Part shown: piece after piece, positions 1-64,000 of the stretch
How positions within the stretch are numbered: position 1 is the first letter of the stretch
Layout: every line of letters starts with the position of its first letter
DNA from: Alphaproteobacteria bacterium
GTDB lineage: Bacteria; Pseudomonadota; Alphaproteobacteria; UBA7985
Reading direction: 5' to 3'
Length of the DNA stretch: 64,000 bases
Assembly (NCBI GenBank): GCA_965661545.1
Contig: CBFIEF010000001.1
Span: 27,250-91,249, forward strand
Notes under the pieces: model-generated
The model's database searches: none
What the model was told of the DNA's origin: nothing
What the model saw: only the letters and a program-made list of their open reading frames with translations
Translations under genes and position numbers: made by a program

Positions 1-1
1 G

Positions 2-1195
2 CAAGCCATGAAAGTCGGCGCGCCAATCATCGGTTTGGCTGACAGTGGTGGCGCACGGATTCAGGAAGGCGTGGCAAGCCTGGGCGGTTATGCGGATGTG
101 TTCCAGCAAAACGTTCTTGCCAGCGGCGTTGTTCCGCAGATTTCTATGATCATGGGCCCTTGTGCCGGTGGCGCAGTTTACTCGCCCGCGATCACCGACT
201 TTATCTTCATGGTCCGCGATACATCCTACATGTTCGTGACCGGTCCAGACGTGGTGAAGACCGTCACGCATGAGGACATCACGCAGGAAGAACTGGGCGG
301 CGCATCCACGCATACGGCCATCAGCGGCGTGGCCGATGCGGCCTTTGATAACGACATCGACGCCCTGTTGAACCTGCGCCGGTTCTTTGGCTTCTTGCCG
401 CTGAGCAATCGCGAAAAGGCCCCGATCAAGCCGACCCTCGACGATCCGCGCCGGGATGTTCATGCGCTGGATCGTTTGGTGCCAGAAGACCCGACCAAGC
501 CTTACGACATGAAAGAAGTCATCGACCGTATCGTCGATGACCGCGAATTCTTTGAGATCCAACCAGACTACGCCGCCAATATCATCATTGGTATGGCGCG
601 CATGGATGGATCGTCGGTGGGTATTGTCGCCAATCAGCCGATGGAACAAGCCGGATGCTTGGATATCGAAGCCAGCCGCAAGGCCGCGCGCTTTATCCGG
701 TTCTGTGACGCGTTCAACATTCCGGTTGTGACACTGGTCGACGTGCCCGGTTTCTTGCCGGGCAAAGATCAGGAGCATGGCGGCATCATCAAGCATGGTG
801 CGAAGCTGCTCTATGCTTACGCCGAATGTACAGTGCCCAAGGTGACGGTCATCACGCGCAAAGCGTACGGCGGAGCCTATGACGTGATGGCGTCCAAGCA
901 TCTGCGCGGCGACGCCAACTATGCTTGGCCGACTTCAGAGATTGCCGTGATGGGCGCAAAGGGAGCCGTGGAGATCATCTTCCGCAAGGAAGCCGGGGAT
1001 CCAGAACAGCTCCAGCGCCGCACCGATGAGTATCAGGAAGCCTTCGCCAATCCGTTTGTTGCGGCAAAGCGGGGCTATATTGATGACGTGATCATGCCGC
1101 ACGGTACGCGTCGACGCATCATTCAATCGCTGGAAATGCTGAAGACAAAGCAGCTGGAAAACCCGTGGCGCAAGCACGGCAATATTCCTCTGTAA
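2..1195 (+). CDS. pccB: Propionyl-CoA carboxylase beta chain (carboxyltransferase subunit). The gene is 5'-truncated by the window edge.
   Basis: The translation ([13 protein letters not shown]...[17 protein letters not shown]...) matches internal and C-terminal regions of acyl-CoA carboxyltransferase beta subunits. The ORF runs in from the window edge and stops at 1195. Confidence 0.88.
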
Positions 1196-1276
1196 TTGTC
1201 TGAAGACACTTTGCTTTTCGAATTTGATGGATCTCGCTATAACGTCTTAAATCCAGATATGGCCAAAGGGTAAGAA

Positions 1277-4200
1277 ATGCTTCGACTGGGGATATTCATC
1301 TCGGCCTTGATCGGCGTATTTCTCGTCGCGTTAAGCCTGATGCCGCGTTTTTTGAGCCCCAGTGTCTATCGCACGCAAGCCTTGATTGGGCTGACCCGCG
1401 CTTTGGGTCAGCCGGTTGAGGCCGGTGATGGTGCCGCAATCACGCTGCTGCCTCGGCCAAAGCTGCAACTCACCGACGTTCGCGTGCGGGGAGATGGGGC
1501 GAACATCAATGACATTCTGCTGTCTGCCGACACGGCGACCTTTGACCTCTCCGGTCAGGCGCTGGCGCGCGGTAAGTTTATGGTTGAGGCCGTAGAGCTC
1601 GACCGCCCGGTGATGAGCCTGTCACGGTCCGAAGATCATTCCGTCACCTTTGGCGCGTCGCCGCTGTTTACCGGCCTGACCGGGACATCGGACGAGACCT
1701 CGACATTAAACCGTTTGACGCTCAAAGACGGCGAGTTGCATTACTATGACGAACCCTTCGGCCAGAATTTCCGCTTCGATATTGACGAGTTGGCCATTGA
1801 ACGGGTCAGCGGCTACGCCTTTGAGGCAACCGGCTCGGTCCGGTCAGAGGATGAGCCTTTTGGCATCGCCATTTCCTTTGTGCCAAACGCCAATCCCGGC
1901 GGAGAGCGGAACTTCAACATCGATCTGATCCGCGAAGATCAATCCGTGGTGAACCTACGCGGTGCGATTGACGAAAAATTTGGCGAGAGCCTGATCATCC
2001 GCGAAGATCTCGACTGGAAACTAACCGCTGAGAACTTTCAGCATCCATTGTTTGATCGGCTGGCGATTGCGGATGGGCAGGGTGTGAACATCGAAGCCCG
2101 CCTGCTCAGCGACCGCGAAGGCTATGACCTACGCGGCCTGACGCTGACCCGCGATAACGGCGAACAAATGCGCGGCAGCGCTCGGTTTGTCCCCGGCGGC
2201 GAGGTGCCGACGGTGGGACTTAGCCTCATGGGGCGTGGCTTTACCCTGAGTAACTCCGCCGCTGAGTTGCCGCTGCGGGACTGGACGGCACTGCTGCCCG
2301 GGGCCGTTGCTGATTTGGGCGGCGTGCGCGTCGATTTCGACATTGCTGCGCAGGATTTTCGCCTGCCCAATGGTGAGATTGTCGAGCGCTTGAAGACCCA
2401 AGGGACGCTGAAAGCTGGCGGTCTGTCACTGTCATCGCTTAAGGGAAAAACAGAATCTGGCCTTTCGCTGGATTTAGCGTCTTTGCAGGTGGCTGGCCCG
2501 GACGATCTTCAATTCAAAGGCCGATTGATCACCGACGACGCGACACGATTCGCCAATGACGGTGATTTGGCCGAGTTGATTGGCTCGCTGGGTCGCTTGA
2601 ACTTCGACGGCTTGGTCGAGCTGGTCGACGGCGGGCTGGTTATTTCTCAGGGTGTCGTTACCACCGCGCAAGGCGCGTTCAATGTCAGCGGTATGCCCTT
2701 TGCGCTCGATGCGGCAACGGGTTTCGGTCAAGCCGGGATCGAGCTGGTGACGGAAAGTCTCGATTTGAACGCCTGGACGCAATTGGACAGCAACACAGAA
2801 GCCGAAACCGACCTCGCCGCACAGTTTCGCGCAATTACACAGCGGATGCGGGTTCTTCGCACCGATAGCCTGTCGCTCATCGCTGAGCAGGCTAATCTCG
2901 GTGGGCGCATTCTCGACAACCTTGACGCCCGGTTCTCGACCCGCCCAAGCGGCGAGACCGATATCGTGGCAAGCTTCACCGAGGACGACGGAACACGCTT
3001 TGACGCAACGGGCACCTTGGCAGACGATGGCCAGACGCTGGATTACGGTCAAGTCGGCTTGGTCTTGAACCGCGAGCCGCGCGCCGCAGAAAAGGCGATT
3101 GCTCGGTTTGCCCCCGCTGCCATGGACAACCCACTGGTCCGTGACATTTTGGATCGCCTGCCGATTGACGCGCTGACATTCACCCGGACCGATCCGTCTC
3201 GTCCATGGGAAATGGCCTTACGCAGTGGAGAGACAGTGCTGTCAGGCAGCGACGTGGACGCGACGGGCAACCGCTTTTGGACTTTTAGCTCTGATGGTGC
3301 CAGCGACCTGTTTCAGGCTTTGGACATTCCGTTCTCCCCCATCGACGAGGCTGGCGATGTGCAACTGTCCGGTCGACAGTCAGAGGGCGAACTGGTTGGA
3401 ATCGGGCGCATGCTGGGCGCAGAAATCACCTTGCAAGAGTTGAACGACACCGCCGACGAAGACGTTAACGCGGGCCGGGCGTTCCAACTGCGGATCAAGC
3501 ACGACGACGCGCAAGGCTTTTTGGACAGCCTTGGCTTCAACCTCGCACTGCCGCCGTCAACCGGACCGATCGACATCACGCTGAGTGTTTCACGGGTGGA
3601 TCAGAACTACGGCTACCGTGTGGACGCTGCGCTGGGCGACATGCTCATCAGGGGCAATGGTTTTTACGGGTTCGAGACCAAAAACATCGCCTTTGATGGT
3701 GAGGTCAATCAGATCGAAGTGCTGCCTTTGCTCAACGCGCTATTTATTGCCGATGCCGAGGACAGTGTTCTCTCGCCCGCACTGTCGTCTCTGTCTGGAC
3801 AAATCAACCTGAGCGTTGAGCAGTTGGGGCCGTTGGCGGATGCGTCGGTGGCGATCAACTTTACGCCGGGACGCTACACAGTGGAGCAGCTCAAGGGCAC
3901 GTTTGCAGATGGCCTGCTGGCCGGTGGCGAACTTTCTGTTGATGGTGATGTTTTGGCCGGTGCGGATATTTTTGCTGATTTGACCGTCGAGGTCGTTGGT
4001 GCCGCGCCACAGCTCGGGATCGCAACGGATACCGGTCTGGCCTTCGACACCCTGTCTTTCCGCTCCAACAGCTTTCAGGCCCGTGCCCAGTCCATGGCCG
4101 AGGTTCTCAACGCTGTTGATGCGTCCTTTGATGTTGAGGGGACTGCAACGATGGCTTTGGCGCTGACGGCGATCAATGCGGCTTCAGACGTCGAAGAGGG

Positions 4201-4531
4201 CCTTTGGAAGGATTTCTTATCCGGGGGCGAGGGCATCAGCGCCTATGAAGACCTCAGGTCCTTGTTCTTCGATGGTGACGCGACGCTGGATGGCGTGGTG
4301 ATTCTGAGCCAAGGCGTGATGCAGACCAACTCGCTGGCTTTGAAAGGGCGGCAAGGCACCTTGCTGGCCAAGGGCGCGATCGAACTTGAAACGCTAGACG
4401 CACGCGGCTTTGTGCCGGATGCGCCGTTGCGCGTGGAGCTGTATCGGGCCGAAGACAGTCAGCTGGTCGAGCAAGTCTTATTGCTTACGGGTTCTCTGGC
4501 GGCGCCGGATGCGCTGTCGATTGAGCGCTAA
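1277..4531 (+). CDS. AsmA-family large envelope protein (1084 aa) with an N-terminal membrane anchor
   Basis: The ATG at 1277 is followed by a hydrophobic N-terminus (LGIFISALIGVFLVALSLMP). The long repetitive beta-rich body is typical of AsmA-like proteins. Family recall only. Confidence 0.65.
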   Translation: MLRLGIFISALIGVFLVALSLMPRFLSPSVYRTQALIGLTRALGQPVEAGDGAAITLLPRPKLQLTDVRVRGDGANINDILLSADTATFDLSGQALARGKFMVEAVELDRPVMSLSRSEDHSVTFGASPLFTGLTGTSDETSTLNRLTLKDGELHYYDEPFGQNFRFDIDELAIERVSGYAFEATGSVRSEDEPFGIAISFVPNANPGGERNFNIDLIREDQSVVNLRGAIDEKFGESLIIREDLDWKLTAENFQHPLFDRLAIADGQGVNIEARLLSDREGYDLRGLTLTRDNGEQMRGSARFVPGGEVPTVGLSLMGRGFTLSNSAAELPLRDWTALLPGAVADLGGVRVDFDIAAQDFRLPNGEIVERLKTQGTLKAGGLSLSSLKGKTESGLSLDLASLQVAGPDDLQFKGRLITDDATRFANDGDLAELIGSLGRLNFDGLVELVDGGLVISQGVVTTAQGAFNVSGMPFALDAATGFGQAGIELVTESLDLNAWTQLDSNTEAETDLAAQFRAITQRMRVLRTDSLSLIAEQANLGGRILDNLDARFSTRPSGETDIVASFTEDDGTRFDATGTLADDGQTLDYGQVGLVLNREPRAAEKAIARFAPAAMDNPLVRDILDRLPIDALTFTRTDPSRPWEMALRSGETVLSGSDVDATGNRFWTFSSDGASDLFQALDIPFSPIDEAGDVQLSGRQSEGELVGIGRMLGAEITLQELNDTADEDVNAGRAFQLRIKHDDAQGFLDSLGFNLALPPSTGPIDITLSVSRVDQNYGYRVDAALGDMLIRGNGFYGFETKNIAFDGEVNQIEVLPLLNALFIADAEDSVLSPALSSLSGQINLSVEQLGPLADASVAINFTPGRYTVEQLKGTFADGLLAGGELSVDGDVLAGADIFADLTVEVVGAAPQLGIATDTGLAFDTLSFRSNSFQARAQSMAEVLNAVDASFDVEGTATMALALTAINAASDVEEGLWKDFLSGGEGISAYEDLRSLFFDGDATLDGVVILSQGVMQTNSLALKGRQGTLLAKGAIELETLDARGFVPDAPLRVELYRAEDSQLVEQVLLLTGSLAAPDALSIER

Positions 4532-4775
4532 GCCGGGCAAAGAGCACCTGGCGGATTGCGCTGGGTAGCCCATTTCCGCCGCGCACTCGATCGATCGATG
4601 CAACGACGCCAGCGAGCGAGGCATTCTGCTCCCTTGCCAGTGCCTGTAACCCGTCCCAGAACACAGGTTCCAGCGAGATTGACGTTGAATGACCGGCAAT
4701 GGTCACGGAACGCTTGATCGGGCGTTGGCTCAATTGCAGCGAAAACAACCAGGTATTGAAGTCTTCCATGTTCAT
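4485..4775 (-). CDS. Small ribbon-helix-helix domain protein (about 96 aa)
   Basis: The translation (RPIKRSVTIAGHSTSISLEPVFWDGLQALAREQNASLAGVVASIDRVRGGNGLPSAIRQVLF) resembles the conserved alphaproteobacterial RHH family with the motif KRSVT..GH.TSISLE..FW......A...SL..L...ID......NLSSAIR. It overlaps the AsmA 3' end by 46 bp. Its ATG lies 17 bp from the divergent downstream gene. Confidence 0.45.
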   Translation of the reverse strand: MNMEDFNTWLFSLQLSQRPIKRSVTIAGHSTSISLEPVFWDGLQALAREQNASLAGVVASIDRVRGGNGLPSAIRQVLFARLSAQSTAHPAPPENP

Positions 4776-4792
4776 GTTCCAAGCCGTTCACG

Positions 4793-5629
4793 ATGCAAGA
4801 GTTTGATACGCTCATTGCCGTAGATTGGTCCGCGGCGTCGGTTCCGGTCAAGGGCGAGAACTCCATCTGGATCAGTCGCCGGGCAAAAGGCGAAGAACAC
4901 GTCCTGTTGAACTTCGCCACGCGCTTTGAAACCGAGGCGTACTTAGCCCAACAAATTGCAGAAAGTCAGGCGCGAGGGACGCGCTTGCTCATGGGCTTTG
5001 ATTTTCCATTTGGCTATCCTGATGGCTTCGTCGCAGCGCTGGGCGAGGGCGGTTCCCAGCCGCCTTGGCGGGTGATTTGGGAAACCTTTACGGCTTTGGT
5101 GGAGGACGACGCGCGCAATCGCAATAACCGCTTTGCCGTGGCGACGAAACTGAACCAGCGGATGGGGTTTGCCGAAGGTCCGTTTTGGGGGTGTCCGGCA
5201 AAGCAGGCGGGACCGTCCTTGTCGCCCTATCGACCAAAGCAGCATTTCCTTGCGGAGAAACGCCTGTGCGAAGTGCCTGTGCCCAAGTCACAGCCGGGTT
5301 GGAAACTCGCTTATGTTGGGTCGGTGGGTTCGCAGGGGTTGATGGGCATTCCGGTGCTGGAGCGACTGCGCGCTGCGCATGGGGTTCAGGTCTGGCCCTT
5401 TGACCCGCTGCCTGCTGATGGCCCCGTTCAGGTCTTTACTGAGCTGTATCTCAGCCTTTGGCCCGTCGGCGACTATGGTGGTCCGTGCAAGGATGCGGAT
5501 CAAGTGCAGGCGATGACGGACCGCTGGATCAGTAATCAGGCGGCCATACTGCGCTGGATGACGGCGCGCTATCCAAACGTGGTTTACGCCGAAGAAGGCT
5601 GGGTTTTGGGTGTCGAGCCGCCGGCTTAG
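4793..5629 (+). CDS. Conserved hypothetical protein (278 aa), possibly DUF429-like
   Basis: A clean ATG ORF with an N-terminal IAVDWSAAS...GENSIW motif and a central GFDFPFGYPDGF segment. No confident family assignment from memory. Confidence 0.6.
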   Translation: MQEFDTLIAVDWSAASVPVKGENSIWISRRAKGEEHVLLNFATRFETEAYLAQQIAESQARGTRLLMGFDFPFGYPDGFVAALGEGGSQPPWRVIWETFTALVEDDARNRNNRFAVATKLNQRMGFAEGPFWGCPAKQAGPSLSPYRPKQHFLAEKRLCEVPVPKSQPGWKLAYVGSVGSQGLMGIPVLERLRAAHGVQVWPFDPLPADGPVQVFTELYLSLWPVGDYGGPCKDADQVQAMTDRWISNQAAILRWMTARYPNVVYAEEGWVLGVEPPA

Positions 5630-6888
5630 TAGATTGGAAACGCGTCACACAGCTGTGCGACCGCAGGCTCTGCGGCCTTGATGACAGCATCCGCTTCGCC
5701 CGCCGCTTCTGCGTCAATCAAGTCGGCGATTAATCCGCCCAATTTTGTCATTTCCGCAGTGCCAAAGCCGCGCGTTGTCACGGCTCCTGTGCCCAAGCGC
5801 AAACCGACCCACTCGGGAGGGCGGGGGCTGTCGTTGGGGATGGCGTTCTTGTTGGCGGTGATGTTTGCCCGCTCCAGCACGCGTTCCGCCTGCTTCCCAA
5901 CAATGCCCTTGGAGCTCACATCGAGCAGCACGAGGTGCGTGTCCGTGCCGCCCGAGACGATCCGAATGCCACGCTCAATCAGGGCTGCTGCCAAGGTTCT
6001 GGCGTTGTTTTGTACAGCGGTTGCGTAGGTCTTGAAGTCAGGCCGCAGCGCCTCGCCGAGACAAATCGCCTTGGCGGCGATCACTTGCGTGTGAATCGAT
6101 CCCTGCACACCTGGGAAAACGGACGATTGCAGGCGTTTGGACCAGTCTTCGTTATCAGTGAGGATCAAGCCACCCCGAGGCCCCCGCAACGTCTTGGTCG
6201 TGGTGCAGGTGACGATATCAGCATGGGGCAGGGGCGACGGGTGAACACCGCCAGCGACTAATCCTGCGATGTGCGCCATATCGACATGGAACCACGCGCC
6301 GACATCTTTGGCGATCGACGCCATGCGCTCAAAGTCCAATTCGCGGGGGTATGCTGACCCGCCAGCGATCAGCATTTTGGGCTTTACTGTGCGTGCAGCC
6401 TCGGCCAAGGCGTCATAGTCGATGACTTCGGTTTCTGCATTAACACCGTAGTGCGCGGCCTCGAACCAGCGCCCAGACAGGTTCGCGCGCAGGCCGTGGC
6501 TCAGGTGGCCTCCAGCAGCGAGGTCCAGCGACAGGATACGGTCACCCGGCTTTAGCAGCATGTAGAACACGGCGAGGTTGGCTTGGCTGCCAGAGTGGGG
6601 CTGCACGTTGGCGTAGGCACAGCCAAACAGCTCGCGCGCGCGATCAATCGCCGCCTGTTCCACCACATCGACAAAGCGACCGCCGCCGTGGAACCGGTTG
6701 CCGGGGTAGCCCTCGAGCGTTTTGTTGGTCATCTCATGACCAAGCGCGTCGAGAACAGCGCGGCTCACGATGTTTTCGGAGGCGATGAGTTCGATCTGAT
6801 GCCGCTGGCGATTGCGCTCGTCATCCAAGGCACGCGCGACCAATGGATCGACTTCGGTTGCCGATGACGCAAAATGTTGGTTGGTCAT
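5626..6888 (-). CDS. glyA: Serine hydroxymethyltransferase
   Basis: Full-length match to SHMT, including the motifs LIASENIVSRAVLDALG, GYPGNRFHGG and the PLP-binding region TTTKTLRGPRGG. Confidence 0.95.
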   Translation of the reverse strand: MTNQHFASSATEVDPLVARALDDERNRQRHQIELIASENIVSRAVLDALGHEMTNKTLEGYPGNRFHGGGRFVDVVEQAAIDRARELFGCAYANVQPHSGSQANLAVFYMLLKPGDRILSLDLAAGGHLSHGLRANLSGRWFEAAHYGVNAETEVIDYDALAEAARTVKPKMLIAGGSAYPRELDFERMASIAKDVGAWFHVDMAHIAGLVAGGVHPSPLPHADIVTCTTTKTLRGPRGGLILTDNEDWSKRLQSSVFPGVQGSIHTQVIAAKAICLGEALRPDFKTYATAVQNNARTLAAALIERGIRIVSGGTDTHLVLLDVSSKGIVGKQAERVLERANITANKNAIPNDSPRPPEWVGLRLGTGAVTTRGFGTAEMTKLGGLIADLIDAEAAGEADAVIKAAEPAVAQLCDAFPIY

Positions 6889-6894
6889 ATCAGG

Positions 6895-7374
6895 CTATTT
6901 TCTGCGGAAGGCATCGAGGGTTACGACGTTATCACCCCCCTTTTCATCCGTCTCTTCAACGCTTTCTTCTTCAAAAGCTTCAACGGTCGCAGGCGCGTCT
7001 TCGTCTTCTGCGTCCTCGTCGCTGTCTTCGAGCGAAGGCAGTTGCAGGGCAAAACCCTCGTCCTGACAGACTAAGCCCTCGATGGCATCGTAAGGGATGC
7101 TGAGGTTCTCGTAGCCGTCGCCAAAGGACAGCGTAACGTCAAAGCCTGCTTCACCCAGCACCAAGTTTTCGCTGTAACCGCCGAAAACCAGATGGATGGT
7201 GTCTGGGTAATCTTCCTTGAGGTAATCGGGAAAGGCTGCACCCGGGTAGCCGGTCTTAACAACAAGCAAGATGTCTGGGGCCTTTGGGCCGCCATCGCCG
7301 TAGCGGCTGAGTACGTCCTTCAGAAAATCGCGACTACGCTGAGCGAAGAGAGACTTGATGACAGACTGACTCAT
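6895..7374 (-). CDS. sspB: SspB-like ClpXP adaptor (stringent starvation protein B family) with an acidic C-terminal tail
   Basis: The core ...ILLVVKTGYPGAAFP...IHLVFGGYSENLVLGEAGFDVTLSFGDGYENLSIPYDAIEG resembles the SspB substrate-binding fold. A D/E-rich tail follows. The internal ATG at 7374 is preceded by GAGAAAG. The longer ORF from the GTG at 7404 is less likely. Confidence 0.55.
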   Translation of the reverse strand: MSQSVIKSLFAQRSRDFLKDVLSRYGDGGPKAPDILLVVKTGYPGAAFPDYLKEDYPDTIHLVFGGYSENLVLGEAGFDVTLSFGDGYENLSIPYDAIEGLVCQDEGFALQLPSLEDSDEDAEDEDAPATVEAFEEESVEETDEKGGDNVVTLDAFRRK

Positions 7375-7503
7375 GCAAACGGGCTTTCTCAGTGTTGGGG
7401 TCACCCTCTAACAAGCAAAGACCAGCGGTCTGCGCAAGCACGGATTATGAATTGAACGACCCGAAGAACGAGAGTCCCTGAGTTTCACCTGTTTCCGTTT
7501 GGG

Positions 7504-9288
7504 TCAGAACGGTAGTGTGGAGCCAAATCGGAGGTTAACCTCTTGGCCAATGCTTTCGATCTTCGCCCAAATTTCCGCGCCCGCCACGTCTTGTGTCAGG
7601 CCGATGGTCAGGGCTCCCAGCTGGTCATATTCCGCTGACAGCGTGCCAATGCTCAGATCAAGCTCGCCTTTGGCGATCCAATACACGGGCTGGCTATCGA
7701 GCGCGTCTTCCAACACACCGATTTGTCCCTGGGCGGAGAACTGTGGCCCAGCCAGTTCGGCTTCTAGCCACCAGTCATTCTCGCTATCCAGACCCATGGC
7801 TATTCGGCTCGCCGGCAAGGGTGCAATGACAGCTTCAAGCTGCCACGCATCAAGAACGCCAGCGATATCGGCATCCAACAAGACATCTGCGCCTAGCGAA
7901 ACACCTCCAAAATCGAATTTTGCGCCGGCAATGGTATTTAAAGCGCGGGTTTGGAACCGAGGCACAGCGGCAACCGCAGCGCTCAAGCCCATGACAGACA
8001 GCTCGCCGGAGAGCACGACGCCATCGTCTGCGGTAACTGACACGATATCAGCCCACGGGCCATCAGCGCTGATCAGGCCCGCATGGTCTTCTGTGCTAAC
8101 GGTAAGGGAGCCGAAGCCGCCTTCGATGAACACGGATGCACCGCTGAAATTCAGCAGTTTGCTGACTGGTTGCATGTAAGCATTTGAGTCGGCTTCAAAC
8201 GGGCTTTGCGTCAAGCATGCCGCACCAATCACCAATTTTTCGGAATTACCGATCGTGCGGATTTCAGCGAACGGACCAACAAACACCTGCGCATTGTTGA
8301 CCAACTCGCCGCTGAGCTCGTCCGCGCCGGGGCTAAACAGAACCGTGGCGGCCTTGCTCGCCGTGCTGTGCCAAACCTCTGCCGGCAGATCAGTGGCATC
8401 GACCATGTTCGGCGTGATTTTTACCGCCTCGAATCGGGTTTGGTAAACCGCCGCCACAGATCCAAATCCCCCATCGCCCGTATTCAGAGAAATACGCGCA
8501 CCAAACGGGTTCGGCAAAGAGTTAACGGCAGAGGGCTTTCCAATGGTTGCCGTAGTCGTGATACCAGTGACCGCCCAGATTTCCCGCCTCGCCAGAAACT
8601 GACCTGCAGGCGCGAAATTGCCGGACTCTCCAACTGCATTGGCAACAAAGATGTCTTCCTTTGAACCACGTTGGAGGCCATTTCCCACCGCAGTACGAAA
8701 GTTAACCGCCGCAACTTGCGCCGGTGTGTTTTCAAATGTCGCGGCCCGGCCCACCATTTGGTTCGCCATGCGACCCGCCAGCATACAGATGTTTTCCGCC
8801 ATGAGTGGCGGGGCGGGAAGTTCGACCGCGGATCGGGTGCCGCCCAAAGTCATCCAGTCAGAATTGATTTTCACGGCAACGATGTCGTCGTCTGACAGCG
8901 GCATGCCGCCAAACGCGCCATAGATTTGCGCATTAATGTCTGTTGGACCTGCGACCGTTTTGCGAATCAAACGATGCTCTTCGACGCCGTTGGGGTCGGT
9001 GTAGTCAAACAAACTCAGTTTCAGCTCGTCCAGCGCATTCAGCGTCAACTTGCCGCCGAAAACCAGACCAGAGTCGGTACTGTTTTCTAAGTCGAGTTCG
9101 ATGTTGGCGAAGGTTGTGTAGTCGAACGCCTCGCCACTCTTGGACAGACCCACGACCGAGCTGAATCCAAGATCACCCCCAAGCGTGACGTAAGTTTCGG
9201 CGCCTGCTGATGCCCCATAGGTCATCAACACGCTCGTTGCCGTCAAAAACAATCTGCGTTTCGGCGCGCACACCCTGTGGTCCACCAA
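7504..9288 (-). CDS. Predicted outer-membrane beta-barrel protein (porin-like, 594 aa). The start codon is uncertain (TTG or GTG candidates).
   Basis: A signal-peptide-like N-terminus (KRRLFLTATSVLMTYGASAGA|ETY) is followed by a Gly/Ser/Thr-rich alternating beta pattern. The C-terminal ...RFGSTLPF ends in Phe, the typical OMP signature. Confidence 0.6.
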   Translation of the reverse strand: MVDHRVCAPKRRLFLTATSVLMTYGASAGAETYVTLGGDLGFSSVVGLSKSGEAFDYTTFANIELDLENSTDSGLVFGGKLTLNALDELKLSLFDYTDPNGVEEHRLIRKTVAGPTDINAQIYGAFGGMPLSDDDIVAVKINSDWMTLGGTRSAVELPAPPLMAENICMLAGRMANQMVGRAATFENTPAQVAAVNFRTAVGNGLQRGSKEDIFVANAVGESGNFAPAGQFLARREIWAVTGITTTATIGKPSAVNSLPNPFGARISLNTGDGGFGSVAAVYQTRFEAVKITPNMVDATDLPAEVWHSTASKAATVLFSPGADELSGELVNNAQVFVGPFAEIRTIGNSEKLVIGAACLTQSPFEADSNAYMQPVSKLLNFSGASVFIEGGFGSLTVSTEDHAGLISADGPWADIVSVTADDGVVLSGELSVMGLSAAVAAVPRFQTRALNTIAGAKFDFGGVSLGADVLLDADIAGVLDAWQLEAVIAPLPASRIAMGLDSENDWWLEAELAGPQFSAQGQIGVLEDALDSQPVYWIAKGELDLSIGTLSAEYDQLGALTIGLTQDVAGAEIWAKIESIGQEVNLRFGSTLPF

Positions 9289-9915
9289 CCAAGTCCCCCA
9301 ACGTAACTCTGTTTTTTGGTTCGCAGGGAAAGTGCCGCAGCAGCAGGGCCTGAGGGTAGTGTTTCTTCGGGTTCGTTTTTACAAAATGCGTTCCCACCGA
9401 AATCTTTGTCTGAGTAAGAAGTTAATCTATCACAAATTAGATATTATGCGTGCTGTTGATCAAAATGAACCCATCAAGAGTTTCTGTTTTATCATTTGAG
9501 AGAGGTCGAAATCACCAAAAATCGCATTTTGTAAGGCCGATTCTCTGCGTGATTCGATAATATTTTGGTGTTTTGAGAAGAGTTGGGCGTTCTGTTGCTA
9601 GGTGCCCAAGACCCCACCTACACATGCTAATGCGCAGGGATTTAGTTTCACGAACTCAGCTGCTTACGCAGCAAGAGCAACTCGTGGAGCAACATAGTTG
9701 TTTGCAACTGTGTTTAAATGACCCGGTTACGCCGGAATCATCACGGGCAAAACAAACAGCTTTCAATGCACGTCGATCCTATTTCGCCCCCAGCAAACAA
9801 CCAACTCGATCAGAATTGGCTCTTTGGTGGAGGCGCCGGGTACCGCCCCCGGGTCCGCAACATCTATTACCTGCTTGGTTTATCGCCATAGAGCGAGGCT
9901 CATCAGGGAATATAA

Positions 9916-10021
9916 GCGTTTTCACGCGCTATGCAATTGGCTACTGATACCGGGCTATGAGTGATTAGGCGTTTTCATAACCCTGGGAATTGGCTACGGC
10001 TTCGGCATTATGAGTGATAAA
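9916..10021 (+). repeat. Two tandem copies of a 53-bp modular repeat (9916-9968 and 9969-10021) that span the thyX start codon
   Basis: Both copies share three blocks in register with an exact 53-bp period: GCGTTTTCA, AATTGGCTAC and TATGAGTGAT. The two 10-11 nt spacers between the blocks are unrelated. Copy 1 carries the mini-ORF ATG AGT GAT TAG (9957-9968). Confidence 0.85.
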
Positions 10022-10960
10022 ACAGATCAAGCCCGCTCCGTCGACCTCGAGATCGAAGAACTTCGCGCGTTCACCCGTCCCACGTCACGGGTGACTTCAA
10101 GCGCGCTTGAGGATCGCCTGTACAAAATTTTTCCCGTTCTCGATCACGGCTTTGTCCGTGTCGTCGATTACATGGGGGATGACACGTCGATCGTGCAGGC
10201 TGCGCGTGTGTCGTACGGCAAAGGCACGAAGTCCGTGCGGAATGACGAGGGGCTGATCCGGTATCTGATGCGCCATCGCCATTCGACGCCGTTCGAGATG
10301 TGCGAAATCAAGTTCCACATCAAGCTGCCGATTTTTGTGGCACGCCAATGGATCCGTCACCGCACAGCCAACGTGAACGAGTATTCCGCCCGCTATTCCA
10401 TGCTGGACCGTGAGTTCTACATTCCCGCGCCCGAGCATCTGGCCGCGCAGAGTGAAGTGAATAATCAGGGACGCGGCGAGGTGCTGCGCGACGAAGAAGC
10501 GAATGATGTTCTTGAGATGCTCAAGGCGGATGCCGTGCGCTCCTATGATCGTTACGAGACGCTTTTGAATGCGCGTCAAGATGGTCGGATCATCAACGAT
10601 GACAAACAAGGCCTAGCGCGTGAGCTTGCGCGGATGACCTTGCCCTTGTCCGCCTATACGCAGTGGTACTGGAAAGTTGATCTCCACAACCTCGTTCACT
10701 TCCTGAGCCTGCGGATGGACCCACACGCACAGTACGAGATCCGCGCCTTTGCGGATGTGATGTACGACATGGTGCGGGACTGGGTGCCGTTGACGGCCAA
10801 AGCGTTTGAAGATTACCGCCTGAACAGCTTTTCGCTGTCCGGGCCAATGGTTTCAGCGGTGCGTCGGATGGTAAGCGGTGAAAAAGTCACCGTGGAAAAC
10901 TGCGGCATGTCCGCGCGGGAATGGCGAGAGTTGCAAGCGGCTTTGGGGCTCAGCGACTAA
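10010..10960 (+). CDS. thyX: Flavin-dependent thymidylate synthase
   Basis: Carries the ThyX signature RHRHSTPFE...ARQWIRHR. The ATG sits inside the second repeat copy. Confidence 0.9.
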
Positions 10961-10963
10961 CAC

Positions 10964-11737
10964 ATGGTCGACCCGACCCATCCTAACCCTTATCGAACAC
11001 GCGCTTTCGGACCGGCTGATCATGGCCTGATGATCCCTGCTGGGCATGTGGTTCTGCTGATCGGAATCTTGCTGTTGCTTGCGCCCATTGCGCTGCTGGC
11101 TCAGGGGATCGTGCTTGCGCTTTGGTCCCCTGCGCTGCCGAGCCACGGGACGATTGTCACTGAAGTTCTGGTGAGTCTGGCGTTGATTGCTGGGATGTTT
11201 CTGATTGGGCTGAGTCGCCATTACAATTGGGAGCGGTTCGGCTTCTGGCTACCGGTTCGCACGGACTACTTGTTCGTCGCTGGCATCCTCACAATCTCGA
11301 TCTTCATCCAGCCTTTATTCATGTTTGGCTTTGATGCAGAAGGTTCGACCGAGCTGCGCGACGCCTTTTTCAGGGCCTATCATCCTCAAGGCGTTCTGGT
11401 GTTCGAGCTGCTGATCTTTGCCGCGCTTGTGATCCTCACGCCGCTGTTTGAAGAGATGGTTTTTCGCGGCCTGTTCTTTGGATGGGCGCGGCAGAGGCTT
11501 GGCTTCTTTAAGGCAGCGCTGTTCAGCTCGCTGGTCTTCGCAGCCTTTCACGCGCACTATGTTGATGCGCTGGGGCTGCATTGGGGTTTCAGGGCGCTGG
11601 GGATGATCTTCACCCTTGGATTTCTGTCAGCTTTGCTGTTTGAGCGAACGGGATCGTTGATCGCGCCTACGCTTTTGCATGGCTTGTTCAATCTCCAAGC
11701 GGCGATTCCTTTGCTGTTGGATATTCCGCCAGCTTGA
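10964..11737 (+). CDS. CPBP-family intramembrane metalloprotease (CAAX protease / Abi domain)
   Basis: A multi-TM protein with the EExxFRG motif (EEMVFRGLFFG) and FxxxH (FAAFHAHY). Confidence 0.75.
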   Translation: MVDPTHPNPYRTRAFGPADHGLMIPAGHVVLLIGILLLLAPIALLAQGIVLALWSPALPSHGTIVTEVLVSLALIAGMFLIGLSRHYNWERFGFWLPVRTDYLFVAGILTISIFIQPLFMFGFDAEGSTELRDAFFRAYHPQGVLVFELLIFAALVILTPLFEEMVFRGLFFGWARQRLGFFKAALFSSLVFAAFHAHYVDALGLHWGFRALGMIFTLGFLSALLFERTGSLIAPTLLHGLFNLQAAIPLLLDIPPA

Positions 11738-11824
11738 ATTAACTCCCCGAGACCCCACGTTTCGGGTAAGCGAGGTGTCCCATAGCGGATGCACGAACAT
11801 TAGCGATGATTTAGGGAAATCTTC

Positions 11825-13219
11825 ATGTCAGATTTGGGCGGCGATAACTCCAGCCTGCACCAGAATTCCAACGGCTCCGGGCCTTGGGGTGGCGGTGGCA
11901 ACCGTGGCAATGGCGGTGGTCAAGGGCCTTGGGGCGGATCCAACAATAACAGTGGCGGCAACCGAGGTAGCTCGGGCGGCGGTCAGGGACCGTGGGGCGG
12001 TGGCTCCAACAACGGCGGTGGTGACAGCAACAACGGCGGTGCCAATGTTGAAGACATCTTCAACCGCGCGCGCCGGAATCTCGGTGGCGGTGGCGGAGGC
12101 AGCGGTGGACGCCGTCAATCACCGGGTGGCCTGCCTCGTAACTTGCCGCTTCCGCTGATCATCCTCGGCCTGATCGGTGCGTTTGCTGTGGTTTGGTGGA
12201 ACGCGGGCGGTGTCCGTTTGGTGTCACCTTCGCAACAGTTGGTCGTAACGTTCTTAGGTGAATACCAGACGACCAAGGGTGAAGGTCTGCAGATCCAGCC
12301 TTTGGCACCCTTGCAGCGCGGCTACGTGATCAACGTGCTCCAGCAGCGTGAAACACCGGTTGGTGCCAATGGTGAGCGTGTTGACGTTTCTGCCATTATT
12401 GAGCGTCGTAACCAGCGTCTCGCTCAGTCTAACCCGCGGGCAAGCTCCACCACGGAGACATTGACCGAGGAAGATTTCGTTGAGCCAAACGTGGTTCTGC
12501 AAGAGCTGCAGAACGAAACGCGTGGTCGTCTGAACCAGAACCTGATGCTGACCAACGAAGGCAAGATTGCTGACGTTGACGTCAACGTCTTCTGGAACGT
12601 GAACAACGCGCGGGACTTCCTGTTCAACGTAAAAGATCCGTCGGAGACTTTGGGTGGCTTGAACTCGGTTGATCCGACAGAGACCATCAAGCTTGCCGCC
12701 GAGGCCGCTTTGCGGTCAGCCGTGGCAACCCGTGACCTGGATGAGGTTGTTGACCGTACCGGCTTGGCCATCGACATTGAAACTCAGTTGCAAGCGCTGC
12801 TGGACGAATACGGCGCCGGCATCAATGTCGTTCGTGTTGACGTTCCGTACGCTCAACCACCACTTGCCGTTCTGCCGTCTTACAACGCGGTGAAAAACGC
12901 AGAAAAGACCAAGAACGAGATCATCAACAAGGCTCAGGCCGAAGCGACCCGCGTAACCAACGAAGCGCAGGGTACGGTTGATCAGGTTTTGCAGGAAGCG
13001 ACCGCGTTCAAGAACGAGACGATCGCAGCCGCACGCGGTCAGGCAGAGCGTTTCAAGCAAGTCCTCTCGGCTTACGACGAAGCACCAGCAGTGACCATCC
13101 AACGGCTTTACCTCGACACCATGCAGGAAGTCCTCACGAACGCCGACATGACCATCATTGATGAATCGTTGGGCGGAGATGCCTTGCCGCTCCTTCCCAT
13201 CAGTCCTTTGAACCAATAA
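11825..13219 (+). CDS. hflK: Protease modulator HflK (band-7/SPFH) with a Gly/Asn-rich N-terminal low-complexity region
   Basis: An N-terminal G/N-rich segment with three GQGPWGG repeats is followed by a TM helix and an SPFH domain. It lies immediately upstream of hflC. Confidence 0.85.
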   Translation: MSDLGGDNSSLHQNSNGSGPWGGGGNRGNGGGQGPWGGSNNNSGGNRGSSGGGQGPWGGGSNNGGGDSNNGGANVEDIFNRARRNLGGGGGGSGGRRQSPGGLPRNLPLPLIILGLIGAFAVVWWNAGGVRLVSPSQQLVVTFLGEYQTTKGEGLQIQPLAPLQRGYVINVLQQRETPVGANGERVDVSAIIERRNQRLAQSNPRASSTTETLTEEDFVEPNVVLQELQNETRGRLNQNLMLTNEGKIADVDVNVFWNVNNARDFLFNVKDPSETLGGLNSVDPTETIKLAAEAALRSAVATRDLDEVVDRTGLAIDIETQLQALLDEYGAGINVVRVDVPYAQPPLAVLPSYNAVKNAEKTKNEIINKAQAEATRVTNEAQGTVDQVLQEATAFKNETIAAARGQAERFKQVLSAYDEAPAVTIQRLYLDTMQEVLTNADMTIIDESLGGDALPLLPISPLNQ

Positions 13220-13241
13220 TCAGAAACGGAGACCTGAAGTC

Positions 13242-14108
13242 ATGAATAGAATTCTTATCCCCGTCGCGGTTGTTGTCGTCTTCGTACTGTGGGCGTTTTC
13301 AGCTGTGGTTATCGTTCGCGAAGACCAGCAAGCGGTCATTCGCTCCTTCAACGCTATTCAACGCGCTGAAACGGATGCTGGCTTGAGCTTCAAGCTGCCT
13401 GCGCCGCTGGGTTCGGTTGATTACATCGAACAGCGGGTTCTGGCGACTGACCCTGAGATCGAGCAGTTCATTCTGTCCGATGATACGCGTTTGGATGTTG
13501 ATTACTACGTGCGGTACCGGATCACAGATCCCATCACTTACGTGCGAAACACCAATGATCTGTTGAGCGTTCAGCAGGTTGAGCAAGCGTCGAAAGATAG
13601 TCTGTCCGAGGCGCTGCGTTCGGTAAACCTGTCGACCGTCCTGTCGGATCAGCGTGACCAGCTGTTGCTGGAAGTGCGTTCCAGCATTTCGGATAAAATG
13701 GGCCAGTTGGGTATCGACGTGGTTGATATTCGCATCGGCCGCGCAGATTTTGTGGCGGAGAACTTGCCCTTTGCCTTTAACGAAATGTCTGCCGACTTGC
13801 TCGATACCTACAAGTCCGAGCTGTCCAACGGTTCTGCAGAAGGCGAAAGACTGCGGGCAACGGCTAACCAGGAAGCGCGTACGCGTGTTGCTGAAGCCAA
13901 CGCCACAGCCGCCATCATGCGCGGTGAAGCGGAAGCACAAGCGGCACGTTTGTTGAACGCGGCACATGGTCAAGACCTGGAGTTCTATACGTTCTGGCGT
14001 TCGATGCAGTCGTACAGCGAAGCCATTGCGAGCGACGACAAGTCACTGATCCTGACGACGGATAATGACTTCCTGAAGTCGCTACAAAGCCCAAGCTTGC
14101 TTCAGTAG
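13242..14108 (+). CDS. hflC: Protease modulator HflC
   Basis: An N-terminal TM helix is followed by an SPFH domain. Classic hflK-hflC pairing. Confidence 0.85.
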   Translation: MNRILIPVAVVVVFVLWAFSAVVIVREDQQAVIRSFNAIQRAETDAGLSFKLPAPLGSVDYIEQRVLATDPEIEQFILSDDTRLDVDYYVRYRITDPITYVRNTNDLLSVQQVEQASKDSLSEALRSVNLSTVLSDQRDQLLLEVRSSISDKMGQLGIDVVDIRIGRADFVAENLPFAFNEMSADLLDTYKSELSNGSAEGERLRATANQEARTRVAEANATAAIMRGEAEAQAARLLNAAHGQDLEFYTFWRSMQSYSEAIASDDKSLILTTDNDFLKSLQSPSLLQ

Positions 14109-14118
14109 AGCAATTTCG

Positions 14119-14158
14119 AAAGACGATTCCCCGCTGCCTTAGGGGGATCGTCTTTTTT
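14119..14158 (+). terminator. Intrinsic terminator after hflC
   Basis: The stem AGACGATTCCCC...GGGGGATCGTCT is followed by TTTTTT. Confidence 0.7.
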
Positions 14159-14392
14159 ACTCCCGTATCGGGATAAGAGGCTTGCCTCACCAATCGATGC
14201 TGCCACATTCACAAAAGTGATGCTTGAAATCACTGGTCCTCACCCTTGTGTGAAGTCCGATATTTCACCGCCCATCGGTCTAGCTTCCAACACAATTGCC
14301 CCCAATCTCTGGCATGCGACAGGGCGGACTCTCCTTGTGAAACCGCTCGCCAAGTACACAAACAAAACCAAGAGTTTTCAGGAGTGAAACGT

Positions 14393-15862
14393 ATGAAACA
14401 CTTCGGCTTAATGAGCCTCAACAGCGTGCGCGCTGGCTTTGGATTAATGGCGCTGTCCTTTGTGACACTGGCCCCCCATGCCGTTGCGAAGCCTGCGCCC
14501 GACAGCTTTGCCGATATCGTTGAAGAGCTGTTGCCGACCGTGGTGAACGTCTCAACGTCTGCCGCAGCCAGCCGCAACCCGTTGGACGCTGAGGAATTCG
14601 AGCAGTTCCGCGAATTCATGGAGCGCTTTGGCCGCCCCGCGCCGCTGCCGGAATCCAATGGCCGCCGCGCACAGTCGCTGGGGTCGGGTTTCATCATTGA
14701 TGAAAGCGGAATTATCGTCACCAACAACCACGTTGTTGAAGGTGCCGAAACCATCACCATCACGCTGCACGATGACACACAGTTCGAAGGCACACTGCTG
14801 GGCACCGATGAAAGCACAGACCTTGCTGTGGTGAAGATCGAGCCAGGCGATATGAAGTTGGTTGCGACCGAATGGTCGGACAGCGATTTAGCGCGGGTTG
14901 GCGATTGGATTGTTGCCATTGGTAACCCCTTTGGTCTGGGTTCAACCGTGACGGCTGGGATCATTTCGGCCAAGGCACGCGATATCCGCTCCGGGCCTTA
15001 CGATAGCTTCATTCAAACGGATGCGTCGATTAACCGAGGCAACTCGGGCGGTCCATCCTTTGATATTGAAGGCCGTGTGGTCGGCGTAAACACAGCGATT
15101 TTCTCGCCCTCCGGCGGGTCTGTCGGTATCGGTTTTGCCATCCCGTCCAACATCGCAGCCAACATTGTCGATCAGCTGGCAACGCGCGGTGAAGTTCGTC
15201 GTGGTTTCCTGGGTACGCGCATCATGCCTGTGGGTACAGACGAGGCGGAAGTTTTGGGCATGGACAACCCGCGCGGCGCGCTGGTGCGCTCTCTTATCGA
15301 AACGGGTCCAGCGAAAGAAGCCGGTATCGAGCCGGGTGATGTGATCATTCGCTTTGACGGCAAAGACGTCAAAACAGCGCGTGATCTGCCGCTCATGGTC
15401 GCTCAAACACCGGTTGGCAAACAAGTCCGCGTGGTCGTTTGGCGCGATGGGGAAGAAGTGACGGTGTCGCTGTCTCTTGGTCTGCTGGACGAAGAAGACG
15501 TTGCCGCTGACGTGCCGGTGACCGAAGAGGAACCCGTTGAAGACGATACAGTCGCGGGCGAAGAAGACCTGCGCGCCTATGGTCTGGCCGTGACGCCGCT
15601 GACCGCCGATGAACTCGATGGATTGAGCCTGCCGGGCTATGAGGCTGGTGTCATGGTTACCGAGTTGACCGACGACAGCCCGTTTGTGGACCAAGGCCTG
15701 ACGGTTGGTGATGTCATTCTCGAGATTGACAACGCCGATGTTGGGTCCGCCGCAGATGTTGCTGCGGCCATTCGCTCTGCTGACGAAGATGGAGCGGGCA
15801 TTATGGCCGCCGTTATCGTGCGCGAAGGCCAGCGCATCTGGCTCATCCTGCGGACGCGCTAA
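14393..15862 (+). CDS. degP: Periplasmic serine endoprotease of the DegP/DegQ (HtrA, Do) family
   Basis: Trypsin-like catalytic motifs are present (TNNHVV, DLAV, GNSGGP), followed by two PDZ-like regions. The RBS AGGAGTG sits 6 nt before the ATG at 14393. A signal peptide is present. Confidence 0.85.
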   Translation: MKHFGLMSLNSVRAGFGLMALSFVTLAPHAVAKPAPDSFADIVEELLPTVVNVSTSAAASRNPLDAEEFEQFREFMERFGRPAPLPESNGRRAQSLGSGFIIDESGIIVTNNHVVEGAETITITLHDDTQFEGTLLGTDESTDLAVVKIEPGDMKLVATEWSDSDLARVGDWIVAIGNPFGLGSTVTAGIISAKARDIRSGPYDSFIQTDASINRGNSGGPSFDIEGRVVGVNTAIFSPSGGSVGIGFAIPSNIAANIVDQLATRGEVRRGFLGTRIMPVGTDEAEVLGMDNPRGALVRSLIETGPAKEAGIEPGDVIIRFDGKDVKTARDLPLMVAQTPVGKQVRVVVWRDGEEVTVSLSLGLLDEEDVAADVPVTEEEPVEDDTVAGEEDLRAYGLAVTPLTADELDGLSLPGYEAGVMVTELTDDSPFVDQGLTVGDVILEIDNADVGSAADVAAAIRSADEDGAGIMAAVIVREGQRIWLILRTR

Positions 15863-15887
15863 TCTCTGCATCAACGCTGAACAAGAA

Positions 15888-15917
15888 GGGCCGCTCAACC
15901 AGCGGCCCCTTTTTTTG
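15888..15917 (+). terminator. Intrinsic terminator after degP
   Basis: GGGCCGCT-CAACC-AGCGGCCC followed by TTTTTTT. Confidence 0.8.
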
Positions 15918-15941
15918 TGGCAAATCGGGAAAGGGGCGTTC

Positions 15942-16868
15942 ATGTCTAGGCGCATGACAGCACAGGTTTATGCCATTTACGGACCGACCGCGTCGGGCAA
16001 AACAGCGCTTGCGATCGAACTGGCGCGCTCGACCGGAGCTGTGATTCTGAACGCGGACTCCATGCAGATCTATAGCGACCTGCGCATCATTACCGCGCGT
16101 CCATCTGCTGAGGAAGAAGCCGCCGCTGAGCATCGGCTCTATGGCGTGCTCAAGGGCGATGATCCGTGCTCAGTGGCGCGCTGGGTATCGCTGATAAAAT
16201 CAGAAATCGAGCACTTGAGGCCACGCCCTGTGATTCTGGTGGGGGGGACAGGTTTGTATCTCAACGCCCTCCACGATGGCCTGTCCAACATTCCCGAGCC
16301 TGACGACATGGTGCGGCGGCAGGCAGTAGAGCGGCTGACGCGCCTGGGGTTAAGCGCGTTTCGCGAAGAAGTGCTGGCGCTGGACCCCCAGACCCTAGAC
16401 ACCATTATCGACCCGCAAAGGCTGCAGCGGATTTGGGCGGTGACGAAAGCGACAGGAAAACCGCTAAGCCAGTGGCAAGGCGACAAGCAGGGCGGCATCG
16501 GCCCTTTTCCCATCTTTGATCTCGCACCAGACCGGGCGGATTTGCACGATCGGATCAACCGGCGTTTCGATGTGATGCTAGAGCTTGGCGCGCTGGCGGA
16601 GGTTGAAGAGTTTCTGTCCCTGAACTATGCCCAAACCCTGCCGATCTCCCGCGCTGTTGGGCTTCCTGAGCTGGTTTCTGTGCTTCAGAATGAGACAGAT
16701 CTTGAAACCGCCCGTGAAAAAGCCTGCGCTTCGAGCCGACAATATGCGAAGCGTCAATTGACGTGGGGACGAAATCAACTGGCTCACGCAATAAAATTTC
16801 GTGAATACCCTATAGTTTTGGAAGAAGTGAAAAAAATCAAGGCTGATATCTTGTCGGTTATTGGCTGA
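15942..16868 (+). CDS. miaA: tRNA dimethylallyltransferase
   Basis: Carries the P-loop AIYGPTASGKTALAIELAR and a MiaA-like body. The true start is taken at the ATG at 15942 (or 15954). The longer ORF from 15705 overlaps degP. Confidence 0.85.
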   Translation: MSRRMTAQVYAIYGPTASGKTALAIELARSTGAVILNADSMQIYSDLRIITARPSAEEEAAAEHRLYGVLKGDDPCSVARWVSLIKSEIEHLRPRPVILVGGTGLYLNALHDGLSNIPEPDDMVRRQAVERLTRLGLSAFREEVLALDPQTLDTIIDPQRLQRIWAVTKATGKPLSQWQGDKQGGIGPFPIFDLAPDRADLHDRINRRFDVMLELGALAEVEEFLSLNYAQTLPISRAVGLPELVSVLQNETDLETAREKACASSRQYAKRQLTWGRNQLAHAIKFREYPIVLEEVKKIKADILSVIG

Positions 16869-16968
16869 GGCTGTTGACGCCTAAATTTGTCTCTGCTTAG
16901 CCTATGCTTGAAAACGCGGGATTCTTTTTCCGGTTCCGACAAACTTATTGAGACATCAGGTTTTAATC

Positions 16969-18744
16969 ATGAGCGATTCTAAGACTGGCGCAGAAACCCT
17001 CATCACCGCCTTGGTTGAACAGGGCGTGGAGGTCATTTTTGGCTATCCGGGGGGGGCAGTTCTTCCCATTTATGATGCGCTGTTCCAGCAAAACTCGATC
17101 CGCCACATCCTTGTTCGTCACGAGCAGGCCGCCGTTCACGCGGCTGAAGGCTATGCACGCTCCACGGGGAAAGTGGGCTGTGTGTTGGTGACCTCTGGCC
17201 CCGGCGCGACCAACGCGGTGACCGGCCTGACGGACGCGCTGATGGACTCGATCCCAGTTGTTTGTCTGACCGGCCAGGTTCCAACGCATTTGATCGGCCA
17301 GGACGCGTTCCAAGAGGCTGATACGACCGGCATTACCCGCGCCTGTACCAAGCACAATTACTTGGTGAAGGATGCTGACCACGTGTCTGCTGTGGTTCAC
17401 GAGGCGTTTCTCGTGGCTAGCACAGGACGTCCCGGCCCGGTTGTCATTGACCTGCCAAAAGACGTTCTGATGAACAAGACCGAGGTCTATAAGCGTAAGG
17501 CGGACATCCGCCGCAGCTCGTACCGTCCTGTCGTTAAGGGCGAGTTGTCCCAGATCGAAAAAGCGATCGATGCGCTGTCCAACGCGAAGCGCCCGATCAT
17601 TTACGCTGGTGGCGGCGTCATCAACGCAGGGCCGAACGCGTCCCAATTGTTGGTTGAGTTCACCCGCATGACTGGCGTTCCGATCACCAACACGCTCATG
17701 GGCCTTGGCGCTTATCCAGCGTCGGATAAGCAGTTCGTCGGCATGCTTGGAATGCACGGGACGTACGAAGCAAACCTCGCCATGTACAACTGTGATGTGA
17801 TGCTGAACATCGGCGCGCGGTTTGATGACCGGATCACGGGCAAGATTGACGAATTCTCGCCGAACTCGACCAAGATCCACGTTGATATCGATCCTTCGTC
17901 AATCAACAAGAACATCATGGTCGATATCCCAATTATCGGCGATGCCGGTCACGTCCTCGAAGACATGATCCGCTTGTGGCGGTCCAAGGCGCTGAACATT
18001 GATAGTGGCGCGCTGAGCGATTGGTGGGGCCAGATTGAAACGTGGCGTTCTGTGGATTGCCTGGGCTTTGAGCAGAAAAAAGGCGACGCCGAAATTCGTC
18101 CGCAGCATGCGCTCAAGCGCCTGCATGAGATGACGGCGCATCGCGATGATGTCCTGATTTCAACCGAGGTGGGCCAGCACCAGATGTGGGCGGCGCAATA
18201 CCTCGGCTTTGAAAAACCAAACCGCTGGATGACCTCGGGCGGTCTGGGCACCATGGGCTACGGCTTCCCGGCTGCAATCGGCATGCAGGTTGGCAATCCG
18301 GCTGCGTGCTGCATTGATGTTGCGGGCGAGGCGTCGATCCTGATGAACATTCAGGAGCTGTCGACAGCGGTTCAGTACCGCTTGCCGGTTAAAATCATGA
18401 TCATCAACAACCAGTGGATGGGCATGGTGCGCCAGTGGCAGGAATTGCTGCACGGCGGTCGCTACGCTGAGTCTTACACCGAAAGCCTGCCTGACTTCGT
18501 GAAGTTGGCGGAGAGCTTTGGGGCCAAGGGCATCCGAGCGACCAAGGAAAGCGAACTTGATGGCGCGCTGCAGGAAATGCTTGAGAGCGATGTCATGACG
18601 ATTTTCGACTGTTGCGTCACCAAAGACGAAAACTGCTTCCCGATGATTCCGTCTGGCAAGCCGCATTACGATATGCTGCTGCCTGGCTCCAGTCAGGAAA
18701 AAGTTGCCGCTGCCATTCAGGGCGAGGGCCTGGCGCTGGTTTAA
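16969..18744 (+). CDS. ilvB: Acetolactate synthase large subunit
   Basis: A ThDP-enzyme signature (GYPGGAVLPIYDAL) with full-length AHAS similarity. ATG at 16969. The tool ORF starts at the TTG at 16948. Confidence 0.9.
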   Translation: MSDSKTGAETLITALVEQGVEVIFGYPGGAVLPIYDALFQQNSIRHILVRHEQAAVHAAEGYARSTGKVGCVLVTSGPGATNAVTGLTDALMDSIPVVCLTGQVPTHLIGQDAFQEADTTGITRACTKHNYLVKDADHVSAVVHEAFLVASTGRPGPVVIDLPKDVLMNKTEVYKRKADIRRSSYRPVVKGELSQIEKAIDALSNAKRPIIYAGGGVINAGPNASQLLVEFTRMTGVPITNTLMGLGAYPASDKQFVGMLGMHGTYEANLAMYNCDVMLNIGARFDDRITGKIDEFSPNSTKIHVDIDPSSINKNIMVDIPIIGDAGHVLEDMIRLWRSKALNIDSGALSDWWGQIETWRSVDCLGFEQKKGDAEIRPQHALKRLHEMTAHRDDVLISTEVGQHQMWAAQYLGFEKPNRWMTSGGLGTMGYGFPAAIGMQVGNPAACCIDVAGEASILMNIQELSTAVQYRLPVKIMIINNQWMGMVRQWQELLHGGRYAESYTESLPDFVKLAESFGAKGIRATKESELDGALQEMLESDVMTIFDCCVTKDENCFPMIPSGKPHYDMLLPGSSQEKVAAAIQGEGLALV

Positions 18745-18798
18745 GACCAGCCGCCGATCTCTCGTTCCTTCAACCCCTCAAGTTCCGGACCCCATATT

Positions 18799-19314
18799 AT
18801 GTCTGAAACCCGTACATTCGCCGTTCTCGTTGATAACGAACCCGGCGTTCTTGCCCGTGTCATCGGGCTGTTCTCTGGCCGTGGCTATAACATTGAATCG
18901 CTGACTGTGACCGAAGTGGATGATGACGCGAATCTTTCGCGCATTACCATCGTGACGGGTGGCACCACCCAAGTTCTGATCCAGATCCGCAACCTGCTGG
19001 AACGCTTGGTGCCCGTGCATCGGGTTGAAGACCTCACAGCCGTTGCTTTGGCAAATGAGCTTGAGCCGCCGGTTCAGCGTGAACTTGCGCTGGTCAAAGT
19101 TGTTGGCGCGGGCGACAAGCGCGTTGAGGCGCTGCGCATTGCCGATATTTTCAAGGCAGAAGTGGTTGATACGGGACTCGGTCACTTTGTCTTTGAAGTG
19201 AAGGGCCGGAAGGAACAAATCGACCGTTTTATCGAGCTGATGGTCCCGCTGGGACTGACAGAAATTTGCCGTTCGGGCGTAATTGCCGTGTCTCGCGGCG
19301 ATAAAGCCCTCTAA
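18799..19314 (+). CDS. ilvN: Acetolactate synthase small (regulatory) subunit
   Basis: ACT-domain small subunit (TFAVLVDNEPGVLARVIGLFSGRGYNIESLTV). Confidence 0.9.
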   Translation: MSETRTFAVLVDNEPGVLARVIGLFSGRGYNIESLTVTEVDDDANLSRITIVTGGTTQVLIQIRNLLERLVPVHRVEDLTAVALANELEPPVQRELALVKVVGAGDKRVEALRIADIFKAEVVDTGLGHFVFEVKGRKEQIDRFIELMVPLGLTEICRSGVIAVSRGDKAL

Positions 19315-19336
19315 CCCCCGCGTTCGGACGCATTAA

Positions 19337-20479
<1,143 letters not shown>

Positions 20480-20504
20480 GCCTCGACGCAAATGCATTGA
20501 AAAA

Positions 20505-20531
20505 GGCGATCCGCTCCGGGTCGCCTTTTTC
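20505..20531 (+). terminator. Intrinsic terminator after ilvC
   Basis: GGCGA-TCCGCTCCGGG-TCGCC followed by TTTTTC. Confidence 0.6.
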
Positions 20532-20541
20532 TTATGCGGGG

Positions 20542-20672
20542 ATGGGATTGCCAATCATCAAAACTCATGTTTTGATAAATCCCATGATTTCTAGAGCGGC
20601 CCTTACTGTCCTGCTTCTACCCAGCCCCTGACGTCTCAGCCGGGCTGCAAACCGGCATGCGATCAGGGGCTT
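20542..20672 (+). promoter_or_regulatory. Candidate leuA leader-peptide attenuator. The leader ORF is 20542 (or 20584) to 20631, followed by nested RNA stems.
   Basis: The peptide reads MGLPIIKTHVLINPMISRAALTVLLLPSP, or MISRAALTVLLLPSP from the second ATG. It contains three consecutive Leu codons (CTG CTT CTA). The stop codon lies inside the 9-bp stem AGCCCCTGA (20623-31) / TCAGGGGCT (20663-71). That stem encloses the hairpin GCCGG..CCGGC (20639-56), which overlaps the alternative pairing CAGCCC/GGGCTG. Confidence 0.4.
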
Positions 20673-20780
20673 GAAATATCTTCCTTCAAAATGCGAAAAC
20701 ACGGCGCGAGATGCGCAGCCCTTTGATCACCATAACAGGGGTGAGGGCGCGATAGGATACCGAGATCAGGACTGAAATTC

Positions 20781-22358
20781 ATGAGCATGCAGAAAACTGA
20801 CGACAACCGGGTCAAGATTTTTGACACCACCCTCCGCGACGGTGAGCAGTCACCCGGCTTTTCGATGAACCATGATGAAAAGCTGCGGATGGCGGGAATG
20901 CTGGAAGAGCTGGGCGTCGATATCATCGAAGCGGGCTTCCCGATCGCGTCACAGGGTGATTTTGAGTCCGTGCGCGCTATTGCGAAACAAGCATCCAAAG
21001 ACGTTGTGATCGCTGGCCTTTGCCGCGCTTCGACCAAGGACATTGATCGGGCGTGGGAAGCGCTGCAGTACGCGCCGAACGCCCGAATTCACACCTTCAT
21101 CTCCACCTCTCCGGTGCATATGAAATACAAGCTGCGGATGGAGCCCGAAGCGGTTTTGGAGGCAATCCACAATTCCGTATCCCACGCCGCGACGATGACC
21201 AGCGACGTTGAATGGTCACCCGAAGACGGGACACGGACCGAGCCTGATTTCCTCGTCAAATCGATCACGACCGCGGTGAAGGCTGGTGCAACGACGATCA
21301 ACGTGCCGGACACGGTTGGCTACTTGGTTGCTGATGAGTACGCCGAGCTGATCACCATGTTGCTCAACTCGGTTCCGGGCTTGGACAAGTGCACGATTTC
21401 CACCCACTGCCACAACGACCTGGGCGTTGCGGTCGCAAACTCTCTGGGTGGCGTTGCGTCCGGCGCGCGTCAGATTGAGTGCACCATCAACGGCATCGGC
21501 GAGCGGGCGGGTAACGCTTCGCTGGAAGAGGTCGCAATGGCCCTGCAGGTTCGCGGCGACCGCTTGCCATACTGGACCAACATCGACAGCACCAAGCTGC
21601 TGCGCGCCTCACAGATGCTCCAGTCTATCACCGGCTTCTCGGTTCAACCGAACAAGGCCATCGTCGGCGCGAACGCGTTTGCGCATGAATCGGGCATCCA
21701 CCAGGACGGCATGCTGAAGAATGCGCAGACCTATGAAATCATGACGCCAGAGAGCGTGGGTTGGACCAAAACCAACCTCGTGCTGGGCAAGCACTCAGGC
21801 CGCGCAGCCTTTCGTGACAAGCTGGTTCAGCTGGGTTTCGAAGATATTGGCGAGAATGCTTTCCAAGACGCATTCGTGCGCTTCAAGGATCTTGCCGATC
21901 ACAAGAAAGAAGTGGCTGACGAAGACATCGTTGCGTTGGTGGACGACAGCGCCAGCGATCAAGCAGCGGCTTTCGTTCTGGACGATCTGAAGATCCACTC
22001 CATCGTGCACGGCGTTGCGCGGGTTGATGTGACGGTCAGTGTCGAGGGCGCTGCGCAGACGGTGACCACTGAAGGCAACGGCGCGGTTGATGCGATCTTC
22101 AAGGGCATCAAGGATGTGACCGGCTTGGACGATCAGAAGCTGGATCTGTACCAAGTTCATGCGGTAACAGGCGGCACAGACGCGCAGGCTAAAGTTACGG
22201 TCCGGCTGAGCCAGGAGGGCCGAACGGTTTCTGGCACCGGCGCTGACTACGATACTTTGTTCGCTTCTGCGCGCGCCTACATCCATGCGTTGAACAAGCT
22301 GCAGGTTTCTGAAAAGCGGGTTCACGCGCACCGTGGTGGCGACGGCGAAGCGGCCTAA
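20781..22358 (+). CDS. leuA: 2-Isopropylmalate synthase (long form)
   Basis: FDTTLRDGEQSPG...HCHNDLG, plus the C-terminal regulatory domain. Confidence 0.9.
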   Translation: MSMQKTDDNRVKIFDTTLRDGEQSPGFSMNHDEKLRMAGMLEELGVDIIEAGFPIASQGDFESVRAIAKQASKDVVIAGLCRASTKDIDRAWEALQYAPNARIHTFISTSPVHMKYKLRMEPEAVLEAIHNSVSHAATMTSDVEWSPEDGTRTEPDFLVKSITTAVKAGATTINVPDTVGYLVADEYAELITMLLNSVPGLDKCTISTHCHNDLGVAVANSLGGVASGARQIECTINGIGERAGNASLEEVAMALQVRGDRLPYWTNIDSTKLLRASQMLQSITGFSVQPNKAIVGANAFAHESGIHQDGMLKNAQTYEIMTPESVGWTKTNLVLGKHSGRAAFRDKLVQLGFEDIGENAFQDAFVRFKDLADHKKEVADEDIVALVDDSASDQAAAFVLDDLKIHSIVHGVARVDVTVSVEGAAQTVTTEGNGAVDAIFKGIKDVTGLDDQKLDLYQVHAVTGGTDAQAKVTVRLSQEGRTVSGTGADYDTLFASARAYIHALNKLQVSEKRVHAHRGGDGEAA

Positions 22359-22382
22359 GCCTTTTCACCGGAATAGAAAAAG

Positions 22383-22420
22383 GGGGGCTTCCGCATCGGC
22401 GGTAAGCCCCCCTTTTTTTC
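22383..22420 (+). terminator. Intrinsic terminator after leuA
   Basis: GGGGGGCTT-loop-AAGCCCCCC (9 bp) followed by TTTTTTT. Confidence 0.85.
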
Positions 22421-22643
22421 TGCCTCTGACACAGGGTGATCCTGCTTTCATGGATTTTTGATTCAGATGAGCGGGCACAGCATCTTGTTTGCGCTGAAAG
22501 TGTGCTAACTGACGCTCTAGTGGTGTGTTGCAATTCAGCGTCTCGCTCATTGATACGGCAAAAACTCATTTTGGGTTTTTACTCCGATCAATAAGGCTCT
22601 AAGAACCCACAAAACATCGGAAATCAGATTCGGAGCGCATGTC

Positions 22644-22955
22644 ATGCCATCCATCATTGTAATAGACCGCGACGGCAGCGAGCAGACCATCGAAGCGAAG
22701 GCTGGCCACAAGGTCATGGAAGTAATCCGTGACGCCGGTATGAACATCGAAGCGGCCTGTGGCGGCTGCTGCGCCTGTGCCACCTGCCACGTTTACGTGG
22801 ACGGTGAATGGTTCGGAAAGCTGGTCGGGGCAGACGAAGAAGAAACCGACATGCTTGATCTGGCGATGGACGTTAAGGACACCAGCCGGCTTTCTTGCCA
22901 GCTGGAGATGTCCGACGAGTTGGACGGCCTGCGGGTCGAATTGGCACCGGCCTAA
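22644..22955 (+). CDS. fdx: [2Fe-2S] ferredoxin, adrenodoxin/putidaredoxin type
   Basis: 103 aa, with the cluster loop CGGCCACATCH and a distal Cys in SCQLEM. Confidence 0.8.
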   Translation: MPSIIVIDRDGSEQTIEAKAGHKVMEVIRDAGMNIEAACGGCCACATCHVYVDGEWFGKLVGADEEETDMLDLAMDVKDTSRLSCQLEMSDELDGLRVELAPA

Positions 22956-22994
22956 GCAATCTCGCTCTTCACCGTTGCTATTTAAGGAATCAGC

Positions 22995-24578
22995 ATGAGC
23001 CAAAACTGGTGGGATAGTGCGGTTATCTATCAAATTTATCCCCGCTCTTTTCGAGACAGTAACGGTGATGGAATAGGCGATCTTCAAGGGGTTACGGAAA
23101 AGCTGGAAACCGTCGCGGATTTGGGCGTCGATTGTGTCTGGCTTTCCCCCTTCTTCAAATCGCCCTTCAAGGACTTTGGGTACGACGTATCGGACTATCG
23201 AGCCGTTGACCCGGTTTTTGGAACGGACAAGGACTTTGATGACCTGCTGAACAAGGCGCATGGCCTTGGGATGAAAGTGATCCTCGACCAGGTTCTCTGC
23301 CATTGCTCAGAAGAACACGAATGGTTCGAGGAATCCCGGCAAGACCGGACGAACCCCAAAGCGGATTGGTACGTTTGGCAGGATCCAAAACCTGATGGGA
23401 CCGAGCCGAACAACTGGCTTTCGTTCTTTGGCGGTCGGGCGTGGACGTGGGATGCACGGCGCAGGCAGTACTATTTCCACAACTTCCTCACGTCGCAGCC
23501 GAACCTGAACCATCGCAACCCAGAAGTCCGCGCTGCCGTTTTGGCAGACTGTAAATACTGGTTGGACAAGGGCGTTGATGGCTTCCGTTTGGACGCCATT
23601 CATACCATGGCCTTTGACCCCGATTTCCTCGACAACGACGCGCGCGCAGATATTGAGAACGGCGGTGATGATTCATGCGTTTCCCAGCCCTTTGGCATGC
23701 AAGACATCCAATCTCGGCAAATCGACCAGCCGTGGGGAAAGCAGTTTCTGTCGGAACTGAGAACGCTCGCAGACAGCTACGACGAGCCGCGCTTTCTGAT
23801 GGGTGAGCTGGGCGGGGACAATGGTGCTGCGATGATCGACCGGTATACGCAGCCGGGTTTGCTCCATGCCTGCTACAACTTCGATCTACTGGCGTGGGAT
23901 GGGCAAACAGCAGAAGAGCTGGAGGGCGTATTGCGGCTTGTCACGGACAAGCTCGAAGGCCACCAGATTACCTTCGCCACGTCCAACCACGACGTTCCGC
24001 GCATTTCCTCCCGTCAGGTCAAGCGATTGGGGCTTGAACCCGAGGATTCGGACCGGGTCGCATTGATGATGGTTGAGCTGGAATTAGCGCTGCATGGTTC
24101 GGTGTGCATGTACATGGGCGAAGAGCTGGGCTTGGAAGACGCCGACCGATTGGCGTTGGAGGATCTGCAAGATCCGTGGGGGATAGAGTTCTGGCCGACC
24201 TTCATGGGCCGCGATACCTGCCGAACGCCGATCCCTTGGACCGTTGCGGAAACGCACGCTGGGTTCACCAGCGCCGATAAGCCGTGGCTGCCTGTGGACG
24301 AGCGACACCTAAAGCGGAGCATGGATCAGCAGATGGCCGATCCAAACAGCTTCCGCTCCCAAGTCAAAGCTGCGATTGCCCGCCGCAAAGCTGGTAACAT
24401 TTTGACGGGTGGAACGTTGGAAGTTCTTGATAGTCCAGAAAACATGTTGGTGTTTCAGCGGGTATCGGGAAACAAGAATCAGCGCGTAATGTTCAACTTC
24501 GGCACGAAAGATGCATTGTTTGATGGCGAAAAGGTTGAGGCGTTGTCTTCGGTCTTTAGTCAACCAATGCCTGGATAA
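22995..24578 (+). CDS. aglA: Alpha-glucosidase / oligo-1,6-glucosidase (GH13)
   Basis: Carries the GH13 motifs (WWDSAVIYQIYPRSF, DGIGDLQG, GFRLDAI). Confidence 0.85.
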   Translation: MSQNWWDSAVIYQIYPRSFRDSNGDGIGDLQGVTEKLETVADLGVDCVWLSPFFKSPFKDFGYDVSDYRAVDPVFGTDKDFDDLLNKAHGLGMKVILDQVLCHCSEEHEWFEESRQDRTNPKADWYVWQDPKPDGTEPNNWLSFFGGRAWTWDARRRQYYFHNFLTSQPNLNHRNPEVRAAVLADCKYWLDKGVDGFRLDAIHTMAFDPDFLDNDARADIENGGDDSCVSQPFGMQDIQSRQIDQPWGKQFLSELRTLADSYDEPRFLMGELGGDNGAAMIDRYTQPGLLHACYNFDLLAWDGQTAEELEGVLRLVTDKLEGHQITFATSNHDVPRISSRQVKRLGLEPEDSDRVALMMVELELALHGSVCMYMGEELGLEDADRLALEDLQDPWGIEFWPTFMGRDTCRTPIPWTVAETHAGFTSADKPWLPVDERHLKRSMDQQMADPNSFRSQVKAAIARRKAGNILTGGTLEVLDSPENMLVFQRVSGNKNQRVMFNFGTKDALFDGEKVEALSSVFSQPMPG

Positions 24579-24613
24579 AGCGCACGCCGCTGTCGCTCAG
24601 GCAAAGCGGAGAG

Positions 24614-25684
24614 ATGCAATCCATGAAGCAGTCGCGGTCTTCCTTGTCCGAGGGATTTTTCAAGATTGGTGCTGACCAGAAAATTAGCCCCGATGTTTGG
24701 GAAGACTTGCGGGTTCTCTTGGCTTTTTCTCGCGCTGGTACGATTGCTAAGTGCGCAGAATTGCTAGGCGTGACCCAGCCCACTGTCATCCGAAAACTGG
24801 CAGCGCTCGAAGCCGCAATAGACCGTCGTTTGCTGGTTCGTAGCACGCGGGGATCGTCCTTGACCCAAGAAGGCGAAAAGCTGGTAGCGCTGGCAGATCA
24901 GATCGATCGTCAAGTTTCGACAGCTGTAAACGCCACGGCCATTGATCGTTCAGAAATCGTGGGCAACGTACGAGTGTCGTGCACGGACGGCTTGCTCAGC
25001 GATTGGCTCGCGCCACGGGTTGAGGAATTCCAAGCCGAATACCCCTCTGTTTCGCTAGAGCTGTACTCAACCAACGAGCCGCCGCAATTGGAGCGCCGGG
25101 AAGTTGATGTGGTGTGCTCATTTCTAGATTTTCAGAACGCCAATGTTCTGTCCCGTCGCGTGGGTTTTGTGCACTTGGTTCCCTTCGTTTCCAAGTCTTT
25201 CGTCAAGCGCTATGGCATGCCGCCTGAAAATGGGGATTGGAGCCAATATCCAGTCGTTGACCATGTTGCCTATCGTGACATGGTCGCAGGCTTTGCGGAC
25301 TGGATGAAGCTGACGGCTAATTCGCAGATGAAATACGTGAGCAACAACTCCACCACCTACTACCATTTGGTGCGGACAGGCTTGGGCATTGGCTTTTTGG
25401 GCAACTATGCCGCGCTGGATCCCGAGTTGCTGCCTGTGCCCGGCCATCCCGCACACACCATGACACCGCTCTATGTTGGGGCGTTGAGGGTATTACACGA
25501 CGACCCATCGGTGGGGGCCGTGGTTGATTGGGTCCAACAAACTTTTGAGCGGGCGGGAGATCCGTGGTTCCGTAAGGACTTGATTCAACCCGATTCTACT
25601 GAACTTCAGAAGAGTGCAGAAACCCGCGAGAAACTGGAAAGTTTGCTTGGTGGACAGGTGATGCCCCAAAAGCGCCAAGCTTGA
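24614..25684 (+). CDS. LysR-family transcriptional regulator
   Basis: N-terminal HTH (LRVLLAFSRAGTIAKCAELLGVTQPTVIRKLAALE) with a LysR substrate-binding domain. Confidence 0.8.
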   Translation: MQSMKQSRSSLSEGFFKIGADQKISPDVWEDLRVLLAFSRAGTIAKCAELLGVTQPTVIRKLAALEAAIDRRLLVRSTRGSSLTQEGEKLVALADQIDRQVSTAVNATAIDRSEIVGNVRVSCTDGLLSDWLAPRVEEFQAEYPSVSLELYSTNEPPQLERREVDVVCSFLDFQNANVLSRRVGFVHLVPFVSKSFVKRYGMPPENGDWSQYPVVDHVAYRDMVAGFADWMKLTANSQMKYVSNNSTTYYHLVRTGLGIGFLGNYAALDPELLPVPGHPAHTMTPLYVGALRVLHDDPSVGAVVDWVQQTFERAGDPWFRKDLIQPDSTELQKSAETREKLESLLGGQVMPQKRQA

Positions 25685-25764
25685 GGGCTTGATTTATACC
25701 TCAGCTTTGGGTCTTCTGGTCTGGCTTGGCGGAGCAAACCGCCACCAGACTAGAGGTTTGAACT

Positions 25765-27024
25765 ATGACGACGCACGACGTGCGTTCGCTTGCCGCACCT
25801 GTGTGTGCGCCAGCGGATTCACCTAGCGGCGCAGGTAATGCGCCCGTGGCTATGCCCACGACAAAACCCCAAGATCCGAATTTCTCTTCCGGTCCCTGCA
25901 CCAAGTTTCCCGGCTGGTCAGTCGACAAACTTGTCGATGCTGCCGTCGGACGCTCACACCGGGCCAAAGAACCCAAAGCTAAGCTGAAAGCCGTCATTGA
26001 CCGCTCAAAGGCCATGCTGGGGTTGCCAGATGATTGGATGCTGGGGATTGTCCCTGGTTCCGATACTGGTGCGGTTGAGATGGCCATGTGGTCCATGCTC
26101 GGCGCGCGCCCGGTGACAATTTTGGAATGGGAAAGCTTTTCCAAAGACTGGGCGACGGACGCCATCAAACAGCTGAAGCTGAGCGACGCACAGGTCATGA
26201 AGGCCGGCTACGGTGAATTGCCAGACCTCGCTGCTGTTGACCCTTCCCACGATGTCGTTTTCCCCTTCAACGGCACGACCTCCGGCGTTCGTGTGCCCAA
26301 CATGGATTGGGTCGCTGATGACCGTGAAGGGCTTGTGATTTGCGATGCAACCTCGTCTGCCTTTGCGATGGACATGGACTTCAGCAAATTGGACGTTGTG
26401 ACATGGTCTTGGCAAAAAGTGCTCGGCTCTGAAGCCGCGCACGGCATGCTGGCCCTTTCACCGCGCGCGGTTGCTCGATTGGAAAGCTTTGCCCCCGATC
26501 GTGCCTTGCCGAAGCTGTTCCGGATGACCAAAGCCGGCAAGATCAACGCCGGCATTTTTGAAGGCGCTACCATCAACACCCCGTCCATGTTGGCTGTCGA
26601 AGACGTGCTGGCGGCCTTGGACTGGGCAGACAGCATTGGCGGCGGACCGGCCTTGATCGCCCGCGCCAACGCGAATTTTGCAGCGCTGGACGCGTGGGTT
26701 CAGAAGACCGATTGGATCGATTGGCTCGCCGCTGATCCCGCAACGCGGTCGAGCACGTCCATGTGCTTGAAAATCACCGATCCGGCATTCCAGCAATTGC
26801 CAGCCGATGAGCAAGCCGCCTTCTGTAAGGCCTTGGTCCAGCTGATCGAAACCCAAGACGCTGGCTACGACTTCAACGGCTACCGCGACGCACCAGCTGG
26901 TTTGCGCATCTGGGGTGGTTCAACGGTCGAGTCCAGCAACATCGAAGCCCTCATCCCATGGTTGGAGTGGGCATTCGCAACACAATACACCGCAACTTTT
27001 GCATCGAAGGAAAACGCAGCATGA
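25765..27024 (+). CDS. serC: Phosphoserine aminotransferase. An alternative start at the ATG at 25852 is possible.
   Basis: Carries PNFSSGPC and class-V aminotransferase features. GAGG sits 8 nt upstream of 25765. Its stop overlaps the serA start as ATGA. Confidence 0.85.
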
Positions 27025-28622
27025 GCGCGAAACCCAAAATTCTGATTTCTGATTCCCTGTCCACACAGGCCGTACAAACCTTTGAAGAGATGGGCTGTGA
27101 TGTCACTGTTTCGGGCAAACTGACGCCTGATGAGCTGATGCACATCATCCCAGAATACGACGGCTTGGCCGTTCGCTCGGCGACCAAAGTCACGCCGGAG
27201 TTGCTGGAAAAGGCGACAAAGCTGAAGGTTGTGGGCCGGGCTGGAATTGGGGTCGATAACATCGACGTCAACGCCTGTACCCGCAACGGTGTCGTCGTGA
27301 TGAACACGCCCTTTGGCAACGCCATTACGACCGCTGAACATGCGATTGCGATGATGTTCGCGCTGGCGCGGCACATTCCACAAGCCAATGCGTCCACCCA
27401 TCAGGGGCTTTGGGAAAAGTCCAAGTTCATGGGAACCGAGCTGACGGGCAAGACCCTCGGTTTGGTCGGCGCGGGGAACATTGGTTCCATCGTTGCGTCT
27501 AAAGCCATTGGAATTGGCCTGAAGGTCATCGCGTTTGACCCCTTCCTCTCTGACGAGCGCGCGAAAGACTTGGGCGTGACCAAGGTTGAGCTGGACGAGC
27601 TGTTGGCCAAAGCCGACGTCATCACGCTGCACGTGCCAAAGACGGCGCAGACGGAAAACATGATCAACGCCGACGCCTTCAACAAAATGAAGAAGGGCGT
27701 GATGCTGGTAAACTGCGCGCGCGGGGGACTGGTTGACGAGACGGCCCTGCTGGGTGCGTTGGAAAGCGGTCACGTGCGCGGTGCAGCGCTGGACGTTTTT
27801 GCAGTTGAGCCTGCGAAAGAAAACGCGCTGTTCGGTCACCCAAGCGTCATTTGTACCCCGCACCTTGGGGCTTCCACCCAAGAAGCGCAGGAAAAGGTTG
27901 CGGTGCAAGTTGCCGAACAGATGGCCAACTACGTTGTCGATGGCGCCGTGCAAAACGCCCTCAACACCCCATCGCTGACCGCAGAAGATGCGCGCAAGCT
28001 GGGGCCGTGGATTGATCTGGCTAAGCAGCTTGGCTCGATGATTGGTCAGCTGACGGACGAAGAAATCCTCGATATGCAGATCGAATACTGCGGTGATGCT
28101 GCGGGCCTCAAGCACGAGCCGATCACCAATGCGGCGCTAGCGGCGATGCTGGGCACCAAGTTTGCGTCTGTAAATCTCGTGAACGTGCGGGATATGGCTA
28201 ACCAGCGTGGGATCAACATCAAAGAAACCCGCACCGACAGCGCAGGCGACTATCAGGCGGTAATCCGCATTCTGGTCTCTACACCGGCCTTCAGCCGGTC
28301 GATTGCCGGGACGATGATGGCGGGTCGCCCGCGGATCACGGAGATCAAGGGCATCCAGCTAGAATCCACTTTGGGCCGCTATATGCTGTATATCACCAAC
28401 AAGGACCAGCCGGGTTTGATTGGTGCGGTTGGCTCGCGGATGGCGGAAAGCGGGATTAACATCGCAAACTTCCACCTGGGCCGTTTGGCGCAAGGCGGGG
28501 ACGCCATTGCCTTTTTAGAAATCGACAGTGCGGTTAGCGACGAAGACCTGAATATTCTGCAATCGTTGCCGCAGATCGACCGCTGCACCTTCCTTGAATT
28601 CCCAGAAATGAGTGAAGCTTAA
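27021..28622 (+). CDS. serA: D-3-phosphoglycerate dehydrogenase with a C-terminal ACT domain
   Basis: A 2-hydroxyacid dehydrogenase fold ([13 protein letters not shown]) with a C-terminal ACT domain. Its start (27021) overlaps the serC stop (27022-24). Confidence 0.9.
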
Positions 28623-28624
28623 AC

Positions 28625-29263
28625 ATGCCAAAATACCAACTCCTTGTCTCCGACATGGATTCCACCGTCGCTGCGGGGGAAACCATTGTTGATATGGCGG
28701 ACGCCCTTGGGATCGGACCGAAGATTGCCGAAATTACGGAACGTTCCATGCGCGGTGAGTTGGACTTCCGGCAAGCGCTCGAAGAGCGGGTGATGATGCT
28801 GCGTGGTTTGGAGCTTTCCACCATTCAGCACATCGCCAAGGAAGTGGGCTTGTCCGATGGTGCGCACGAATTGCTTCGGGCGTGCAAGTCGGCAGGGCTC
28901 CGGACGGTGCTGGTCAGCGGTGGGTTCGATCTGATCGCTGAGGTTGTTGGGGCGGGGCTCGGATTTGACCGAGTGGTGTCCAACCGGCTGGAGCTTGAGG
29001 GCGAGGCTCTATCGGGCAAAGTGATTGACCCGATTGTGACGGCTGAAACCAAGGAATCCGTCTTGCTGGCGGAGTGTCAGGGTCTGCGCATTGAGCCTGC
29101 GCGCGCCATTGCTTTGGGTGACGGGGCCAACGACATCGCGATGATCCGAGCCGCAGGGCTTGGCGTGGCTTATCGAGGCAAACCGATCACGCGGGAAGCG
29201 GCGGACCTCGCCATTGATCATCTCCGGGACTTGATCCCCTATCTATCCCAAGAGGACGAATGA
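28625..29263 (+). CDS. serB: Phosphoserine phosphatase (short HAD form)
   Basis: DMDST motif I, S/TGG motif II (VLVSGGFD) and GDGAND motif IV. Closely parallels the M. jannaschii-type PSP core. Starts 2 nt after serA. Confidence 0.8.
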   Translation: MPKYQLLVSDMDSTVAAGETIVDMADALGIGPKIAEITERSMRGELDFRQALEERVMMLRGLELSTIQHIAKEVGLSDGAHELLRACKSAGLRTVLVSGGFDLIAEVVGAGLGFDRVVSNRLELEGEALSGKVIDPIVTAETKESVLLAECQGLRIEPARAIALGDGANDIAMIRAAGLGVAYRGKPITREAADLAIDHLRDLIPYLSQEDE

Positions 29264-29270
29264 CAAAAAC

Positions 29271-29298
29271 AGCGGGGCTTCGGTCCCGCTTTTTTTTG
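29271..29298 (+). terminator. Intrinsic terminator after serB
   Basis: AGCGGG-GCTTCGGT-CCCGCT followed by TTTTTTTT. Confidence 0.8.
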
Positions 29299-29379
29299 TT
29301 TTCCCCTCTGTCGCAGGAGTGGAGTTTGGCTTTGCGTCTCGGTCCGTTCGTGGTCATATCGGTGCCGGAGGATTTAGTC

Positions 29380-30756
29380 ATGACACAACCTGCTTTGCTT
29401 GACGCCTTGCGGACCCGCTTCGGGGATCGTTTTTCGACAGCGGCAGCCATTCTTGAGCGCCACGGAAAGGACGAAGCCCATCACGCGGGTGTGCCGCCGG
29501 ATGGCGTTGTTTTTGTGCAAACAACCGAAGAAGTCGTTGAGGTTGTAAACCTGTGTGCCGCCCATGACGCGCCCATCATCCCTTTTGGCACCGGCACTTC
29601 GCTGGAAGGCCATATCAACGCGATCCGGGGTGGTATCTCCGTCGATTTGAGCATGATGACGGCTGTTCTCGAAGTGAACGAGGCGGATTTGGATTGCCGG
29701 GTCCAAGCGGGTGTGACGCGTAAGGCGTTGAACGAGGAACTGCGCGCGACGGGTCTGATGTTTCCCATCGATCCCGGCGCTGACGCATCACTGGGCGGCA
29801 TGACCGCGACGCGGGCCTCTGGCACCAATGCTGTGCGCTATGGAACGATGAAGGACAACGTACTGGGCCTCACGGCGGTGTTGGCCAACGGCGAGATTGT
29901 CCGCACGGGTGGACGCGCGCCCAAATCGTCAGCGGGCTATGACCTCACGCGGCTGTTGGTGGGGTCTGAGGGGACATTGGCGATCATCACCGAAATCCAG
30001 CTCAAGCTCTACGGCCAGCCTGAAGCAGTTTCCGCTGCCGTTTGCGCCTTTCCGGATATTGATGCGGCGGCAAACACGGCGATCATGGTGAAGCAGATGG
30101 GCATTCCCGTCGCTCGGATGGAGTTGGTGGACGGGGATTCCATTCGCGCGGTTAATCAGGTCGATGGTCTGGGTATGCAGGAAAAGCCGCACATCTTCTT
30201 TGAATTTCACGGCACTGATGATTGGGTCAAAGAGCAAGCCGAGCTGACGCAGGCAATTGCGATGGACTTGGGCGGCGAAGACTTCAGCTGGTCCACCAAG
30301 CCCGAAGAGCGCACGCGCCTGTGGAACGCTCGACATAACATGTTTTACTCGGTTCAGCGGATGCGGCCCGGTTCATCGGCTTGGCCTACGGATGTTTGCG
30401 TCCCGATCTCGCGGTTGGCGGAGTGTATCAACGCGACGGTGGCGGATCTGGAGCAAACCGATGTGCTGGCGCCCATTGTTGGGCATGTTGGCGACGGTAA
30501 CTTTCATCTCGCTTTCCTGTTCGATAAGGATGACGAGCGGGCATTGGAGCAGGTGAACTGGGTCAACTCGCGCATGATTGATCGCGCGTTGGAGATGGGC
30601 GGCACCTGTACCGGAGAGCACGGCGTGGGTCACGGTAAGATGAAGTATCTTGAGCGCGAACACGGCGCGGAAGCAGTGGCGATGATGGTGGCCATCAAGC
30701 GCGCGTTGGATCCTCAGAACATCATGAATCCGGGTAAAGTCTTGCCGATGAACTGA
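29380..30756 (+). CDS. FAD-linked oxidase (GlcD / D-lactate dehydrogenase family)
   Basis: An FAD-binding PCMH domain (PFGTGTSLEGH) and the C-terminal motif GEHGVGHGK. GGAG sits upstream of the ATG at 29380. Confidence 0.8.
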   Translation: MTQPALLDALRTRFGDRFSTAAAILERHGKDEAHHAGVPPDGVVFVQTTEEVVEVVNLCAAHDAPIIPFGTGTSLEGHINAIRGGISVDLSMMTAVLEVNEADLDCRVQAGVTRKALNEELRATGLMFPIDPGADASLGGMTATRASGTNAVRYGTMKDNVLGLTAVLANGEIVRTGGRAPKSSAGYDLTRLLVGSEGTLAIITEIQLKLYGQPEAVSAAVCAFPDIDAAANTAIMVKQMGIPVARMELVDGDSIRAVNQVDGLGMQEKPHIFFEFHGTDDWVKEQAELTQAIAMDLGGEDFSWSTKPEERTRLWNARHNMFYSVQRMRPGSSAWPTDVCVPISRLAECINATVADLEQTDVLAPIVGHVGDGNFHLAFLFDKDDERALEQVNWVNSRMIDRALEMGGTCTGEHGVGHGKMKYLEREHGAEAVAMMVAIKRALDPQNIMNPGKVLPMN

Positions 30757-30758
30757 CC

Positions 30759-31760
30759 CTAGAGGCCGAGGTCAGCACGGAAGTAGGACAGCAGCGCGGT
30801 TAGGGTGAAAAAGGCGATGCTGGTCGAAACCAAAATCGCTGCTGACGCTTCGCTGGATCGCTTGCCGTAGGCTGTGGCCATGATAAAGGCGTTCGTTGCT
30901 GTGGGCGTCGCAGCCAGAATAACGCAGGTTGCGAAAACGGCGGGTTCCAGATTGAACAAAAACGCAGCCAGAAGCGCCGTGACGACAGGATGAACGACAA
31001 GCTTGAGCGTTCCTGTGGAGACCAGCAACGGTGCCGCTTCACGCATGTTGGAGATTGGGCGCAAGGCCATCCCAACACCGATGGAAAACAGCGCCACGCC
31101 AAAGGCGGTGGCAGACAGCATTTCGAGCGCTGGAAAGACAAAATCGACTGATGCGCTGAAAAATGGTGGCCAGTAGGGGCGCACGGCGCTCAGTGCGAAG
31201 CCGATGGCAAAGGGCCAAAGGAACGGATTGGTTGCGATGCTGCGCAGTGTTTTTCGGCCTGCGCGAAGGATTGACGCCACCGCGCTTCCACTGCCGTTTT
31301 CTGTGCGATCCTTATCAATTTCATGCAGCGCAAAGCCTGCGATCGAAATGATAATGATGTCGGCAGCCAGCAGTGAAAACGCGACAAAGATCCCCGGTCC
31401 GCCGAGCAGCTCGAGCGCCAGTGGGATCCCCATGTAGCCGGAATTGCCCCACGTGGATGTTGTTCCTAAGGCAGCAGTGTCGCCAAGGGAAAGCCGGAAC
31501 AGACCGCCGTGGATGATCCAGGAAAGCACGATGATCGTGGTGTTTGCGCCCATGAAGATCAGCAAGATCTGAACGTCAAAGCCGCTGAGAACGTCTTGTT
31601 CGAGCAGCTTGGAAAGGAACATGGCGGGCAGGGCAAAATACAGCAGGTAGTTGTTAAAAACCTTCGCCGAATCGAGTTTGAAAAACCCAAGTCTGCCAGC
31701 CAGATAACCCAGCATGATGACCATAAAGAAGGGGGCAACGATCCCAACCAACTCCAACAA
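30759..31760 (-). CDS. AEC-family (auxin efflux carrier) transporter
   Basis: A 10-TM profile with an N-terminal MLELVGIVAPFFMVIMLGYLAGR typical of the AEC family. Confidence 0.75.
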   Translation of the reverse strand: MLELVGIVAPFFMVIMLGYLAGRLGFFKLDSAKVFNNYLLYFALPAMFLSKLLEQDVLSGFDVQILLIFMGANTTIIVLSWIIHGGLFRLSLGDTAALGTTSTWGNSGYMGIPLALELLGGPGIFVAFSLLAADIIIISIAGFALHEIDKDRTENGSGSAVASILRAGRKTLRSIATNPFLWPFAIGFALSAVRPYWPPFFSASVDFVFPALEMLSATAFGVALFSIGVGMALRPISNMREAAPLLVSTGTLKLVVHPVVTALLAAFLFNLEPAVFATCVILAATPTATNAFIMATAYGKRSSEASAAILVSTSIAFFTLTALLSYFRADLGL

Positions 31761-31964
31761 TCGCCTAATCCTTAATTTGGTGAGACTAAAACGCTCTTTC
31801 GATCACCATGACGGCCCGCAGAGACTTCGGCAATTGTCGCTCGGTCGTTTTCAGACATGCGAAAGTCGTACCCGTGCCAACCGACCTTTGACCAATCGCT
31901 TAAACGGGAATTTATCTATAGATGTGCGCATTGCTTTTGACGCACCGGATTCAGGGAGACAACC

Positions 31965-32672
31965 ATGTCCGATGATGATCTTGATTTGAACGCCCTCAAC
32001 GATGACGAACTCGTCGAGCAGATGGGCGACGACCTCTACGATGGACTGAAAGAGGAAATCGAAGAGTCGACCCGAATCCTGTTGGACCGTGGTTGGACGC
32101 CATACGACGTACTGACCAAGTCATTGGTTGCCGGTATGACGGTTGTTGGCGAAGATTTCCGGGATGGCATCTTGTACGTTCCAGAGGTCTTGATGGCGGC
32201 AAACGCGATGAAGGCTGGCATGACGATCCTGAAGCCGCTTCTGGCCGAAACTGGCGCCCCGCGTATCGGCTCGATGGTGATTGGGACCGTAAAGGGCGAC
32301 ATCCATGACATCGGCAAGAACCTTGTTTCCATGATGATGGAAGGCGCTGGGTTTGAGGTTGTGGACATCGGCATTAATAACCCGGTTGAGAACTACCTTG
32401 ACGCTATCGAAGAGCATAAGCCTGACATCCTCGGCATGTCCGCGCTGCTAACCACGACCATGCCTTACATGAAGGTCGTGATCGAGACGCTGGTCGAGAA
32501 GGGCATGCGCGACGACTACATCGTCTTGGTCGGCGGTGCGCCGCTGAACGAAGCCTTTGCTGAGAGCATCGGTGCGGATGGCTACTGCCGTGACGCTGCT
32601 GTTGCCGTTGAAACTGCCAAGGATTTTGTGGCCCGTCGCCACAACATGATTGGTGCCCGAGCAAACGCCTAA
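31965..32672 (+). CDS. Cobalamin-binding corrinoid protein (B12-binding_2 cap plus a Rossmann B12 domain)
   Basis: The DxHxxG motif (GDIHDIGKN), S-x-L and GG signatures are present. Family resemblance is to MtaC/MtbC/MtgC corrinoid proteins. Confidence 0.75.
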   Translation: MSDDDLDLNALNDDELVEQMGDDLYDGLKEEIEESTRILLDRGWTPYDVLTKSLVAGMTVVGEDFRDGILYVPEVLMAANAMKAGMTILKPLLAETGAPRIGSMVIGTVKGDIHDIGKNLVSMMMEGAGFEVVDIGINNPVENYLDAIEEHKPDILGMSALLTTTMPYMKVVIETLVEKGMRDDYIVLVGGAPLNEAFAESIGADGYCRDAAVAVETAKDFVARRHNMIGARANA

Positions 32673-33393
32673 ACCCACGAATGCCCCCGCCCGACGGACA
32701 CGGTCCGGCGGGCGTGCGGGCCGTGCAGAGCGCGACCAAGGTCGCCGCGCAGTTCCCAGCATCGAAGCCCGTGATGGGGCCGCTGGGTTTCAGCATCCTG
32801 AAAAACCCCTCATTATCATTTGCGGCGCATTAGGGGCGGAAACCAAAGCGGTTTTGGCCGCTGCGGGCTTGTCTGACGCCTTTGAGATCACGGCACTGCC
32901 AGCCATCTGGCACAACTTCCCAGACCGGATTCCAGCGGGTGTTGAAACCAAAGCCGTTCAAGCTCGAAAAGACCGCGCTGACCGCCCCATCTTTGTTGGT
33001 TATGCCGATTGCGGCACAGGCGGGCTGTTGGACGAGGTGTGCGATCGGTTGAACCTGACCCGAATCGCAGGTCCACATTGCTACTCATTTTTTGCTGGAG
33101 AAGCGGAATTCAACGCACTGGCAGAGGAAGAGCTGGGCACGTTCTACCTTACGGATTTTCTTGCCCGCCATTTTCAGACATTGATCTGGGAAGGCATGGG
33201 GCTGGAGGGAAACCCTGACATGCTTGGAACCATGTTCGGCGGGTACAAACGTCTGATCTATCTTGCCCAAACAGACGATAGCGCTTTGACCGACCTCGCA
33301 CGCGGCGCTGCGGCGAAGCTGGAGCTGGACTTCGACCGAGTCTTTACAGGTTATGGCGAACTTGGGGACTTTGTCGCCGCGGCGGCTCCCTAA
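32650..33393 (+). CDS. DUF1638-domain protein, the usual partner of corrinoid proteins. The start codon is uncertain (TTG at 32650 or GTG at 32653). It overlaps the upstream gene.
   Basis: PLIIICGALGAE...GYADCGTGG... matches the DUF1638 pattern. No in-frame ATG is present near the N-terminus. Confidence 0.6.
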   Translation: MVPEQTPKPTNAPARRTRSGGRAGRAERDQGRRAVPSIEARDGAAGFQHPEKPLIIICGALGAETKAVLAAAGLSDAFEITALPAIWHNFPDRIPAGVETKAVQARKDRADRPIFVGYADCGTGGLLDEVCDRLNLTRIAGPHCYSFFAGEAEFNALAEEELGTFYLTDFLARHFQTLIWEGMGLEGNPDMLGTMFGGYKRLIYLAQTDDSALTDLARGAAAKLELDFDRVFTGYGELGDFVAAAAP

Positions 33394-33481
33394 CGAGAGT
33401 GCTGTGCTGTCCTTGCAATCAGGCAGGGCGAGGGTTACATCATGAAGGGTAAGGCTCGGACGCGGGTGTCCCTGAGCTTAG

Positions 33482-34570
<1,089 letters not shown>

Positions 34571-34725
34571 ACACCAGTTTTATTGACGATTCGGCCCGAT
34601 TCGCTTACTAGATTCAGGGATAAGTGCGGCTCGCCGTAGTGTCTCCTTGATGCTGGGTTAAACACGGCCCAAGCACCTTGAGAACGGGTGCTTCGCGCAC
34701 ACACTTTTGGGAACTGGTACCAGAC

Positions 34726-35721
34726 ATGGCCCGTCGCCGCCGCAACATATCGGTCGCGGTCAGCCCGCTTATGGCGTGGTTGCAGCGTTTTGCTGTGTTC
34801 CTGCTCATCATTGTTGCGGTTGGGATGTTGGTTTGGAACCGCATGGACGCGCGCTTTGGCTCCAACGCCCGAATGTTGGTCGCCGATGTGATGTCGCCGC
34901 TGCTGAACGTATTCAGTCAGTCCAGTGCTTCTGTCTCTCAAGTCACCGAGCGCTTTCGCACCTATGAAGAATTGGCCGATGAGAACAATCGGCTCAAACA
35001 AGAAATCCGCATTCTGAATGCTAAGGCGCAGACGCTTGATGAGCTGCTGGCTGAGAACGATCGGCTGCGGATGATGCTGCCGATCCGCTACAAGACCGCG
35101 GCGGCAGAGCAGTGGAACTGGACCCGCGCGCTGGAAACCGGGCGTGATATTGGCGAGACTAAGCGGATGATGGCTTTTGTCGTCGCAGACCATTCGCGGC
35201 GCTATTCCCGGTCGGTCCTGATCAACTTGGGGCGCAACGAGTCTGTGCGTCAGGGGTTGGCGGTTGTGAATGATCAAGGCTTGGTGGGGCGGGTTCGGGA
35301 AGTTGGTGCAGCGGCGGCACGTGTGCTGCTGATTACCGATCCAAACTCGCAAATTCCGGTCATTATCGAGCGCGCTGAACTGAACGCCTTTGTACGCGGT
35401 ACCCGAGATTCAGGCTTTGACCTCGAAACTGGATTGCCCTTCGATTATCTGCGGGTTGAGCAGGACTTCATGTTGCCCCAAGACTTGGAGAAAATCCAAG
35501 TTGGCGACCGCGTGATCACCAGCGGAGCGGATGGGGTATTCCCACCCGGACTGCTGATTGGGTTTATTTCCGAAATCACCCCCGCCGAAGCGCGTATTCG
35601 CCCGACTGTGGACTTTGACCAGCTGTCCAATGTTCTGGTGGTCGATTACCCAGGCGTCGATATCAATGCGGACCTGATTGCTGCTGGGGCGGTGGGGCTG
35701 CAAGGCTTGGGCGAGAACTAG
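34726..35721 (+). CDS. mreC: Rod-shape-determining protein MreC
   Basis: TM helix, a coiled-coil and the MreC beta domain. ATG at 34726. Confidence 0.8.
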   Translation: MARRRRNISVAVSPLMAWLQRFAVFLLIIVAVGMLVWNRMDARFGSNARMLVADVMSPLLNVFSQSSASVSQVTERFRTYEELADENNRLKQEIRILNAKAQTLDELLAENDRLRMMLPIRYKTAAAEQWNWTRALETGRDIGETKRMMAFVVADHSRRYSRSVLINLGRNESVRQGLAVVNDQGLVGRVREVGAAAARVLLITDPNSQIPVIIERAELNAFVRGTRDSGFDLETGLPFDYLRVEQDFMLPQDLEKIQVGDRVITSGADGVFPPGLLIGFISEITPAEARIRPTVDFDQLSNVLVVDYPGVDINADLIAAGAVGLQGLGEN

Positions 35722-35724
35722 GCC

Positions 35725-36291
35725 ATGCAGACCATTTTGCTCGTTCTGGATATTTTGTTGGGCGGGGTGTTACGACGCATTCGGATTGCTGTGCCAGTTT
35801 TGGTGTTTCTGATCTTTTTGGCTTTGGACGCGTCTGCGCTGGGCCTTGGGCGCGGCATCGCGTTTCTGCCCGATTTGGCCTTTGCGACCGTCCTGTTCTG
35901 GATGATCCGTCACCCCAGCATCATGCCTATTCCGCTGGTTTTCGTCATTGGCTTTTGGACTGACGCCATGAACGGCTCCCACATGGGGTTGTCGATTATT
36001 GCTTACCTCACTGTGTTCTACATGATCGGGTCGTTTCGAGCCGATGTTGAAGGGTCAGGCTTCTTGTTCCATTGGGGTGCAGCGGTGACGGGCATTGTGG
36101 TGTATTTCGCGATCCAATGGACCTTTTACTCAGCCTATGAGCTGGAAGTCACAGCGCCGTTTCAGAACATGATCCGCGCCAGTGTGACCGCGCTTCTCTA
36201 CCCGTTTGTTTACGTGTTCAACAATATGTTGCGCACATTCTTGTGGCGTGGAGCGCTGCAGACGGAGGAACGCTACTTTGACGGCGCGTGA
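35725..36291 (+). CDS. mreD: Rod-shape-determining protein MreD
   Basis: A small polytopic membrane protein that follows mreC by 3 nt. Confidence 0.75.
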   Translation: MQTILLVLDILLGGVLRRIRIAVPVLVFLIFLALDASALGLGRGIAFLPDLAFATVLFWMIRHPSIMPIPLVFVIGFWTDAMNGSHMGLSIIAYLTVFYMIGSFRADVEGSGFLFHWGAAVTGIVVYFAIQWTFYSAYELEVTAPFQNMIRASVTALLYPFVYVFNNMLRTFLWRGALQTEERYFDGA

Positions 36292-38452
36292 TGGGAAAAA
36301 GCGGGAGTCCGGCTTTACCCGCCGGCTGGTGCTCGCGGCGACCATTCAGGGCGCGGCGCTGGCTGCGCTGGGCTATCGGCTGTATTCGCTGCAAGTGCCT
36401 CGACAGGACGATTTCCTCGCCGATAGTTTTGATATTCGCACGGTCACCCGCTACGACGCCCCCACGCGCGGGATCATCTTGGATCGCTTTGGCCGGCAAC
36501 TGGCCGGGAATGAGCAAAGCTACAACCTGATGTTCTATCCCGAACGTAAGGCCAAACGGATCGAGACCAACGACACCGCCATCGTCCGACGCGCCGCAGC
36601 GCTGATCCAAGCCAGCCCGTTCCTGACAGAGCGGATGATCGAGCAGTTAGACATCGGTCAGGACGTTATCGCGGGCGAAGGTCGTTTGCTGTCTGAGATT
36701 ACGGCCGAAGACTTTGATTTGATTGCTGAAGTCGGGCCGGGCCGTTGGCCGGGGTTTGGCGCGATTGAGCGGTTTGGGCGCTATGGCTTAACCTACAAAG
36801 TGGTTTCCAGCCGGGCTAAGGACGAAGCACGGGCAATCGAAGAGATCTTCAGCATCCTGCCGCTGAGTCCTGAGCAGCAGCGCACCATAAATCGGCGGAT
36901 TGTCGAGGCAAAGCAGATCAACGCCGAGGGCGGTGTGTTGCTGGCCGAAGACCTCTCATGGGGGCAGGTGGCACAGTTGAAGGCGCGCGCACTGGATTTG
37001 CCGGGGGCGGAGATCGATGTGGCTGAGAAGCGCTTCTACCACTACCCCGGCACCGCAGCGCACGCGCTGGGCTATGTCAGCCAAGTTCAGCCACAAGACC
37101 TGATCGGTGACGAGGACCGCATGCTGCGCCGTCCCAACGCCAAGATTGGCCGCAAGGGCATTGAGCGCACCATGGAAAAGTCACTGCGCGGGCGCGCGGG
37201 GCGACGGATCATGGAAATCAACGCCTTTGGTCAAGAGCAGCGCGTGGTCTCACGCGTGCCGCCGATCCCGGGCCGGGTGATCCGATCCACCATCGACTTG
37301 GGCCTGCAGACCTACGCCGAACAACGGCTGGCCGAGCAGCCAATCTCGGAAACTGAGATGATCCGCGCGGGCGCAGCGGTGGTGATGAAGGTGGATACGG
37401 GCGAAGTGCTTGCCATGGCTTCTCACCCAACCTTTGACCAATCTATCTTTACCAGCCGGATTTCGAATACGGTGTGGAATGAGTTGATCAACGATGAGCA
37501 CAAGCCGTTGGTGAACAAAAGCGCAGCCGAGCACTATCCGCCGGGGTCTACCTACAAAATGGTGACCATGCTTGCGGCTCTTGAATCCGGGATTGACCCG
37601 CGCGAGCAAGTGACCTGCGCAGGCAAAACCCAAGTGGGGCCCCAGACCTTTTATTGCTGGAAACGCGATGGCCATGGCCGGGTTGGTATGGAGTCCGCGC
37701 TCGTTCAGTCGTGTGACACCTGGTACTACGAGATGAGCCAGCGGATCGGTCCGGAGAAGATGTCTGAAGTCGCGGCCCGCTTGGGCTTTGGCGACCGATT
37801 GATGATCGATGTTGCTGGCGAAACGCGCGGTGTGGTTCCGAATGAAAATTGGAAGCGGAATTCGCTGGGCCAGAGCTGGTTTGATGGCGATACGGTTCAG
37901 GCGAGTATCGGGCAGGGCTACGTGCTGACAACGCCGCTGCAGCTGGCCACCATGACCGCCCGGATTGCCAATGGCGGGCGCGCGGTTCGTCCCCATTTGA
38001 TCGTCCCTGACTTGCCCTATCCCGCCGAGGATTTGGGCTTCAAGCCGGAGCATCTGGAGATCGTGCGCGGTGCTATGAACCGCGTGACCAATACAGATGA
38101 AGGCACGGCCTATCGCTATACGCAGGTAGAAGAGCCCGCGCTGCAGATAGCGGGCAAAACTGGCACGGCGCAGGTTGCTCGCCTGTCCGTCGGCGAGCGG
38201 TTGCGCATGCTCAATGATGTCCGCTCGCTCGATTACAACCGCCGAAACCATGCGCTGTTCGTGGGCTACGGCCCGTTGAAGCGCCCGCGCTATGCCTGTG
38301 CCGTCATCATTGAACACGGCGACAGCGGGGGGCGATCGGCGGGACCGGTGGTGCTGGACCTGTTACAGGCGGCGATTGTCGGGAATTCTGGCGGCCAGCC
38401 AAACATGGTGAACGACCGCTATAACTTGGTGGGTCGCAATGATGAGGCATGA
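36278..38452 (+). CDS. mrdA: Penicillin-binding protein 2 (elongasome transpeptidase). The start is uncertain (TTG at 36278, or the ORF start at 36206).
   Basis: A PBP dimerisation domain plus a transpeptidase with the SxxK, SxN and KTG motifs. No in-frame ATG lies near the TM segment. It overlaps the 3' end of mreD. Confidence 0.85.
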   Translation: MTARDGKKRESGFTRRLVLAATIQGAALAALGYRLYSLQVPRQDDFLADSFDIRTVTRYDAPTRGIILDRFGRQLAGNEQSYNLMFYPERKAKRIETNDTAIVRRAAALIQASPFLTERMIEQLDIGQDVIAGEGRLLSEITAEDFDLIAEVGPGRWPGFGAIERFGRYGLTYKVVSSRAKDEARAIEEIFSILPLSPEQQRTINRRIVEAKQINAEGGVLLAEDLSWGQVAQLKARALDLPGAEIDVAEKRFYHYPGTAAHALGYVSQVQPQDLIGDEDRMLRRPNAKIGRKGIERTMEKSLRGRAGRRIMEINAFGQEQRVVSRVPPIPGRVIRSTIDLGLQTYAEQRLAEQPISETEMIRAGAAVVMKVDTGEVLAMASHPTFDQSIFTSRISNTVWNELINDEHKPLVNKSAAEHYPPGSTYKMVTMLAALESGIDPREQVTCAGKTQVGPQTFYCWKRDGHGRVGMESALVQSCDTWYYEMSQRIGPEKMSEVAARLGFGDRLMIDVAGETRGVVPNENWKRNSLGQSWFDGDTVQASIGQGYVLTTPLQLATMTARIANGGRAVRPHLIVPDLPYPAEDLGFKPEHLEIVRGAMNRVTNTDEGTAYRYTQVEEPALQIAGKTGTAQVARLSVGERLRMLNDVRSLDYNRRNHALFVGYGPLKRPRYACAVIIEHGDSGGRSAGPVVLDLLQAAIVGNSGGQPNMVNDRYNLVGRNDEA

Positions 38453-38455
38453 CCG

Positions 38456-39634
38456 TTGACGTCGACGCTTGACCAATCCGATACCCGCCGGATCCAGCTT
38501 TCGCTGCTGGATCGGGTTTCCAGTGTGCCTTGGCCCCTGCTGATCTTGGTTATCATCCTGTCGAGTATTGGGGTCGCGATGCAGTATTCGGCGGGAGGTT
38601 TGGCGTGGGAGCCCTTTGCCGGGATTCACGTGCTGCGGCTGGCGCTGTTCTTTGCGCTCGCTGTGATTGCCGGGCTGGTGGATATCCGCGTGTGGTATCG
38701 GGTGGCCTATATCGTCTTTTTCGTGACCATGGTTATGCTGATCGCCGTGCCGTTTATCGGCGATGAGTTCAACAACGCCAAGCGCTGGATCGACTTGCGG
38801 GTCATGACGCTGCAGCCCTCGGAGTTGGTGCAAATCGGTCTGATCATGACCCTGGCCCGGTACTTGAACAATGCCAGTTGGGAAGAGTTGGGAAACCCGT
38901 TTGACCTGATCTTCCCCTTGGCGCTGGCAGCGGTTCCAACCTACCTGATCATGGAACAACCGGATTTGGGGACATCGCTCAAGCTGTTAGCCTGTGTGGG
39001 CGTGGTGCTGTTTTTGGCGGGGCTGCGCTGGTGGTTGGTGATGATCGGCGTCGGGGCGGTCATTGCGGCCAGTTATTGGTTTGTTGACCGGTGCCTGAGC
39101 AATGGCTTTGAGGCGGCGGGCTATCAGTGTCGTCGCGTGCTTGTGCTTTTTGACGATGAACTGGATCTGGCCGGCGCGGGCTATCACATCAACCAGGCCA
39201 AGATTGCGATTGGTTCTGGCGGTGTTGAGGGGCAGGGCTTTGGGCAGGGGCAGCACAACCAGCTGGGCTTTACCCCGGAAAACAATACCGACTTCGTCTG
39301 GTCTTTGCTGGCCGAGGAATTTGGCTTTATCGGCTGTATGGTGGTGCTGTTCTTGTTCTCGCTGCTGTTGCTGTACGGGGTCGTGACGGCCCTGCGCGCG
39401 CGCAGCCAGTTTGGGCGACTCCTTGCCGCGACGCTGACGGCAAACCTGTTTTTCTACATTGTGATTAACATTGGTATGAACATGGGCTTACTGCCCGTCG
39501 TTGGAATGCCGCTGCCTTTCCTGTCATATGGGGGTTCGGCCATGCTGGCGACCATGGGATCGGTTGCTTTGCTGACGTCGATCTGGATTCATGCTGACGT
39601 ACCCGTGGGCGAAGAAGGAAAACGATCGCGATGA
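38456..39634 (+). CDS. rodA: Peptidoglycan glycosyltransferase RodA (SEDS family)
   Basis: FtsW/RodA/SpoVE family with 10 TM segments. The apparent start is the TTG at 38456. Confidence 0.85.
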   Translation: MTSTLDQSDTRRIQLSLLDRVSSVPWPLLILVIILSSIGVAMQYSAGGLAWEPFAGIHVLRLALFFALAVIAGLVDIRVWYRVAYIVFFVTMVMLIAVPFIGDEFNNAKRWIDLRVMTLQPSELVQIGLIMTLARYLNNASWEELGNPFDLIFPLALAAVPTYLIMEQPDLGTSLKLLACVGVVLFLAGLRWWLVMIGVGAVIAASYWFVDRCLSNGFEAAGYQCRRVLVLFDDELDLAGAGYHINQAKIAIGSGGVEGQGFGQGQHNQLGFTPENNTDFVWSLLAEEFGFIGCMVVLFLFSLLLLYGVVTALRARSQFGRLLAATLTANLFFYIVINIGMNMGLLPVVGMPLPFLSYGGSAMLATMGSVALLTSIWIHADVPVGEEGKRSR

Positions 39635-40107
39635 CTGTGAACAAAGACGACATCAAAGCGGACATGCTGAGTAAAGTCGGCACCGAGATTGCTGTGACCG
39701 ACTGGGTGTTGGTGGACCAGCAGCGCATTCAGGATTTCGCTGATGCGACGCTGGATCAGCAGTGGATCCATACCAACCCAGAAATGGCCGCCAGGGGCCC
39801 CTTTGGTGGTCCAATTGCGCATGGCCTGCTGACATTATCGCTGTTGCCGCACTTCAGCTATCAAGTGAAATGGCCCCATAAGCCGCAGTTGAGCGTCAAC
39901 TATGGCTACAACAAAGTCCGCTTTACGGCACCGCTGCCTGCTGGCTCTCAAGTGCGGTCACGCCAGACACTGGAAAGTGTGGAAGACCGTGCGGATGGTG
40001 GCTTTACCCTCATTACGACCCATCGCATCGAGCGCGAAGGCGACCTGCTGGAAAACGGTGGCCGTCCCATCGTCGTCGCAGAAGCCGTCGGCCTGGTCTA
40101 TTATTAA
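39631..40107 (+). CDS. MaoC-like (R)-specific enoyl-CoA hydratase / dehydratase
   Basis: Hot-dog fold motifs (FADATLDQQWIHTNPE...GGPIAHG). ATG overlaps the rodA stop as ATGA. Confidence 0.75.
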   Translation: MTVNKDDIKADMLSKVGTEIAVTDWVLVDQQRIQDFADATLDQQWIHTNPEMAARGPFGGPIAHGLLTLSLLPHFSYQVKWPHKPQLSVNYGYNKVRFTAPLPAGSQVRSRQTLESVEDRADGGFTLITTHRIEREGDLLENGGRPIVVAEAVGLVYY

Positions 40108-40128
40108 GAGCAAGGGCGCCTGACCAAA

Positions 40129-40160
40129 CGGAAAGGGGCCTTGCGGCCCCTTACTCTTTG
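40129..40160. terminator. Bidirectional intrinsic terminator between the convergent maoC-like and helicase genes
   Basis: GGGGCC-TTGC-GGCCCC, flanked by an A-rich stretch upstream and TTACTCTTT downstream. Confidence 0.65.
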
Positions 40161-40210
40161 CGTTCGTTTCTTGTCTTGGGTCAGACACCAGCCCGACCCG
40201 TGCCGCTGCC

Positions 40211-41470
40211 TTAGGCCGCTCGCAAAATGAACGCTGGAATATGCTGTTCGAAGCACTTTTGCGCTGCCTTGATGGTTTTGGCATCAACGCCTCGAGCCTT
40301 AGCTTCTTCGATCACTGACTGCAGGACAGCTTCTTCCTGCTTCTTCTGCACCGTGCCGAGATCGTAGGATTTAATCTCTTTCTTGGTCAGATCAACAATC
40401 GCATCCACGAGCTTTTTATCGCGTGAGGTTGCAATCATAAACGCGCGGCCCTTACGACCTGCGCGACCTGTGCGGCCAATGCGGTGCACGTAGTCTTCGG
40501 CGTTGAACGGCACATCGAAGTTGATCACGTGCGTGATGTGATCGATGTCGATCCCGCGCGCGGCAACGTCGGAGCACACAAGGATGCTCAGACTTTCCGT
40601 GCGGAAGGCCTCTAACGTTTCCATGCGCTTGGGCTGGCTGAGATCGCCGTGCATGGGTGCGGCGGTAAAGCCGGCTTTGCGCAGTGTATCCACAACCGTA
40701 GAGATATCGCGCTTGCGGTTACAAAACACGATGGAAGACTTTGGCTTTTCAGCCTGAACAATCGCGCGGAGCGTCGACTGCTTTTCTTTCTCATCGCTGG
40801 ACACCAAAAACGCTTCAACCGTCGTCGCGGTGGACGAGGCCCGTGCGACTTCGATTTCTTTGGGGTTGCGCAGGAACTTGTCCGCCAGCTTGCGGATCGG
40901 TGGGGCCATCGTTGCAGAGAACATCAGCGTCTGTCGCTTCGCCGGCAAGCGGCCTACGATCGTCTCGATGTCCGGGATGAAACCCATATCCAGCATGCGG
41001 TCGGCTTCATCGATCACCAGAACCGACACGTCCATCGGCATAACCGATCCTCGCTCGATCAAATCGAGCAGTCGGCCCGGTGTTGCGATCAGCACGTCAA
41101 CGCCGCGCGTCAGGATCGCTTCCTGTTCTTTCATGGACTCGCCGCCAATCAGCAAAGCCATGGAAAGCTGGTGGTTGGTGCCGTACATTTCGAAGTTCTC
41201 AGCGATCTGAGCGGCTAGCTCCCGCGTTGGCGACAAAATCAGCGATCGGGGCATGCGTGCTCGCGCCTGACCCTCGGCCAGAATGTCGATCATCGGGAGT
41301 GTAAAACCAGCTGTCTTACCAGTACCGGTTTGAGCAACGCCAAGGACGTCGCGGCCCATCAAAACAGCCGGAATAGCGGCTTTTTGAATAGGGGTAGGGG
41401 TTTGATACCCCATAGAGGCTACAGCCTGCTGCAGGCCTTCGGAGAGGCCTAAATCTGCAAATTCATTCAT
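40211..41470 (-). CDS. DEAD-box ATP-dependent RNA helicase
   Basis: Q-motif, AQTGTGKT, DEAD (VIDEADRM), SAT and HRIGRTGRAG motifs. Confidence 0.88.
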   Translation of the reverse strand: MNEFADLGLSEGLQQAVASMGYQTPTPIQKAAIPAVLMGRDVLGVAQTGTGKTAGFTLPMIDILAEGQARARMPRSLILSPTRELAAQIAENFEMYGTNHQLSMALLIGGESMKEQEAILTRGVDVLIATPGRLLDLIERGSVMPMDVSVLVIDEADRMLDMGFIPDIETIVGRLPAKRQTLMFSATMAPPIRKLADKFLRNPKEIEVARASSTATTVEAFLVSSDEKEKQSTLRAIVQAEKPKSSIVFCNRKRDISTVVDTLRKAGFTAAPMHGDLSQPKRMETLEAFRTESLSILVCSDVAARGIDIDHITHVINFDVPFNAEDYVHRIGRTGRAGRKGRAFMIATSRDKKLVDAIVDLTKKEIKSYDLGTVQKKQEEAVLQSVIEEAKARGVDAKTIKAAQKCFEQHIPAFILRAA

Positions 41471-41620
41471 GAAGGGAGGGTTGCCAAAAAGGCCCTAAAC
41501 CGTGATGGATCCGTCGTGGTAAATGAAATCTCGATAGGAGTGTCGCGGATCAACGGGGACACACCTAAACCAGTCACAGCTATATACGTTTTTCTGCCTA
41601 ATTTCGCAAGGTAAGCCAGC

Positions 41621-42325
41621 ATGAGCCAGACCGTCGCATTTTTTCCCGGCCTTTTGTGTGACGATGCTCTGTTTACAGCGCAAACAAAGGCCTGCGAGGC
41701 CGCAGGATATGAGACGTATGTTGCGGATTTTGGCGCGGCGCATCACGAATCCTTTGACGCGATGGCGTTGGACGTTTTGGCTGATTTGCCGGACCGATTT
41801 TCGTTGGTTGGCTTGTCCATGGGCGGCTACGCGGCGCTCAAGGTGATTGAGCTGGCGGGGAAGCGGGTTGAGCGATTAGCGTTGCTCGATACCAACGCCC
41901 GAGCTGATGCGCCTGATGTATCAGCTCGGCGTCGCGGCCTGTTGGCGCTGTCGGCTAAGGGGGATTTCAAAGGCGTCACGCCTCGACTGCTGCCGCTCTA
42001 TATCCATGAAAGCCGCCTGCAGGATGTAGCGCTTGCAGACGCGATCACGGCAATGGCGGAGGGGTTGGGACCGGATGTTTTTCGCCGGCAACAAACAGCT
42101 ATTTTGGGGCGCGTCGATCAGCGGGAAACACTTGCCAACTTTCAGGCACCCGTCCTGGTGATCTGTGGGCGTCAGGACCAAGTCACGCCGCTGTTTCTGA
42201 GTGAAGAGATGGCCGATCTTGCGCCAGCGGGGGAGTTACTGGTGATCGAAGAATGCGGCCATTTCTCGACGATGGAGCGCCCTGAGCCAGTGACAGAGGC
42301 GCTGCTTCGTTGGCTGGGAGCCTGA
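41621..42325 (+). CDS. Alpha/beta-fold hydrolase
   Basis: The nucleophile elbow GLSMGG is followed by an HxxxxE-type C-terminus. Confidence 0.7.
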   Translation: MSQTVAFFPGLLCDDALFTAQTKACEAAGYETYVADFGAAHHESFDAMALDVLADLPDRFSLVGLSMGGYAALKVIELAGKRVERLALLDTNARADAPDVSARRRGLLALSAKGDFKGVTPRLLPLYIHESRLQDVALADAITAMAEGLGPDVFRRQQTAILGRVDQRETLANFQAPVLVICGRQDQVTPLFLSEEMADLAPAGELLVIEECGHFSTMERPEPVTEALLRWLGA

Positions 42326-42387
42326 GCGCGCGAGAGATTGGGTTGCGACTAAGCCAGTCTGCCAATCCCCTGCGCTTCTTGGACGGT

Positions 42388-42858
42388 TTAGGACTTGCGG
42401 GCTTCGTGCATGGCCTTCATCGCCGGACGAATTTCGTCGCGGGTCAGCGTGCCGCTTGCGTCGGCGTCAAGCTCGGCAAAGGCTGAGGAAATTTTGGCCT
42501 GCATGTCGTCCAAAGTGACACCAGCGGTCAGACCTTCTTCACCAAGGAAAATACGGACCATGCGATGATCGTGCTTGCCCTTGCGTTTACCTTTGCCTTT
42601 TTCCTTGCCCATGCTGGCTTCGTCACCGTCGGCCTTCTCACCGCGCATACCGCGCTTTGGAGCGGCTTCAAGTTCCGCTGCGCTCAGGATGCCGTCGCTG
42701 TCTGCGTCCAGGTGCGTGAAGATCTTCTCGGCGGCGCCCAGTGCGCGTTCGGCGGTCAAACCGCGGTCGCCCTTTTGGGCGTCGGCCAAAGATACGGTTG
42801 CTGCTGTGCCGGTGACCAGGAGCGTGGCGGTAGCAATCAGAAGAAGTTTGGTTTTCAT
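42388..42858 (-). CDS. Secreted EF-hand calcium-binding protein with a Lys/Gly-rich segment
   Basis: The ATG at 42858 is followed by a signal peptide (MKTKLLLIATATLLVTGTAATVSLA). Two EF-hand loops are present (DADSDGILSAAE and DADASGTLTRDE), plus a KEKGKGKRKGK stretch. Confidence 0.65.
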   Translation of the reverse strand: MKTKLLLIATATLLVTGTAATVSLADAQKGDRGLTAERALGAAEKIFTHLDADSDGILSAAELEAAPKRGMRGEKADGDEASMGKEKGKGKRKGKHDHRMVRIFLGEEGLTAGVTLDDMQAKISSAFAELDADASGTLTRDEIRPAMKAMHEARKS

Positions 42859-42966
42859 TCTAGGTTCTTTCCAAAAAGAGAAAGGCTCTTGAGGGGAGTT
42901 CAGAGCCAGTTGGGGCTTTAGAGGCGACCGCGATTGTCGCCTTCGTGAGTGCTTTACGCACACGCA

Positions 42967-43000
42967 GTCCCCGTCATCCCCGCGCGGGGACACTTTTTTG
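42967..43000 (+). terminator. Canonical intrinsic terminator on the plus strand, between two minus-strand genes
   Basis: GTCCCCG-TCATCCCCGCG-CGGGGAC is followed by ACTTTTTTGG. No T-run follows the hairpin on the minus strand. Confidence 0.55.
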
Positions 43001-43021
43001 GAAAAAAGTTACAAAGCGAGC

Positions 43022-45031
43022 TTAGACGTCAATTTCCTCAACGACGTAAGCGGCGTTTTCTTGAATGAATTCGAAGCGTTTCTCGGCTTTCTTGCCCATT
43101 AGATCTTCCACCAACTCTTTAATGGATTTACCCGCGGCCAACCCTGCGGCGGCATCGGCGAGTGTCACGCGCTCCATCTGCCGGGTGGCCGGGTCCATGG
43201 TGGTTTCGCGGAGTTGCTTGGGCATCATCTCGCCCAGGCCCTTAAACCGGCTGATTTCAACGTTGGCGTTGGGCCGGAATTCCTTCTCCATGATCTGGTC
43301 TTTGTGCCGATCATCGCGCGCGTAGAAGGACTTGCCGCCATGGCTGAGCCGGTAAAGTGGCGGCACTGCAAGGAACAGACGACCCGCTTCAATGATCTGC
43401 GGATAGGTTTTGTAGAAGAACGTCATCAGCAGCGACGCAATGTGCGCACCGTCAACGTCGGCATCGGTCATGATCACCACGCGTTCGTAGCGCAGGTTTT
43501 CGACGTCAGAGGACTTGCCATCAAAGCCAAGGGCTTGTGCGAGGTCTGCCAGCTCCTGATTCCCGCGCAGCTTATCTGCGCTGGCCGATGCCACGTTCAG
43601 GATTTTACCGCGCAGGGGCAAAATAGCCTGTGTTTCGCGTCGGCGGGCTTGCTTGGCCGAGCCGCCAGCGGAATCGCCCTCCACCAGAAACAGTTCTGTG
43701 CCTTCAGGTGAGTTGCGGGAACAGTCCGTGAGCTTACCCGGCAAACGCAGGCGCTTGGTCACAGACTTTCGCGCCGTTTCCTTTTCCGCCTTTTTCCGCA
43801 GACGCTCTTCCATGCGCAAAATAATGCTGTCGAGTAGGGCTTTTGCAGCGGGACCATTGCCGGCAAGCCAGTGCTCAAAGTGCTCCTTGAGCGTTTGATC
43901 CACCAGGCGAGAGGCTTCGGGGCTGCCCAAGCGTTCTTTGGTCTGGCCTTGGAATTGCGGCTCAGGAATGAAGCACGACAGTACAGCTTGCGCGCCCCCG
44001 AGAACATCATCTGCAGTGATCGAGGCTGCTTTCTTATTCCCAGCCATCTCCCCATAGGTTCGCAAAGCGCGGGTCAGGCCGGTGCGCAATCCATTTTCGT
44101 GGGTGCCGCCCTGGGGCGTTGGGATCGTGTTACAGTAGGACGTGAGGCTTGCCTCGCCCGTGCCCTCATCATCAGGCCAAGCCAAGGCCCACTCGACCTT
44201 GCCGCCGGAACCGTTCAGATCGGCCTTGCCCGCAAACAGCGAGTCACCAATCAGTGCTTGCGGCCCCAATTGCTCGCGCAGGAAATCGCCCAGACCGCCG
44301 GGAAAATGGAAAACCGCTTCTGTCGGCGTCTTGTCGCCGTCTTTGATCAGTTCCTCAGCGCAAGACCACCGAATTTCCACACCGCGCTCGAGGTAAGCCT
44401 TGGAGCGCGCCATTTTGAACAGCGTTGCGGGCTTAAACGTATGCTTGTGGTGGAAGATCTCTTCGTCGGGCTTAAACTGGACTGAGGTACCACGCCGATT
44501 GGGGGCGGAGCCGACTTTGGTCAGTTTGGAGACGGCCAAACCCTGCGAAAACGACTGTGTCCACAGCGTCTTGTCGCGCGCGACTTCGACGATCAGGGAT
44601 TCAGACAGCGCGTTGACCACAGAAATACCAACCCCGTGGAGTCCGCCCGACGTCGCGTAGTTCTTACCGCTGAATTTACCGCCAGAGTGCAGCGTCGTGA
44701 GAATAACTTCGAGCGCGGACTTGTCTTTGTACTTGGGGTGCGGATCGACGGGGATGCCGCGTCCGTTGTCCATCACCTTGACCGACCCATCGGCCAGCAT
44801 CTCAACCGAAATGCGTGTGGCGTGACCGGCAACGGCTTCATCCACTGAGTTGTCGAGGATTTCGGCCATCAAGTGATGATAGGCGCGCTCATCCGTGCCA
44901 CCGATGTACATGCCAGGGCGTTTGCGGACAGGTTCTAGACCTTCGAGGACTTCAATGTCCTTGGCGGTGTAGCCTGTCGCTTTTTTGGTCTGTTCATCGG
45001 AAACGGAGAAAAGGTCCGTATCAGCGGCCAT
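43022..45031 (-). CDS. parE: DNA topoisomerase IV subunit B
   Basis: GHKL ATPase plus TOPRIM domains (GLHGVGISVVNALS, EGDSAGG). The 669-aa length fits ParE rather than GyrB. Confidence 0.82.
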   Translation of the reverse strand: MAADTDLFSVSDEQTKKATGYTAKDIEVLEGLEPVRKRPGMYIGGTDERAYHHLMAEILDNSVDEAVAGHATRISVEMLADGSVKVMDNGRGIPVDPHPKYKDKSALEVILTTLHSGGKFSGKNYATSGGLHGVGISVVNALSESLIVEVARDKTLWTQSFSQGLAVSKLTKVGSAPNRRGTSVQFKPDEEIFHHKHTFKPATLFKMARSKAYLERGVEIRWSCAEELIKDGDKTPTEAVFHFPGGLGDFLREQLGPQALIGDSLFAGKADLNGSGGKVEWALAWPDDEGTGEASLTSYCNTIPTPQGGTHENGLRTGLTRALRTYGEMAGNKKAASITADDVLGGAQAVLSCFIPEPQFQGQTKERLGSPEASRLVDQTLKEHFEHWLAGNGPAAKALLDSIILRMEERLRKKAEKETARKSVTKRLRLPGKLTDCSRNSPEGTELFLVEGDSAGGSAKQARRRETQAILPLRGKILNVASASADKLRGNQELADLAQALGFDGKSSDVENLRYERVVIMTDADVDGAHIASLLMTFFYKTYPQIIEAGRLFLAVPPLYRLSHGGKSFYARDDRHKDQIMEKEFRPNANVEISRFKGLGEMMPKQLRETTMDPATRQMERVTLADAAAGLAAGKSIKELVEDLMGKKAEKRFEFIQENAAYVVEEIDV

Positions 45032-45185
45032 AGGAGCACGATCCCTGTTTAAAATTGGGTGTTCAGTATCTGTTCGCCTTTATCCGCTTTATGCGGCTGC
45101 AACGCAAGCGGTCTGAGCGGACTTGTTTGCAAGGATGGCGTTTGTTGCTCGAAAGCCAAAAGAGGCCCCCGAGGATCAAGCGGTC

Positions 45186-45224
45186 ATAAAAAAAAGGGCC
45201 GCTCGAGAGGAGCGACCCTTTTTG
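45186..45224. terminator. Hairpin terminator after glnA, flanked by A-run and T-run (bidirectional)
   Basis: AAAAAAAA-GGGCCGCTC-GAGAGGA-GCGACCC-TTTTT. Confidence 0.65.
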
Positions 45225-45247
45225 AATTCTGACCAATCCGGTGGGGA

Positions 45248-46657
45248 TTAGCAGGAGTAGTACATCTTGAACTCGACCGGGTGTGGTGCGAATTCGAATT
45301 CGATGACTTCTTCCATCTTCAGGTCGATGTAAGCGTCGATCTGGTCTTTGGTGAAGACGCCGCCTTCGAGCAGGAACTCAAAGTCGCCCTTAAGGGAATC
45401 CAGCGCTTCGCGCAGGGAACCACAAACGGTTGGAATGTCCTTCAGTTCTTCTTCAGACAGCTCGTACAAGTCTTCATCGCGCGGTGCGCCTGGATCGATC
45501 TTGTTCTTGATGCCGTCGAGGCCAGCCATCAGCATTGCCGCGAAACACAGGTATGGGTTTGCGGTTGGATCAGGGAAGCGGATTTCCATACGCTTCGCCT
45601 TTGGCGAGGAACCGAATGGAATACGGCAAGACGCGGAACGGTTGCGGGCGGAGTATGCCAGCAGAACCGGTGCTTCAAAGCCTGGGACCAGACGCTTGTA
45701 GGAGTTGGTGGACGGGTTGGTAAACGCGTTCAACGCCTTGGCGTGCTTGAGGATACCACCGATGTACCACAGTGCTTCCTGTGACAGGCCAGCGTACTTG
45801 TCGCCAGCGAACAGAGGCTTGCCGTCTTTCCAGATGGACTGGTGACAGTGCATGCCCGTACCGTTGTCGCCCTGTACAGGCTTTGGCATGAAGGTCGCAG
45901 ACTTGCCATAGGATGCAGCAACGTTGTGCACAACGTACTTGTAGAGCTGCAGCTTGTCAGCAACGCGGGTCAGGTGATCGAAGGTCATGCCCAATTCGTG
46001 CTGTGACGGCGCCACTTCGTGGTGGTGCTTGTCCATGTCCACACCCATTGCGAGCAGGGTGGAGGTCATTTCTGCGCGGATGTCGCCAGACTGATCGACT
46101 GGGTTTACTGGGAAGTAGCCGCCCTTGACGCCCGGACGGTGGCCCATGTTGCCGCCTTCCATCTCGTCGCCAGATGCGTAGGGACCTTCTTCAGAGTAAA
46201 ACTCGAAGAACGACCGGTTCATCTCAACGGAGAAACGAACGTCGTCGAACATGAAGAATTCTGCTTCTGGGCCGAAGAAGACGTCGGTGCCGAGACCGGA
46301 ATCTTTAACCAGCTGCTCAGCTTTCTTTGCGGTACCGCGTGGGTCGCGCTCGTACAATTCACCGGTGATCGGATCCTTGACGTCACAGAAGATGATCAGC
46401 TGTGGCTGTGCAGTGAAGGGATCCATCACAGCAGTTTCCATGTCTGGAACCAGCAGCATGTCGGACTCGTTAATGGCTTTCCAGCCCGCGATGGATGAAC
46501 CATCGAACATAATGCCTTCGTTGAAAGCATCTTCGTCCATAGCGTGAGCACACATCGCCAGATGCTGAAGCTTGCCGCGAGGATCGGTGAAGCGAACGTC
46601 AACGTATTCTACGTCGTTTTCTTCGATCATCTTTTTGATGTCAGCATAAGTGGTCAT
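45248..46657 (-). CDS. glnA: Glutamine synthetase type I
   Basis: Full-length GSI with the adenylylation-region Tyr context (NPYL) and catalytic motifs. Confidence 0.95.
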
Positions 46658-46747
46658 GCCAAATCCTTTCGTAACTTACGGTCAATTCTGAAGTGTTCAG
46701 GAATAAAAAGGGTGGGGCCTGAACGACCCCTAGTGACACAGCGTGGG

Positions 46748-47155
<408 letters not shown>

Positions 47156-47417
47156 TTAGCGATGGTTGCGGCTGCGTGCAAAGACTTTGCTGTTAAAAAA
47201 GGCAGATGCGAAAGGCCTTTGAGCCAAACGCATGGATCACCCACATAATGCTGCACAGCATCAGGACAACTGCCCAATAATTAGGCAGTGATGTGTTTTT
47301 GCTGAAAAATCGAATCGTTTGCATTTGACCGTGTTTTCCGCATGGGTGCCAAAGCGCAGGCCGTCACTCGCACATGTTGACCCTTCGAAAGCTTTGACGT
47401 ACTCAGACTTTCTTGAC

Positions 47418-47495
47418 GGCGATTGTAGCTCAGTTGGTTAGAGCACCGGTTTGTGGTACCGGGGGTCGTGGGTTCGAACCCCATCAGTCGCCCCA
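47418..47495 (+). tRNA. tRNA-His (anticodon GTG) with a genomically encoded G-1 and an encoded CCA
   Basis: Manual fold: acceptor GCGATTG/CAGTCGC, D-arm GCTC..GAGC, anticodon stem CCGGT/ACCGG with the loop TTGTGGT, T-arm GTGGG-TTCGAAC-CCCAT, discriminator C, then CCA. An extra G at 47418 pairs with C73. Confidence 0.85.
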
Positions 47496-47568
47496 CTTTT
47501 CCGGGATGCATAGCCCCGTGACAGCGGAAAAATTCCCTCCTTTTGCCCTTACAGCCAAGCGCCGCGAC

Positions 47569-48174
47569 ATGCTGGCGTTTATCACGCGCTACGAGTTGTT
47601 CAAGCTGATCGCTGACAGGCCCGGCGTTATCCTTGAGCTTGGCGTGCAGCATGGTCAGGGGGTCATGTCCTTTGCGCACATTGCTTCGAACCTAGAACCC
47701 AATCACGTGGCGCGCCGCATCTATGGCTTTGATACCTTTGAAGGGTTTCCAGCGGTGGATGATGTGGACCAGGCCTTGGGCGCGAAGAACGTCAAGCCGG
47801 GCAAGCTGCGCGGCGATCTTGACCGCCTGCGTGCGTCGATCAAAGCGCACGACGAAGACCGCTTTCTGGGGCAGGTGCCTCGGGTGGAATTGGTGGTGGG
47901 GGACGTGGAGCAGACCCTACCGGCCTTCATCGAGACCAACCCGCAGCTGATGATCGCGCTGGTCTATGTCGACCTGTGCCTCTATCGGCCCACCAAAGCC
48001 GCGCTCGAAGCCCTATGGCCGCTGATGCCTAAGGGATCGGTGTTGGCCTTCGACCAACTCGCTTTCCCCGAATTTCCCGGTGAGACGCGCGCGGCACTGG
48101 AAGTGATCGGGGCCGACGCGCTTGATCTGCGCCGCTTCAACTTTGAGTCACAGGTGTCGTACTTGGTGCGATAA
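47569..48174 (+). CDS. Class I SAM-dependent O-methyltransferase of the TylF/MycF (macrocin-O-methyltransferase) family. An alternative start at the ATG at 47506 is possible.
   Basis: The motifs GVILELGVQHGQGV...GFDTFEGFP...LVYVDLCLYRPT are typical of TylF-like methyltransferases. The long ORF from 47413 overlaps the tRNA and is rejected. Confidence 0.6.
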   Translation: MLAFITRYELFKLIADRPGVILELGVQHGQGVMSFAHIASNLEPNHVARRIYGFDTFEGFPAVDDVDQALGAKNVKPGKLRGDLDRLRASIKAHDEDRFLGQVPRVELVVGDVEQTLPAFIETNPQLMIALVYVDLCLYRPTKAALEALWPLMPKGSVLAFDQLAFPEFPGETRAALEVIGADALDLRRFNFESQVSYLVR

Positions 48175-48304
48175 AGGGGTGGCGCGCCGTTTTCTCTCCC
48201 GCTTCGCGGGATTCGAAAACGTCACGCGCAAGCAGATCGGCGACTTTGTCGCCGGTCGGCTATCGCCTCCGCTTTTCCCAGCCAAGGACTTGTCTCGCTG
48301 ACGC

Positions 48305-51160
48305 CTAGATCAGCGCTGTGCGCAAATAGCGGCTGGTGTGACCGTCTTCGCTCTCCGCCACTTTCTCAGGCGTGCCCTGGGCCACAATGCGACCACCGCC
48401 AGAGCCGCCTTCGGGCCCAATATCGATGTTCCAATCGGCGGTTTTGATCACTTCGAGATTGTGCTCGATGATGATCACCGTGTTGCCCTGATCGGTCAGC
48501 CTGTGCAGCACTTCCAGCAGCTTTGATACATCATGAAAGTGCAGCCCGGTGGTCGGTTCGTCGAGAATATAGACCGTCTTGCCCGTGGACCGCTTCGACA
48601 GCTCCTTGGACAACTTAACGCGTTGGGCCTCGCCGCCAGACAGCGTCGTTGCCGACTGACCAACACGAACGTAGGTCAGTCCCACCTCGGCCAGCATTTC
48701 CATCTTCCCGCGGATCGACGGTACGGCTTTGAAGAAGTCCACAGCCTCTTCGACGGTCATGTCGAGGACATCCGCAATGGACTTATCCTTGAACCGCACC
48801 TCCAGCGTTTCCCGATTATAACGCTTGCCCTTGCAGACATCGCACTGCACGTAAACATCGGGCAGGAAGTGCATCTCGATTTTGATCATGCCGTCGCCCT
48901 GACAGGCTTCACAGCGCCCGCCCTTGACGTTGAACGAGAACCGGCCCGGCTTGTAGCCTCGCGCCTGTGCCTCCGGCAGTCCAGCAAACCAATCGCGGAT
49001 CGGGCCAAAAGCACCGGTGTAGGTCGCAGGGTTAGAGCGCGGCGTCCGGCCAATGGGAGACTGGTCGATCACGATGATCTTATCGACCTGCTCCATGCCT
49101 TCGATTGTCGTGTGCGCGCCGGGAGTATCGCGGGAGCCGTGAAGATGGCGCGCCAAAGCCTTGTGCAGAGTTTCCAACGTCAGCGTGGACTTGCCCGAAC
49201 CAGACACTCCCGTGACACAAGTCATGATGCCCATGGGAAAATCGACGGAAACGTTATCAAGGTTGTTGGCCGTCGCGCCCTCAATCCGGATGGTCTTACC
49301 GGTTTTCTTGCGGCGCTGTGTCGGAACTTCGATCCGTCGCTTGCCGGAGAGGTACTGGCCGGTAACGGACTCTTTGGACTTCTGCACCTGCGCTGGCGTG
49401 CCCTCGGCGACGACCGTACCGCCGTGCACCCCGGCACCCGGGCCCATATCGACCAGATAATCCGCCGCACGGATGGCGTCTTCGTCATGCTCGACCACCA
49501 ACACCGTGTTCCCCAAATCGCGCAGCCGCGTCAGGGTTTCCAGCAAGCGATCGTTGTCGCGCTGGTGCAGGCCGATAGACGGCTCGTCCAGAACGTAGAG
49601 AACGCCGGTCAGACCGGAACCGATCTGGGAGGCCAAGCGGATCCGCTGGCTCTCACCACCCGACAGCGTCGCCGACCCGCGCGATAGGGTCAGATAGGAT
49701 AGGCCGACGTTGTTCAGAAAGCCCAGCCGCTCCTGAATTTCTTTCAAAATCCGCTCAGCAATGGCGCTTTGCTTGATCGACAGACGCTCGGGCAGGGCTT
49801 GGAACCACGCATTCGCCTCGCCAATCGACATCTCACTGACACGGCCAATGTGCAGGTCATCGATCTTGACCACGAGCGCTTCTTCTTTGAGGCGATAGCC
49901 GTCACAGGACTTACACGGGCGGCGGTTCTGGTACTTACCCAGCTCCTCCCGCACCCAATCGCTGTCGGTCTCACGGTACCGTCGATCCATGTTGTTGATC
50001 AGGCCCTCGAACGGACGAGTGGTGCGGTAGGCGCGCGTGCCGTCGTCGTAGATCATGGTAATGGCGTCCTTGCCGGAGCCATAGAGGACGGTGTCGCGGT
50101 TCTTGGGTTTGAGTTCGTCGAAAGGCGTATCGAGATCAAAGCCGTAATGCGCGCTGATCGCGTCGAGCGTCTGCATGTAGTACTTTGATGAGGAATTCGC
50201 CCACGGTGCCAGCGCGCCTTCGCGCAGGCTCAATCCTTTGACCGGAACGACCAGATCTGGATCGAAGAACAGCTGATGCCCCAAGCCGTCACAGGATGGG
50301 CAGGCGCCAAAAGGGTTGTTGAACGAAAACAGCCGTGGCTCGATCTCATCGATGGTAAAGCCACTGACCGGACAGGCAAACTTGGCCGAGAACGTCGTCC
50401 GCTCTTCGGTTTTTGCGTCTTCGACGATCACCAAACCGTCGGCCAGTTCCAGCGCGGTTTCAAAGCTATCGGCCAGCCGTTGCTCCATGCCTTCTTTCAG
50501 CACGACCCGGTCCACCACGACTTCGATGGTGTGCTTGTACTTCTTGTCCAGCGCTGGGGCTTCTTCGATGAGGTACATGACGTCATCGATTTTCACGCGC
50601 TGGAACCCGCGCTTTTGAAGCTCGGCAAGCTCCTTGCGGTACTCGCCCTTGCGGCCTCGAACGATGGGGGCGAGCAGGTAAAGCCGAGCGCCCTCACCCA
50701 TGGCAATTGTGAGATCAACCATCTGAGAAACCGTCTGGCTCTCAATCGGCAGGCCCGTAGCGGGCGAATAAGGGATGCCCACGCGAGCAAACAGCAGGCG
50801 GAGATAGTCGTAGATTTCTGTCACCGTGCCGACGGTCGAGCGAGGGTTCTTGGACGTGGTTTTCTGCTCTATCGAAATGGCAGGAGACAGCCCTTCGATG
50901 CTATCCACGTCCGGCTTTTCCATCAGCTCCAAGAACTGTCGCGCATAGGCCGACAGGCTCTCGACATAGCGGCGTTGGCCCTCGGCATAAATGGTGTCAA
51001 ACGCCAGAGATGACTTGCCCGACCCGGAAAGCCCGGTAATCACGACCAGTTGGTTGCGTGGGAGATCGATATTGACGCCACGCAAATTGTGTTCCCGCGC
51101 CCCGCGAACAGAGATGTAGGGACTTTCGTGCGCGGCGAAGCCAGTTTTCTTTGAAGCCAT
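48305..51160 (-). CDS. uvrA: Excinuclease ABC subunit A
   Basis: Two ABC modules (GLSGSGKSS / GVSGSGKST) and zinc-finger Cys clusters. Confidence 0.95.
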
Positions 51161-51337
51161 GTCGGGAGGTCAGTTCCAGAATTCGTCGAATTGACCCGAG
51201 AGAATAGGCCGATTCTGGCCACATGCCAGAGGTCGCGACACCATTTCTGGGGTTAACCCGAAGAACTGGAAACGGGCACGCTCAACCGTGCCACGAATGC
51301 CACTAGGCGCCGGCGCCTGTGGGACGGTATCTGACGG

Positions 51338-51832
51338 TTAAACCGGGTACCGAATCTTCAGCGCCTTCATCACCATTTCTGGCACGAAGTCGGAAACATC
51401 GCCGCCCAATCCGGCAATTTCCTTGACCAGTGAAGAGGCAATGAACTGCTGGCTTTCGGACGCCGTGAGAAACACGGTTTCGACCTTGGGGTTCAGATGC
51501 TTGTTCATGGTGGCGAGCTGAAACTCGTATTCAAAATCCGAAACAGCCCGCAGGCCCCGAATAACGAGGTTTGCCCCAACTTCATCGGCAAAATGCATCA
51601 GCAAGGAGCCGAAGGACCGCACCTCGACTGTGCAGGAGCCGAAGTCATTGGCCTCGACCAAATCCCGCAGCAATTGCACGCGTTCAGGCGGCGTAAAGGC
51701 GGGGTTCTTGCCCGGACTGTTGGCAACGGCAATGATCAAGTGATCGACCACGTGGGTCGCGCGTTGCATAATATCCAAATGACCGTTCGTAACGGGGTCA
51801 AATGTGCCCGGGTAGAGTCCAACTCGCCTCAT
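51338..51832 (-). CDS. coaD: Phosphopantetheine adenylyltransferase
   Basis: GTFDPVTNGHLDI (the T/HxGH motif) in a 164-aa protein. Confidence 0.9.
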   Translation of the reverse strand: MRRVGLYPGTFDPVTNGHLDIMQRATHVVDHLIIAVANSPGKNPAFTPPERVQLLRDLVEANDFGSCTVEVRSFGSLLMHFADEVGANLVIRGLRAVSDFEYEFQLATMNKHLNPKVETVFLTASESQQFIASSLVKEIAGLGGDVSDFVPEMVMKALKIRYPV

Positions 51833-51837
51833 GGAGC

Positions 51838-54645
51838 TTATTCCTCGGTTTCGCCATCCACTGCGTCCACAGCTTCCCCATCGTCATCGTCCGAAGAGCC
51901 CGGATCGTCAAGACGGGCAACAGACACGATTTGTTCACCATCCGCCACACGGAAGATATAAACGCCTCGGGTCGAGCGCCCTGCGATCCGAATTTCATCA
52001 ACCGATGTTCGAATGAGTGTGCCGCCGTTGGTGACCAGCATCAGTTGGTCGCCGTCCTGTACTGGGAAGCTGGCGGCAACGGAGGTTGTTGCCGAGCCGG
52101 AGCGTCCCAAATCGATCGCTGCTACGCCCTGATTGCCGCGACCCATGGTGCGGAACTCATAGGCGCTTGTGCGCTTGCCCAGTCCGTCTTCTGAGAGGGT
52201 CAGGATGAACTGTTCCGCCGCCGCAAGCTGGGTCAGGCGTTCTTGTGACAAGCCGCCACCGCCAACATCCGTTCCGCTCGCGCCTTCTTCCTCTGCGCGC
52301 CGCATCGCGTTGGCGTGACGGACATAGGCGTCACGCTCCTCAGCCGTTGCCGTTACGTGGTTCAGAATGGCCATGGAGATCACACGATCGCCAGCGGACA
52401 AATTCATACCGCGCACGCCAGTGGAGTCACGCCCCACAAAGACCCGCACATCCGTTACCGGGAAGCGAATGGCTTTACCGCCCTGCGCGGACAGCAGCAC
52501 GTCCTGATCTTCCTGACAGATCGCCACGTTGACGAGGCTATCGCCCTCATCAAGCTTCATGGCGATTTTGCCGTTTGCTTTGACCGAGACGAAGTCGCTC
52601 AACCGGTTCCGGCGGATGCCGCCGCTGGCGGTGGAGAACATGACAAACTGATCATCCGCCTGCTCTTCATCTTCAGGCAACGGCAGGAATGCGGTGATGG
52701 TCTCACCCTGTTCCAGCGGCAGAATGTTGACCATCGCCTTACCGCGCGCTTGCGGTGTGCCTTCAGGCAGGCGCCAGACTTTGAGCTTATAAACCATGCC
52801 GCGTGAGGAGAAAAACAGCACAGGCGTATGTGTGTTGCACACCATGACGTTGGCGACGAAATCTTCGTCACGCGTGGACATGCCCGAGCGGCCTTTACCG
52901 CCGCGTCGCTGCGCGCGATAGGTGTCCAGCCCGACGCGCTTGACGTAACCGCCGTGGCTGACCGTTACGACCATATCTTCGCGTGGGATCAGGTCTTCAA
53001 TGTCGTAGTCGGCTTCGTAGTTTTCGATCGACGTTCGGCGATCGTCACCAAATTCCTCACCAACAGCAAGCAACTCGCTGCGCACCAAGCCCATCCGCAA
53101 ATCACGGTTGGACAGGATTTCCAGGTATTCTTTGATCTTTGCCGCAAGTTCTTCGAGTTCGGAGGCGATTTTGTCCCGCTCCAAACCGGTCAGGCGAGAG
53201 AGCTGCAGCGCGAGGATGCCGCGTGCTTGTTCTTCGGACAGCTTGTAGGTGCCATCATCCGTGACACCGCGACCCGGCTCGTCCAGTAACTCGATCAGTG
53301 GGCGAATGTCTTCCGCTGGCCAAGCGCGCTCCATTAGCTCCAGACGCGCCGCCGTCGGGTCTGTGGAATTGCGGATCAGGGAGATGACATCATCGATGTT
53401 CGCAACCGCAACAGCCAGACCCACCAAAATGTGCGCCCGATCGCGGGCCTTGCCCAGCTCGAACGCCATCCGGCGCGTGATGACTTCTTCGCGGAAATTG
53501 ACAAAGGCGCTGATGATCTGCTGCAAGTTCAGCATCTCAGGGCGGCCACCGTTAATCGCCAGAATGTTGCACCCGAAGGAGCTTTGCAGCGGCGTGTGCT
53601 TGAACAGCTGGTTAAGGACCACTTCAGCTTGATGATCGCGCTTGATCTCGATCACCACGCGCATCCCTTGACGGTCGGATTCATCGTTGGCACTTGCAAC
53701 GCCTTCAACGATCTTGTCTTTGGCCAGCTGGACAACACGCTCAACAAGGCGCGCTTTGTTTACCTGATAGGGCAGTTCGGTGACCACGATGGTTTCGCGG
53801 TCTTTGCGGTTTTCTTCGATGTGGGTCTTAGCCCGCATGATGACCGAACCACGTCCGGTGTGGTAGGCCGAGCGAATGCCTGAACGTCCTAGGATCATCG
53901 CGCCGGTCGGGAAGTCTGGACCGGGGATGTGTTCCATCAACTCGTCGATGGTGATCGTCGGATTGTCGATGTAGGCCGCGCACGCGTTGATGACTTCGCG
54001 CAGGTTGTGCGGCGGAATGTTGGTTGCCATGCCCACGGCGATGCCGCCTGCGCCATTAACCAGCAGGTTCGGATAAGGCGCGGGCAGGACTTGTGGTTCC
54101 TGCTTGCTCTCGTCGTAGTTGGGTTGGAAATCGACGGTGTTCTTGTCGATGTCCTCGAGCAGGCCGGAGCCGAGTTTGGACAGGCGGGCTTCTGTGTAAC
54201 GGTAGGCCGCTGGTGGATCGCCATCCATGGAGCCAAAGTTGCCTTGGCCGTCGATGAGCATGGCGCGCATGGAAAACGGCTGCGCCATTCGCACCATGGC
54301 GTCGTAAATCGCGCCATCGCCGTGTGGGTGGTAACCACCCATAACTTCACCAACGAGGTTCGCGGATTTGCGGTACGCGCGGTTCCACTCGTACCCGCCG
54401 GTTTTGGCGGTGTAGAGGATGCGGCGGTGTACGGGTTTCAGTCCATCGCGGACATCGGGAAGCGCACGGGAAACGATGACTGACATGGCGTAGTCCAAGT
54501 AGGACTTCCGCATTTCTGCAACGAGAGAAACCGGTGCGATATCATCAGGCAGCGCGCTTGCGCTCAATCCGTTTTCGTCGTCATCGCCGCCGTTGCCGGA
54601 GGCTTCTGCACTCACTGGTGGAAGGTCGTCTTCGTTATCCGACAC
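51838..54645 (-). CDS. gyrA: DNA gyrase subunit A
   Basis: The QRDR context (AAMRYTE-like ...[18 protein letters not shown]), beta-pinwheel repeats and an acidic C-terminal tail. The start is a GTG, with an unusually acidic 35-aa N-terminal extension. Confidence 0.9.
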
Positions 54646-54807
54646 TGTACACTCCGGGTCGTGGAAAGGAGCGGTTTAACGCCCCGTTTTACTGCCGGAC
54701 TGAGACCCAAAAAATTGGGGTCAGGCGGCCAAGATTAGAACCGCCTAACACTAGGAAATTATGCGTCGTGAAGCAAGGGAAACCACCCCTGCATCCAAGG
54801 CTGTCTT

Positions 54808-55386
54808 TTAGAACGGAATGTCGTCGTCGAAGTCGTTTCCACCGCCGGACGAACCGCCACCAAAACTGCTCGATCCGCTGCTGGATCCGCCGCCTGAACC
54901 GCCGCCAAATCCGCCGCCGCCAGAACCGCCAGAGCCACCGCCAAAGCCGCCGCCGGACGAACTGCCGCCGCCGCCGCCGCCGCCGCCGCCGAAGTTACTA
55001 TCGCCACCGAAGTCGCCACCGCCACCGCCGCCGCCTTCGCCGCGACCGCCGATCATCTGCAGCTCTCCACGGAACTGGCTGAGGACAATCTCAGTGGTGT
55101 ACTTGTCGTTGCCTTCCTGATCCTGCCACTTGCGTGTCTGGAGCTGACCTTCGATGTAGACTTGGCGACCGCGCTGCAAGTAGCGCTCCGCCACGTCGGC
55201 CAAACGCTCGTTAAAAATCACCACGCGATGCCATTCGGTCTTCTCGCGCTGCTCCCCGCTTCCACGGTCACGCCAGCGCTCAGACGTGGCGATGGAAAGC
55301 TGAACGACTTTGCTGCCGTTGTTGGTGGTACGGACCTCTGGATCGCGGCCAAGGTTGCCGACCAGAATGACTTTGTTAACGCTCAT
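54808..55386 (-). CDS. ssb: Single-stranded DNA-binding protein
   Basis: An OB-fold N-terminus ([19 protein letters not shown]), a Gly-rich linker and the acidic tip DDDIPF. ATG at 55386. Confidence 0.9.
54965..54990. repeat. Perfect (GCC)n microsatellite of about 8.7 units inside the ssb Gly-linker coding region
   Basis: Uninterrupted gccgccgcc... run. The surrounding region from about 54830 to 55050 is an imperfect GGC/GCC-rich repeat. Confidence 0.9.
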
Positions 55387-55519
55387 TTTTACCAAGCTTT
55401 CGTAAATCTGTTATACGCCGGTTCTAAGGACGTAACTGCACAAGAGCAATAACCGGGCTTGTGCATAACCTGCAAGAACAATATACGAACATTCGCATAA
55501 GGCAAAAGGAAGCGAAGAG

Positions 55520-56230
55520 ATGGATATGACGGGGGTCAAAGGGCTGCTTTTTGACAAGGATGGAACTTTGCTGGACCTGCACGGTACGTGGGGCGTCGTT
55601 CTGAATGATTTGATCTGGTATTCTGCTGGTGAAGGCGAGCAGCGGGTCGCTGAAGACCTCGCACGGATTGGCGGCTATAACTTGGCCACACAGAAATTCA
55701 CGCCGGACAGCCAGTTGGCTCAGGGCGACTGGGGATCGATCTTTCAAGCGTGGCAGGAGCGGCTGGGGCCAGAGCAGGGCAAGCGCATGGTCACCTTCCT
55801 TGAAGACATGCGCACGGGTAAGCGCACGCGTCAGTCCGTCGCCTTGGGCAACATCCGGCCCACGATACAGGCACTGGCCGAAGCAGGTTTCGTAATGGGC
55901 ATCGCGACCAACGATTCGGAGGCCGCAGCTCGGCGCGATATGGAAGGTCTGGACGTGACAGAATTCTGCACCGTGATCTATGGCCACGACAGCCACGGCA
56001 GCAAGCCGGGGCCAGAAATGATGACTGCCTTTTGCGCTGAAACCGGCCTGAAGCCGGGGCAGGTAACGATGGTGGGTGACACCATGACGGACCTGAACTT
56101 CGCCCGAAACGCGGGCGCGCATTCTTGCATTGGGGTGATCGAAGACAGCTACGTCGATCCGCGCTTCCGCGCCGGTGTCGATGTTCGGATCGAGCACGTG
56201 CGCGAAATTCCGACTTTGCTGGGCGTTTGA
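55520..56230 (+). CDS. HAD-superfamily hydrolase (phosphoglycolate phosphatase-like)
   Basis: FDKDGTL motif I, the ATND motif and GDTMTD motif IV. Confidence 0.75.
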   Translation: MDMTGVKGLLFDKDGTLLDLHGTWGVVLNDLIWYSAGEGEQRVAEDLARIGGYNLATQKFTPDSQLAQGDWGSIFQAWQERLGPEQGKRMVTFLEDMRTGKRTRQSVALGNIRPTIQALAEAGFVMGIATNDSEAAARRDMEGLDVTEFCTVIYGHDSHGSKPGPEMMTAFCAETGLKPGQVTMVGDTMTDLNFARNAGAHSCIGVIEDSYVDPRFRAGVDVRIEHVREIPTLLGV

Positions 56231-56303
56231 GCGCCGGGGCTGACACAAGCAATCAGCAGCGCCGTTACGCTAGGCCTTTGTGTGTCATCAAGAACCCGCG
56301 GGA

Positions 56304-57671
56304 TTAGCCGTCGTCGGCGTCTAACAGGCTCACACGGCTGCTTTCGGCGTTGATCCATGCTTGCAGCGTGATGATCCAGCGCTCGTGCAGCTCGTCGCTG
56401 GACAGCGCGGCTTTCCACGCATCAACGGCTAGGGGCGTGTTGCCCCGCGCTTCTTCCAACAGGCCTTGGACCACGCGCAGTTCGGGGGTCATGCCGTGCA
56501 GGTGGGTCATGTACATTGTGATGTCTTCATCCAGCACGATGTTGATATGGCCCAGCCCGGTGAAGCTATCGAGGTAGAGAACCTGACGGATCTCGGCGAC
56601 GATCTCTTCGAGCGTAAACGCGGAACGCAGAAATTCGCCGTTCTTGCGCTGCTCGGAGGCGAGGTAAGAACCGGAGAGAATGGCATTGTAGAAGTCGGTG
56701 ACGTTTGAGGTCTCGCGGTTGAAACCACAGCTGCGCGCCATGCGGCTCCAGCCCATTTTGCGGGCGGAGCGGCGCGAGTCTGCGAACTTGCCACACAGCA
56801 ATAGGGTCCAGCTTGCGAAGCGCACGCCAGTTGTCTCGGCTTCGGCCTTGGCGGTGTAGCGTTCTTGCTCCATCAACCGGTCACGCACGCCTTGCAGCAG
56901 GCCCTGACAGTGGGCGGCTTGGGCGGTTGGGGTCTCGAGGAACAGCAATTTGGTAATGTTGGTTGGCTTGGTCTGGTCGTAATCCTGCTGCAACCGGCGG
57001 GCGAGGTCATCGCGGCCTGCGCGCATGGCGGCGGTGATCGGCCAGTCGAGGAAATCAGATCCAAAAGCGGTTTCAGCAAAGCTCATGAACTTCTGAATGT
57101 CGCCGACCAGAAATTCTGCCTTGGGGTAGTAATCCAGCTCCAGCCGCTGCGGCGCTAGACCGCGCGGGACCAGCGCTTCGCCGAACCAGAGATTGCCGTA
57201 ATACTGATCTTCGAGGCTGAAGTAGCGTGTAACGAGGCGAACCAACTCTTGGATGTCTGGACGGGCCAAGACAGCATCGGGAACAGCATCGAGCGAGAAT
57301 TTGCCCAGTTCCTCATTCATGTTCGAGAACGCCACGGACGCGCGGACGATGTCGGCGATGCCTGACATCACTTCTGGCTCTTCAGTGGCGGTTCCCATCA
57401 CCGACAGCAGATGGTTGGACAGGTCTTGCCGGTAGAATGTCCCACACAGGCGCAGCTCTTCTTGCAAATCTCGGGCAGCGCGAATGCTGTCCCAATCTTC
57501 GCTCCAATTGTCCGAAAGTTCGGCAGCGCTGGTGAAGGTTAGCATCATATCGAGGAAGATGCGGCGGTAGGGATCTTGCGGGTCGAATGCCTGTGCCTGG
57601 GCCAAAGTGGTCCAGCCGGTTAGGGCCAGAGCCATCCCAGTCAGCAGCGCTTTGATCGGTTTTTTCAGCAT
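56304..57671 (-). CDS. Secreted protein of unknown function (455 aa). It is the distal gene of the Bat/MoxR-like operon.
   Basis: The ATG at 57671 sits 4 nt after the stop of the upstream gene (TGA TTG ATG). Signal peptide MLKKPIKALLTGMALALTGWTTLAQA. No recognisable domain. Confidence 0.6.
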   Translation of the reverse strand: MLKKPIKALLTGMALALTGWTTLAQAQAFDPQDPYRRIFLDMMLTFTSAAELSDNWSEDWDSIRAARDLQEELRLCGTFYRQDLSNHLLSVMGTATEEPEVMSGIADIVRASVAFSNMNEELGKFSLDAVPDAVLARPDIQELVRLVTRYFSLEDQYYGNLWFGEALVPRGLAPQRLELDYYPKAEFLVGDIQKFMSFAETAFGSDFLDWPITAAMRAGRDDLARRLQQDYDQTKPTNITKLLFLETPTAQAAHCQGLLQGVRDRLMEQERYTAKAEAETTGVRFASWTLLLCGKFADSRRSARKMGWSRMARSCGFNRETSNVTDFYNAILSGSYLASEQRKNGEFLRSAFTLEEIVAEIRQVLYLDSFTGLGHINIVLDEDITMYMTHLHGMTPELRVVQGLLEEARGNTPLAVDAWKAALSSDELHERWIITLQAWINAESSRVSLLDADDG

Positions 57672-57674
57672 CAA

Positions 57675-60600
57675 TCAGACCTCCGCTTCAGACAGATATT
57701 CGCGGATCAAGTAGTCCGCGATAATGGCGATGAGCAGCAGCAGGACAAGGATCCATGTCAGATCCCAAACCCGCTCTTTGGTGCCGCTTTGATCCAGTTG
57801 GACCAACGAGGACGGCACCTGCAGGTTGCTCGGGTCTAGCACGACCCCGCCGCTGGCTTTCGCGATGGCGCGCAAGGCGGATAGATTGGCACCGGAATCC
57901 AGCGCCAACGGCTCTGTAGCGAGGTGCAAGAAAGCAGGATAGACCACGCCGGATTTCGTGAAACTCCGCCCGCGACCCTGGCGGTCTGTGCCGTCACCGC
58001 TGATCACCAGCTCGAAAGCTTCCGGCAGATCCCGAATGCTGCCCAAATTGCCGGTCCAACGCGCCTCCGAGCCCGTCAGCTCAAACTGAGCCAGCAAATC
58101 ACCACGCGTGGAAGGCTCAATGTCGGTGTTGCCAGTTGCTGCTTCTGCTTCTGGTTTTGGTTCTGTGTGGCCGTAAAGCTCCACGGAAAAGCCGGTTGGG
58201 GCAAAGGGGTCGATGGACTGGTGATTCAGTGTCAGCAGAACTTCGTTCCGTCCATCCCGTGTCAGCGACAGTTCAATCGCATCGCGGGGGCTGGTTCGCG
58301 TGGCCCATGCAAAGGCGCGGGCAAGGGCGACTTGGAAGATCGCACTGTTGGTCAGCGAGCCGTCTGCGCCACCATCGCGCAGGGATGTCCCAAGCGCAGA
58401 AACCCGGCCCCCGACCGCTGCGCGCTCAATGAACCCTTCGGCGGTGCTGGACGGTTCCCGCTGGAGCACCCAGTCGGTCCATATGGCCAAATCAAGCGCA
58501 CGGCCCTGTTCAGGCTGATAGTCTTGCTGGCCCAGAATAAAGCGAGCTTCGTCGCGAGCAGAAAGAACCGAGTAGCCGTTGATCGCGCCCAAGCCCATTT
58601 CCTGTGCGGGTAAGTCGTTCAAGAAGCGGTGGCGCGCGTTGAATTGCGGGTCGTCAATCCGCTCGTCCTTGTAGCTCGTCATCCGCCGCGCCAACTGTCC
58701 GATGGGAATTTGAAACCGGTCGAGATAAGCGATTCCGCCGCCGGCTTCAGCGACGCTGTACAGGTTGTTAAACCCTTCGGAAGCGATGCCCGCGCGCTGG
58801 CGCAAGGTGGCGTCTCGGCTGTTCAATACTTCGTAAATATCAGGCAGGGACGTGTCACCATACGCCATTGCGATACCGTTGATGATGAAGTCATCTTCGC
58901 TGTTCAAACGCGCAGCCAAAGCTGGCGCTGTGTCGCGCTGGAAGATGCCGTCTTCGTCAACTTTCCACGACAGATAAGCGCCTGTATCCGGATCGCCACC
59001 GTCGGCAACGATCAGAACCCGGCGCTCGTCTGGCAGCTCAAAACCGGCTTCTTCGGCCATCACCAGTGAGCGACGAGTTTCGAAGAGGGCGTCGTAAATA
59101 TCGATTCCTTCGGGCTGTAGCCCCAGCAGGCGACGACGCTCGAATTCGTCGGCCAACTGGCTCAGGGAGTCACGGATCTGTTTTTCGAGATCTTCGACGC
59201 CTTGAAAGGTATCCAGCGGCACCAGCTCGTGCACTTCGTCAGAGAAGCCAAAAATACGCACCAGTGAGCCTTCGGACAGCGGCGCGAAGCTCTCGACGAT
59301 ATAACGAACGGCCCGGTCCAACGTGTCTTCTTCGTAAAACAAGGACGCTGAGACGTCGAGGATGCCGACGGCAAGCAGCTTTGGGTCACCGGATGAGCCC
59401 TTGGGCTCTACATTCACCGGTAGCACCCGCGCCACTGGCGTCGCAGCGTAGCCTTTGACGCCGTATGTCTCGTCACCGCCAGCAACAAACAAACCCCCGC
59501 CGCGCTGCACGAAATCTTCGATTTCGCCAAGAATCGCCTGCTGGGTCATGCCGTCACCAATTTCGCCGGGGGCAAAGTCGGTCATCAGGATCAGATCGTA
59601 GTCGAACAGGTCCAGCGGATCGGTGGAATCAACGCCTGTCCGCCGAGGCAGATCGCTGGGCACCACACGGTCGATGTTCGAGTTGAGCTCTTCGATGATC
59701 GTCTCGATCAGAGAAATCGGCGCAGCACCGCCGTCGAGCCACAGCACTTGAGGCGTGGACATGGTTGGGACCATGCGCGACTGGACCGTATCGGGCAGGC
59801 GCGGCTGGGCGAAGCGGCTGTCGGGGACCGGCTCGGGGTCGTTGTCGAGCTTGACCGTCATCTGCACAAACGAGCCTTCGCCTTCCTGATCGAGGATCAG
59901 CGGCGTACACGATACGGTTTCTACCAGCTCATCAATAATGATCGCAGCCGTTCCTGCCGGATCACCGTCCAAGCAGGTAAAGCGGAACAAGTCTTGCACT
60001 TTGTCGCCCTGGAGCGCGCCAAGGTAGGCAACGCGCTGCTCGGCTTGCTGGCTGATGGCAAGGTCGATGGGCGTGGCAACCAAAGGCTCTTCCAGATCCC
60101 CCTGACTGAGCAGCGATAACCCTTGGTCATCACCAATGATAAAGCGGGGATCGTCCGGGTTGGCGAGGCGGTGAGAGGGCCGACCCTGCTGCGGCACCAC
60201 CAGCACGGGGACGCTGCCCCCGGCGAGAAGCTGCAACACTTGAGTGATCTGGGCGTCGTCGGGTGCCCCTTGGCGCGTGGTGAGGCCGTCGGTCAGCAGG
60301 ACGATTGCTTGTGCCGGCGCACCTGCGCCGGTGGCGAGCGTTTCTGCGACAACAGCCGACAAGTCGGTTGAAGCGCCGCCAATGTCATTCAATGCGCTGG
60401 ACGCGCTGCTGAAAGAACTGACTGTGCGGCTGCCTTGGGCGAAGACGCGGCGGTGAACGTCAGCTGGAACGCCCAAGCCCCGAACGATATCTGCGGTCAG
60501 GCGATCGGCGTCGGACAAGTAGTCACCGACTTGCGGTGCGTCCGCGTGGACGAGGCTTTCGGACAGATCGAGCAGGACATCAACGCGGGCCTTGCTTGTC

Positions 60601-60809
60601 GCTGGAACAGTCTGCCGGTATTCGGTCACGCCGAGCCACAGCAGCCCAATCAGGCCCACGCTCAGCCCGCGCAACACCAGACTGGTGACGAGAACCGACA
60701 GGCGCTGGTTCCGCTCGATCCCTGATAGTCGGTCCAGCAGCCGCCGGATGAGCGGGGCGAGCCAGAACAGCAGGCCAGCGAGGACAAGGGCGATCATCAG
60801 CAAACTCAT
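57675..60809 (-). CDS. Large membrane-anchored vWA-like protein (1044 aa) with a class-I glutamine-amidotransferase-like segment
   Basis: Two N-terminal TM helices, a DxSxS-like site (LDLSESL) and a later LILMTDFAPGE...GGGLFVAGG segment. The start ATG overlaps the upstream stop as ATGA. Confidence 0.65.
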   Translation of the reverse strand: MSLLMIALVLAGLLFWLAPLIRRLLDRLSGIERNQRLSVLVTSLVLRGLSVGLIGLLWLGVTEYRQTVPATSKARVDVLLDLSESLVHADAPQVGDYLSDADRLTADIVRGLGVPADVHRRVFAQGSRTVSSFSSASSALNDIGGASTDLSAVVAETLATGAGAPAQAIVLLTDGLTTRQGAPDDAQITQVLQLLAGGSVPVLVVPQQGRPSHRLANPDDPRFIIGDDQGLSLLSQGDLEEPLVATPIDLAISQQAEQRVAYLGALQGDKVQDLFRFTCLDGDPAGTAAIIIDELVETVSCTPLILDQEGEGSFVQMTVKLDNDPEPVPDSRFAQPRLPDTVQSRMVPTMSTPQVLWLDGGAAPISLIETIIEELNSNIDRVVPSDLPRRTGVDSTDPLDLFDYDLILMTDFAPGEIGDGMTQQAILGEIEDFVQRGGGLFVAGGDETYGVKGYAATPVARVLPVNVEPKGSSGDPKLLAVGILDVSASLFYEEDTLDRAVRYIVESFAPLSEGSLVRIFGFSDEVHELVPLDTFQGVEDLEKQIRDSLSQLADEFERRRLLGLQPEGIDIYDALFETRRSLVMAEEAGFELPDERRVLIVADGGDPDTGAYLSWKVDEDGIFQRDTAPALAARLNSEDDFIINGIAMAYGDTSLPDIYEVLNSRDATLRQRAGIASEGFNNLYSVAEAGGGIAYLDRFQIPIGQLARRMTSYKDERIDDPQFNARHRFLNDLPAQEMGLGAINGYSVLSARDEARFILGQQDYQPEQGRALDLAIWTDWVLQREPSSTAEGFIERAAVGGRVSALGTSLRDGGADGSLTNSAIFQVALARAFAWATRTSPRDAIELSLTRDGRNEVLLTLNHQSIDPFAPTGFSVELYGHTEPKPEAEAATGNTDIEPSTRGDLLAQFELTGSEARWTGNLGSIRDLPEAFELVISGDGTDRQGRGRSFTKSGVVYPAFLHLATEPLALDSGANLSALRAIAKASGGVVLDPSNLQVPSSLVQLDQSGTKERVWDLTWILVLLLLIAIIADYLIREYLSEAEV

Positions 60810-62860
60810 GCGGAAACCCTCCGGCTTGCGCCCTTCCGGAACCGACCGGCCAGCACGATTAAGAACAGCGCTTCTAGGACGGCAAGGGCGAGCAAGCCCA
60901 TCACCAAGGGACGGGTCAATCGGCGTAGGCCATCGCCCCGTGACAGCGCGGAGAAGTCGGGTAAGGCCGTGACAGATGCGCGGGTCAGCGCGGATTCTTC
61001 AGCGTTAAACAGCGCCAGTGACAGCGGCACCGTCTGTGACAGCCCTTCGCCGCTGAGGAAATACAGACCGGCCTGGTCCAACCGCCACCGAGAGACGCCC
61101 AAATCATCCGTGATAACCGGTGGAATTTCAGCATCATCGGTCCGAACCACAGCGTTCCGCACGCCATCCAGCGTCAGCGGGTCGCCAGCAGCGAGGTACT
61201 GGGGGATGCGCTGGCGTCGGTCGTCCATCCACTCGAGGGTGTTCATCATCATAAAGGTCAGGGTCAGGCAGTCGTCAGGGCCATAGATTTGGGCGTCGCG
61301 GCGGTCTTCGACTGTGTTGTCCGCTTCGGCATCCGAGGGGATGAAATTGGTGCAATAGGCATGGGGGTCGAAGCCGAGAAATAGCATCTTAGCGGCCGGA
61401 AGAAGCGCGCCATCAAACTCGGTATCTTGGCGTTCGGCGGCGAAGGCTGTGACGATCTCGACCCGATCTTCAGCGATAACTGTCAGCGCATCTTGCGGAT
61501 CTACGTCGCGCAGCAGCGGCACAACCCGTGACTTTTCGTCAGCAAAAGGCAGGGGGCGCAGCGATGGGCCAACCGTCACACGGCCAATCATGGGCTTGAG
61601 GCCGGCCATCACCGGATGACGGTTTTCCGACGCTTGCCAAGCGAACTGGCGCGCGCCGCTGCCGTCTTCCGATCGGCCAGCACCGGGGCGGGTTTCGATG
61701 ACAATCGCATTGGCGTTCAGTTCTTCGAACAGGGGGCCTTCGGGACAGCGGTCAAAAATCACGGCGTCATAGCCGCGATAGTCCGCATCGTCCGTGATGC
61801 CCGCGCTTTCTGACAGGCGGATGTTGGGGTGAGGCAAGAAGCGGTCAAACAGATAGCCGTTGCCTTCGCAGCGGACGATATGCAGATCAAACTGCTGCAC
61901 CACTTCCGGTACAACCCACAAGCTATCATCCAGCGCCAATGGGTCGCCGGAACCCGAGGTCAGGATGAGTTCTTTGGGGCCAGGGCCGAGTTGTACGGTC
62001 TGCTCCAAAACCCGATCCAGCGGAAAGGTTTCACGCGCGCCCGCAGGCAGGTCAAAGGGCCGACGCAGCGTTACAACAGCTGGCTTGCCCCGGACACGTG
62101 CCGTCAGCGAAACATCGCGCAGCGGCTCAGTCCCAAAGTTGCGCAGCGACACTTCCTTGGGCGCATCAAACAGGTTCAGTCCACCGCTCACGCCCTCAAA
62201 CCCAACGTTGGAGGGCAAGTCATCGCCCACATCGATCCAGTTCAATCGTCGAGGCGCGTTGATCTCTTCGCTCAACGGGCGATCGGTCACCAGCGTCAGC
62301 GCACCAACGCCGCGTGACGCGGAAAGCGCGGCGAGGGCGGAGAGGCGCTGGTCCATCGGCGCAGGCATCGACGTGGCGCTCAGCGTGTTCAGCTGGGCCC
62401 GGGCTTCGAGGCGATCGGCCACAAACGGCACGTCGTCGCCCAAGTTGGTCAGGCTCACCAGTGCAACGCTTGCACCGGCAGCCATCGCCTTATCAATCTC
62501 TGCATCCGCAGCCGTGACGGCCCGGTCAAACCGGGTTTTCCCGTTTCCAGCTTCGGCGTTCATGGACGCTGACGTATCAACCACGATCAAACGCTTAGGC
62601 GCAGGCAAAAGCGCCGAAAGGCCGAGCGCGATTAATGCCAGCAAAGCAAACATCAGCGCATAGAGCCACCGGTGCCACTTGTGCGTCATCGACAGGTTCT
62701 GGAACGTGGTGCGTCGCGGCAAATCTCGAAACAGCAACAGCGAGGAAACGTCCAGCCTTTGCCGCCGCGCCGGCAGGGACAAGAACGCCAGCGCGGGCGC
62801 TAGGATCAAAGGCAAAGCCCACAGAAAAGATAGGCCAAAGGTAAAGCCGAAAACCGTCAT
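60806..62860 (-). CDS. BatA-like protein with an N-terminal double-transmembrane domain (TIGR02226-type) and a vWA domain (684 aa)
   Basis: The N-terminus FGFTFGLSFLWALPLILAPALAFL, then MIDAS-like VVDTSASM. It starts 3 nt after the DUF58 stop. Confidence 0.7.
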   Translation of the reverse strand: MTVFGFTFGLSFLWALPLILAPALAFLSLPARRQRLDVSSLLLFRDLPRRTTFQNLSMTHKWHRWLYALMFALLALIALGLSALLPAPKRLIVVDTSASMNAEAGNGKTRFDRAVTAADAEIDKAMAAGASVALVSLTNLGDDVPFVADRLEARAQLNTLSATSMPAPMDQRLSALAALSASRGVGALTLVTDRPLSEEINAPRRLNWIDVGDDLPSNVGFEGVSGGLNLFDAPKEVSLRNFGTEPLRDVSLTARVRGKPAVVTLRRPFDLPAGARETFPLDRVLEQTVQLGPGPKELILTSGSGDPLALDDSLWVVPEVVQQFDLHIVRCEGNGYLFDRFLPHPNIRLSESAGITDDADYRGYDAVIFDRCPEGPLFEELNANAIVIETRPGAGRSEDGSGARQFAWQASENRHPVMAGLKPMIGRVTVGPSLRPLPFADEKSRVVPLLRDVDPQDALTVIAEDRVEIVTAFAAERQDTEFDGALLPAAKMLFLGFDPHAYCTNFIPSDAEADNTVEDRRDAQIYGPDDCLTLTFMMMNTLEWMDDRRQRIPQYLAAGDPLTLDGVRNAVVRTDDAEIPPVITDDLGVSRWRLDQAGLYFLSGEGLSQTVPLSLALFNAEESALTRASVTALPDFSALSRGDGLRRLTRPLVMGLLALAVLEALFLIVLAGRFRKGASRRVSA

Positions 62861-62863
62861 GGA

Positions 62864-63967
62864 TCAGACCGCCTCGATTTCTGCAGGTTCACCGGCATAG
62901 CCCTGACTGGCCATCGCCGCGAGAATACGGTGCACGTCGCTGCGGTTGTGATCCCCGGCAGCACCGGCGTCAAAGGACGCGTGGCCGAGGTTGAGACTGC
63001 GTGCGGCCCCAGACAGCGCAGCGCCGTGCGCGGATCGAACGCGGGTGTAGGCCTTGGACGCTGCACGGGTAAAGGCGAGGCGTTGCAGCACGCCGCTTTC
63101 CATATCTACGATCTGACGCGCTTGGCTCAGATCCTGATCCTGCGCGCCGGAAACCTGACACAGCACCCCGCGAATGTTGGGGTGGCTGAGGAACTTCAAT
63201 CCGCGTGCCACGTTCTGTGCAGACAGCATCAGACGCCGCCGCGCCTGCGCGCGCACACTGTTCAGCAGCCCGCGCTCTGTCGACGTTAGCGGCAGTTGCG
63301 GTAGGTCTTGCGGGACGGCGTCATTCATCCGGTCGTCGTCGACGTCGAACAGCAAGTCGGTCAGAACCACCACTAGCGCCCCCTGATTGCGCCAGTCCAG
63401 CGAAGCGGCACCAAGCGCGTCAAAGTTAGTTGCGCCGCTGGGTTCCAGCCCAGCAAGCCGTTCACGCATCGAGCCAAGCAGTTGGCGTGCGTGCAGCACG
63501 TTGATAACCCGCTCGCTCGCTACGCTATCGCCAAAGGGCATAACGCGCACGGCGTAACCGCTGTTCAAGCCAATCAGTGCCAATTGCAGGGTCAGCTCGA
63601 TCGTCGAGCGGAATTTGTCCTGCCAGCCGCCTGTTGCCATCGAGGCGGAGGTATCCAACGCCAAAACCAGGCGGGGTTGGTGTTCGTCTTGGACCAAACG
63701 GGTATAGAGCCGCTTTGACCGACCATAGAGCGACCAGTCCACGCGCCGCACGTCATCACCGGGCGTGTAGGTCCGGTGCTGTTTGAACTCCAAGCTGTCG
63801 CCGTCCAGCGAGTTCAGGTGCGGCCCCATCGCCGCGCCGCGTGGGGGGATCCATTGCGGCGGCAAGGTCAAGTCGCCCACTGCGCGCAGAAACGCTGGGT
63901 CCAAGTCGTCAAGACGCCTGTGCGCACCCATCGGCTCGGGCTGGAGATCAGGAGAAGATTGGGCCAA
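62864..63967 (-). CDS. DUF58-domain protein (partner of MoxR-type AAA+ ATPases). The start is a TTG at 63967 or the ATG at 63931.
   Basis: The DUF58 core EFKQHRTYTPGDDVRRVDWSLYGRSKRLYTRLVQDEHQPRLVLALDTSASM. An upstream minus-strand gene ends at the TAG at 63972-74, only 4 nt before the TTG. Confidence 0.72.
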   Translation of the reverse strand: MAQSSPDLQPEPMGAHRRLDDLDPAFLRAVGDLTLPPQWIPPRGAAMGPHLNSLDGDSLEFKQHRTYTPGDDVRRVDWSLYGRSKRLYTRLVQDEHQPRLVLALDTSASMATGGWQDKFRSTIELTLQLALIGLNSGYAVRVMPFGDSVASERVINVLHARQLLGSMRERLAGLEPSGATNFDALGAASLDWRNQGALVVVLTDLLFDVDDDRMNDAVPQDLPQLPLTSTERGLLNSVRAQARRRLMLSAQNVARGLKFLSHPNIRGVLCQVSGAQDQDLSQARQIVDMESGVLQRLAFTRAASKAYTRVRSAHGAALSGAARSLNLGHASFDAGAAGDHNRSDVHRILAAMASQGYAGEPAEIEAV

Positions 63968-63971
63968 CGAT

Positions 63972-64000
63972 CTAGTGACCCAAGTGGCTTACGGCGTCCG
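63972..64000 (-). CDS. 3' end of an upstream minus-strand gene, truncated by the window. It is probably the MoxR-like AAA+ ATPase expected in this operon.
   Basis: An open frame runs off the window edge and ends at the TAG (complement of 63972-74), 4 nt before the DUF58 start. Its identity is inferred from operon architecture only. Confidence 0.3.

Follow-up and report, generated by a model that had tools for sequence, protein, structure and literature searches.

The two 53-bp units at the start of thyX represent, with a probability of roughly 0.55, an old tandem duplication of a compact bidirectional control region shared by thyX and a divergent tmRNA gene (ssrA), whose promoter roles were later divided between the two copies. 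The kind of event is ordinary, in that a short stretch of promoter DNA was doubled in tandem and its copies then decayed to different degrees, and no new mechanism is indicated.

Structure of the repeat

The window (the whole stretch of DNA analysed, 64 kb) carries two tandem units with a period of exactly 53 bp, at positions 9916-9968 (copy 1) and 9969-10021 (copy 2). The features of the region are as follows.

9581-9940, minus strand: ssrA, two-piece (permuted) alphaproteobacterial tmRNA; the Rfam match includes the promoter
9909-9914, minus strand: putative ssrA -10 hexamer TATATT in the context GCTTATATT, 2 nt outside copy 1
9916-9924, plus strand: block A of copy 1, GCGTTTTCA
9931-9936, minus strand: putative ssrA -35 hexamer TTGCAT, in copy 1, overlapping the first two bases of block B
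9935-9944, plus strand: block B of copy 1, AATTGGCTAC
9956-9965, plus strand: block C of copy 1, TATGAGTGAT, then TAG at 9966-9968
9957-9968, plus strand: mini-ORF ATG AGT GAT TAG, probable relic of the duplicated thyX start
9969-9977, plus strand: block A of copy 2, GCGTTTTCA, with -35-like TTTTCA at 9972-9977
9987, plus strand: G in copy 2 of all six duplicated genomes, C in the ancestral unit
9988-9997, plus strand: block B of copy 2, AATTGGCTAC, with -10-like TAC at 9995-9997 and TGG before TAC
10009-10018, plus strand: block C of copy 2, TATGAGTGAT, thyX ATG and first codons; AAA closes copy 2
10010-10960, plus strand: thyX, flavin-dependent thymidylate synthase of 316 aa (Pfam PF02511, 197 bits)

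The repeat is as the earlier note had described it, with three exact blocks separated by unrelated spacers. The copies are identical at 29 of 29 block positions and, by a count from the sequence, at 6 of 21 spacer positions, which is the chance level. The A-B spacer is CGCGCTATGC in copy 1 and TAACCCTGGG in copy 2, and the B-C spacer is TGATACCGGGC and GGCTTCGGCAT, respectively. Over the whole unit, 36 of 53 positions are identical, and the packing of 29 of these matches into three runs has a permutation p of about 0.001. The arrangement A-N10-B, with up to three mismatches allowed, occurs at only two sites in the 64 kb, namely copies 1 and 2, where shuffled sequences expect 0. Tandem Repeats Finder did not report the 53-bp repeat because its overall identity is too low. 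Two genome-collection MAGs (L001 and L002) and several metagenome contigs (L081, L161-L178, and L180) carry the duplication as well; being present in independent assemblies, it is therefore no assembly artefact of the window. Phasing of the copy-1 unit is ambiguous, as 9912-9964 is equally valid according to the gap placement by MAFFT against single-copy relatives.

Block C had been reported as a ten-base match. The tenth base is T in both copies of the window, but A (copy 1) and C (copy 2) in the relatives, and its identity between the copies is a coincidence of the window genome. A third AATTGGCT at 9814-9821, previously listed with the two others, is a chance match and was left out as a component of the system; it sits in the intervening loop of the tmRNA gene and is not conserved, as relatives have AATTGGTT, AATTAGCT, GATTGGCT, or GGTTGGCT at this site.

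Two other origins of the pattern were rejected. Gene conversion or concerted evolution keeping the blocks identical would homogenise the spacers too, and identities of 9-10 bp are too short to sustain it. An att integration scar at the tmRNA gene does not fit head-to-tail copies with nothing between them, and the repeat is on the promoter side of the tmRNA gene and contains no tmRNA sequence.

The tmRNA gene on the opposite strand

The ssrA gene on the minus strand was overlooked in the earlier note, and it changes the meaning of copy 1. The Rfam model RF01849 matched with 236.8 bits (gathering score 50, E = 4e-69) over its full length, model positions 1-355 of 355, and the tmRNA_permuted model RF04321 scored 151 bits. 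ARAGORN placed a permuted tmRNA at 9573-9921 with the tag peptide ANNYVAPRVALAA followed by a stop. The gathering score is thus exceeded over the full model, the pieces are in permuted order, and the tag frame ends in ...LAA-stop. As in the RF01849 family generally, the gene is full-length and has a tag frame, and the -10 and -35 hexamers are at the usual positions. Unlike the family, it has a 53-bp duplication directly upstream of the promoter, a -35/-10 spacer of 16 nt instead of 17, and a tag that starts with ANNY instead of the usual ANDN.

The hexamers TTGCAT and TATATT, 16 nt apart in the window according to a relaxed promoter scan, probably form the ssrA promoter. The first 40 positions of the RF01849 model are unstructured and include a conserved UAUAUU that aligns to this -10. 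When 100 distinct alphaproteobacterial loci were aligned on the tmRNA acceptor end, the consensus upstream of ssrA was cCcCTTtcaa-N17-gCCTATATT, with gCCTATATT always equally far from the 5' hairpin of the tmRNA. It corresponds to CTTGAC-N17-CTATAT, the sigma-70 pattern usual in Alphaproteobacteria. A hexamer spacing within the 16-18 nt of a sigma-70-type promoter and a conserved distance from the gene were both found. Also, TATATT is invariant among all close relatives, and ATGCAA, the strand complement of the ssrA -35, shows no change in any relative, be it in copy 1 or in a single unit.

Block A falls within the spacer between the ssrA -35 and -10, and the upstream end of that -35 shares bases with block B. 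On the plus strand, the mirror of the ssrA -10 reads TATAAG (9911-9916).

Single and duplicated units among relatives

Relatives were collected by ThyX-based searches of genome and metagenome collections and by exact-protein look-ups. The metagenome scan added one close locus with upstream DNA (L081), and most of the extra haplotypes came from the look-ups. The close relatives, with 90-99% ThyX identity, are uncultured Alphaproteobacteria without exception, and the Rhodobacterales label appears on none of them; the affiliation assumed earlier is not supported, the nearest genomes being unclassified Alphaproteobacteria MAGs.

Four relatives (L003, L183, L004, and L181) have a single unit, which reads CAATATAA GCGTTTTCA CCGCCCATGC AATTGGCTAC TGATAGGCCAT TATGAGTGAC AAA, i.e., A-N10-B-N11/12-C with the thyX ATG in block C. 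Here, about 42 nt separate the ssrA -10 from the thyX ATG. The duplicated unit was found in the window, L002, L001/L162, the L161-L178 population, L179 (partial), L081, and L180. The outcome of the refutation test proposed in the earlier note is split: some relatives have one copy only, which is the ancestral state, yet the blocks are conserved in those relatives.

All duplicated genomes have one junction in common, reconstructed as ...TATGAGTGA|ATAAGCG..., the fourth base of which is G or T in present-day genomes. They also share the substitution at 9987, where the alignment has GAATTGG in all six copies 2 and CAATTGG in copy 1 and in single-copy genomes; this C-to-G change turns the duplicated ssrA -35 from TTG... 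to TTC.... The shared junction and the shared substitution argue for a single origin. In the thyX tree, the duplicated genomes group apart from the single-copy genomes, except for the mosaic L179. These sequence comparisons lead to the conclusion that there was one duplication event, with the single unit as the ancestral state. Only about four independent deep lineages carry the duplication. Among 139 ssrA-thyX loci, no further duplication of the thyX start was found apart from this clade and L072, and the latter is a probable chance match. Blocks A, B, and C are restricted to this small lineage; relatives one step further out, sharing about 70% ThyX identity, lack them.

Conservation of blocks, spacers, and copies

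For the test of constraint, the block limits were taken from the two copies of the window itself, and the remaining five duplicated genomes were then scored against them. Among the six genomes, copy 2 is variable in 7 of 29 block columns versus 17 of 21 spacer columns (Fisher p = 1.3e-4). The block-wise pattern had been attributed to function and not to a recent duplication, and this is borne out in copy 2, where the blocks are kept across the five other genomes and the spacers vary. In copy 1, the corresponding counts are 8 of 29 versus 10 of 21 (Fisher p = 0.23). The contrast is weak there because the copy-1 spacers hold the invariant ssrA -35 (ATGC) and a conserved TGATA, and because block C of copy 1, variable in 4 of 10 columns, is on a par with the spacers of that copy.

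A and B are 10 nt apart without exception, in both copies and in all genomes, and the distance between B and C is 11 nt, or 12 nt in L004 and L181. A fixed A-B distance and a B-C distance variable by 1 nt fit a -35/-10 spacer and a -10-to-start distance, respectively.

Copy 1 is preserved to a different extent in different genomes. Its blocks are wholly intact in the window, L002, L001, and L161. In L081 and L180, the thyX-type blocks of copy 1 are degraded, but the ssrA hexamers TTGCAT and TATATT are intact. Block A is changed to GCGTTTTTT and block C to TATGTGCGAA in L081; in L180, block A is changed to GCGTTTTTG, block B to AATCGGCTGG, and about 15 nt are inserted between B and C. The altered forms of copy-1 block C in these two are TATGTGCGAA or CATGTGTGAA.

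Positions 9912-10011 of the window are 93% identical to L002 and 80% to L001. For ordinary intergenic DNA (9290-9560), the window and L002 are 60-68% identical, and L001 is unalignable. The whole duplicated region, spacers included, is thus under stronger constraint than neutral DNA, and the blocks are under the strongest. Intact copy-1 blocks in four genomes and the raised conservation argue that copy 1 is not simply decaying, which counts against the division of roles set out below.

The thyX locus is mosaic. L001 and L162 are identical in the upstream region and at the start of thyX (~80 nt), whereas the rest of the gene shows 119 differences in 948 nt, and L179 has the L001-type duplicated upstream region joined to an L003-type (single-copy) thyX body. 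Such a locus would arise either by recombination within the highly conserved ssrA / thyX 5' segment or by the joining of different genomes during metagenome assembly. The 4-fold degenerate sites of thyX show 39-57% differences among these genomes; as the locus is mosaic, they were dropped as a clock for dating the duplication.

Start and putative promoter of thyX

The ATG at 10010 is the sole start codon of the thyX open frame, with an in-frame TGA upstream at 9962-9964. No Shine-Dalgarno motif (GGAG, GAGG, or AGGA) was found in the 22 nt before it, but many other ORFs of the window do have one. Most single-unit genomes lack the motif as well. L004, L181, and several distant lineages carry a GGAG-like motif 6-10 nt upstream of the ATG, and it suggests a leader longer than 5 nt, with the TSS probably further upstream, in some genomes.

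The first 17 nt of thyX are near-invariant in the alignment of relatives, synonymous positions included, compared with the 39-57% differences at 4-fold sites over the entire gene. Counted from the thyX ATG, TTTTCA is at -38 to -33 and TAC at -15 to -13, separated by a 17-nt spacer, and block B is TGgCTAC. The standard promoter scan found no thyX promoter. The relaxed scan gave TTTTCA-17-TACGGC in copy 2, with only 6 of 12 matches to the sigma-70 consensus, of which the -35 has 4 of 6 and the -10 is mostly just 'TA'. TTTTCA and TAC of copy 2 are the candidate promoter elements of thyX. In copy 1, the thyX-type pair TTTTCA (9919-9924)-17-TACTGA (9942-9947) is intact in the window. With this geometry, the TSS is predicted 0-5 nt before the ATG, and the thyX mRNA would be leaderless or near-leaderless, transcribed from a weak promoter; the missing Shine-Dalgarno motif, the conserved first 17 nt, and the low predicted structure would fit such an mRNA. 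The plus-strand TATAAG could instead be the real thyX -10, and blocks A and B would then be in the 5' UTR. The blocks had also been suggested to be promoter plus RBS elements. Promoter and initiation elements are the best reading.

A riboswitch, an attenuator, or a structured leader was rejected. The RNA of 9954-10045 is predicted to fold more weakly than its shuffled versions (z = +1.52), the consensus fold of six genomes is at -4.4 kcal/mol with a positive (unfavourable) covariation term, Rfam matches in 9000-10400 at E <= 1 are tmRNA families only, with no riboswitch or leader, and no terminator-like site was found.

Proposed division of the promoter roles

In the single unit, the elements would follow in the order ssrA -10, block A (thyX -35-like), ssrA -35, block B (thyX -10-like), and block C with the start codon. 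Interleaved in this way, they could be occupied by only one RNA polymerase at a time, and occupancy of the two promoters would be mutually exclusive. After the duplication, copy 1 would have retained the ssrA promoter, and copy 2, with the ssrA -35 lost, would have kept A, B, and C as the thyX promoter and initiation region. Thus, thyX would have gained its own copy 53 bp further away, its control separated from the overlapping ssrA promoter, possibly with a selective benefit. The spacers would have drifted until the copies looked unrelated there, which would give the modular pattern. The thyX-type blocks of copy 1 and its ATG mini-ORF would be leftovers, eroding in other genomes. In the window genome, the copy-1 blocks perhaps still act as a second, upstream thyX promoter, with the mini-ORF at a leaderless 5' end.

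The arrangement is similar to known overlapping divergent promoters that compete for RNA polymerase, as the putative starts in single-copy genomes are about 50 bp apart and the putative -35 and -10 elements are interleaved on opposite strands. It differs in that one partner is a stable-RNA gene, that competition would be deduced from the layout, and that one subclade separated the promoters by duplicating the whole unit. It also resembles subfunctionalisation after duplication, with complementary subsets of elements: copy 1 alone has the ssrA hexamers, and in copy 2 the blocks next to thyX are under the strongest constraint. Unlike subfunctionalisation of genes, a 53-bp non-coding unit including a start codon was duplicated and not a gene, and the division is incomplete in the window, where copy 1 holds all thyX-type blocks.

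An old internal duplication of this kind acts as a second species for comparison, since the identical bases mark the functional promoter/initiation region of about 50 bp. It possibly offers a natural experiment, in which the overlapping divergent promoters of a stable RNA and of an mRNA would have been separated and both states exist in sister lineages, so that interference would be directly measurable. Where block-wise repeats are seen beside a start codon, the opposite strand should be checked, as an unannotated tmRNA explains half of the pattern here.

The mini-ORF in copy 1

The MSD-stop mini-ORF at 9957-9968 is present just as first described. Most likely, it survives from the duplicated thyX start and has no regulatory function. 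A control by uORF or leader, as suggested in the earlier note, would require copy 1 to be within the thyX mRNA, started from the copy-1 thyX-type promoter or from TATAAG, with translation of MSD-stop tuning initiation at the thyX ATG, which lies 53 nt further down, through re-initiation, ribosome loading, or occlusion. This is regarded as unlikely, although it is not weaker than any other alternative considered below. The thyX-type promoter of copy 1 is intact in the window, and copy 1 repeats the B-N11-ATG context of thyX, so that the mini-ORF, if transcribed, would be translated; its translation in the window genome is possible. The copy-1 ATG is present in all seven duplicated sequences, but its retention is not significant (p ~0.08, own calculation, with 5 of 10 block-C1 positions changed when the partial L179 is counted).

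The copy-1 frame is MSD-stop in the window and MSE-stop in L002 (both three codons), MS-stop in L179 (two codons), and has 18 codons in L001, L161, L081, and L180 (MSEYAFSPTAELATANAL, MCEYAFSPTAELATATAL, MCEYPFSPPQELSTSTQP, and MCEYAFPVAPELATACAL, respectively). In these four, the terminal TGA overlaps the thyX ATG, a geometry typical for translational coupling, but it is arithmetic of the period, because 53 = 3x17+2 and block C contains ATGA. At the reconstructed junction TGA|ATAA, the duplication itself would create a stop at codon 4. Residues of the uORF are common to genomes only where DNA blocks are common, and the peptide is otherwise unconserved. The four single-copy relatives do without a uORF. 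Block C1 is as variable as its spacers, and the leader lacks a Shine-Dalgarno motif, stable or covarying RNA structure, and any Rfam leader or riboswitch match.

Compared with known leader peptides and minimal uORFs, the mini-ORF is alike in having an ATG, two codons, and a stop upstream in the same initiation context, and in the 18-codon form of some relatives that ends in ATGA over the thyX start. Unlike them, its length and peptide are not conserved, it has no Shine-Dalgarno motif, alternative RNA structures are absent, and single-copy relatives lack it.

Operator and tandem-promoter explanations

Blocks A, B, and C could also be contacts on one face of the DNA for a putative protein co-regulating ssrA and thyX, for example one linked to growth rate or DNA replication, with the operator doubled by the duplication. 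This explanation is about as improbable as control by the mini-ORF. From centre to centre, the blocks are spaced by 19.5 and 21 bp, roughly two turns of the helix, and the period of 53 bp is about five turns, which would bring all six blocks to the same side. Furthermore, the blocks are kept in both copies in the window genome and its closest relatives, the entire region with its spacers is conserved above the neutral level, and a tight divergent ssrA-thyX pair across many alphaproteobacterial orders fits shared control. However, the blocks are mutually dissimilar, with no dyad, direct-repeat symmetry, or inverted repeat over them, the 64 kb hold no further A-N10-B, and the blocks taken singly are about as frequent as expected by chance. 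They are confined to a small lineage, missing at about 70% ThyX identity, and the copy-1 blocks are eroding in L081 and L180. Inspection for CtrA (TTAA-N7-TTAA), GANTC, DnaA-box, alphaproteobacterial LexA, and sigma-54 patterns, with commonly known motif consensus patterns, revealed none.

A fuller form, in which ssrA and thyX, a tight divergent pair in most of the sampled Alphaproteobacteria, are one co-regulated unit, the blocks are the lineage-specific binding surface for a shared regulator with its operator doubled, and the mini-ORF is translated leaderless as a control, is slightly less probable still. If true, ribosome rescue by tmRNA would be tied to dTMP supply and DNA replication.

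The least probable is that tandem thyX promoters, P1 in copy 1 and P2 in copy 2, are both active and that the duplication was retained to raise or diversify thyX expression and not for relief from ssrA interference: TTTTCA-17-TAC is present in both copies and the window, L002, L001, and L161 have every block of copy 1 unchanged, but copy 1 is degraded in L081 and L180 with no visible compensation in copy 2, P1 overlaps the ssrA core promoter and would still be occluded, and the idea is a variant of the division of promoter roles set out above and no true alternative to it.

Pairing of ssrA and thyX

The literature on ssrA-thyX linkage and on leaderless thyX was searched, with nothing relevant found. 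Divergent ssrA-thyX synteny across Alphaproteobacteria may merit a note of its own: in 139 of 178 loci with a ThyX homolog, the tmRNA acceptor end is less than 500 nt upstream on the opposite strand, and in 15 of those 139 the ATG is only 124-133 nt from the tmRNA CCA.

Divergent pairing of ssrA and thyX

The tmRNA gene that precedes thyX is unannotated in the window:

9573-9940, minus strand: two-piece (permuted) tmRNA gene (ssrA)

Its encoded tag is ANNYVAPRVALAA, with ANNY as the first residues; the tags in other alphaproteobacterial loci fetched begin with ANDN or ANDE. Divergent ssrA-thyX pairs are common among the ThyX-homolog loci L005-L160 from other genomes, MAGs, and metagenome contigs (for example, L007 at 2347-2474, L032 at 46-171, and L010 at 2311-2474). 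The MAGs and genomes that carry such a pair are labelled Rhodospirillales, Pelagibacteraceae, Rickettsiales, Kiloniellales, and Azospirillum, among others. The acceptor end of tmRNA lies at most 500 nt upstream of thyX in 139 of 178 loci, and in 15 loci the thyX ATG is located just about 12-20 nt past the ssrA -35 hexamer. No account of this widespread pairing was found in the literature searched.

Promoter hexamer and thyX start

The putative ssrA -10 hexamer (TATATT, 9909-9914, minus strand) is almost palindromic, and the plus strand reads TATAAG at 9911-9916, a 5/6 match to a -10 hexamer, so a single AT-rich box could act in both directions. The first 17 nt of thyX, ATGAGTGAYAAAACAGA (window 10010-10026, plus strand), are nearly invariant in 10 lineages, synonymous positions included, versus 40-55% differences at 4-fold sites elsewhere in the same lineages, which indicates nucleotide-level constraint on the initiation region of thyX.

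Mosaic structure and intergenic changes in relatives

Among relatives, thyX together with its upstream region is a mosaic. Upstream of thyX, loci L001 and L162 are identical; their thyX genes nevertheless differ at 119 of 948 nt, with only one difference within the first 79 nt. In locus L179, the region upstream of thyX is duplicated and of the L001/L161 type, but it is joined to a thyX body nearly identical to that of L003, a locus with a single copy of the unit. The source of the mosaic is either recombination at the conserved ssrA/thyX 5' segment or chimeric metagenome assembly.

In L180, another locus with the duplicated unit, copy 1 has about 15 extra nt, GGGTCACAGACGCAG, inserted between its blocks B and C. 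The insertion lies at L180 about 120-135, which in the alignment falls between window 9942 and 9943, and block B has also lost its TAC. The ssrA-thyX intergenic region contains runs of heptamer-like repeats, about 170 nt upstream of the ATG, in L071 (TAATCCC, TAACCCT, and TTAGGCT types) and L080 (TTAGTCC and CGACTAA types), both from MAGs labelled Rickettsiales or Alphaproteobacteria.

Neighbouring ORFs

Two further ORFs of the window lie near the pair:

7504-9288, minus strand: ORF of 594 aa
11825-13219, plus strand: SPFH/Band-7 protein (PF01145)

A Pfam search with the 594-aa product gave no match. This flank is weakly conserved, with 61-84% identity between the window and L002, a locus with the duplicated unit, and could not be aligned with the single-unit loci L003 or L004. 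At its N-terminus, the SPFH/Band-7 protein has about 110 aa of low-complexity sequence enriched in Gly, Asn, and Ser.

Follow-up and report, generated by a model that had tools for sequence, protein, structure and literature searches.

A conserved leader upstream of leuA in Alphaproteobacteria with a probable role in leucine sensing and a possible translational output

The locus considered here poses a simple question: does the short open reading frame (ORF) between ilvC and leuA report on the supply of leucine and, if so, by what step would that report reach leuA? Leader-peptide attenuation is textbook material, and almost every example worked out so far has an intrinsic terminator at its end, unlike the leuA leader described in this study. 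An initial annotation of the 64,000-nucleotide stretch of alphaproteobacterial DNA analysed here (the window, to which all coordinates refer) read the region as an attenuator of the leucine leader-peptide type and left its output step open. The leucine leader-peptide element in that reading stands, and no E. coli-type design of terminator with antiterminator was found. Comparison with relatives makes it very probable that the element is a conserved leucine-sensing leader upstream of leuA, and its output is most likely not intrinsic termination; that the output would instead be control of leuA translation we regard as an evenly balanced proposition.

The leader and its parts

The ORF upstream of the leader is KARI (ilvC), and an intrinsic terminator at 20499-20531, a GC-rich hairpin with a T-run (-24.2 kcal/mol, z -5.4, with none of 200 shuffles as stable), divides ilvC from the leuA leader; this and all features described below lie on the forward strand. 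The leader ORF occupies 20584-20631 and consists of 15 codons plus a stop (MISRAALTVLLLPSP), without a Shine-Dalgarno (SD) sequence upstream. Its stop codon, TGA, is at 20629-31, and 150 nt separate the end of the ORF from the start of leuA on the same strand. The alternative, longer version of this ORF from an ATG at 20542 likewise occurs in the window and lacks conservation, the relative L082 carrying an insertion and a change of frame at that place. The regulated gene itself, leuA (2-isopropylmalate synthase, 20781-22358), was recognized by its HMGL-like, HCS_D2 and LeuA_dimer domains and by homologues, and its translation initiation region extends over 20767-20792, comprising the SD CAGGAC (20767-72), the ATG at 20781 and the first codons to 20792.

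The 3' end of the leader ORF reads CTG CTT CTA CCC AGC CCC TGA. The claimed run of three leucine codons is indeed there, CTG at 20611-13, CTT at 20614-16 and CTA at 20617-19, the latter two being rare (8.9% and 2.7%, respectively, of leucine codons in window genes), and an extra CTT codon lies ahead of the run at 20602-04. Ribosomes would presumably stall at 20611-20619, and the leuA translation initiation region is a candidate for pairing with these positions. Upstream, a putative leader promoter at 20548-20576 combines a -35-like TTGCCA (20548-53), a 17-nt spacer and a weak -10-like TTTGAT (20571-76) that ends 7 nt before the ATG at 20584, a geometry that would imply a leaderless leader ORF. 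A sigma-70 consensus scan of the window did not detect this promoter; TTGCCA and its distance to the ATG are conserved in the relatives L081 and L082, and the 18 family members that match TTGACA in 5 or 6 of its 6 positions all place the -35 element 29-30 nt from an in-frame ATG, none of them at 27, 28, 31 or 32 nt. Judging by this spacing, the transcript is probably leaderless and begins with the short leader ORF.

Hairpin P1 (20623-20671, outer stem AGCCCCUGA paired with UCAGGGGCU) has the stop codon within its 5' arm. The perfect 9-bp stem described by the initial annotation was recovered in full (AGCCCCTGA at 20623-31 with TCAGGGGCT at 20663-71), as was the enclosed hairpin, which is the inner stem of P1 (GCCGG at 20639-43 with CCGGC at 20652-56); between the two, 20632-34 pairs with 20659-61. 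The suggested alternative pairing of CAGCCC (20622-27) with GGGCUG (20642-47) also exists and overlaps the inner stem, so that it and P1 are mutually exclusive. In L082 this alternative reads CCGCCC with GGGCGG, the changes of A20623 to C and U20646 to G turning an A-U pair into C-G, which we count as modest evidence in its favour, namely one compensatory event. When folded with RNAfold, as had been proposed, the window yields P1 as its dominant local structure, with -25.7 kcal/mol for P1 on its own and a family median of -27 kcal/mol; single-sequence folding of the window against shuffles is not significant (z -1.8 and -0.7).

Beyond P1 lies a pyrimidine tract at 20680-20688 (CUUCCUUCA; the L082 counterpart is CCUCCUCC), of which UCCU at 20682-85 is predicted by RNAalifold, across the window, L081 and L082, to be a partner of AGGA in the leuA SD. 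The UCCU-AGGA columns of these three sequences are without covariation, and the pairing is a prediction only. A candidate second hairpin, P2, follows at 20701-20718 (GGCGCG-AGAUG-CGC-A-GCC); it is kept in L081 with a C-to-U change (C-G to U-G) and in L082 with a different loop, and many relatives have a GC-rich hairpin at an analogous place. The case for P2 as a second hairpin of the leader is a weak one.

Conservation across Alphaproteobacteria

The initial annotation had asked for conservation of a leucine-run ORF before leuA, and such an ORF is kept in relatives whose LeuA is 96% and 91% identical. In L081 (MNSRTALIVLLLPSP) and L082 (MKTSMVLSALLLLRP) the start, length and frame of the leader equal those of the window ORF from 20584, and a leader ending of LLLxxP plus stop recurs across Alphaproteobacteria. 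Relatives found by a LeuA scan of genome contigs were at most 65% identical among the matches listed, and closer ones were obtained by a protein search; L083 and L084, which look like error-prone or duplicated assemblies, were not relied on.

The family layout is a leucine run, two codons, CCC (Pro) and a stop, the stop lying within a hairpin of 40-50 nt, in its 5' arm CCCCUGA, with UCAGGGG as the closing arm; its signature is thus one of rare leucine codons (CUU) and ..NGC-CCC-UGA inside a CCCCUGA/UCAGGGG stem. Leaders of the family always end in Pro plus stop, usually UGA. The CCC Pro codon occurs in 67 of 68 of them, and the preceding NGC codon and the CCCC/GGGG of P1 are almost invariant. 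CTT makes up 48% of the family's leader leucine codons as compared to 7% in leuA, and rare leucine codons are enriched about 7-fold in the leaders. The N-terminal sequences are very divergent, and length varies in frame within subfamilies. The window deviates from the signature, having CUA-CCC where the family has CUU-ANN.

A covariance model was built from 59 distant alphaproteobacterial leuA leaders with the window excluded, and its sole forward-strand match in the 64 kb is 20601-20675 (29.8 bits, E 9.5e-6); the other match (17.2 bits, E 0.011) is to the palindromic stem therein, read from the opposite strand. As the window's score is among the lowest of the members, we consider the window a diverged member. 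All forward-strand matches in the relatives' loci sit just upstream of leuA, and the module is directly upstream of leuA in about 70 of 88 such loci, with LeuA only 58-72% identical. Likewise, in metagenomes the complete element adjoins a downstream leuA in 52 of the 53 assessable cases. The upstream gene differs among loci; for instance, it is ilvC in the window and a polyprenyl synthase in L085-L089. The element is distributed over most alphaproteobacterial orders, with members in Hyphomicrobiales, Acetobacteraceae, Hyphomonadaceae, Sphingomonadales and marine groups, and is absent from Pelagibacterales.

Across the 59 relatives, the outer 8-bp P1 stem is paired in 99.2% of cells, and 22 P1 cells carry a compensatory change (UAA/UUA and UGG/CCA among them), a count matched by none of 500 shuffles. 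When relatives were picked solely by a LeuLeu..Pro-stop upstream ORF, and hence without bias as to the stem, the 3' arm was perfectly complementary in 44 of 48, with 1.0 expected. Rfam 15 gave no relevant match to the whole window at gathering thresholds, to 20400-20900 under permissive settings or to 15 member loci; in particular, Leu_leader (RF00512) matched neither the window, even at E up to 10, nor any of the 15 member loci. A search for a published description of an alphaproteobacterial leuA leader found none, and a mention in Vitreschak et al. 2004 (FEMS Microbiol Lett 234:357) is possible.

How the leader might act on leuA

Full-length alignment of the leaders (MAFFT with RNAalifold) recovers P1 alone, because spacer lengths are too variable, and a long-range helix between the leucine tract and the leuA ribosome-binding site (RBS) was therefore assessed by permutation. 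When the leucine tract is paired with the RBS of its own locus, the duplexes are more favourable by 2 kcal/mol than those formed across loci (z -6.0, 0 of 20,000 permutations), and this signal is lost with a reversed RBS as control (z -1.3). Its source is the stretch of 24 nt preceding P1 (z -4.4 and -6.65), the flanks being without signal, and the peak of co-variation with the RBS is exactly the leucine-codon tract (z -6.65). A set of 52 independent leaders from metagenomes replicates the result (z -3.1, p 0.0012; control z +0.8). Partition-function folding of the family gives 5.3 pairs versus 3.6 expected (p 3.5e-6), and masking the leucine tract raises SD openness in the family from 0.39 to 0.52 (p 2e-5). 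In L082 the initiation region becomes more accessible under the same masking (0.37 to 0.66), and a ribosome-mask simulation opens the RBS in both L081 and L082. About nine family members are without such pairing. At the level of the family, the co-variation of the leucine tract with its own leuA RBS points to translational attenuation, a mode also put forward for the actinobacterial LEU element.

The window itself is less persuasive in this respect. Its candidate partners are GUCCUG (20608-13), which would pair over 6 bp with the SD CAGGAC, and CUGU/UGCUU (20606-16), which would form 9 bp with GAGCA/GCAG (20783-92) in the first codons of leuA. The window pairing takes an average rank (24 of 60), it does no better than shuffles (2.4 pairs versus 2.9 expected), and masking the leucine codons in silico leaves the window RBS unopened; the leader's partner in the minimum free energy structure is instead 20736-20760, a segment upstream of the SD. 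Pairing of the leucine tract with the initiation region in the window is thus short and, as modelled, thermodynamically not convincing, and we regard the case for it as weak.

Taken as a whole, the mechanism we propose is one that we would rate a little better than an even bet. A promoter just past the ilvC terminator would yield an mRNA beginning at or next to the AUG of the 15-codon leader ORF; leader translation, ribosome stalling and the leaderless state of the mRNA are each what we infer from sequence. The ORF would close with rare leucine codons and Pro-Ser-Pro-UGA, its stop buried in the 5' arm of the very stable P1. With leucine plentiful, the ribosome would unwind P1, terminate and depart, and in the free leader the pyrimidine-rich leucine-codon tract would pair with the SD and start region of leuA, P1 and P2 serving as inserted hairpins that draw the two pairing strands near. 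With charged tRNA-Leu scarce, the ribosome would stall at the CUU/CUA codons and, parked there, would occupy the tract, so that the leuA RBS would be freed. Lowered translation of leuA might in turn bring about Rho-dependent polarity as a secondary effect. The translational output step, especially in this window, is put forward as the presumptive reading, and so is any role given to P1 and the invariant CCC-UGA.

Alternatively, the output might be Rho-dependent and of the tna type, which we consider unlikely. The C-rich, G-poor leader would then be a Rho loading site hidden by a ribosome stalled on the leucine codons; in times of plenty the ribosome would leave after Pro-UGA, and Rho would halt transcription before or within leuA. 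For instance, the peptide of E. coli tnaC ends in Pro followed by UGA, its regulation needs no intrinsic terminator, and tnaC senses free tryptophan via the nascent peptide and blocks Rho. The leuA leader resembles it in the absence of intrinsic terminators and in its ending with Pro and a stop, usually UGA, and C predominates over G in 20596-20631 (16 versus 6 of 36 nt); moreover, Rho was proposed for terminator-less leaders by the authors of PMC1262725. However, the C-rich tract and the sequence following it are locked in very stable structure and would make a poor Rho substrate. The region past the stop, strongly structured in the leuA leader unlike in tnaC, lies within a hairpin of -26 kcal/mol, which argues against an accessible rut site, and the specific co-variation of the leucine tract with the leuA RBS is not what Rho would predict. 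Rho could still operate as a secondary polarity effect.

It is improbable, in our estimation, that the element works as a structured RNA to which a protein or small RNA binds, with the ORF incidental or minor. Such binding was argued for the actinobacterial LEU elements in PMC1262725, and the arm sequence of P1 (CCCC/GGGG) and the preceding GC are nearly invariant, an invariance beyond what a plain stem needs that suggests sequence-specific recognition. Against this, the frame, the leucine run, the choice of rare codons and the Pro-stop are all kept despite divergent N-termini and in-frame length changes, the promoter spacing suits a leaderless AUG, and P1 has no conserved unpaired nucleotides resembling a ligand pocket.

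About as improbable is classical transcription attenuation, in which P1 (or P2) would serve as an intrinsic terminator and a stalled ribosome would block its 5' arm. P1 is strong and GC-rich, its 5' arm holding the stop codon, and the initial annotation had the stalled ribosome occluding that arm, which on geometric grounds would hold fully only for a stall at the last leucine codon. A few AT-richer relatives do have U-runs after P1 (L087, UUUUUCCUUU; L089; L066), and one subgroup of about nine loci offers the 3' arm a second partner farther downstream that resembles CCCCUGA (z -1.7 to -3.1). The "weak U-tract" claimed for the window, however, is not terminator-like: the P1 tail (UGAAAUAUCUUC) has at most 4 U (T in the DNA) per 8 nt, and nothing resembling a terminator turned up between 20535 and 20780 in a consensus scan. 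A terminator-like feature is confined to 4 of 68 family leaders, and P1 and P2 were accordingly rejected as intrinsic terminators for the window and for 64 of the 68 members. In the family, the 3' arm of P1 shows no significant pairing to sequence further downstream (mean z -0.25, p 0.23), and the window's antiterminator candidate, GAUCAGGGG with CCCUUUGAUC (20719-28), reaches z -1.0. With so few terminator-like leaders and none in the window, classical termination attenuation is unlikely, and the lack of an Rfam Leu_leader match speaks in the same direction. Finally, that a chance ORF lies beside an unrelated intergenic palindrome deserves virtually no credence, the insignificant single-sequence folding being answered by the covariance-model match, the approximately 70 loci in which the module always precedes leuA, and the unbiased stem test.

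Returning to translational control of leuA, we note that this model leaves the near-invariance of the P1 CCCC/GGGG, the CCC Pro codon and the preceding NGC unexplained, and that a ribosome paused at Pro-UGA would likewise cover the leucine tract. The invariant Pro-UGA within a conserved stem is a specific puzzle. This leads us to a tentative speculation, in which our confidence falls somewhat short of even: most Alphaproteobacteria would possess a terminator-less translational attenuator of leuA, with rare leucine codons as the anti-SD strand, an often leaderless ORF, and an almost invariant module, CUU-ANN-NGC-CCC-UGA within a CCCCUGA/UCAGGGG hairpin, that adds a sequence-specific step. For this extra step one may think of a ribosome barrier, a pause during termination at Pro-UGA, a decoy that mimics the SD or contact with a protein. 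If confirmed, the element would offer a clean and easily mutated model of amino-acid-sensing translational attenuation, improve the annotation of hundreds of genomes (a small ORF and a cis-regulatory RNA in each) and provide an engineering handle on leucine and branched-chain pathways in alphaproteobacterial production strains.

Relation to known systems

The element is set apart by its spread over orders, its lack of an Rfam entry and of a terminator, and the statistics of pairing between sensing codons and RBS. Like the enterobacterial leuL (RF00512), it has a short ORF before leuA with consecutive rare leucine codons, at which stalling would report on charged tRNA-Leu; unlike leuL, which uses an intrinsic terminator and a competing antiterminator, the leuA leader has no U-tract terminator and no Rfam match. 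Sinorhizobium meliloti trpL/rnTrpL is also an alphaproteobacterial leader-peptide element, and its leaderless mRNA begins directly with the leader AUG (PMC10117765), the same promoter-to-AUG geometry that we propose for the leuA leader; Trp codons and a canonical terminator that releases a trans-acting sRNA are features of trpL. The translational attenuation of ermC- and cat-type resistance genes provides a parallel for the output, in that a ribosome stalled on the leader disrupts a structure hiding a downstream ribosome-binding site. There, stalling depends on a drug and the nascent peptide, whereas here a shortage of charged tRNA at rare codons is the proposed cause and the regulatory codons would themselves be the anti-SD strand.

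Our reading also invites comparison with the actinobacterial LEU element (Seliverstov et al. 2005, PMC1262725), in which a run of leucine codons pairs with the leuA SD. Both have a leucine-run leader ORF before leuA and no obvious terminator, and in both a proposed base stem between leucine-codon run and leuA SD would enclose further structure, a stem that here is supported in the family and weak in the window. The two differ in phylum and in the interior of the structure, a predicted pseudoknot in the LEU element as compared to one long hairpin, P1, plus a small hairpin in the present case, and the ..CUU-ANN-NGC-CCC-UGA / UCAGGGG signature of the leuA leader is not described for the LEU element (PMC1262725). 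In Streptomyces, mutants in the leader leucine codons deviated from the prediction of simple attenuation (cited in PMC1262725). Should our speculation regarding the Alphaproteobacteria be true, their leuA leaders would constitute a cis-regulatory RNA family that is both widespread and undescribed, as well as an independent second case of the design proposed for the actinobacterial LEU element.

The leader upstream of leuA

The Pfam gene order in the window is miaA, ilvI, ilvH, ilvC and, after a 300-nt gap, leuA; ilvC ends at 20479 and has a strong intrinsic terminator on its 3' side (20499-20531, dG -24.2, z -5.4). Reading the gap, we recovered the elements from which the initial annotation had proposed a leucine attenuator: a short ORF (MGLPIIKTHVLINPMISRAALTVLLLPSP from 20542 or MISRAALTVLLLPSP from 20584, stop at 20629-31), a perfect 9-bp stem (20623-31 with 20663-71, closing the hairpin 20623-20671, hereafter P1), an enclosed GCCGG/CCGGC hairpin (20639-43 with 20652-56) and a competing pairing of CAGCCC (20622-27) with GGGCUG (20642-47). 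Two SD-like motifs, UAGGA (20753-20757) and CAGGAC (20767-20772), precede leuA, which has a second in-frame ATG at 20787 (MSMQ...).

We aligned the window with two metagenome contigs from close relatives, L081 (LeuA 96% identical) and L082 (91%). The ATG at 20584, the 15-codon length and the frame are common to the window, L081 (MNSRTALIVLLLPSP) and L082 (MKTSMVLSALLLLRP). The longer version of the ORF, from 20542, was rejected because L082 has an insertion of ~30 nt and a frame change in that region, so that we take the true leader to be the 15-codon ORF. P1 is the same in all three except at loop positions, and in L082 the changes A20623 to C and U20646 to G turn CAGCCC/GGGCUG into CCGCCC/GGGCGG, a single compensatory event that speaks in favour of the alternative helix.

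No SD was found before the ATG at 20584; 30 nt upstream of it is a conserved TTGCCA (20548-53). In each of the 18 family members that have a good -35 hexamer, it sits 29-30 nt from an in-frame ATG, never 27, 28, 31 or 32 nt. Such spacing fits a transcript that starts at the AUG, as the Sinorhizobium meliloti trpL transcript does (PMC10117765). Because the window's -10 element is poor and a consensus scan called no promoter at its leader, we go no further than to infer that the leader transcript starts at the AUG of the leader ORF.

Elsewhere in the window, the 100-nt miaA-ilvI gap holds a small ORF, MLENAGFFFRFRQTY (16904-16951, + strand), with four Phe in five positions and TTGACG upstream (16874-79); no Ile/Val/Leu-rich leader as predicted for alphaproteobacterial ilvIH is visible in that gap. 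A two-piece (permuted) alphaproteobacterial tmRNA gene (9581-9940, - strand, 236.8 bits), which marks the DNA as alphaproteobacterial, and a tRNA gene (47419-47492, + strand) are ordinary.

Conservation across Alphaproteobacteria

Among the matches listed were 80 alphaproteobacterial loci with LeuA 58-65% identical to the window's, and the 450 nt upstream of each leuA were scanned mechanically for uORFs. Most have a short ORF that closes with a Leu run and x-[R/C/S/G]-P-stop (for instance GLLLLSRP, TLLLLIRP or LLLICP before the stop), and this conservation supports the core interpretation of a Leu leader-peptide element before leuA. In nucleotides the module reads (CUN)n-CUU-ANN-NGC-CCC-UGA, and in the relatives CCCCUGA pairs with a UCAGGGG lying 40-50 nt further downstream, the two enclosing an inner hairpin that varies. 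In an alignment of 59 relatives, 99.2% of the cells of the P1 outer stem are paired (slid controls, 26-66%), stop-codon changes are matched by compensatory partners (UAA/UUA, UGG/CCA, UAG/CUG), and the count of 22 compensatory cells was reached by 0 of 500 shuffles. Since these loci had been selected for pairing, we repeated the test on loci chosen solely for a LeuLeu..Pro-stop uORF, where 44 of 48 carry a perfect 7-nt 3' arm versus 1.0 expected.

A covariance model trained on the 59 relatives, with the window left out, has a single + strand match in the 64-kb window (20601-20675, 29.8 bits, E 9.5e-6); the sole other match is to the same palindromic stem on the opposite strand (17.2 bits, E 0.011). 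Over all loci it gives 70 + strand matches, all immediately 5' of leuA, and none in the Pelagibacterales loci and three others. A 16-nt motif scan of metagenome contigs returned 120; leuA lies downstream in 52 of the 53 cases having the motif, P1 and enough 3' sequence, and matches without P1 are scattered chance matches. The gene upstream of the leader differs by locus (ilvC in the window, polyprenyl synthase in L085-L089, others elsewhere), and the element therefore belongs to leuA. By these comparisons a chance ORF beside an unrelated palindrome is excluded.

The Pelagibacterales loci (L038, L040, L042, L058, L062, L067, L070-L072, L077-L079) are without any leader element, several with ilvC ~85-110 nt upstream of leuA; these streamlined genomes have apparently dispensed with leader regulation. 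One locus, L084, has two identical leader copies (2009-2084 and 2346-2421, 48 bits each) and a called LeuA of 665 aa with the HMGL domain repeated, reflecting either tandem duplication or an assembly artefact.

Codon choice in the leaders, which favour rare Leu codons, speaks for leucine sensing: CUU makes up 48% and CUA 8% of their Leu codons versus 7% and 1% in leuA of the same loci, and three of the four leader Leu codons in the window are of these types (8.9% and 2.7% in its own genes). The frame is kept despite in-frame length changes within subfamilies, both in the 34-38 residue MSTRQIICAIERTA...LLLLIRP type and in the 12-18 residue MRKNLLL...GP type, which argues that the leader ORF is translated.

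Translation or termination as the possible output

Across the family, the Leu-codon tract is enriched in complementarity to the leuA ribosome-binding region of its own locus, for instance UCCUUCUC with GAGAAGGA, CCUGCUG with CAGCAGG, CUUCUG with CAGAGG and, in the window, GUCCUG with CAGGAC. Pairing a tract with its own locus gives duplexes on average 2 kcal/mol stronger than pairing it with other loci (z -6.0, 0/20000 permutations); the effect is gone with a reversed RBS (z -1.3), which rules out base composition as its cause. A sliding scan places the signal in the 24 nt immediately preceding P1 (z -4.4 and -6.65) and shows none in the flanks, and 52 independent metagenome leaders reproduce it (z -3.1, p 0.0012; control z +0.8). 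Partition-function folding of the family gives 5.3 tract-RBS pairs versus 3.6 expected (p 3.5e-6), and masking the tract in imitation of a stalled ribosome makes the SD more accessible (0.39 to 0.52, p 2e-5). The free leader would thus hide the leuA initiation region and a ribosome stalled on rare Leu codons would expose it, P1 and a candidate second hairpin, P2 (20701-20718), being inserts that would draw the Leu tract and the leuA initiation strand together.

Rho-dependent attenuation would be in line with the missing terminators, a tract rich in C and leaders that end in Pro-UGA; we nevertheless consider it doubtful, as it agrees neither with such extensive structure (P1 median -27 kcal/mol) nor with the co-variation of the tract with the leuA RBS, and Rho action may instead follow as polarity. 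A structure bound by protein or sRNA, with the ORF incidental, is quite improbable given the conserved frame and rare-codon use. Intrinsic termination, which the initial annotation had left as a possible output, is likewise improbable, since a consensus scan found no terminator-like site between leader and leuA in the window and a hairpin plus U-run occurs at any position in just 4 of 68 leaders, although it may hold for a few AT-richer relatives such as L087. That locus (2374-2442, LeuA about 71% identical) has lost the Leu run, its leader ending in VALARFFGLSCP, and keeps P1, followed directly by UUUUUCCUUU including UUUUU; this variant may have arisen secondarily, to work through a terminator or constitutively. 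The window has UGAAAUAUCUUC after P1. The standard competitor, in which the P1 3' arm would bind sequence further downstream, shows no enrichment (family mean z -0.25, p 0.23; z -1.0 for the window), although a subgroup of loci carries a second CCCCUGA-like copy.

Translational attenuation has its limits, above all in the window itself. By RNAfold P1 (-25.7 kcal/mol) is the dominant local structure there; the predicted ensemble has no leader-RBS pairing, and masking leaves the RBS unchanged. For a single sequence the energy of the fold is nothing out of the ordinary (z -1.8 and -0.7). The MFE structure instead pairs 20589-20613 with 20736-20760; in it UAGGA (20753-20757) pairs with UUCUA at the leader-ORF start (20589-93). 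For L082, folding predicts that leader codons 4-12 bind the initiation region, which masking opens (0.37 to 0.66); the predicted effect in L081 is moderate. A consensus fold of the three proposes CUGU/UGCUU (20606-16) with GAGCA/GCAG (20783-92) and UCCU (20682-85) with the SD AGGA (20768-71), pairings that covariation cannot test because the columns are invariant.

The translational model also leaves unexplained why P1 CCCC/GGGG, the CCC Pro codon (67/68) and the NGC codon before it are near-invariant. These positions may form a barrier to the ribosome 5 nt past the final Leu codon, slow down termination at Pro-UGA, supply an SD-like decoy through the P1 3' arm or contact a bound factor. Judging by general footprint sizes, a ribosome would occlude most of the P1 5' arm when CUA (20617-19) is in its A site, and would barely reach that arm when CUG (20611-13) is there. 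Pseudolabrys/Bradyrhizobium-type leaders (L054, L065, L068, L073, L041, L044; about 2840-2990) carry three copies of CUGGGC, one ahead of the Leu run and one in each inner strand of P1, and a conserved ACCC block before P2, a pattern that suggests further alternative pairings or a pseudoknot.

Relation to known leaders

A leader peptide sensing its own amino acid is of a well-known kind, and a Leu leader before leuA is unsurprising. What sets the leuA leader family apart is that it is widespread in Alphaproteobacteria and without a terminator. No Rfam family was matched by the window, and this family is absent from Rfam 15 (window and 15 member loci searched). We found no description of an alphaproteobacterial leuA leader in the literature, where an earlier prediction (Vitreschak et al. 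2004) is possible. The family probably acts on translation of leuA. Translational attenuation is the best model because of the tract-RBS enrichment and because a 2005 proposal for the actinobacterial LEU element has this design, with a run of Leu codons and the leuA SD pairing to form the base of a compact structure (PMC1262725).

Follow-up and report, generated by a model that had tools for sequence, protein, structure and literature searches.

The window, the whole 64-kb stretch of DNA analyzed here, carries on its forward strand a gene for an mtgC-type corrinoid protein, followed by an overlapping gene for a DUF1638 protein (Table 1). As described in the initial annotation, the pair is flanked by a divergent AEC transporter gene and, downstream, by mreB, and both assignments were confirmed by Pfam. 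The proposed B12-binding corrinoid protein was also borne out: the Pfam search gave 61 bits for B12-binding_2 and 96 bits for B12-binding, and the DxHxxG motif, the role of which is established from MetH and corrinoid proteins, was present as DIHDIG. The histidine of this motif would, by analogy with MetH, coordinate cobalamin as its lower axial ligand. This architecture, a stand-alone protein of ~230 amino acid residues with the PF02607 cap, PF02310 and DxHxxG, is that of MtgC and the B12 subunit of split MetH.

Table 1. Coordinates of features at the corrinoid/DUF1638 locus (positions in the window)
Feature	Position	Strand	Basis or remark
AEC/Mem_trans gene	30759-31760	-	Pfam; divergent neighbour of mtgC
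Divergent intergenic region, AEC transporter/mtgC, 204 bp	31761..31964	.	Sequence, clade alignment
Invariant 25-nt block GTCGTTTTCAGACATGCGAAAGTCG	31844..31868	+	Identical in 16/16 window-clade loci
Palindrome ATCTATAGAT, non-conserved AT-rich patch at chance level	31914..31923	.	Palindrome count, strain comparison
Inverted repeat GTGCG-N12-CGCAC	31924..31945	+	Hairpin predicted in 4/4 leader variants
Shine-Dalgarno GGGAGA of mtgC, 5 nt before ATG	31954..31959	+	Sequence
mtgC-type corrinoid protein gene, 235 aa	31965..32672	+	B12-binding cap (PF02607) and B12-binding Rossmann domain (PF02310)
DxHxxG motif (DIHDIG), aa 112-117	32298..32315	+	Read from translation
DUF1638 gene, 246 aa from GTG 32653	32653..33393	+	Pfam PF07796
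Basic Arg/Gly-rich N-terminal extension of DUF1638, 36 aa, clade-specific	32653..32760	+	Substitution pattern, clade alignment
mreB	33530-34570	+	Pfam; downstream neighbour

Full-length comparison of the corrinoid protein with its counterparts in 80 species of Alphaproteobacteria, among them Ruegeria atlantica, R. arenilitoris, Leisingera and Sinorhizobium saheli, gave identities of 77-84%. This range covers Ruegeria, Leisingera, Rhizobiales and SAR116, in which the genes stand in syntenic split-MetH clusters; the values for the proxies of SPO2160 and PGA1_c13350 were 80-84% (R. atlantica, R. arenilitoris and Ruegeria sp.) and 82-84% (Leisingera). Mausz et al. accept 79-93% identity to SPO2160 as MtgC, and SAR116 (79-82%) and Labrenzia (80-81%) proteins in their Dataset S2 were counted as such (PMC12478193). 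The nearest solved structures were 1y80, MttC (7xcn_M) and the B12 domains of MetH, and the similarity to MetH (about 100-116 bits) was confined to the B12 module. Among NCBIfam models, the highest likenesses were to the MtgC, MtbC and pyl_corrinoid types rather than to MetH, all below the curated cut-offs: 208 vs 370, 183 vs 310, 192 vs 350, and 186 vs 215 bits, using MtgC (NF047996 and NF047995), MtbC (NF041607) and TIGR02370. MtgC-clade corrinoid proteins are phylogenetically distinct from those of anaerobic methylotrophy (PMC12478193). Such scores are expected for a member of a distinct clade, which is hence placed by no curated model, and the putative orthology of the pair to MtgC and the split-MetH B12 subunit is based on congeneric proxies and synteny.

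The second ORF (32650/32653-33393 on the plus strand) belongs to the DUF1638 family, as first annotated: its score of 86.8 bits was above the gathering cut-off of 27, and all invariant columns were conserved (C21, H51, D83-C84-G85, H106-C107-Y108, T131-D132 and R136). GTG at 32653 is the likelier start codon over TTG at 32650, and the last 20 nt of mtgC then lie within the gene, which makes translational coupling plausible. Likeness to other DUF1638 proteins starts only near position 32800. The preceding extension ('MPEQTPK...') was kept, with variable length, through the clade relatives P0241-P0264 and was missing from other DUF1638 proteins, while all nine differences between the window and the strain variant L096 in this segment were synonymous and located at third codon positions. 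A non-coding ORF artefact was thus ruled out by the synonymous-only substitutions together with the clade-wide conservation, and the same evidence established the non-ATG start and gene overlap noted initially as real. The AF2 model (pLDDT 90.7) showed a two-lobed alpha/beta fold, for which no solved relative was found, with the invariant site (three Cys, two His and Asp) at the C-terminal strand ends. From this predicted site, our guess is that DUF1638 may have a cofactor-handling or redox role.

An operator at 31914-31945 had been proposed on the basis of the palindrome and the abutting inverted repeat. Both elements are present in the 204-bp region, but the operator reading failed because palindromes occur at chance frequency and this one is not conserved among near-identical strains. 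In the window, 68 perfect 10-bp palindromes were observed against 62.5 expected, together with 88 inverted repeats of the 5-N12-5 type. ATCTATAGAT itself was found once; strains with an about 100% identical corrinoid protein carry AGCTATAGAA at this position, and the contigs L094 and L092 carry GTTAATATAA and ATCGATATAA, respectively. The patch could be part of a -10-like element. GTGCG-N12-CGCAC is more likely a small RNA hairpin of the 5'-leader than a DNA operator, as weakly supported by the predicted folds of four sequences; the inner stems differed among these four leader variants, with a G-U wobble in L096. GGAGAC was conserved in all variants.

The sole strongly constrained part of the intergenic region was the 25-nt block, the flanks of which had diverged and which was missing from other taxa. 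Its GACAUG...GUC can pair with GAC...CAUGUC of the ribosome-binding site and start codon of mtgC; this pairing, which closes a leader of about 120 nt, appeared in the MFE folds of 4/4 leader variants and in RNAalifold, without covariation. An Rfam scan for riboswitches in the leader (to E 10) gave noise only, no sigma-70 consensus promoter was found around the pair, and the search for intrinsic terminators around it yielded one terminator-like site (1.8 expected), which lies within DUF1638 on the minus strand. Upstream ORFs of the leader, which begin within the invariant block on both strands, were rejected because their peptides were not conserved in the alignment.

This constrained block, the divergent gene arrangement and a weak similarity of the corrinoid protein to the CarH family (31.8 bits) are what a B12-sensing regulatory or transport module, operating with the AEC transporter under palindromic operator control, has in its favour. 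We regard such a module as very improbable, since no DNA-binding domain was found in the corrinoid protein by Pfam search, the palindromes were neither above chance level nor conserved, and an AEC gene adjoined the pair in none of the 80 loci from other taxa. The adjacency was limited to the window clade, and the suggestion that the pair acts with the adjacent transporter was dropped because the link is not conserved.

In related loci, the DUF1638 gene was located downstream of the corrinoid gene on the same strand in 73/80 cases (median gap, 280 nt), and the window shows the same arrangement. The recurrent neighbours among the 80 loci were S-methyl_trans (PF02574; 37 loci), PF13769 (36), Fer2 with RACo (34), Pterin_bind (PF00809; 32) and MTHFR (17). 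The order in Rhodobacterales, HcyMT-(B12 radical SAM-like)-COR-DUF1638, is also that of Phaeobacter inhibens (PGA1_c13370 to c13340; PMC5764234). It had been stated that such pairs normally sit beside an MttB-family methyltransferase; this did not hold, since no recurrent MttB gene was present within 10 kb across the 80 related loci, and the partners that recurred were instead homocysteine methyltransferase, pterin-binding methyltransferase, MTHFR and RamA/RACo. A solitary corrinoid/DUF1638 pair was found in 11/62 well-flanked loci, six of which were from Ruegeria.

Two of these related systems have been studied genetically. In P. inhibens, the counterpart of the pair consists of PGA1_c13350 (B12 cap and B12-binding domains) and PGA1_c13340 (DUF1638), and the further parts of the split methionine synthase are a homocysteine-binding piece, a pterin-binding piece and a RamA-like protein; mutants of the B12-binding, DUF1638 and RamA-like proteins and of the two methyltransferase pieces were methionine auxotrophs (PMC5764234). 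DUF1638 co-occurs with the RamA-like protein across Alphaproteobacteria, and Price et al. (2018) explicitly made no specific proposal for it (PMC5764234). In Ruegeria pomeroyi, MtgBCDE is a dual methionine synthase/glycine betaine methyltransferase, the modules of which are dispersed in the genome (Mausz et al., 2025; PMC12478193). Knockouts of mtgC (SPO2160) and mtgD could neither synthesize methionine nor grow on glycine betaine, and DUF1638 (SPO2162) and RamA were more abundant on N-osmolytes (PMC12478193).

These data bear on the reading given in the initial annotation, in which the pair forms an orphan corrinoid shuttle dedicated to a methylated substrate of unknown identity, is served by unlinked MttB-family methyltransferases only and has no methionine role. 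It accords with the closer NCBIfam likeness to MtgC, MtbC and pyl_corrinoid than to MetH and with the presence of up to seven MttB-family genes in genomes carrying mtgC (PMC12478193); furthermore, the pair could be purely catabolic if a classical MetH were encoded in the genome. However, the pair of relatives is linked to homocysteine methyltransferase, the pterin-binding subunit and MTHFR, never recurrently to MttB, and is needed for methionine synthesis in both model species (PMC5764234, PMC12478193). We therefore consider an orphan shuttle improbable.

Domain searches detected no MttB, Pterin_bind, S-methyl_trans, MTHFR or RamA/RACo gene in the whole 64-kb window, and the absence of methyltransferase partners noted for the vicinity of the pair thus extends across all of it. 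In Phaeobacter and most of the other Rhodobacterales loci compared here, those of Ruegeria excepted, the gene for homocysteine methyltransferase is found ~2.4 kb upstream, beyond an intervening B12 radical-SAM-like gene; neither was present in the window. When the MtgD-type protein of contig L092 was used as a query, the best 120 matches were filled by SAR116-type proteins (Puniceispirillum and Ponderosibacter). By NCBI accession proximity, no SAR116-type MtgD and window-type corrinoid protein formed a pair within one genome's span, and we therefore conclude that their carriers are different organisms.

The ilvC-leuA-serA-AEC synteny recurs on contig L092, together with COR-DUF1638-PF13769-MTHFR-Pterin-RACo. 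This contig is a mosaic, its 3' part being of SAR116 type from about residue 170 of the corrinoid protein onward, and may have arisen by recombination or as an assembly chimera; since the breakpoint is inside the corrinoid gene, it is unsafe as proof that a full operon once occupied this locus. That the pair is a decaying remnant, after loss or relocation of the PF13769-MTHFR-mtgD-ramA part of the operon, might be argued from the full operon of L092 behind the same upstream synteny, and also from the start codon of DUF1638: the canonical GTG of L094 aligns with ATC at 32761 in the window, and the lineages of the window and of L096 have ATC or ATT there. Against this, purifying selection acts strongly on both genes (dN/dS of 0.007-0.02 for the corrinoid gene and, for window vs L096, 0.02 for DUF1638) and extends to the upstream GTG start and the N-terminal extension themselves, and a mosaic contig is a poor guide to the ancestral state. 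Decay of the locus is hardly credible.

Taken together, the pair is very probably an mtgC-DUF1638 operon encoding the cobalamin-bearing core subunit and the conserved accessory protein of a multi-subunit MetH-like methyltransferase. The orphan of unknown role is superseded by membership in the MtgC/DUF1638 core of a split methionine synthase/glycine betaine methyltransferase, while the initial suggestion of unlinked partners for the module is judged right. The closest likeness is to MtgC/DUF1638 of R. pomeroyi DSS-3, also a marine alphaproteobacterium, with the same two-domain corrinoid protein, DUF1638 beside it and unlinked partners. The window differed in the overlap of DUF1638 with mtgC and the basic N-terminal extension, and it comes from a marine alphaproteobacterial lineage that has a small genome (contigs up to 2.4 Mb) and has not been cultured.

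Classical MetH combines its modules, among them a domain for SAM-dependent reactivation (PF02965), in one polypeptide. The corrinoid protein resembles MetH of E. coli (PDB 1bmt/3bul) in the cap and B12-binding domain with DxHxxG and in the transfer from methyl-tetrahydrofolate via cobalamin to homocysteine; unlike in MetH, each module is a protein of its own, with reactivation assigned to RamA/RACo and DUF1638. The anaerobic MttC/MtbC/MtmC, MtaC and Desulfitobacterium hafniense MtgC are encoded beside an MttB-family methyltransferase and a second methyltransferase of the MtbA/MtgA type. Fold and shuttle logic are shared with these proteins, whereas the scores under the cut-offs, the lack of an adjacent MttB and the aerobic organisms set the MtgC-type protein apart.

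By orthology, cob(I)alamin on MtgC would take a methyl group from methyl-tetrahydrofolate via MtgD, a separate pterin-binding subunit, and hand it to homocysteine via MtgE, a separate homocysteine S-methyltransferase, yielding methionine. In the reverse use of MtgC and MtgD, the MttB-family protein MtgB would load the methyl group of glycine betaine, and possibly of other quaternary amines, onto cobalamin, from which it would pass to tetrahydrofolate. Oxidized cob(II)alamin would be re-reduced by an unlinked ATP-dependent activase of the RamA/RACo type, and the genetic and co-occurrence data suggest that DUF1638 may act in this maintenance step. In the window lineage, the partner genes would be located elsewhere in the genome, as in R. 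pomeroyi. A more specific proposal, that DUF1638 is a new cobalamin-handling/redox accessory enzyme with a coupled Arg/Gly tail and that the GTCGTTTTCAGACATGCGAAAGTCG block is a new translational control element for B12-dependent methionine/one-carbon metabolism, is speculative and rather unlikely.

For annotation, these results imply that a corrinoid/DUF1638 pair in an aerobic alphaproteobacterium is best annotated as the core of a split methionine synthase and not as an orphan methylotrophy module; in this system, it is normal for the pair to stand apart from the genes of its partners. From the pair, it is likely that this abundant marine alphaproteobacterium, which has not been cultured, uses the cobalamin-dependent MtgBCDE system. 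Such use would entail a B12 requirement for methionine synthesis and possibly for glycine betaine catabolism, both of which bear on vitamin and osmolyte cycling in the ocean.

Profile searches confirmed that the two genes encode a B12-binding corrinoid protein and a DUF1638 protein, lying between a divergent AEC transporter gene and mreB, as proposed in the initial annotation. The corrinoid protein could be aligned over its full length, with 77-84% identity, with those of 80 species-representative genomes, including Ruegeria atlantica, R. arenilitoris, Leisingera, Roseibium, Hoeflea, Rhizobium, Sinorhizobium saheli, and a SAR116 single-cell genome. The same range is found in Dataset S2 of Mausz et al. 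for MtgC homologues compared with SPO2160: 79-82% in SAR116 and 80-81% in Labrenzia (PMC12478193). None of the anaerobe-type MtgC, MtbC, and pyl_corrinoid models matched the window protein at its curated cut-off, and this fits the distinct alphaproteobacterial MtgC clade reported by the same authors (PMC12478193). The nearest solved relatives by sequence were 1y80, MttC (7xcn_M), 4jgi, and the B12 modules of MetH.

Features of the window around the corrinoid/DUF1638 gene pair and of other regions discussed
Feature	Position	Strand or location	Basis and remarks
Corrinoid gene (mtgC-type)	31965-32672	+	235 aa; PF02607 B12-binding cap, 61 bits; PF02310 B12-binding, 96 bits
DxHxxG motif (DIHDIG)	32298-32315	+	residues 112-117; translation
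DUF1638 gene	32653-33393	+	PF07796, 86.8 bits
N-terminal extension of DUF1638	32653-32760	+	Arg/Gly-rich
GC-rich inverted repeat	about 32688-32714		inside the DUF1638 extension
25-nt block	31844-31868		GTCGTTTTCAGACATGCGAAAGTCG
AEC/Mem_trans transporter gene	30759-31760	opposite strand, upstream of pair	Pfam
mreB	33530-34570	downstream of pair	followed by mreC, mreD, PBP2 gene, rodA
Ferredoxin gene	22644-22955	+	[2Fe-2S], 103 aa
ORF without Pfam match	25765-27024	+	419 aa; between LysR regulator gene and serA
Run of large ORFs without Pfam match (E up to 1e-5)	55424-62860 and 62864-63967	-	274, 456, 1044, and 684 aa; downstream of DUF58 gene, same strand

A same-strand DUF1638 gene followed the corrinoid gene in 73 of the 80 related loci (median gap, 280 nt); in a few exceptions to this tight pairing, namely L077 (10001-15145; corrinoid-PF13769-pterin-RACo), L009, L075, and L086, no DUF1638 gene could be detected in the surrounding 10 kb. 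When all ORFs around these loci were clustered and the clusters annotated, five neighbors recurred: homocysteine S-methyltransferase (PF02574; 37/80, about 2.4 kb upstream), ferredoxin-RACo (RamA-like) activase (34/80), pterin-binding methyltransferase (PF00809; 32/80), a small PF13769 protein (36/80), and MTHFR (17/80). Most Rhodobacterales loci had the order homocysteine methyltransferase-(B12 radical-SAM-like)-corrinoid-DUF1638, which is that reported for Phaeobacter inhibens, and the order in Rhizobiales, Roseibium, SAR116, and others was corrinoid-DUF1638-PF13769-(MTHFR)-pterin-RACo. The PF13769 ("Virulence_fact") protein of ~100 aa, located between DUF1638 and MTHFR/mtgD and also found in the further compared loci L089-L106 (e.g., L092, 11357-11671), looks like an uncharacterized conserved component of the clustered form. 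In L089-L091 (e.g., L089, 6882-20708), a lineage with 85% identity in the corrinoid protein, FTHFS, DMSP_lyase-domain, DAO, and SoxD genes surround the operon, a setting compatible with participation in osmolyte and one-carbon catabolism.

The methionine synthase of P. inhibens consists of separate homocysteine-binding, pterin-binding, and B12-cap plus B12-binding proteins, and two more genes are needed for methionine prototrophy: one for DUF1638, directly following the B12 protein gene, and one for a RamA-like (DUF4445) protein, at an unlinked site (Price et al. 2018, PMC5764234). In Ruegeria pomeroyi, MtgC (SPO2160) and MtgD, the pterin-binding protein, are indispensable both for making methionine and for demethylating glycine betaine, with MtgE as the homocysteine module and MttB-family MtgB proteins as the betaine modules of the proposed model; DUF1638 (SPO2162) and RamA were more abundant on N-osmolytes (Mausz et al. 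2025, PMC12478193). This work supersedes the initial description of the pair as an unexplained orphan of unknown substrate: the pair is very probably one more instance of the MtgC/DUF1638 core that belongs to the split methionine synthase/glycine betaine methyltransferase, from an uncultured marine alphaproteobacterium.

The initial annotation had reported no methyltransferase partner nearby, and this held for the whole 64 kb: neither a Pfam scan of all large ORFs nor tblastn with proteins of the related loci detected homocysteine methyltransferase, pterin-binding methyltransferase, MTHFR, PF13769, or RACo, and the Pfam scan detected no MttB-family gene. The expectation that such a gene should be adjacent does not apply to the alphaproteobacterial corrinoid/DUF1638 family, since none recurred within 10 kb of the corrinoid gene in the 80 loci. 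The remaining content of the window was housekeeping (ilvBHC, leuA, serA, glyA, thyX, gyrA, gyrB, glnA, uvrA, and ssb). The 419-aa ORF was kept in syntenic metagenome loci (called product, 390-437 aa). The window ferredoxin (assigned PF00111 in L001) was 68% identical to that encoded directly upstream of mtgC in L089-L091; it may be an electron donor for corrinoid reactivation, or a mere housekeeping ferredoxin.

A solitary pair is a normal state for this system, because partner genes were absent nearby in 11 (six of them Ruegeria) of the 62 loci that had 8 kb or more on either side. The experimentally characterized Ruegeria genome is in the same state, and the dispersed arrangement is already documented: MtgC-system genes are dispersed in R. 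pomeroyi and P. inhibens, and clustered in many other bacteria (PMC12478193). Strong purifying selection on both genes (dN/dS: corrinoid gene, 0.007-0.02; DUF1638 gene, 0.02) argues that they are functional and not a remnant, and implies that mtgD, mtgE, mtgB, and ramA would exist somewhere in the genome. Numerous marine metagenome contigs, and MAGs as well, carried identical or near-identical pairs in the same AEC/pair/mreB context; by an accession-number proximity test, no SAR116-type MtgD was found in MAGs bearing the window-type corrinoid gene. In the metagenome contig L092, the upstream synteny of the window was followed by PF13769-MTHFR-pterin-RACo (10001-15639: corrinoid gene plus SAR116-like DUF1638-PF13769-MTHFR-mtgD-RACo operon). 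Its MtgD was 92% identical to SAR116-type proteins, its DUF1638 only 45% identical to that of the window, and its corrinoid gene was window-like up to about residue 170 and SAR116-like beyond it. L092 is either a recombinant formed in nature or a chimera produced by the assembly, and so does not show the ancestral state of the locus.

Homology with the DUF1638 proteins of other taxa started only near 32800, and the preceding part encoded an Arg/Gly-rich stretch, raising the suspicion of an ORF artefact. This was ruled out: all nine differences from the strain-level variant L096 in 32653-32760 were synonymous and at third codon positions, and an extension of variable length beginning MPEQTP... 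was kept in all relatives at 73-96% identity. From these two features, the gene most likely starts at GTG 32653, with a 20-nt overlap with the last part of the corrinoid gene, in agreement with the non-ATG start and overlap originally proposed; the GTG start called in the clade relative L094 aligned with ATC in the window and ATT in L096. The very basic extension, which begins within the last codons of mtgC, is clade-specific, 36-56 aa long in relatives, and under purifying selection. Among 96 homologues (numbering from nt 32761), C21, H51, D83-C84-G85, G87-G88, H106-C107-Y108, T131-D132, and R136 were invariant. The confident AlphaFold model (pLDDT, 90.7) predicted a two-lobed α/β protein, whose secondary-structure map would place these residues at or just past the C-terminal ends of strands. 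Ligands are usually bound at such ends in Rossmann-like folds. Our best guess is that DUF1638 may provide a Cys/His site working on the MtgC cofactor together with the RamA-like activase.

The palindromes previously regarded as an operator are present in the sequence; their significance as such was not supported. The window contained 68 perfect 10-bp palindromes versus 62.5 expected, and 88 inverted repeats of the 5-N12-5 type. ATCTATAGAT occurred once in the window, and the site read AGCTATAGAA in strains with a ~100% identical corrinoid protein and GTTAATATAA or ATCGATATAA in more distant clade members. Since GTGCG...CGCAC was replaced at the same place by different small hairpins in other variants, one with a G-U wobble, a leader RNA hairpin is suggested rather than a protein-binding DNA site. 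No Rfam family or consensus promoter matched the AEC/mtgC intergenic region. The truly constrained part is instead the 25-nt block, which was invariant in 16 of 16 clade loci though its flanks had diverged, and absent from other taxa. Within it, GACAUG...GUC shows complementarity to GAC...CAUGUC at the ribosome-binding site and start codon of mtgC. The predicted helix was present when each of the four leader variants was folded at minimum energy, with no covariation because both sides are invariant. The block may just as well act on the divergent AEC gene, which adjoins the pair only in the window clade. The residual value of this locus lies in the chemistry of DUF1638, in the basic N-terminal tail specific to this clade, and in the invariant block of the leader.

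Follow-up and report, generated by a model that had tools for sequence, protein, structure and literature searches.

The window, a 64,000-nucleotide stretch of alphaproteobacterial DNA, ends in four genes on the minus strand and the last codons of a fifth. These are referred to here as MoxR, DUF58, A, B and C, in 5' to 3' order:

63972-64000, minus strand: 3' end of the MoxR gene, 8 codons plus the stop; the gene is cut by the window edge
62864-63967, minus strand: DUF58 gene, 367 aa, TTG start, Pfam DUF58
60806-62860, minus strand: gene A, 684 aa, ATG start at 62860, divergent BatA-type protein
57675-60809, minus strand: gene B, 1044 aa, transmembrane (TM) hairpin, two vWA domains and a GATase1-like domain
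56304-57671, minus strand: gene C, 455 aa, ATG start, with an in-frame TTG at 57674
MoxR/DUF58 junction: stop TAG at 63972-63974, then atcg, then the TTG start at 63967
DUF58/A junction: stop TGA at 62864-62866, then tcc, then the ATG at 62860
A/B junction: ATGA overlap at 60806-60809
B/C junction: stop TGA at 57675-57677, followed directly by the TTG (57674) and the ATG (57671)

A first-pass annotation had described four minus-strand genes chained by such overlaps and short gaps over about 7.6 kb, with their upstream partner cut by the window. That description was accurate in its ORFs, coordinates and junctions; the four genes span 7,664 nt (56304-63967), and only the tail of MoxR lies inside. 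It had also named mis-set starts as a reason to doubt coupling, but the starts appear well set, the same starts and junctions being kept across relatives. The sequence TGATCCATG at the DUF58/A junction is identical in locus L001 (96% identical to the window) and in L003-L006. In these same loci the TTG-GCx of DUF58 is the sole start codon conserved upstream of a conserved AHRRLDDLDP block, and lies 4 or 12 nt past the MoxR stop. In the distant cassettes L010, L014 and L016 the DUF58/A and B/C gene calls overlap by 4 nt. Because the same junction sequence, starts and overlaps recur in relatives, we consider the junctions conserved and not a product of chance. The A, B and C starts are each preceded, at a distance of 9-15 nt, by a GAGG or GGAGG that lies inside the gene before; no obvious Shine-Dalgarno sequence precedes the DUF58 TTG. 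The 8.7 kb that were scanned contain no promoter-like site, and terminator-like sites at or below the shuffled expectation.

The window edge leaves out gene X and all but the tail of MoxR. Judged from the sequences compared, this part of the window is probably the distal two-thirds of a co-directional, translationally coupled six-gene cassette, X-MoxR-DUF58-A-B-C. The first-pass annotation thus had the four coupled genes right but missed the six-gene extent, the conserved upstream gene X and the standing of the unit as a rare and discrete subfamily.

The terminal codons of the window read DAVSHLGH*, identical to the C-terminus of the L001 MoxR protein (386 aa, 7720-8880). The latter matches AAA_3 (E 3.1e-54) and AAA_lid_2 (E 1.8e-11) and has the motifs PGLGKT and LLADEINRA. 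The earlier prediction that a MoxR (AAA_3) gene ends at 63972 was thus borne out by the window's last nine codons. MoxR is also encoded in L010, L014 and L016. The DUF58 protein matches PF01882 (E 1.6e-18, 67.1 bits versus a cutoff of 23.4), in agreement with its earlier identification and as the only Pfam match above threshold among the four window proteins. It is vWA-like, with a DxSxS motif (DTSAS) at residues 105-109 (nt 63641-63655), and it is predicted to be cytoplasmic because it has no TM segment and no signal peptide. With an AAA_3 MoxR at or near its head, DUF58 immediately downstream and vWA/MIDAS proteins after that, the locus falls in the MoxR (MRP subfamily)-DUF58-vWA class. None of the four window proteins had a match in NCBIfam or PADLOC, so the HMM searches, Pfam included, placed the genes in no well-characterised pathway, as had been supposed.

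Protein A begins with a TM hairpin (residues 9-27 and 66-84, nt 62609-62836) whose loop is KR-rich (8 K/R). This is followed by a vWA domain with DTSAS at residues 95-99 (nt 62564-62578), an ectodomain of about 570 aa with four cassette-conserved cysteines (331, 372, 503 and 531), and a C-terminal TM segment (residues 652-670, nt 60851-60907) with a KR-rich tail (5 K/R). The earlier assignment of this protein as BatA_N-vWA holds at the level of alignment but not of Pfam thresholds. The BatA (PF07584; E 5.5e-4, 20.7 bits versus a cutoff of 25.9) and VWA_2 (E 2e-4, 22.4 bits versus 27) scores are both below gathering. Against the Pfam-positive BatA+VWA_2 proteins of L007 and L009, on the other hand, A gives a full-length alignment in which the TM hairpin is shared and D95, S99, T192 and D193 are invariant.

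In protein B a TM hairpin (residues 3-57, nt 60639-60803, 5 K/R in the loop) leads into a first vWA domain with DLSES at residues 81-85 (nt 60555-60569). Next come a beta region in which C279 and C301 are invariant, a GATase1-like domain (about residues 354-469, nt 59403-59750), a second vWA domain with DVSAS at residues 485-489 (nt 59343-59357), a beta-sandwich, and a C-terminal TM segment (residues 1017-1035, nt 57705-57761). The secondary structure is from AlphaFold2 (AF2) at low confidence, both models having low overall pLDDT (56.8 and 54.4). B was previously described as a two-TM protein, but three TM segments are predicted; of its other claimed features, the vWA and GATase1-like domains are both present, with two vWA domains and not a single site. 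The DxSxS motifs of A and B are invariant across the family.

For the GATase1-like domain, the B-family profile matches the structures 2gk3, 3soz and 3rht (E 9e-8 to 2e-5, residues 365-469), and the residue-level alignment to 3rht covers a GGGL..GG..Y.G...LLPV block. The profile also matches the vWA protein PTMP1, and Foldseek finds vWA matches too. Distant B relatives carry VWA plus PF07090, and PF07090-bearing proteins are retrieved by the profile with E down to 1.5e-18; B alone has no PF07090 match, so that its GATase1_like membership is at profile level only. A BLASTP alignment of B to P0030 spans the GATase1-like block and the DxSxS vWA block (residues 343-532), and B is likewise placed by the vWA domain that directly follows its GATase1-like core and by its gene position after a BatA-type gene. 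The three matched structural-genomics proteins (3rht; 2gk3, STM3548-like; 3soz, STM1381) are about 250 aa long, two being named 'cytoplasmic protein' by their depositors, whereas the domain in B would lie in a periplasmic ectodomain and, unlike these short proteins, runs directly into a vWA domain. Invariant positions in the domain are G437-G439, L440, G444, G445, E447 and G450. Could it be a catalytic class I glutamine amidotransferase? This was rejected since the domain has no conserved nucleophilic cysteine; B's only cysteines, C279 and C301, are outside it (their invariance was checked within the cassette family only). For the same reason the domain is probably a scaffold and not an enzyme.

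The 455-aa product of gene C had been called a signal-peptide protein, and the Sec-type signal peptide (residues 1-28, nt 57588-57671, predicted cleavage AQA|FDP) is indeed conserved among its relatives; it is recognised by sequence features and this conservation. The mature protein is predicted to be all-alpha, with four invariant cysteines (76, 255, 293 and 315) and an N-terminus, FDPxDPY, in which D30, D33 and P34 are invariant. C gave no family match. In a set of 1.84 billion representatives its family has only 11 clusters; all members that come with genomic context follow B, and C was never seen away from B. The gene before MoxR encodes X, a polytopic membrane protein that gives a weak TPR signal.

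Where present, the cassette components of L001, L010, L012, L014 and L016 are homologous over most of their length. Identities are 56-66% for MoxR, 37-43% for DUF58 (window protein versus the distant cassettes), 27-34% for A, 30-31% for B, 27-33% for C and 22-25% for X, and all cysteines of A (four), B (two) and C (four) are conserved. The hosts are marine alphaproteobacterial MAGs, Tara contigs and the gammaproteobacterium Ca. Thiosymbion oneisti. An earlier attribution to Rhodobacterales was not upheld: the records of close relatives read Alphaproteobacteria, Rhodospirillaceae, Geminicoccus or TMED89 MAGs, and the host is not demonstrably a member of Rhodobacterales. Neighbouring genes in the alphaproteobacterial loci encode PBP1A, HAD, SSB and GyrA; elsewhere they are NACHT/TIR/CHAT or OmpA genes.

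The closest relative of the cassette is a generic four-gene module, MoxR(MRP)-DUF58-BatA/VWA_2-VWA/GATase1_like (PF07090), exemplified by L007 and L009, which has the same order and tight packing. A aligns with its BatA+VWA_2 protein over the full length, and B shares a GGGL..GG.E..G...LLPV GATase1-like core followed by a DxSxS vWA domain, as well as the first vWA domain after the TM hairpin. Natural A+B fusion proteins of 1430-1658 aa carry PF07584, VWA and PF07090 together. The cassette nevertheless stands apart from this module. The proteins share only 23-30% identity, over part of their length, and full-length E-values for B drop from 0 to 1e-18 with none between. Apart from DUF58, the window proteins fall below Pfam thresholds, and A's four conserved cysteines are absent from the two generic homologues that were aligned. 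The cassette also adds X upstream and C downstream; generic loci have no detectable relative of either, and by sequence comparison these two appear private to this branch. We accordingly classify the cassette as a rare, discrete and divergent branch of the widespread MoxR(MRP)-DUF58-BatA-VWA/GATase1_like envelope module, what is new being the conserved six-gene arrangement with X and C added.

For function, what we regard, by analogy, as the only precedent in this class is the RL3499-RL3502 operon of Rhizobium leguminosarum (Vanderlinde et al. 2011, J Bacteriol 193:2684, cited in PMC3893208 and PMC5118466). Like the cassette it is alphaproteobacterial and headed by an MRP-type MoxR (RL3499), the likeness being drawn from the published description. 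RL3499 is described as important to the integrity of the membrane and the shape of the cell (PMC3893208), the defects listed being in cell morphology, envelope integrity and growth on complex medium, and RL3501 is given as a conserved hypothetical membrane protein (PMC3893208, PMC4255674). The operon has four genes, the cited passages reporting no equivalents of X or C, versus six in the cassette.

By analogy, then, the cassette likely encodes a MoxR-driven envelope assembly or maintenance complex. MoxR (an AAA+ protein that presumably assembles into the usual ring) would act in the cytoplasm, as would the MIDAS-bearing DUF58 protein, the latter possibly as MoxR's adaptor, as family knowledge suggests. 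A and B would each be fixed in the inner membrane at both ends: at the N-terminus by the TM hairpin, with its short KR-rich loop in the cytoplasm, and at the C-terminus by the anchor. Their large vWA-containing ectodomains are predicted to be periplasmic because of the positive-inside rule, the conserved, even-numbered cysteines and the BatA-like protein BB0173, whose vWA domain was shown experimentally to face the periplasm (PMC5700661). The uncharged N-termini of A and B fit this topology, which was derived from simple hydropathy and charge counts. C is placed in the periplasm by its conserved signal peptide and cysteine pairs. Since natural BatA-VWA-GATase1_like fusions exist, A and B presumably work together. 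More speculatively, the MIDAS sites may bind C, and possibly parts of X, as periplasmic partners or clients; a candidate ligand is the acidic, invariant N-terminus of mature C. ATP-driven remodelling from the cytoplasmic side would then assemble or maintain an envelope structure. An envelope role is not general across the class because Leptospira with all bat genes deleted is described as having no phenotype (PMC3557215).

Other readings were weighed against this one. Several MoxR systems mature an enzyme or complex: MoxR itself with methanol dehydrogenase, NorQ/NorD with NO reductase, CoxD with CO dehydrogenase and RavA/ViaA with Nuo. That studied MoxR ATPases mostly mature specific complexes with vWA cofactors (so described in PMC3893208) favours a similar role here, with the cassette as a chaperone dedicated to maturing an enzyme or respiratory complex that is unlinked to it. 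We think this unlikely, however, as none of the loci has a linked gene for a client enzyme and the neighbours vary between loci. Moreover, of the six products, four are proteins of the membrane or periplasm that only the cassette has, a composition suggesting that it builds its own structure.

The Bat operon of Bacteroides fragilis (BatI/BatA-E) and its homologues in spirochaetes, Francisella and Riemerella resemble the cassette in encoding MoxR, DUF58 and then TM-anchored vWA proteins, and their helical or TPR-type accessory proteins may be comparable to the cassette's accessories. Among the bat products, BatC and BatE are TPR proteins, BatE having an SH3 domain, and BatB is a short TM-vWA protein. 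In contrast, B is a large double-vWA/GATase1-like protein, and X and C belong to unrelated families. The BatD Pfam model had no match in the four window proteins (E <= 0.1) or in B-family members (E <= 1), and no TPR or SH3 match was listed for the four. The earlier label 'Bat' therefore holds in a loose sense only. That this is a genuine Bacteroides-type aerotolerance operon, conferring oxygen or oxidative-stress tolerance, seems quite unlikely for the same reasons, despite the bat-like gene order and the weak BatA N-terminal match in A. The phenotype itself disagrees between organisms: Riemerella moxR and batA mutants are described as shifted in oxidative and heat tolerance (PMC11834572), and bat-deleted Leptospira as having no oxidative-stress phenotype (PMC3557215).

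That the cassette is a MoxR-vWA type anti-phage or biological-conflict system is very improbable. In L014-L017 the cassette adjoins NACHT/TIR/CHAT genes, and there is a weak bpMoxR match (24.4 bits, below the gathering score). The NACHT/TIR genes, however, run on the other strand and are missing from the alphaproteobacterial loci, the window neighbours are housekeeping genes, nothing resembling an effector domain (nuclease, protease or similar) turned up, and a search of a plasmid collection gave no match. PADLOC returned nothing for DUF58, A, B, C or X and one marginal mad8 match for MoxR (E 0.003). Hardly more credible is that the four ORFs are independently expressed neighbours, or have mis-set starts, with neither coupling nor common function: start codons are unprovable from sequence, DUF58 uses its TTG without an obvious Shine-Dalgarno sequence, and independent promoters are described in the Leptospira bat cluster (PMC3557215), but gene order and tight junctions recur at 27-96% identity, C keeps to B, and the scanned region has no promoter-like site.

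Returning to the envelope complex, a bolder form of it is doubtful but conceivable. X-MoxR-DUF58-A-B-C might be a distinct, undescribed trans-envelope machine in which the cytoplasmic AAA+ protein and DUF58 act via the KR-rich hairpin loops of A and B to control the metal-dependent (MIDAS) capture or release of C, a dedicated periplasmic protein, through its invariant acidic FDPxDPY.

To our knowledge, few bacterial gene clusters without a known mechanism are as widespread as MoxR-DUF58-vWA operons, whose clients are usually unlinked and unknown. On present evidence the cassette appears to be a lineage-restricted variant of this known module in uncultured marine bacteria, but a compact and discrete one that encodes every partner together. 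It includes in C a single small secreted protein, likely a periplasmic partner, found nowhere else. If the vWA/MIDAS domains do have C (or X) as their client or ligand, the cassette would be a tractable system in which to ask how a cytoplasmic AAA+ ATPase communicates with periplasm-facing vWA proteins. Were it a trans-envelope machine, it would be the first MoxR system with a periplasmic client that can be identified and is genetically linked to it.

The four minus-strand genes at the end of the window belong to a rare, self-contained MoxR envelope cassette of the order X-MoxR-DUF58-A-B-C, with two orphan components: C and X, a membrane protein encoded upstream of moxR. X and nearly all of MoxR lie beyond the window edge. 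The ORF listing of the window gave four long minus-strand ORFs within 56304-63967; these and the other features referred to below are:

62864-63967, minus strand, DUF58 protein (gene 1), 367 aa, TTG start
60806-62860, minus strand, A (gene 2), 684 aa
57675-60809, minus strand, B (gene 3), 1044 aa
56304-57671, minus strand, C (gene 4), 455 aa counted from ATG; the codon before it is an in-frame TTG
55520-56230, plus strand, HAD-family hydrolase, convergent on gene C
54808-55395, minus strand, SSB, with a Gly/Ser-rich linker of ~70 residues
51838-54645, minus strand, GyrA, a downstream housekeeping neighbour
47419-47495, plus strand, tRNA-His (GTG), the only tRNA in the 64 kb
9581-9940, minus strand, alphaproteobacterial two-piece (permuted) tmRNA (Rfam alpha_tmRNA, 236.8 bits; ARAGORN tag peptide ANNYVAPRVALAA)

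The junctions in the first-pass annotation (TAG-atcg-TTG, TGA-tcc-ATG, ATGA and TGA-TTG-ATG) all agree with a direct reading of the sequence. Genes 2-4 have GAGG or GGAGG 9-15 nt 5' of their starts, within the preceding gene. Across the 8.7-kb stretch no sigma-70-like site was found, and terminator-like sites were in no excess over shuffled sequences. In the close relatives (L001 and L003-L006) TTG-GCx is the sole start codon conserved before the AHRRLDDLDP block of the DUF58 protein, lying 4 or 12 nt past the MoxR stop, and the DUF58/A junction TGATCCATG is identical throughout. The starts are therefore not mis-set, and the proposed translational coupling holds. The 73 nt between the stops of C and the HAD-family gene contain no significant hairpin and fold no better than shuffled sequence (z -0.08), so we claim no terminator after C. 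Within the A and B genes the plus strand also carries several antisense ORFs of 150-270 aa, e.g. 57924-58613 (+) and 61860-62663 (+); these are taken as by-products of GC-rich coding DNA.

The gene cut by the window edge had been predicted to encode a MoxR. The final in-frame codons of the window (63972-63998) encode DAVSHLGH and a stop. In L001, which is 96% identical, the gene ending in ...LIADAVSHLGH and a stop encodes a 386-aa MoxR (AAA_3, E 3.1e-54; AAA_lid_2, E 1.8e-11) with the motifs PGLGKT and LLADEINRA. The identity of this protein and the shared C-terminus bear the prediction out. The cassette MoxR (L001 7720-8880) has an N-terminal extension of ~75 residues and a ~20-residue insertion in AAA_3 around VAGTTYKPGQDYTKGTDVAAPDTGTDASG, residues 78-229 covering only 130 profile positions. 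The reading of the array as a tightly coupled, MoxR-headed operon stands, but there are six genes rather than five, X being added upstream. X is conserved upstream of moxR in all cassettes:

L001 (close relative), 5417-7657
L014 (distant cassette locus), 382-2502
L016 (distant cassette locus), 505-2673
L010 (distant cassette locus), 1-1625

No family could be assigned to X, which has five hydrophobic segments, the first followed by ~365 residues in which a weak TPR signal appears, and a C-terminal tail that is acidic, rich in proline and strikingly conserved (GLDVSDSEVP...VGGxDDAGEPxDYxTGLPxR...PRQxVPxRY). In L001 the gene immediately upstream of X (2400-4925) encodes a class A penicillin-binding protein with Transgly, Transpeptidase and PCB_OB domains, which would fit the envelope theme; the same position holds a DUF4096 gene in L014, and in L016 the contig end is reached.

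Six distant members of the C family (429-511 aa) were inspected for gene context. In L010, L014/L015 and L016/L017, C ends an array X (706-801 aa)-MoxR-DUF58-A (612-783 aa)-B (1061-1129 aa)-C. L011, L012 and L013 are short contigs on which C lies directly behind a large upstream gene. In L012 this gene encodes a full-length 1132-aa B homologue; L011 and L013 contain part of a large gene at that place. Pairwise BLAST shows homology of all six components along most of their lengths, with identities among cassettes of 56-66% (MoxR), 37-43% (DUF58), 27-34% (A), 30-31% (B), 27-33% (C) and 22-25% (X). The distribution of C is restricted and always linked to the cassette context. When species-representative genomes were queried with A, six loci with 80-96% identity were recovered; all are in marine MAGs labelled Alphaproteobacteria or 'Geminicoccus sp.' The close relatives of C are 'hypothetical protein' entries from MAGs of Alphaproteobacteria, Rhodospirillaceae and TMED89. 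One C-family member, WP_133511622.1, comes from the gammaproteobacterium Candidatus Thiosymbion oneisti. The two-piece tmRNA confirms an alphaproteobacterial host; the suggested tie to Rhodobacterales was not found in the labels of these relatives. B and C had no tblastn match in 72,556 plasmids.

The product of gene 1 is a DUF58 protein (E 1.6e-18, over the Pfam threshold) with a DTSAS motif and a single cysteine; neither a TM segment nor a signal peptide was found, and it is predicted to be cytoplasmic. Protein A, which had no match in an exact-sequence look-up, stays below the Pfam thresholds, at 20.7 bits for BatA and 22.4 bits for VWA_2. Even so, it can be aligned over its full length with Pfam-positive BatA+VWA_2 proteins from distant loci, with D95, S99, T192 and D193 invariant, which agrees in outline with its first-pass assignment as a BatA-vWA protein. 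At its N-terminus a 38-residue loop with 8 K/R connects two TM helices; at its C-terminus a third TM helix leads into a 14-residue tail with 5 K/R.

Protein B is framed in the membrane as A is, by a TM hairpin (17-residue loop, 5 K/R) and a C-terminal TM helix, which gives three predicted TM segments where two had been counted. It also has two vWA domains in place of the single site reported: DxSxS is family-invariant at 81-85 and 485-489, and the family profile matches a vWA protein at residues 480-549. An AF2 model of B is too poor for the whole chain (pLDDT 54) and was read at domain level only; with it, Foldseek returned vWA domains. The GATase1-like segment was correctly recognized, since the family profile matches the GATase1-like structures 2gk3, 3soz and 3rht at residues 365-469 (E 9e-8 to 2e-5), the residue-level alignment with 3rht spanning the GGGLFVAGGDETY...VLPV block. 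Since this domain contains no cysteine, it is no catalytic amidotransferase; C279 and C301, which form an invariant pair, lie elsewhere in B. Profile comparison of A with B gave only a weak vWA-to-vWA match (probability 35%), which neither supports nor excludes a recent duplication.

Outside the cassette, the closest relatives of B (E ~1e-18 with the family profile) are membrane proteins of 730-1070 aa that combine VWA with GATase1_like (PF07090). Two of these, in L007 and L009, sit in arrays of an unknown gene, MoxR, DUF58, BatA/VWA_2 (628-663 aa) and VWA/GATase1_like (860-958 aa), with no C-like gene found downstream. The MoxR-DUF58-BatA/vWA-VWA/GATase1_like order is shared with the cassette, whereas X and C are private to it. 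The cassette thus forms a distinct and divergent branch of this widespread four-gene module, to which it adds two accessory genes of its own. The unknown upstream genes of L007 and L009 are related neither to X or C (for C, hhalign probability < 1%) nor to each other. Single chains of 1430-1658 aa join PF07584 (BatA_N), VWA and PF07090; they include P0093, P0095, P0096, P0106, P0107, P0115 and P0122 and come from other lineages, e.g. a Lachnospiraceae MAG. These are natural A+B fusions, an argument for A and B functioning as a single unit.

Protein C has no match in Pfam. None of the four window proteins has one in NCBIfam or PADLOC, in keeping with the earlier placing of the operon outside well-characterised pathways. 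A word-indexed search yielded just 12 relatives of C, every one with at least 71% identity, and exhaustive HMMER against 1.84 billion cluster representatives put the whole family at 11 clusters. The N-terminus is basic, then hydrophobic, then AQA; conservation of this segment supports the putative signal peptide of the first reading. The mature N-terminus is invariant, FDPxDPY-like and acidic, and there are four invariant cysteines. The AF2 model is all-helical (pLDDT 85-97 over the N-terminal half, low confidence over the C-terminal one), and the profile made only marginal matches among PDB sequences, to designed TPR proteins.

A and B have short, uncharged N-termini and KR-rich hairpin loops, and the C-terminal tail of A is KR-rich. 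By the positive-inside rule the loops and the A tail would be cytoplasmic, and the ectodomains of A (~570 residues) and B (~960 residues) would then be periplasmic. All cysteines of the window's A (4), B (2) and C (4) are conserved across the cassette and even in number, as expected for periplasmic disulfides. BB0173, a BatA-like protein of Borrelia, is an inner-membrane protein whose vWA domain is periplasmic by experiment (PMC5700661). We propose that MoxR and DUF58 act as a cytoplasmic ATPase/adaptor pair, that A and B would form an inner-membrane complex with three MIDAS-type sites facing the periplasm, and that C, and possibly parts of X, may be periplasmic partners or clients, the whole serving assembly or maintenance of an envelope structure. 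The invariant acidic N-terminus of C is, speculatively, a candidate MIDAS ligand.

A true Bat aerotolerance operon is unlikely: the four window proteins matched no BatD, TPR or SH3 model, B is not BatB-like, and a Leptospira strain lacking all of its bat genes showed no oxidative phenotype (PMC3557215). That the cassette is a chaperone for an unlinked enzyme seems improbable to us, a client gene being linked in no locus. A role in defence or conflict might be read from the NACHT/TIR and CHAT/NACHT genes that follow the cassette on the opposite strand (L014 11412-16782, L016 11410-15072; adjoining it in L014-L017). It is not supported, because PADLOC gives nothing beyond a marginal mad8 match for MoxR, the window neighbours are housekeeping genes (HAD hydrolase, SSB, GyrA) and PBP1A lies upstream in L001. 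These conflict-island-type genes occur in Ca. Thiosymbion oneisti and one metagenomic locus and are absent from the alphaproteobacterial loci. Independent genes without coupling are contradicted by the conserved junctions.

An envelope role for the cassette may have a functional precedent in the RL3499-RL3502 operon of R. leguminosarum. RL3499, an MRP-type MoxR, is described as important for membrane integrity and cell morphology, and insertions in RL3499-RL3501 as impairing growth on complex medium (PMC3893208, PMC5118466 and PMC4255674). The class is common; in this instance the tightly linked secreted protein C offers a concrete handle on the targets of MoxR-vWA envelope modules.
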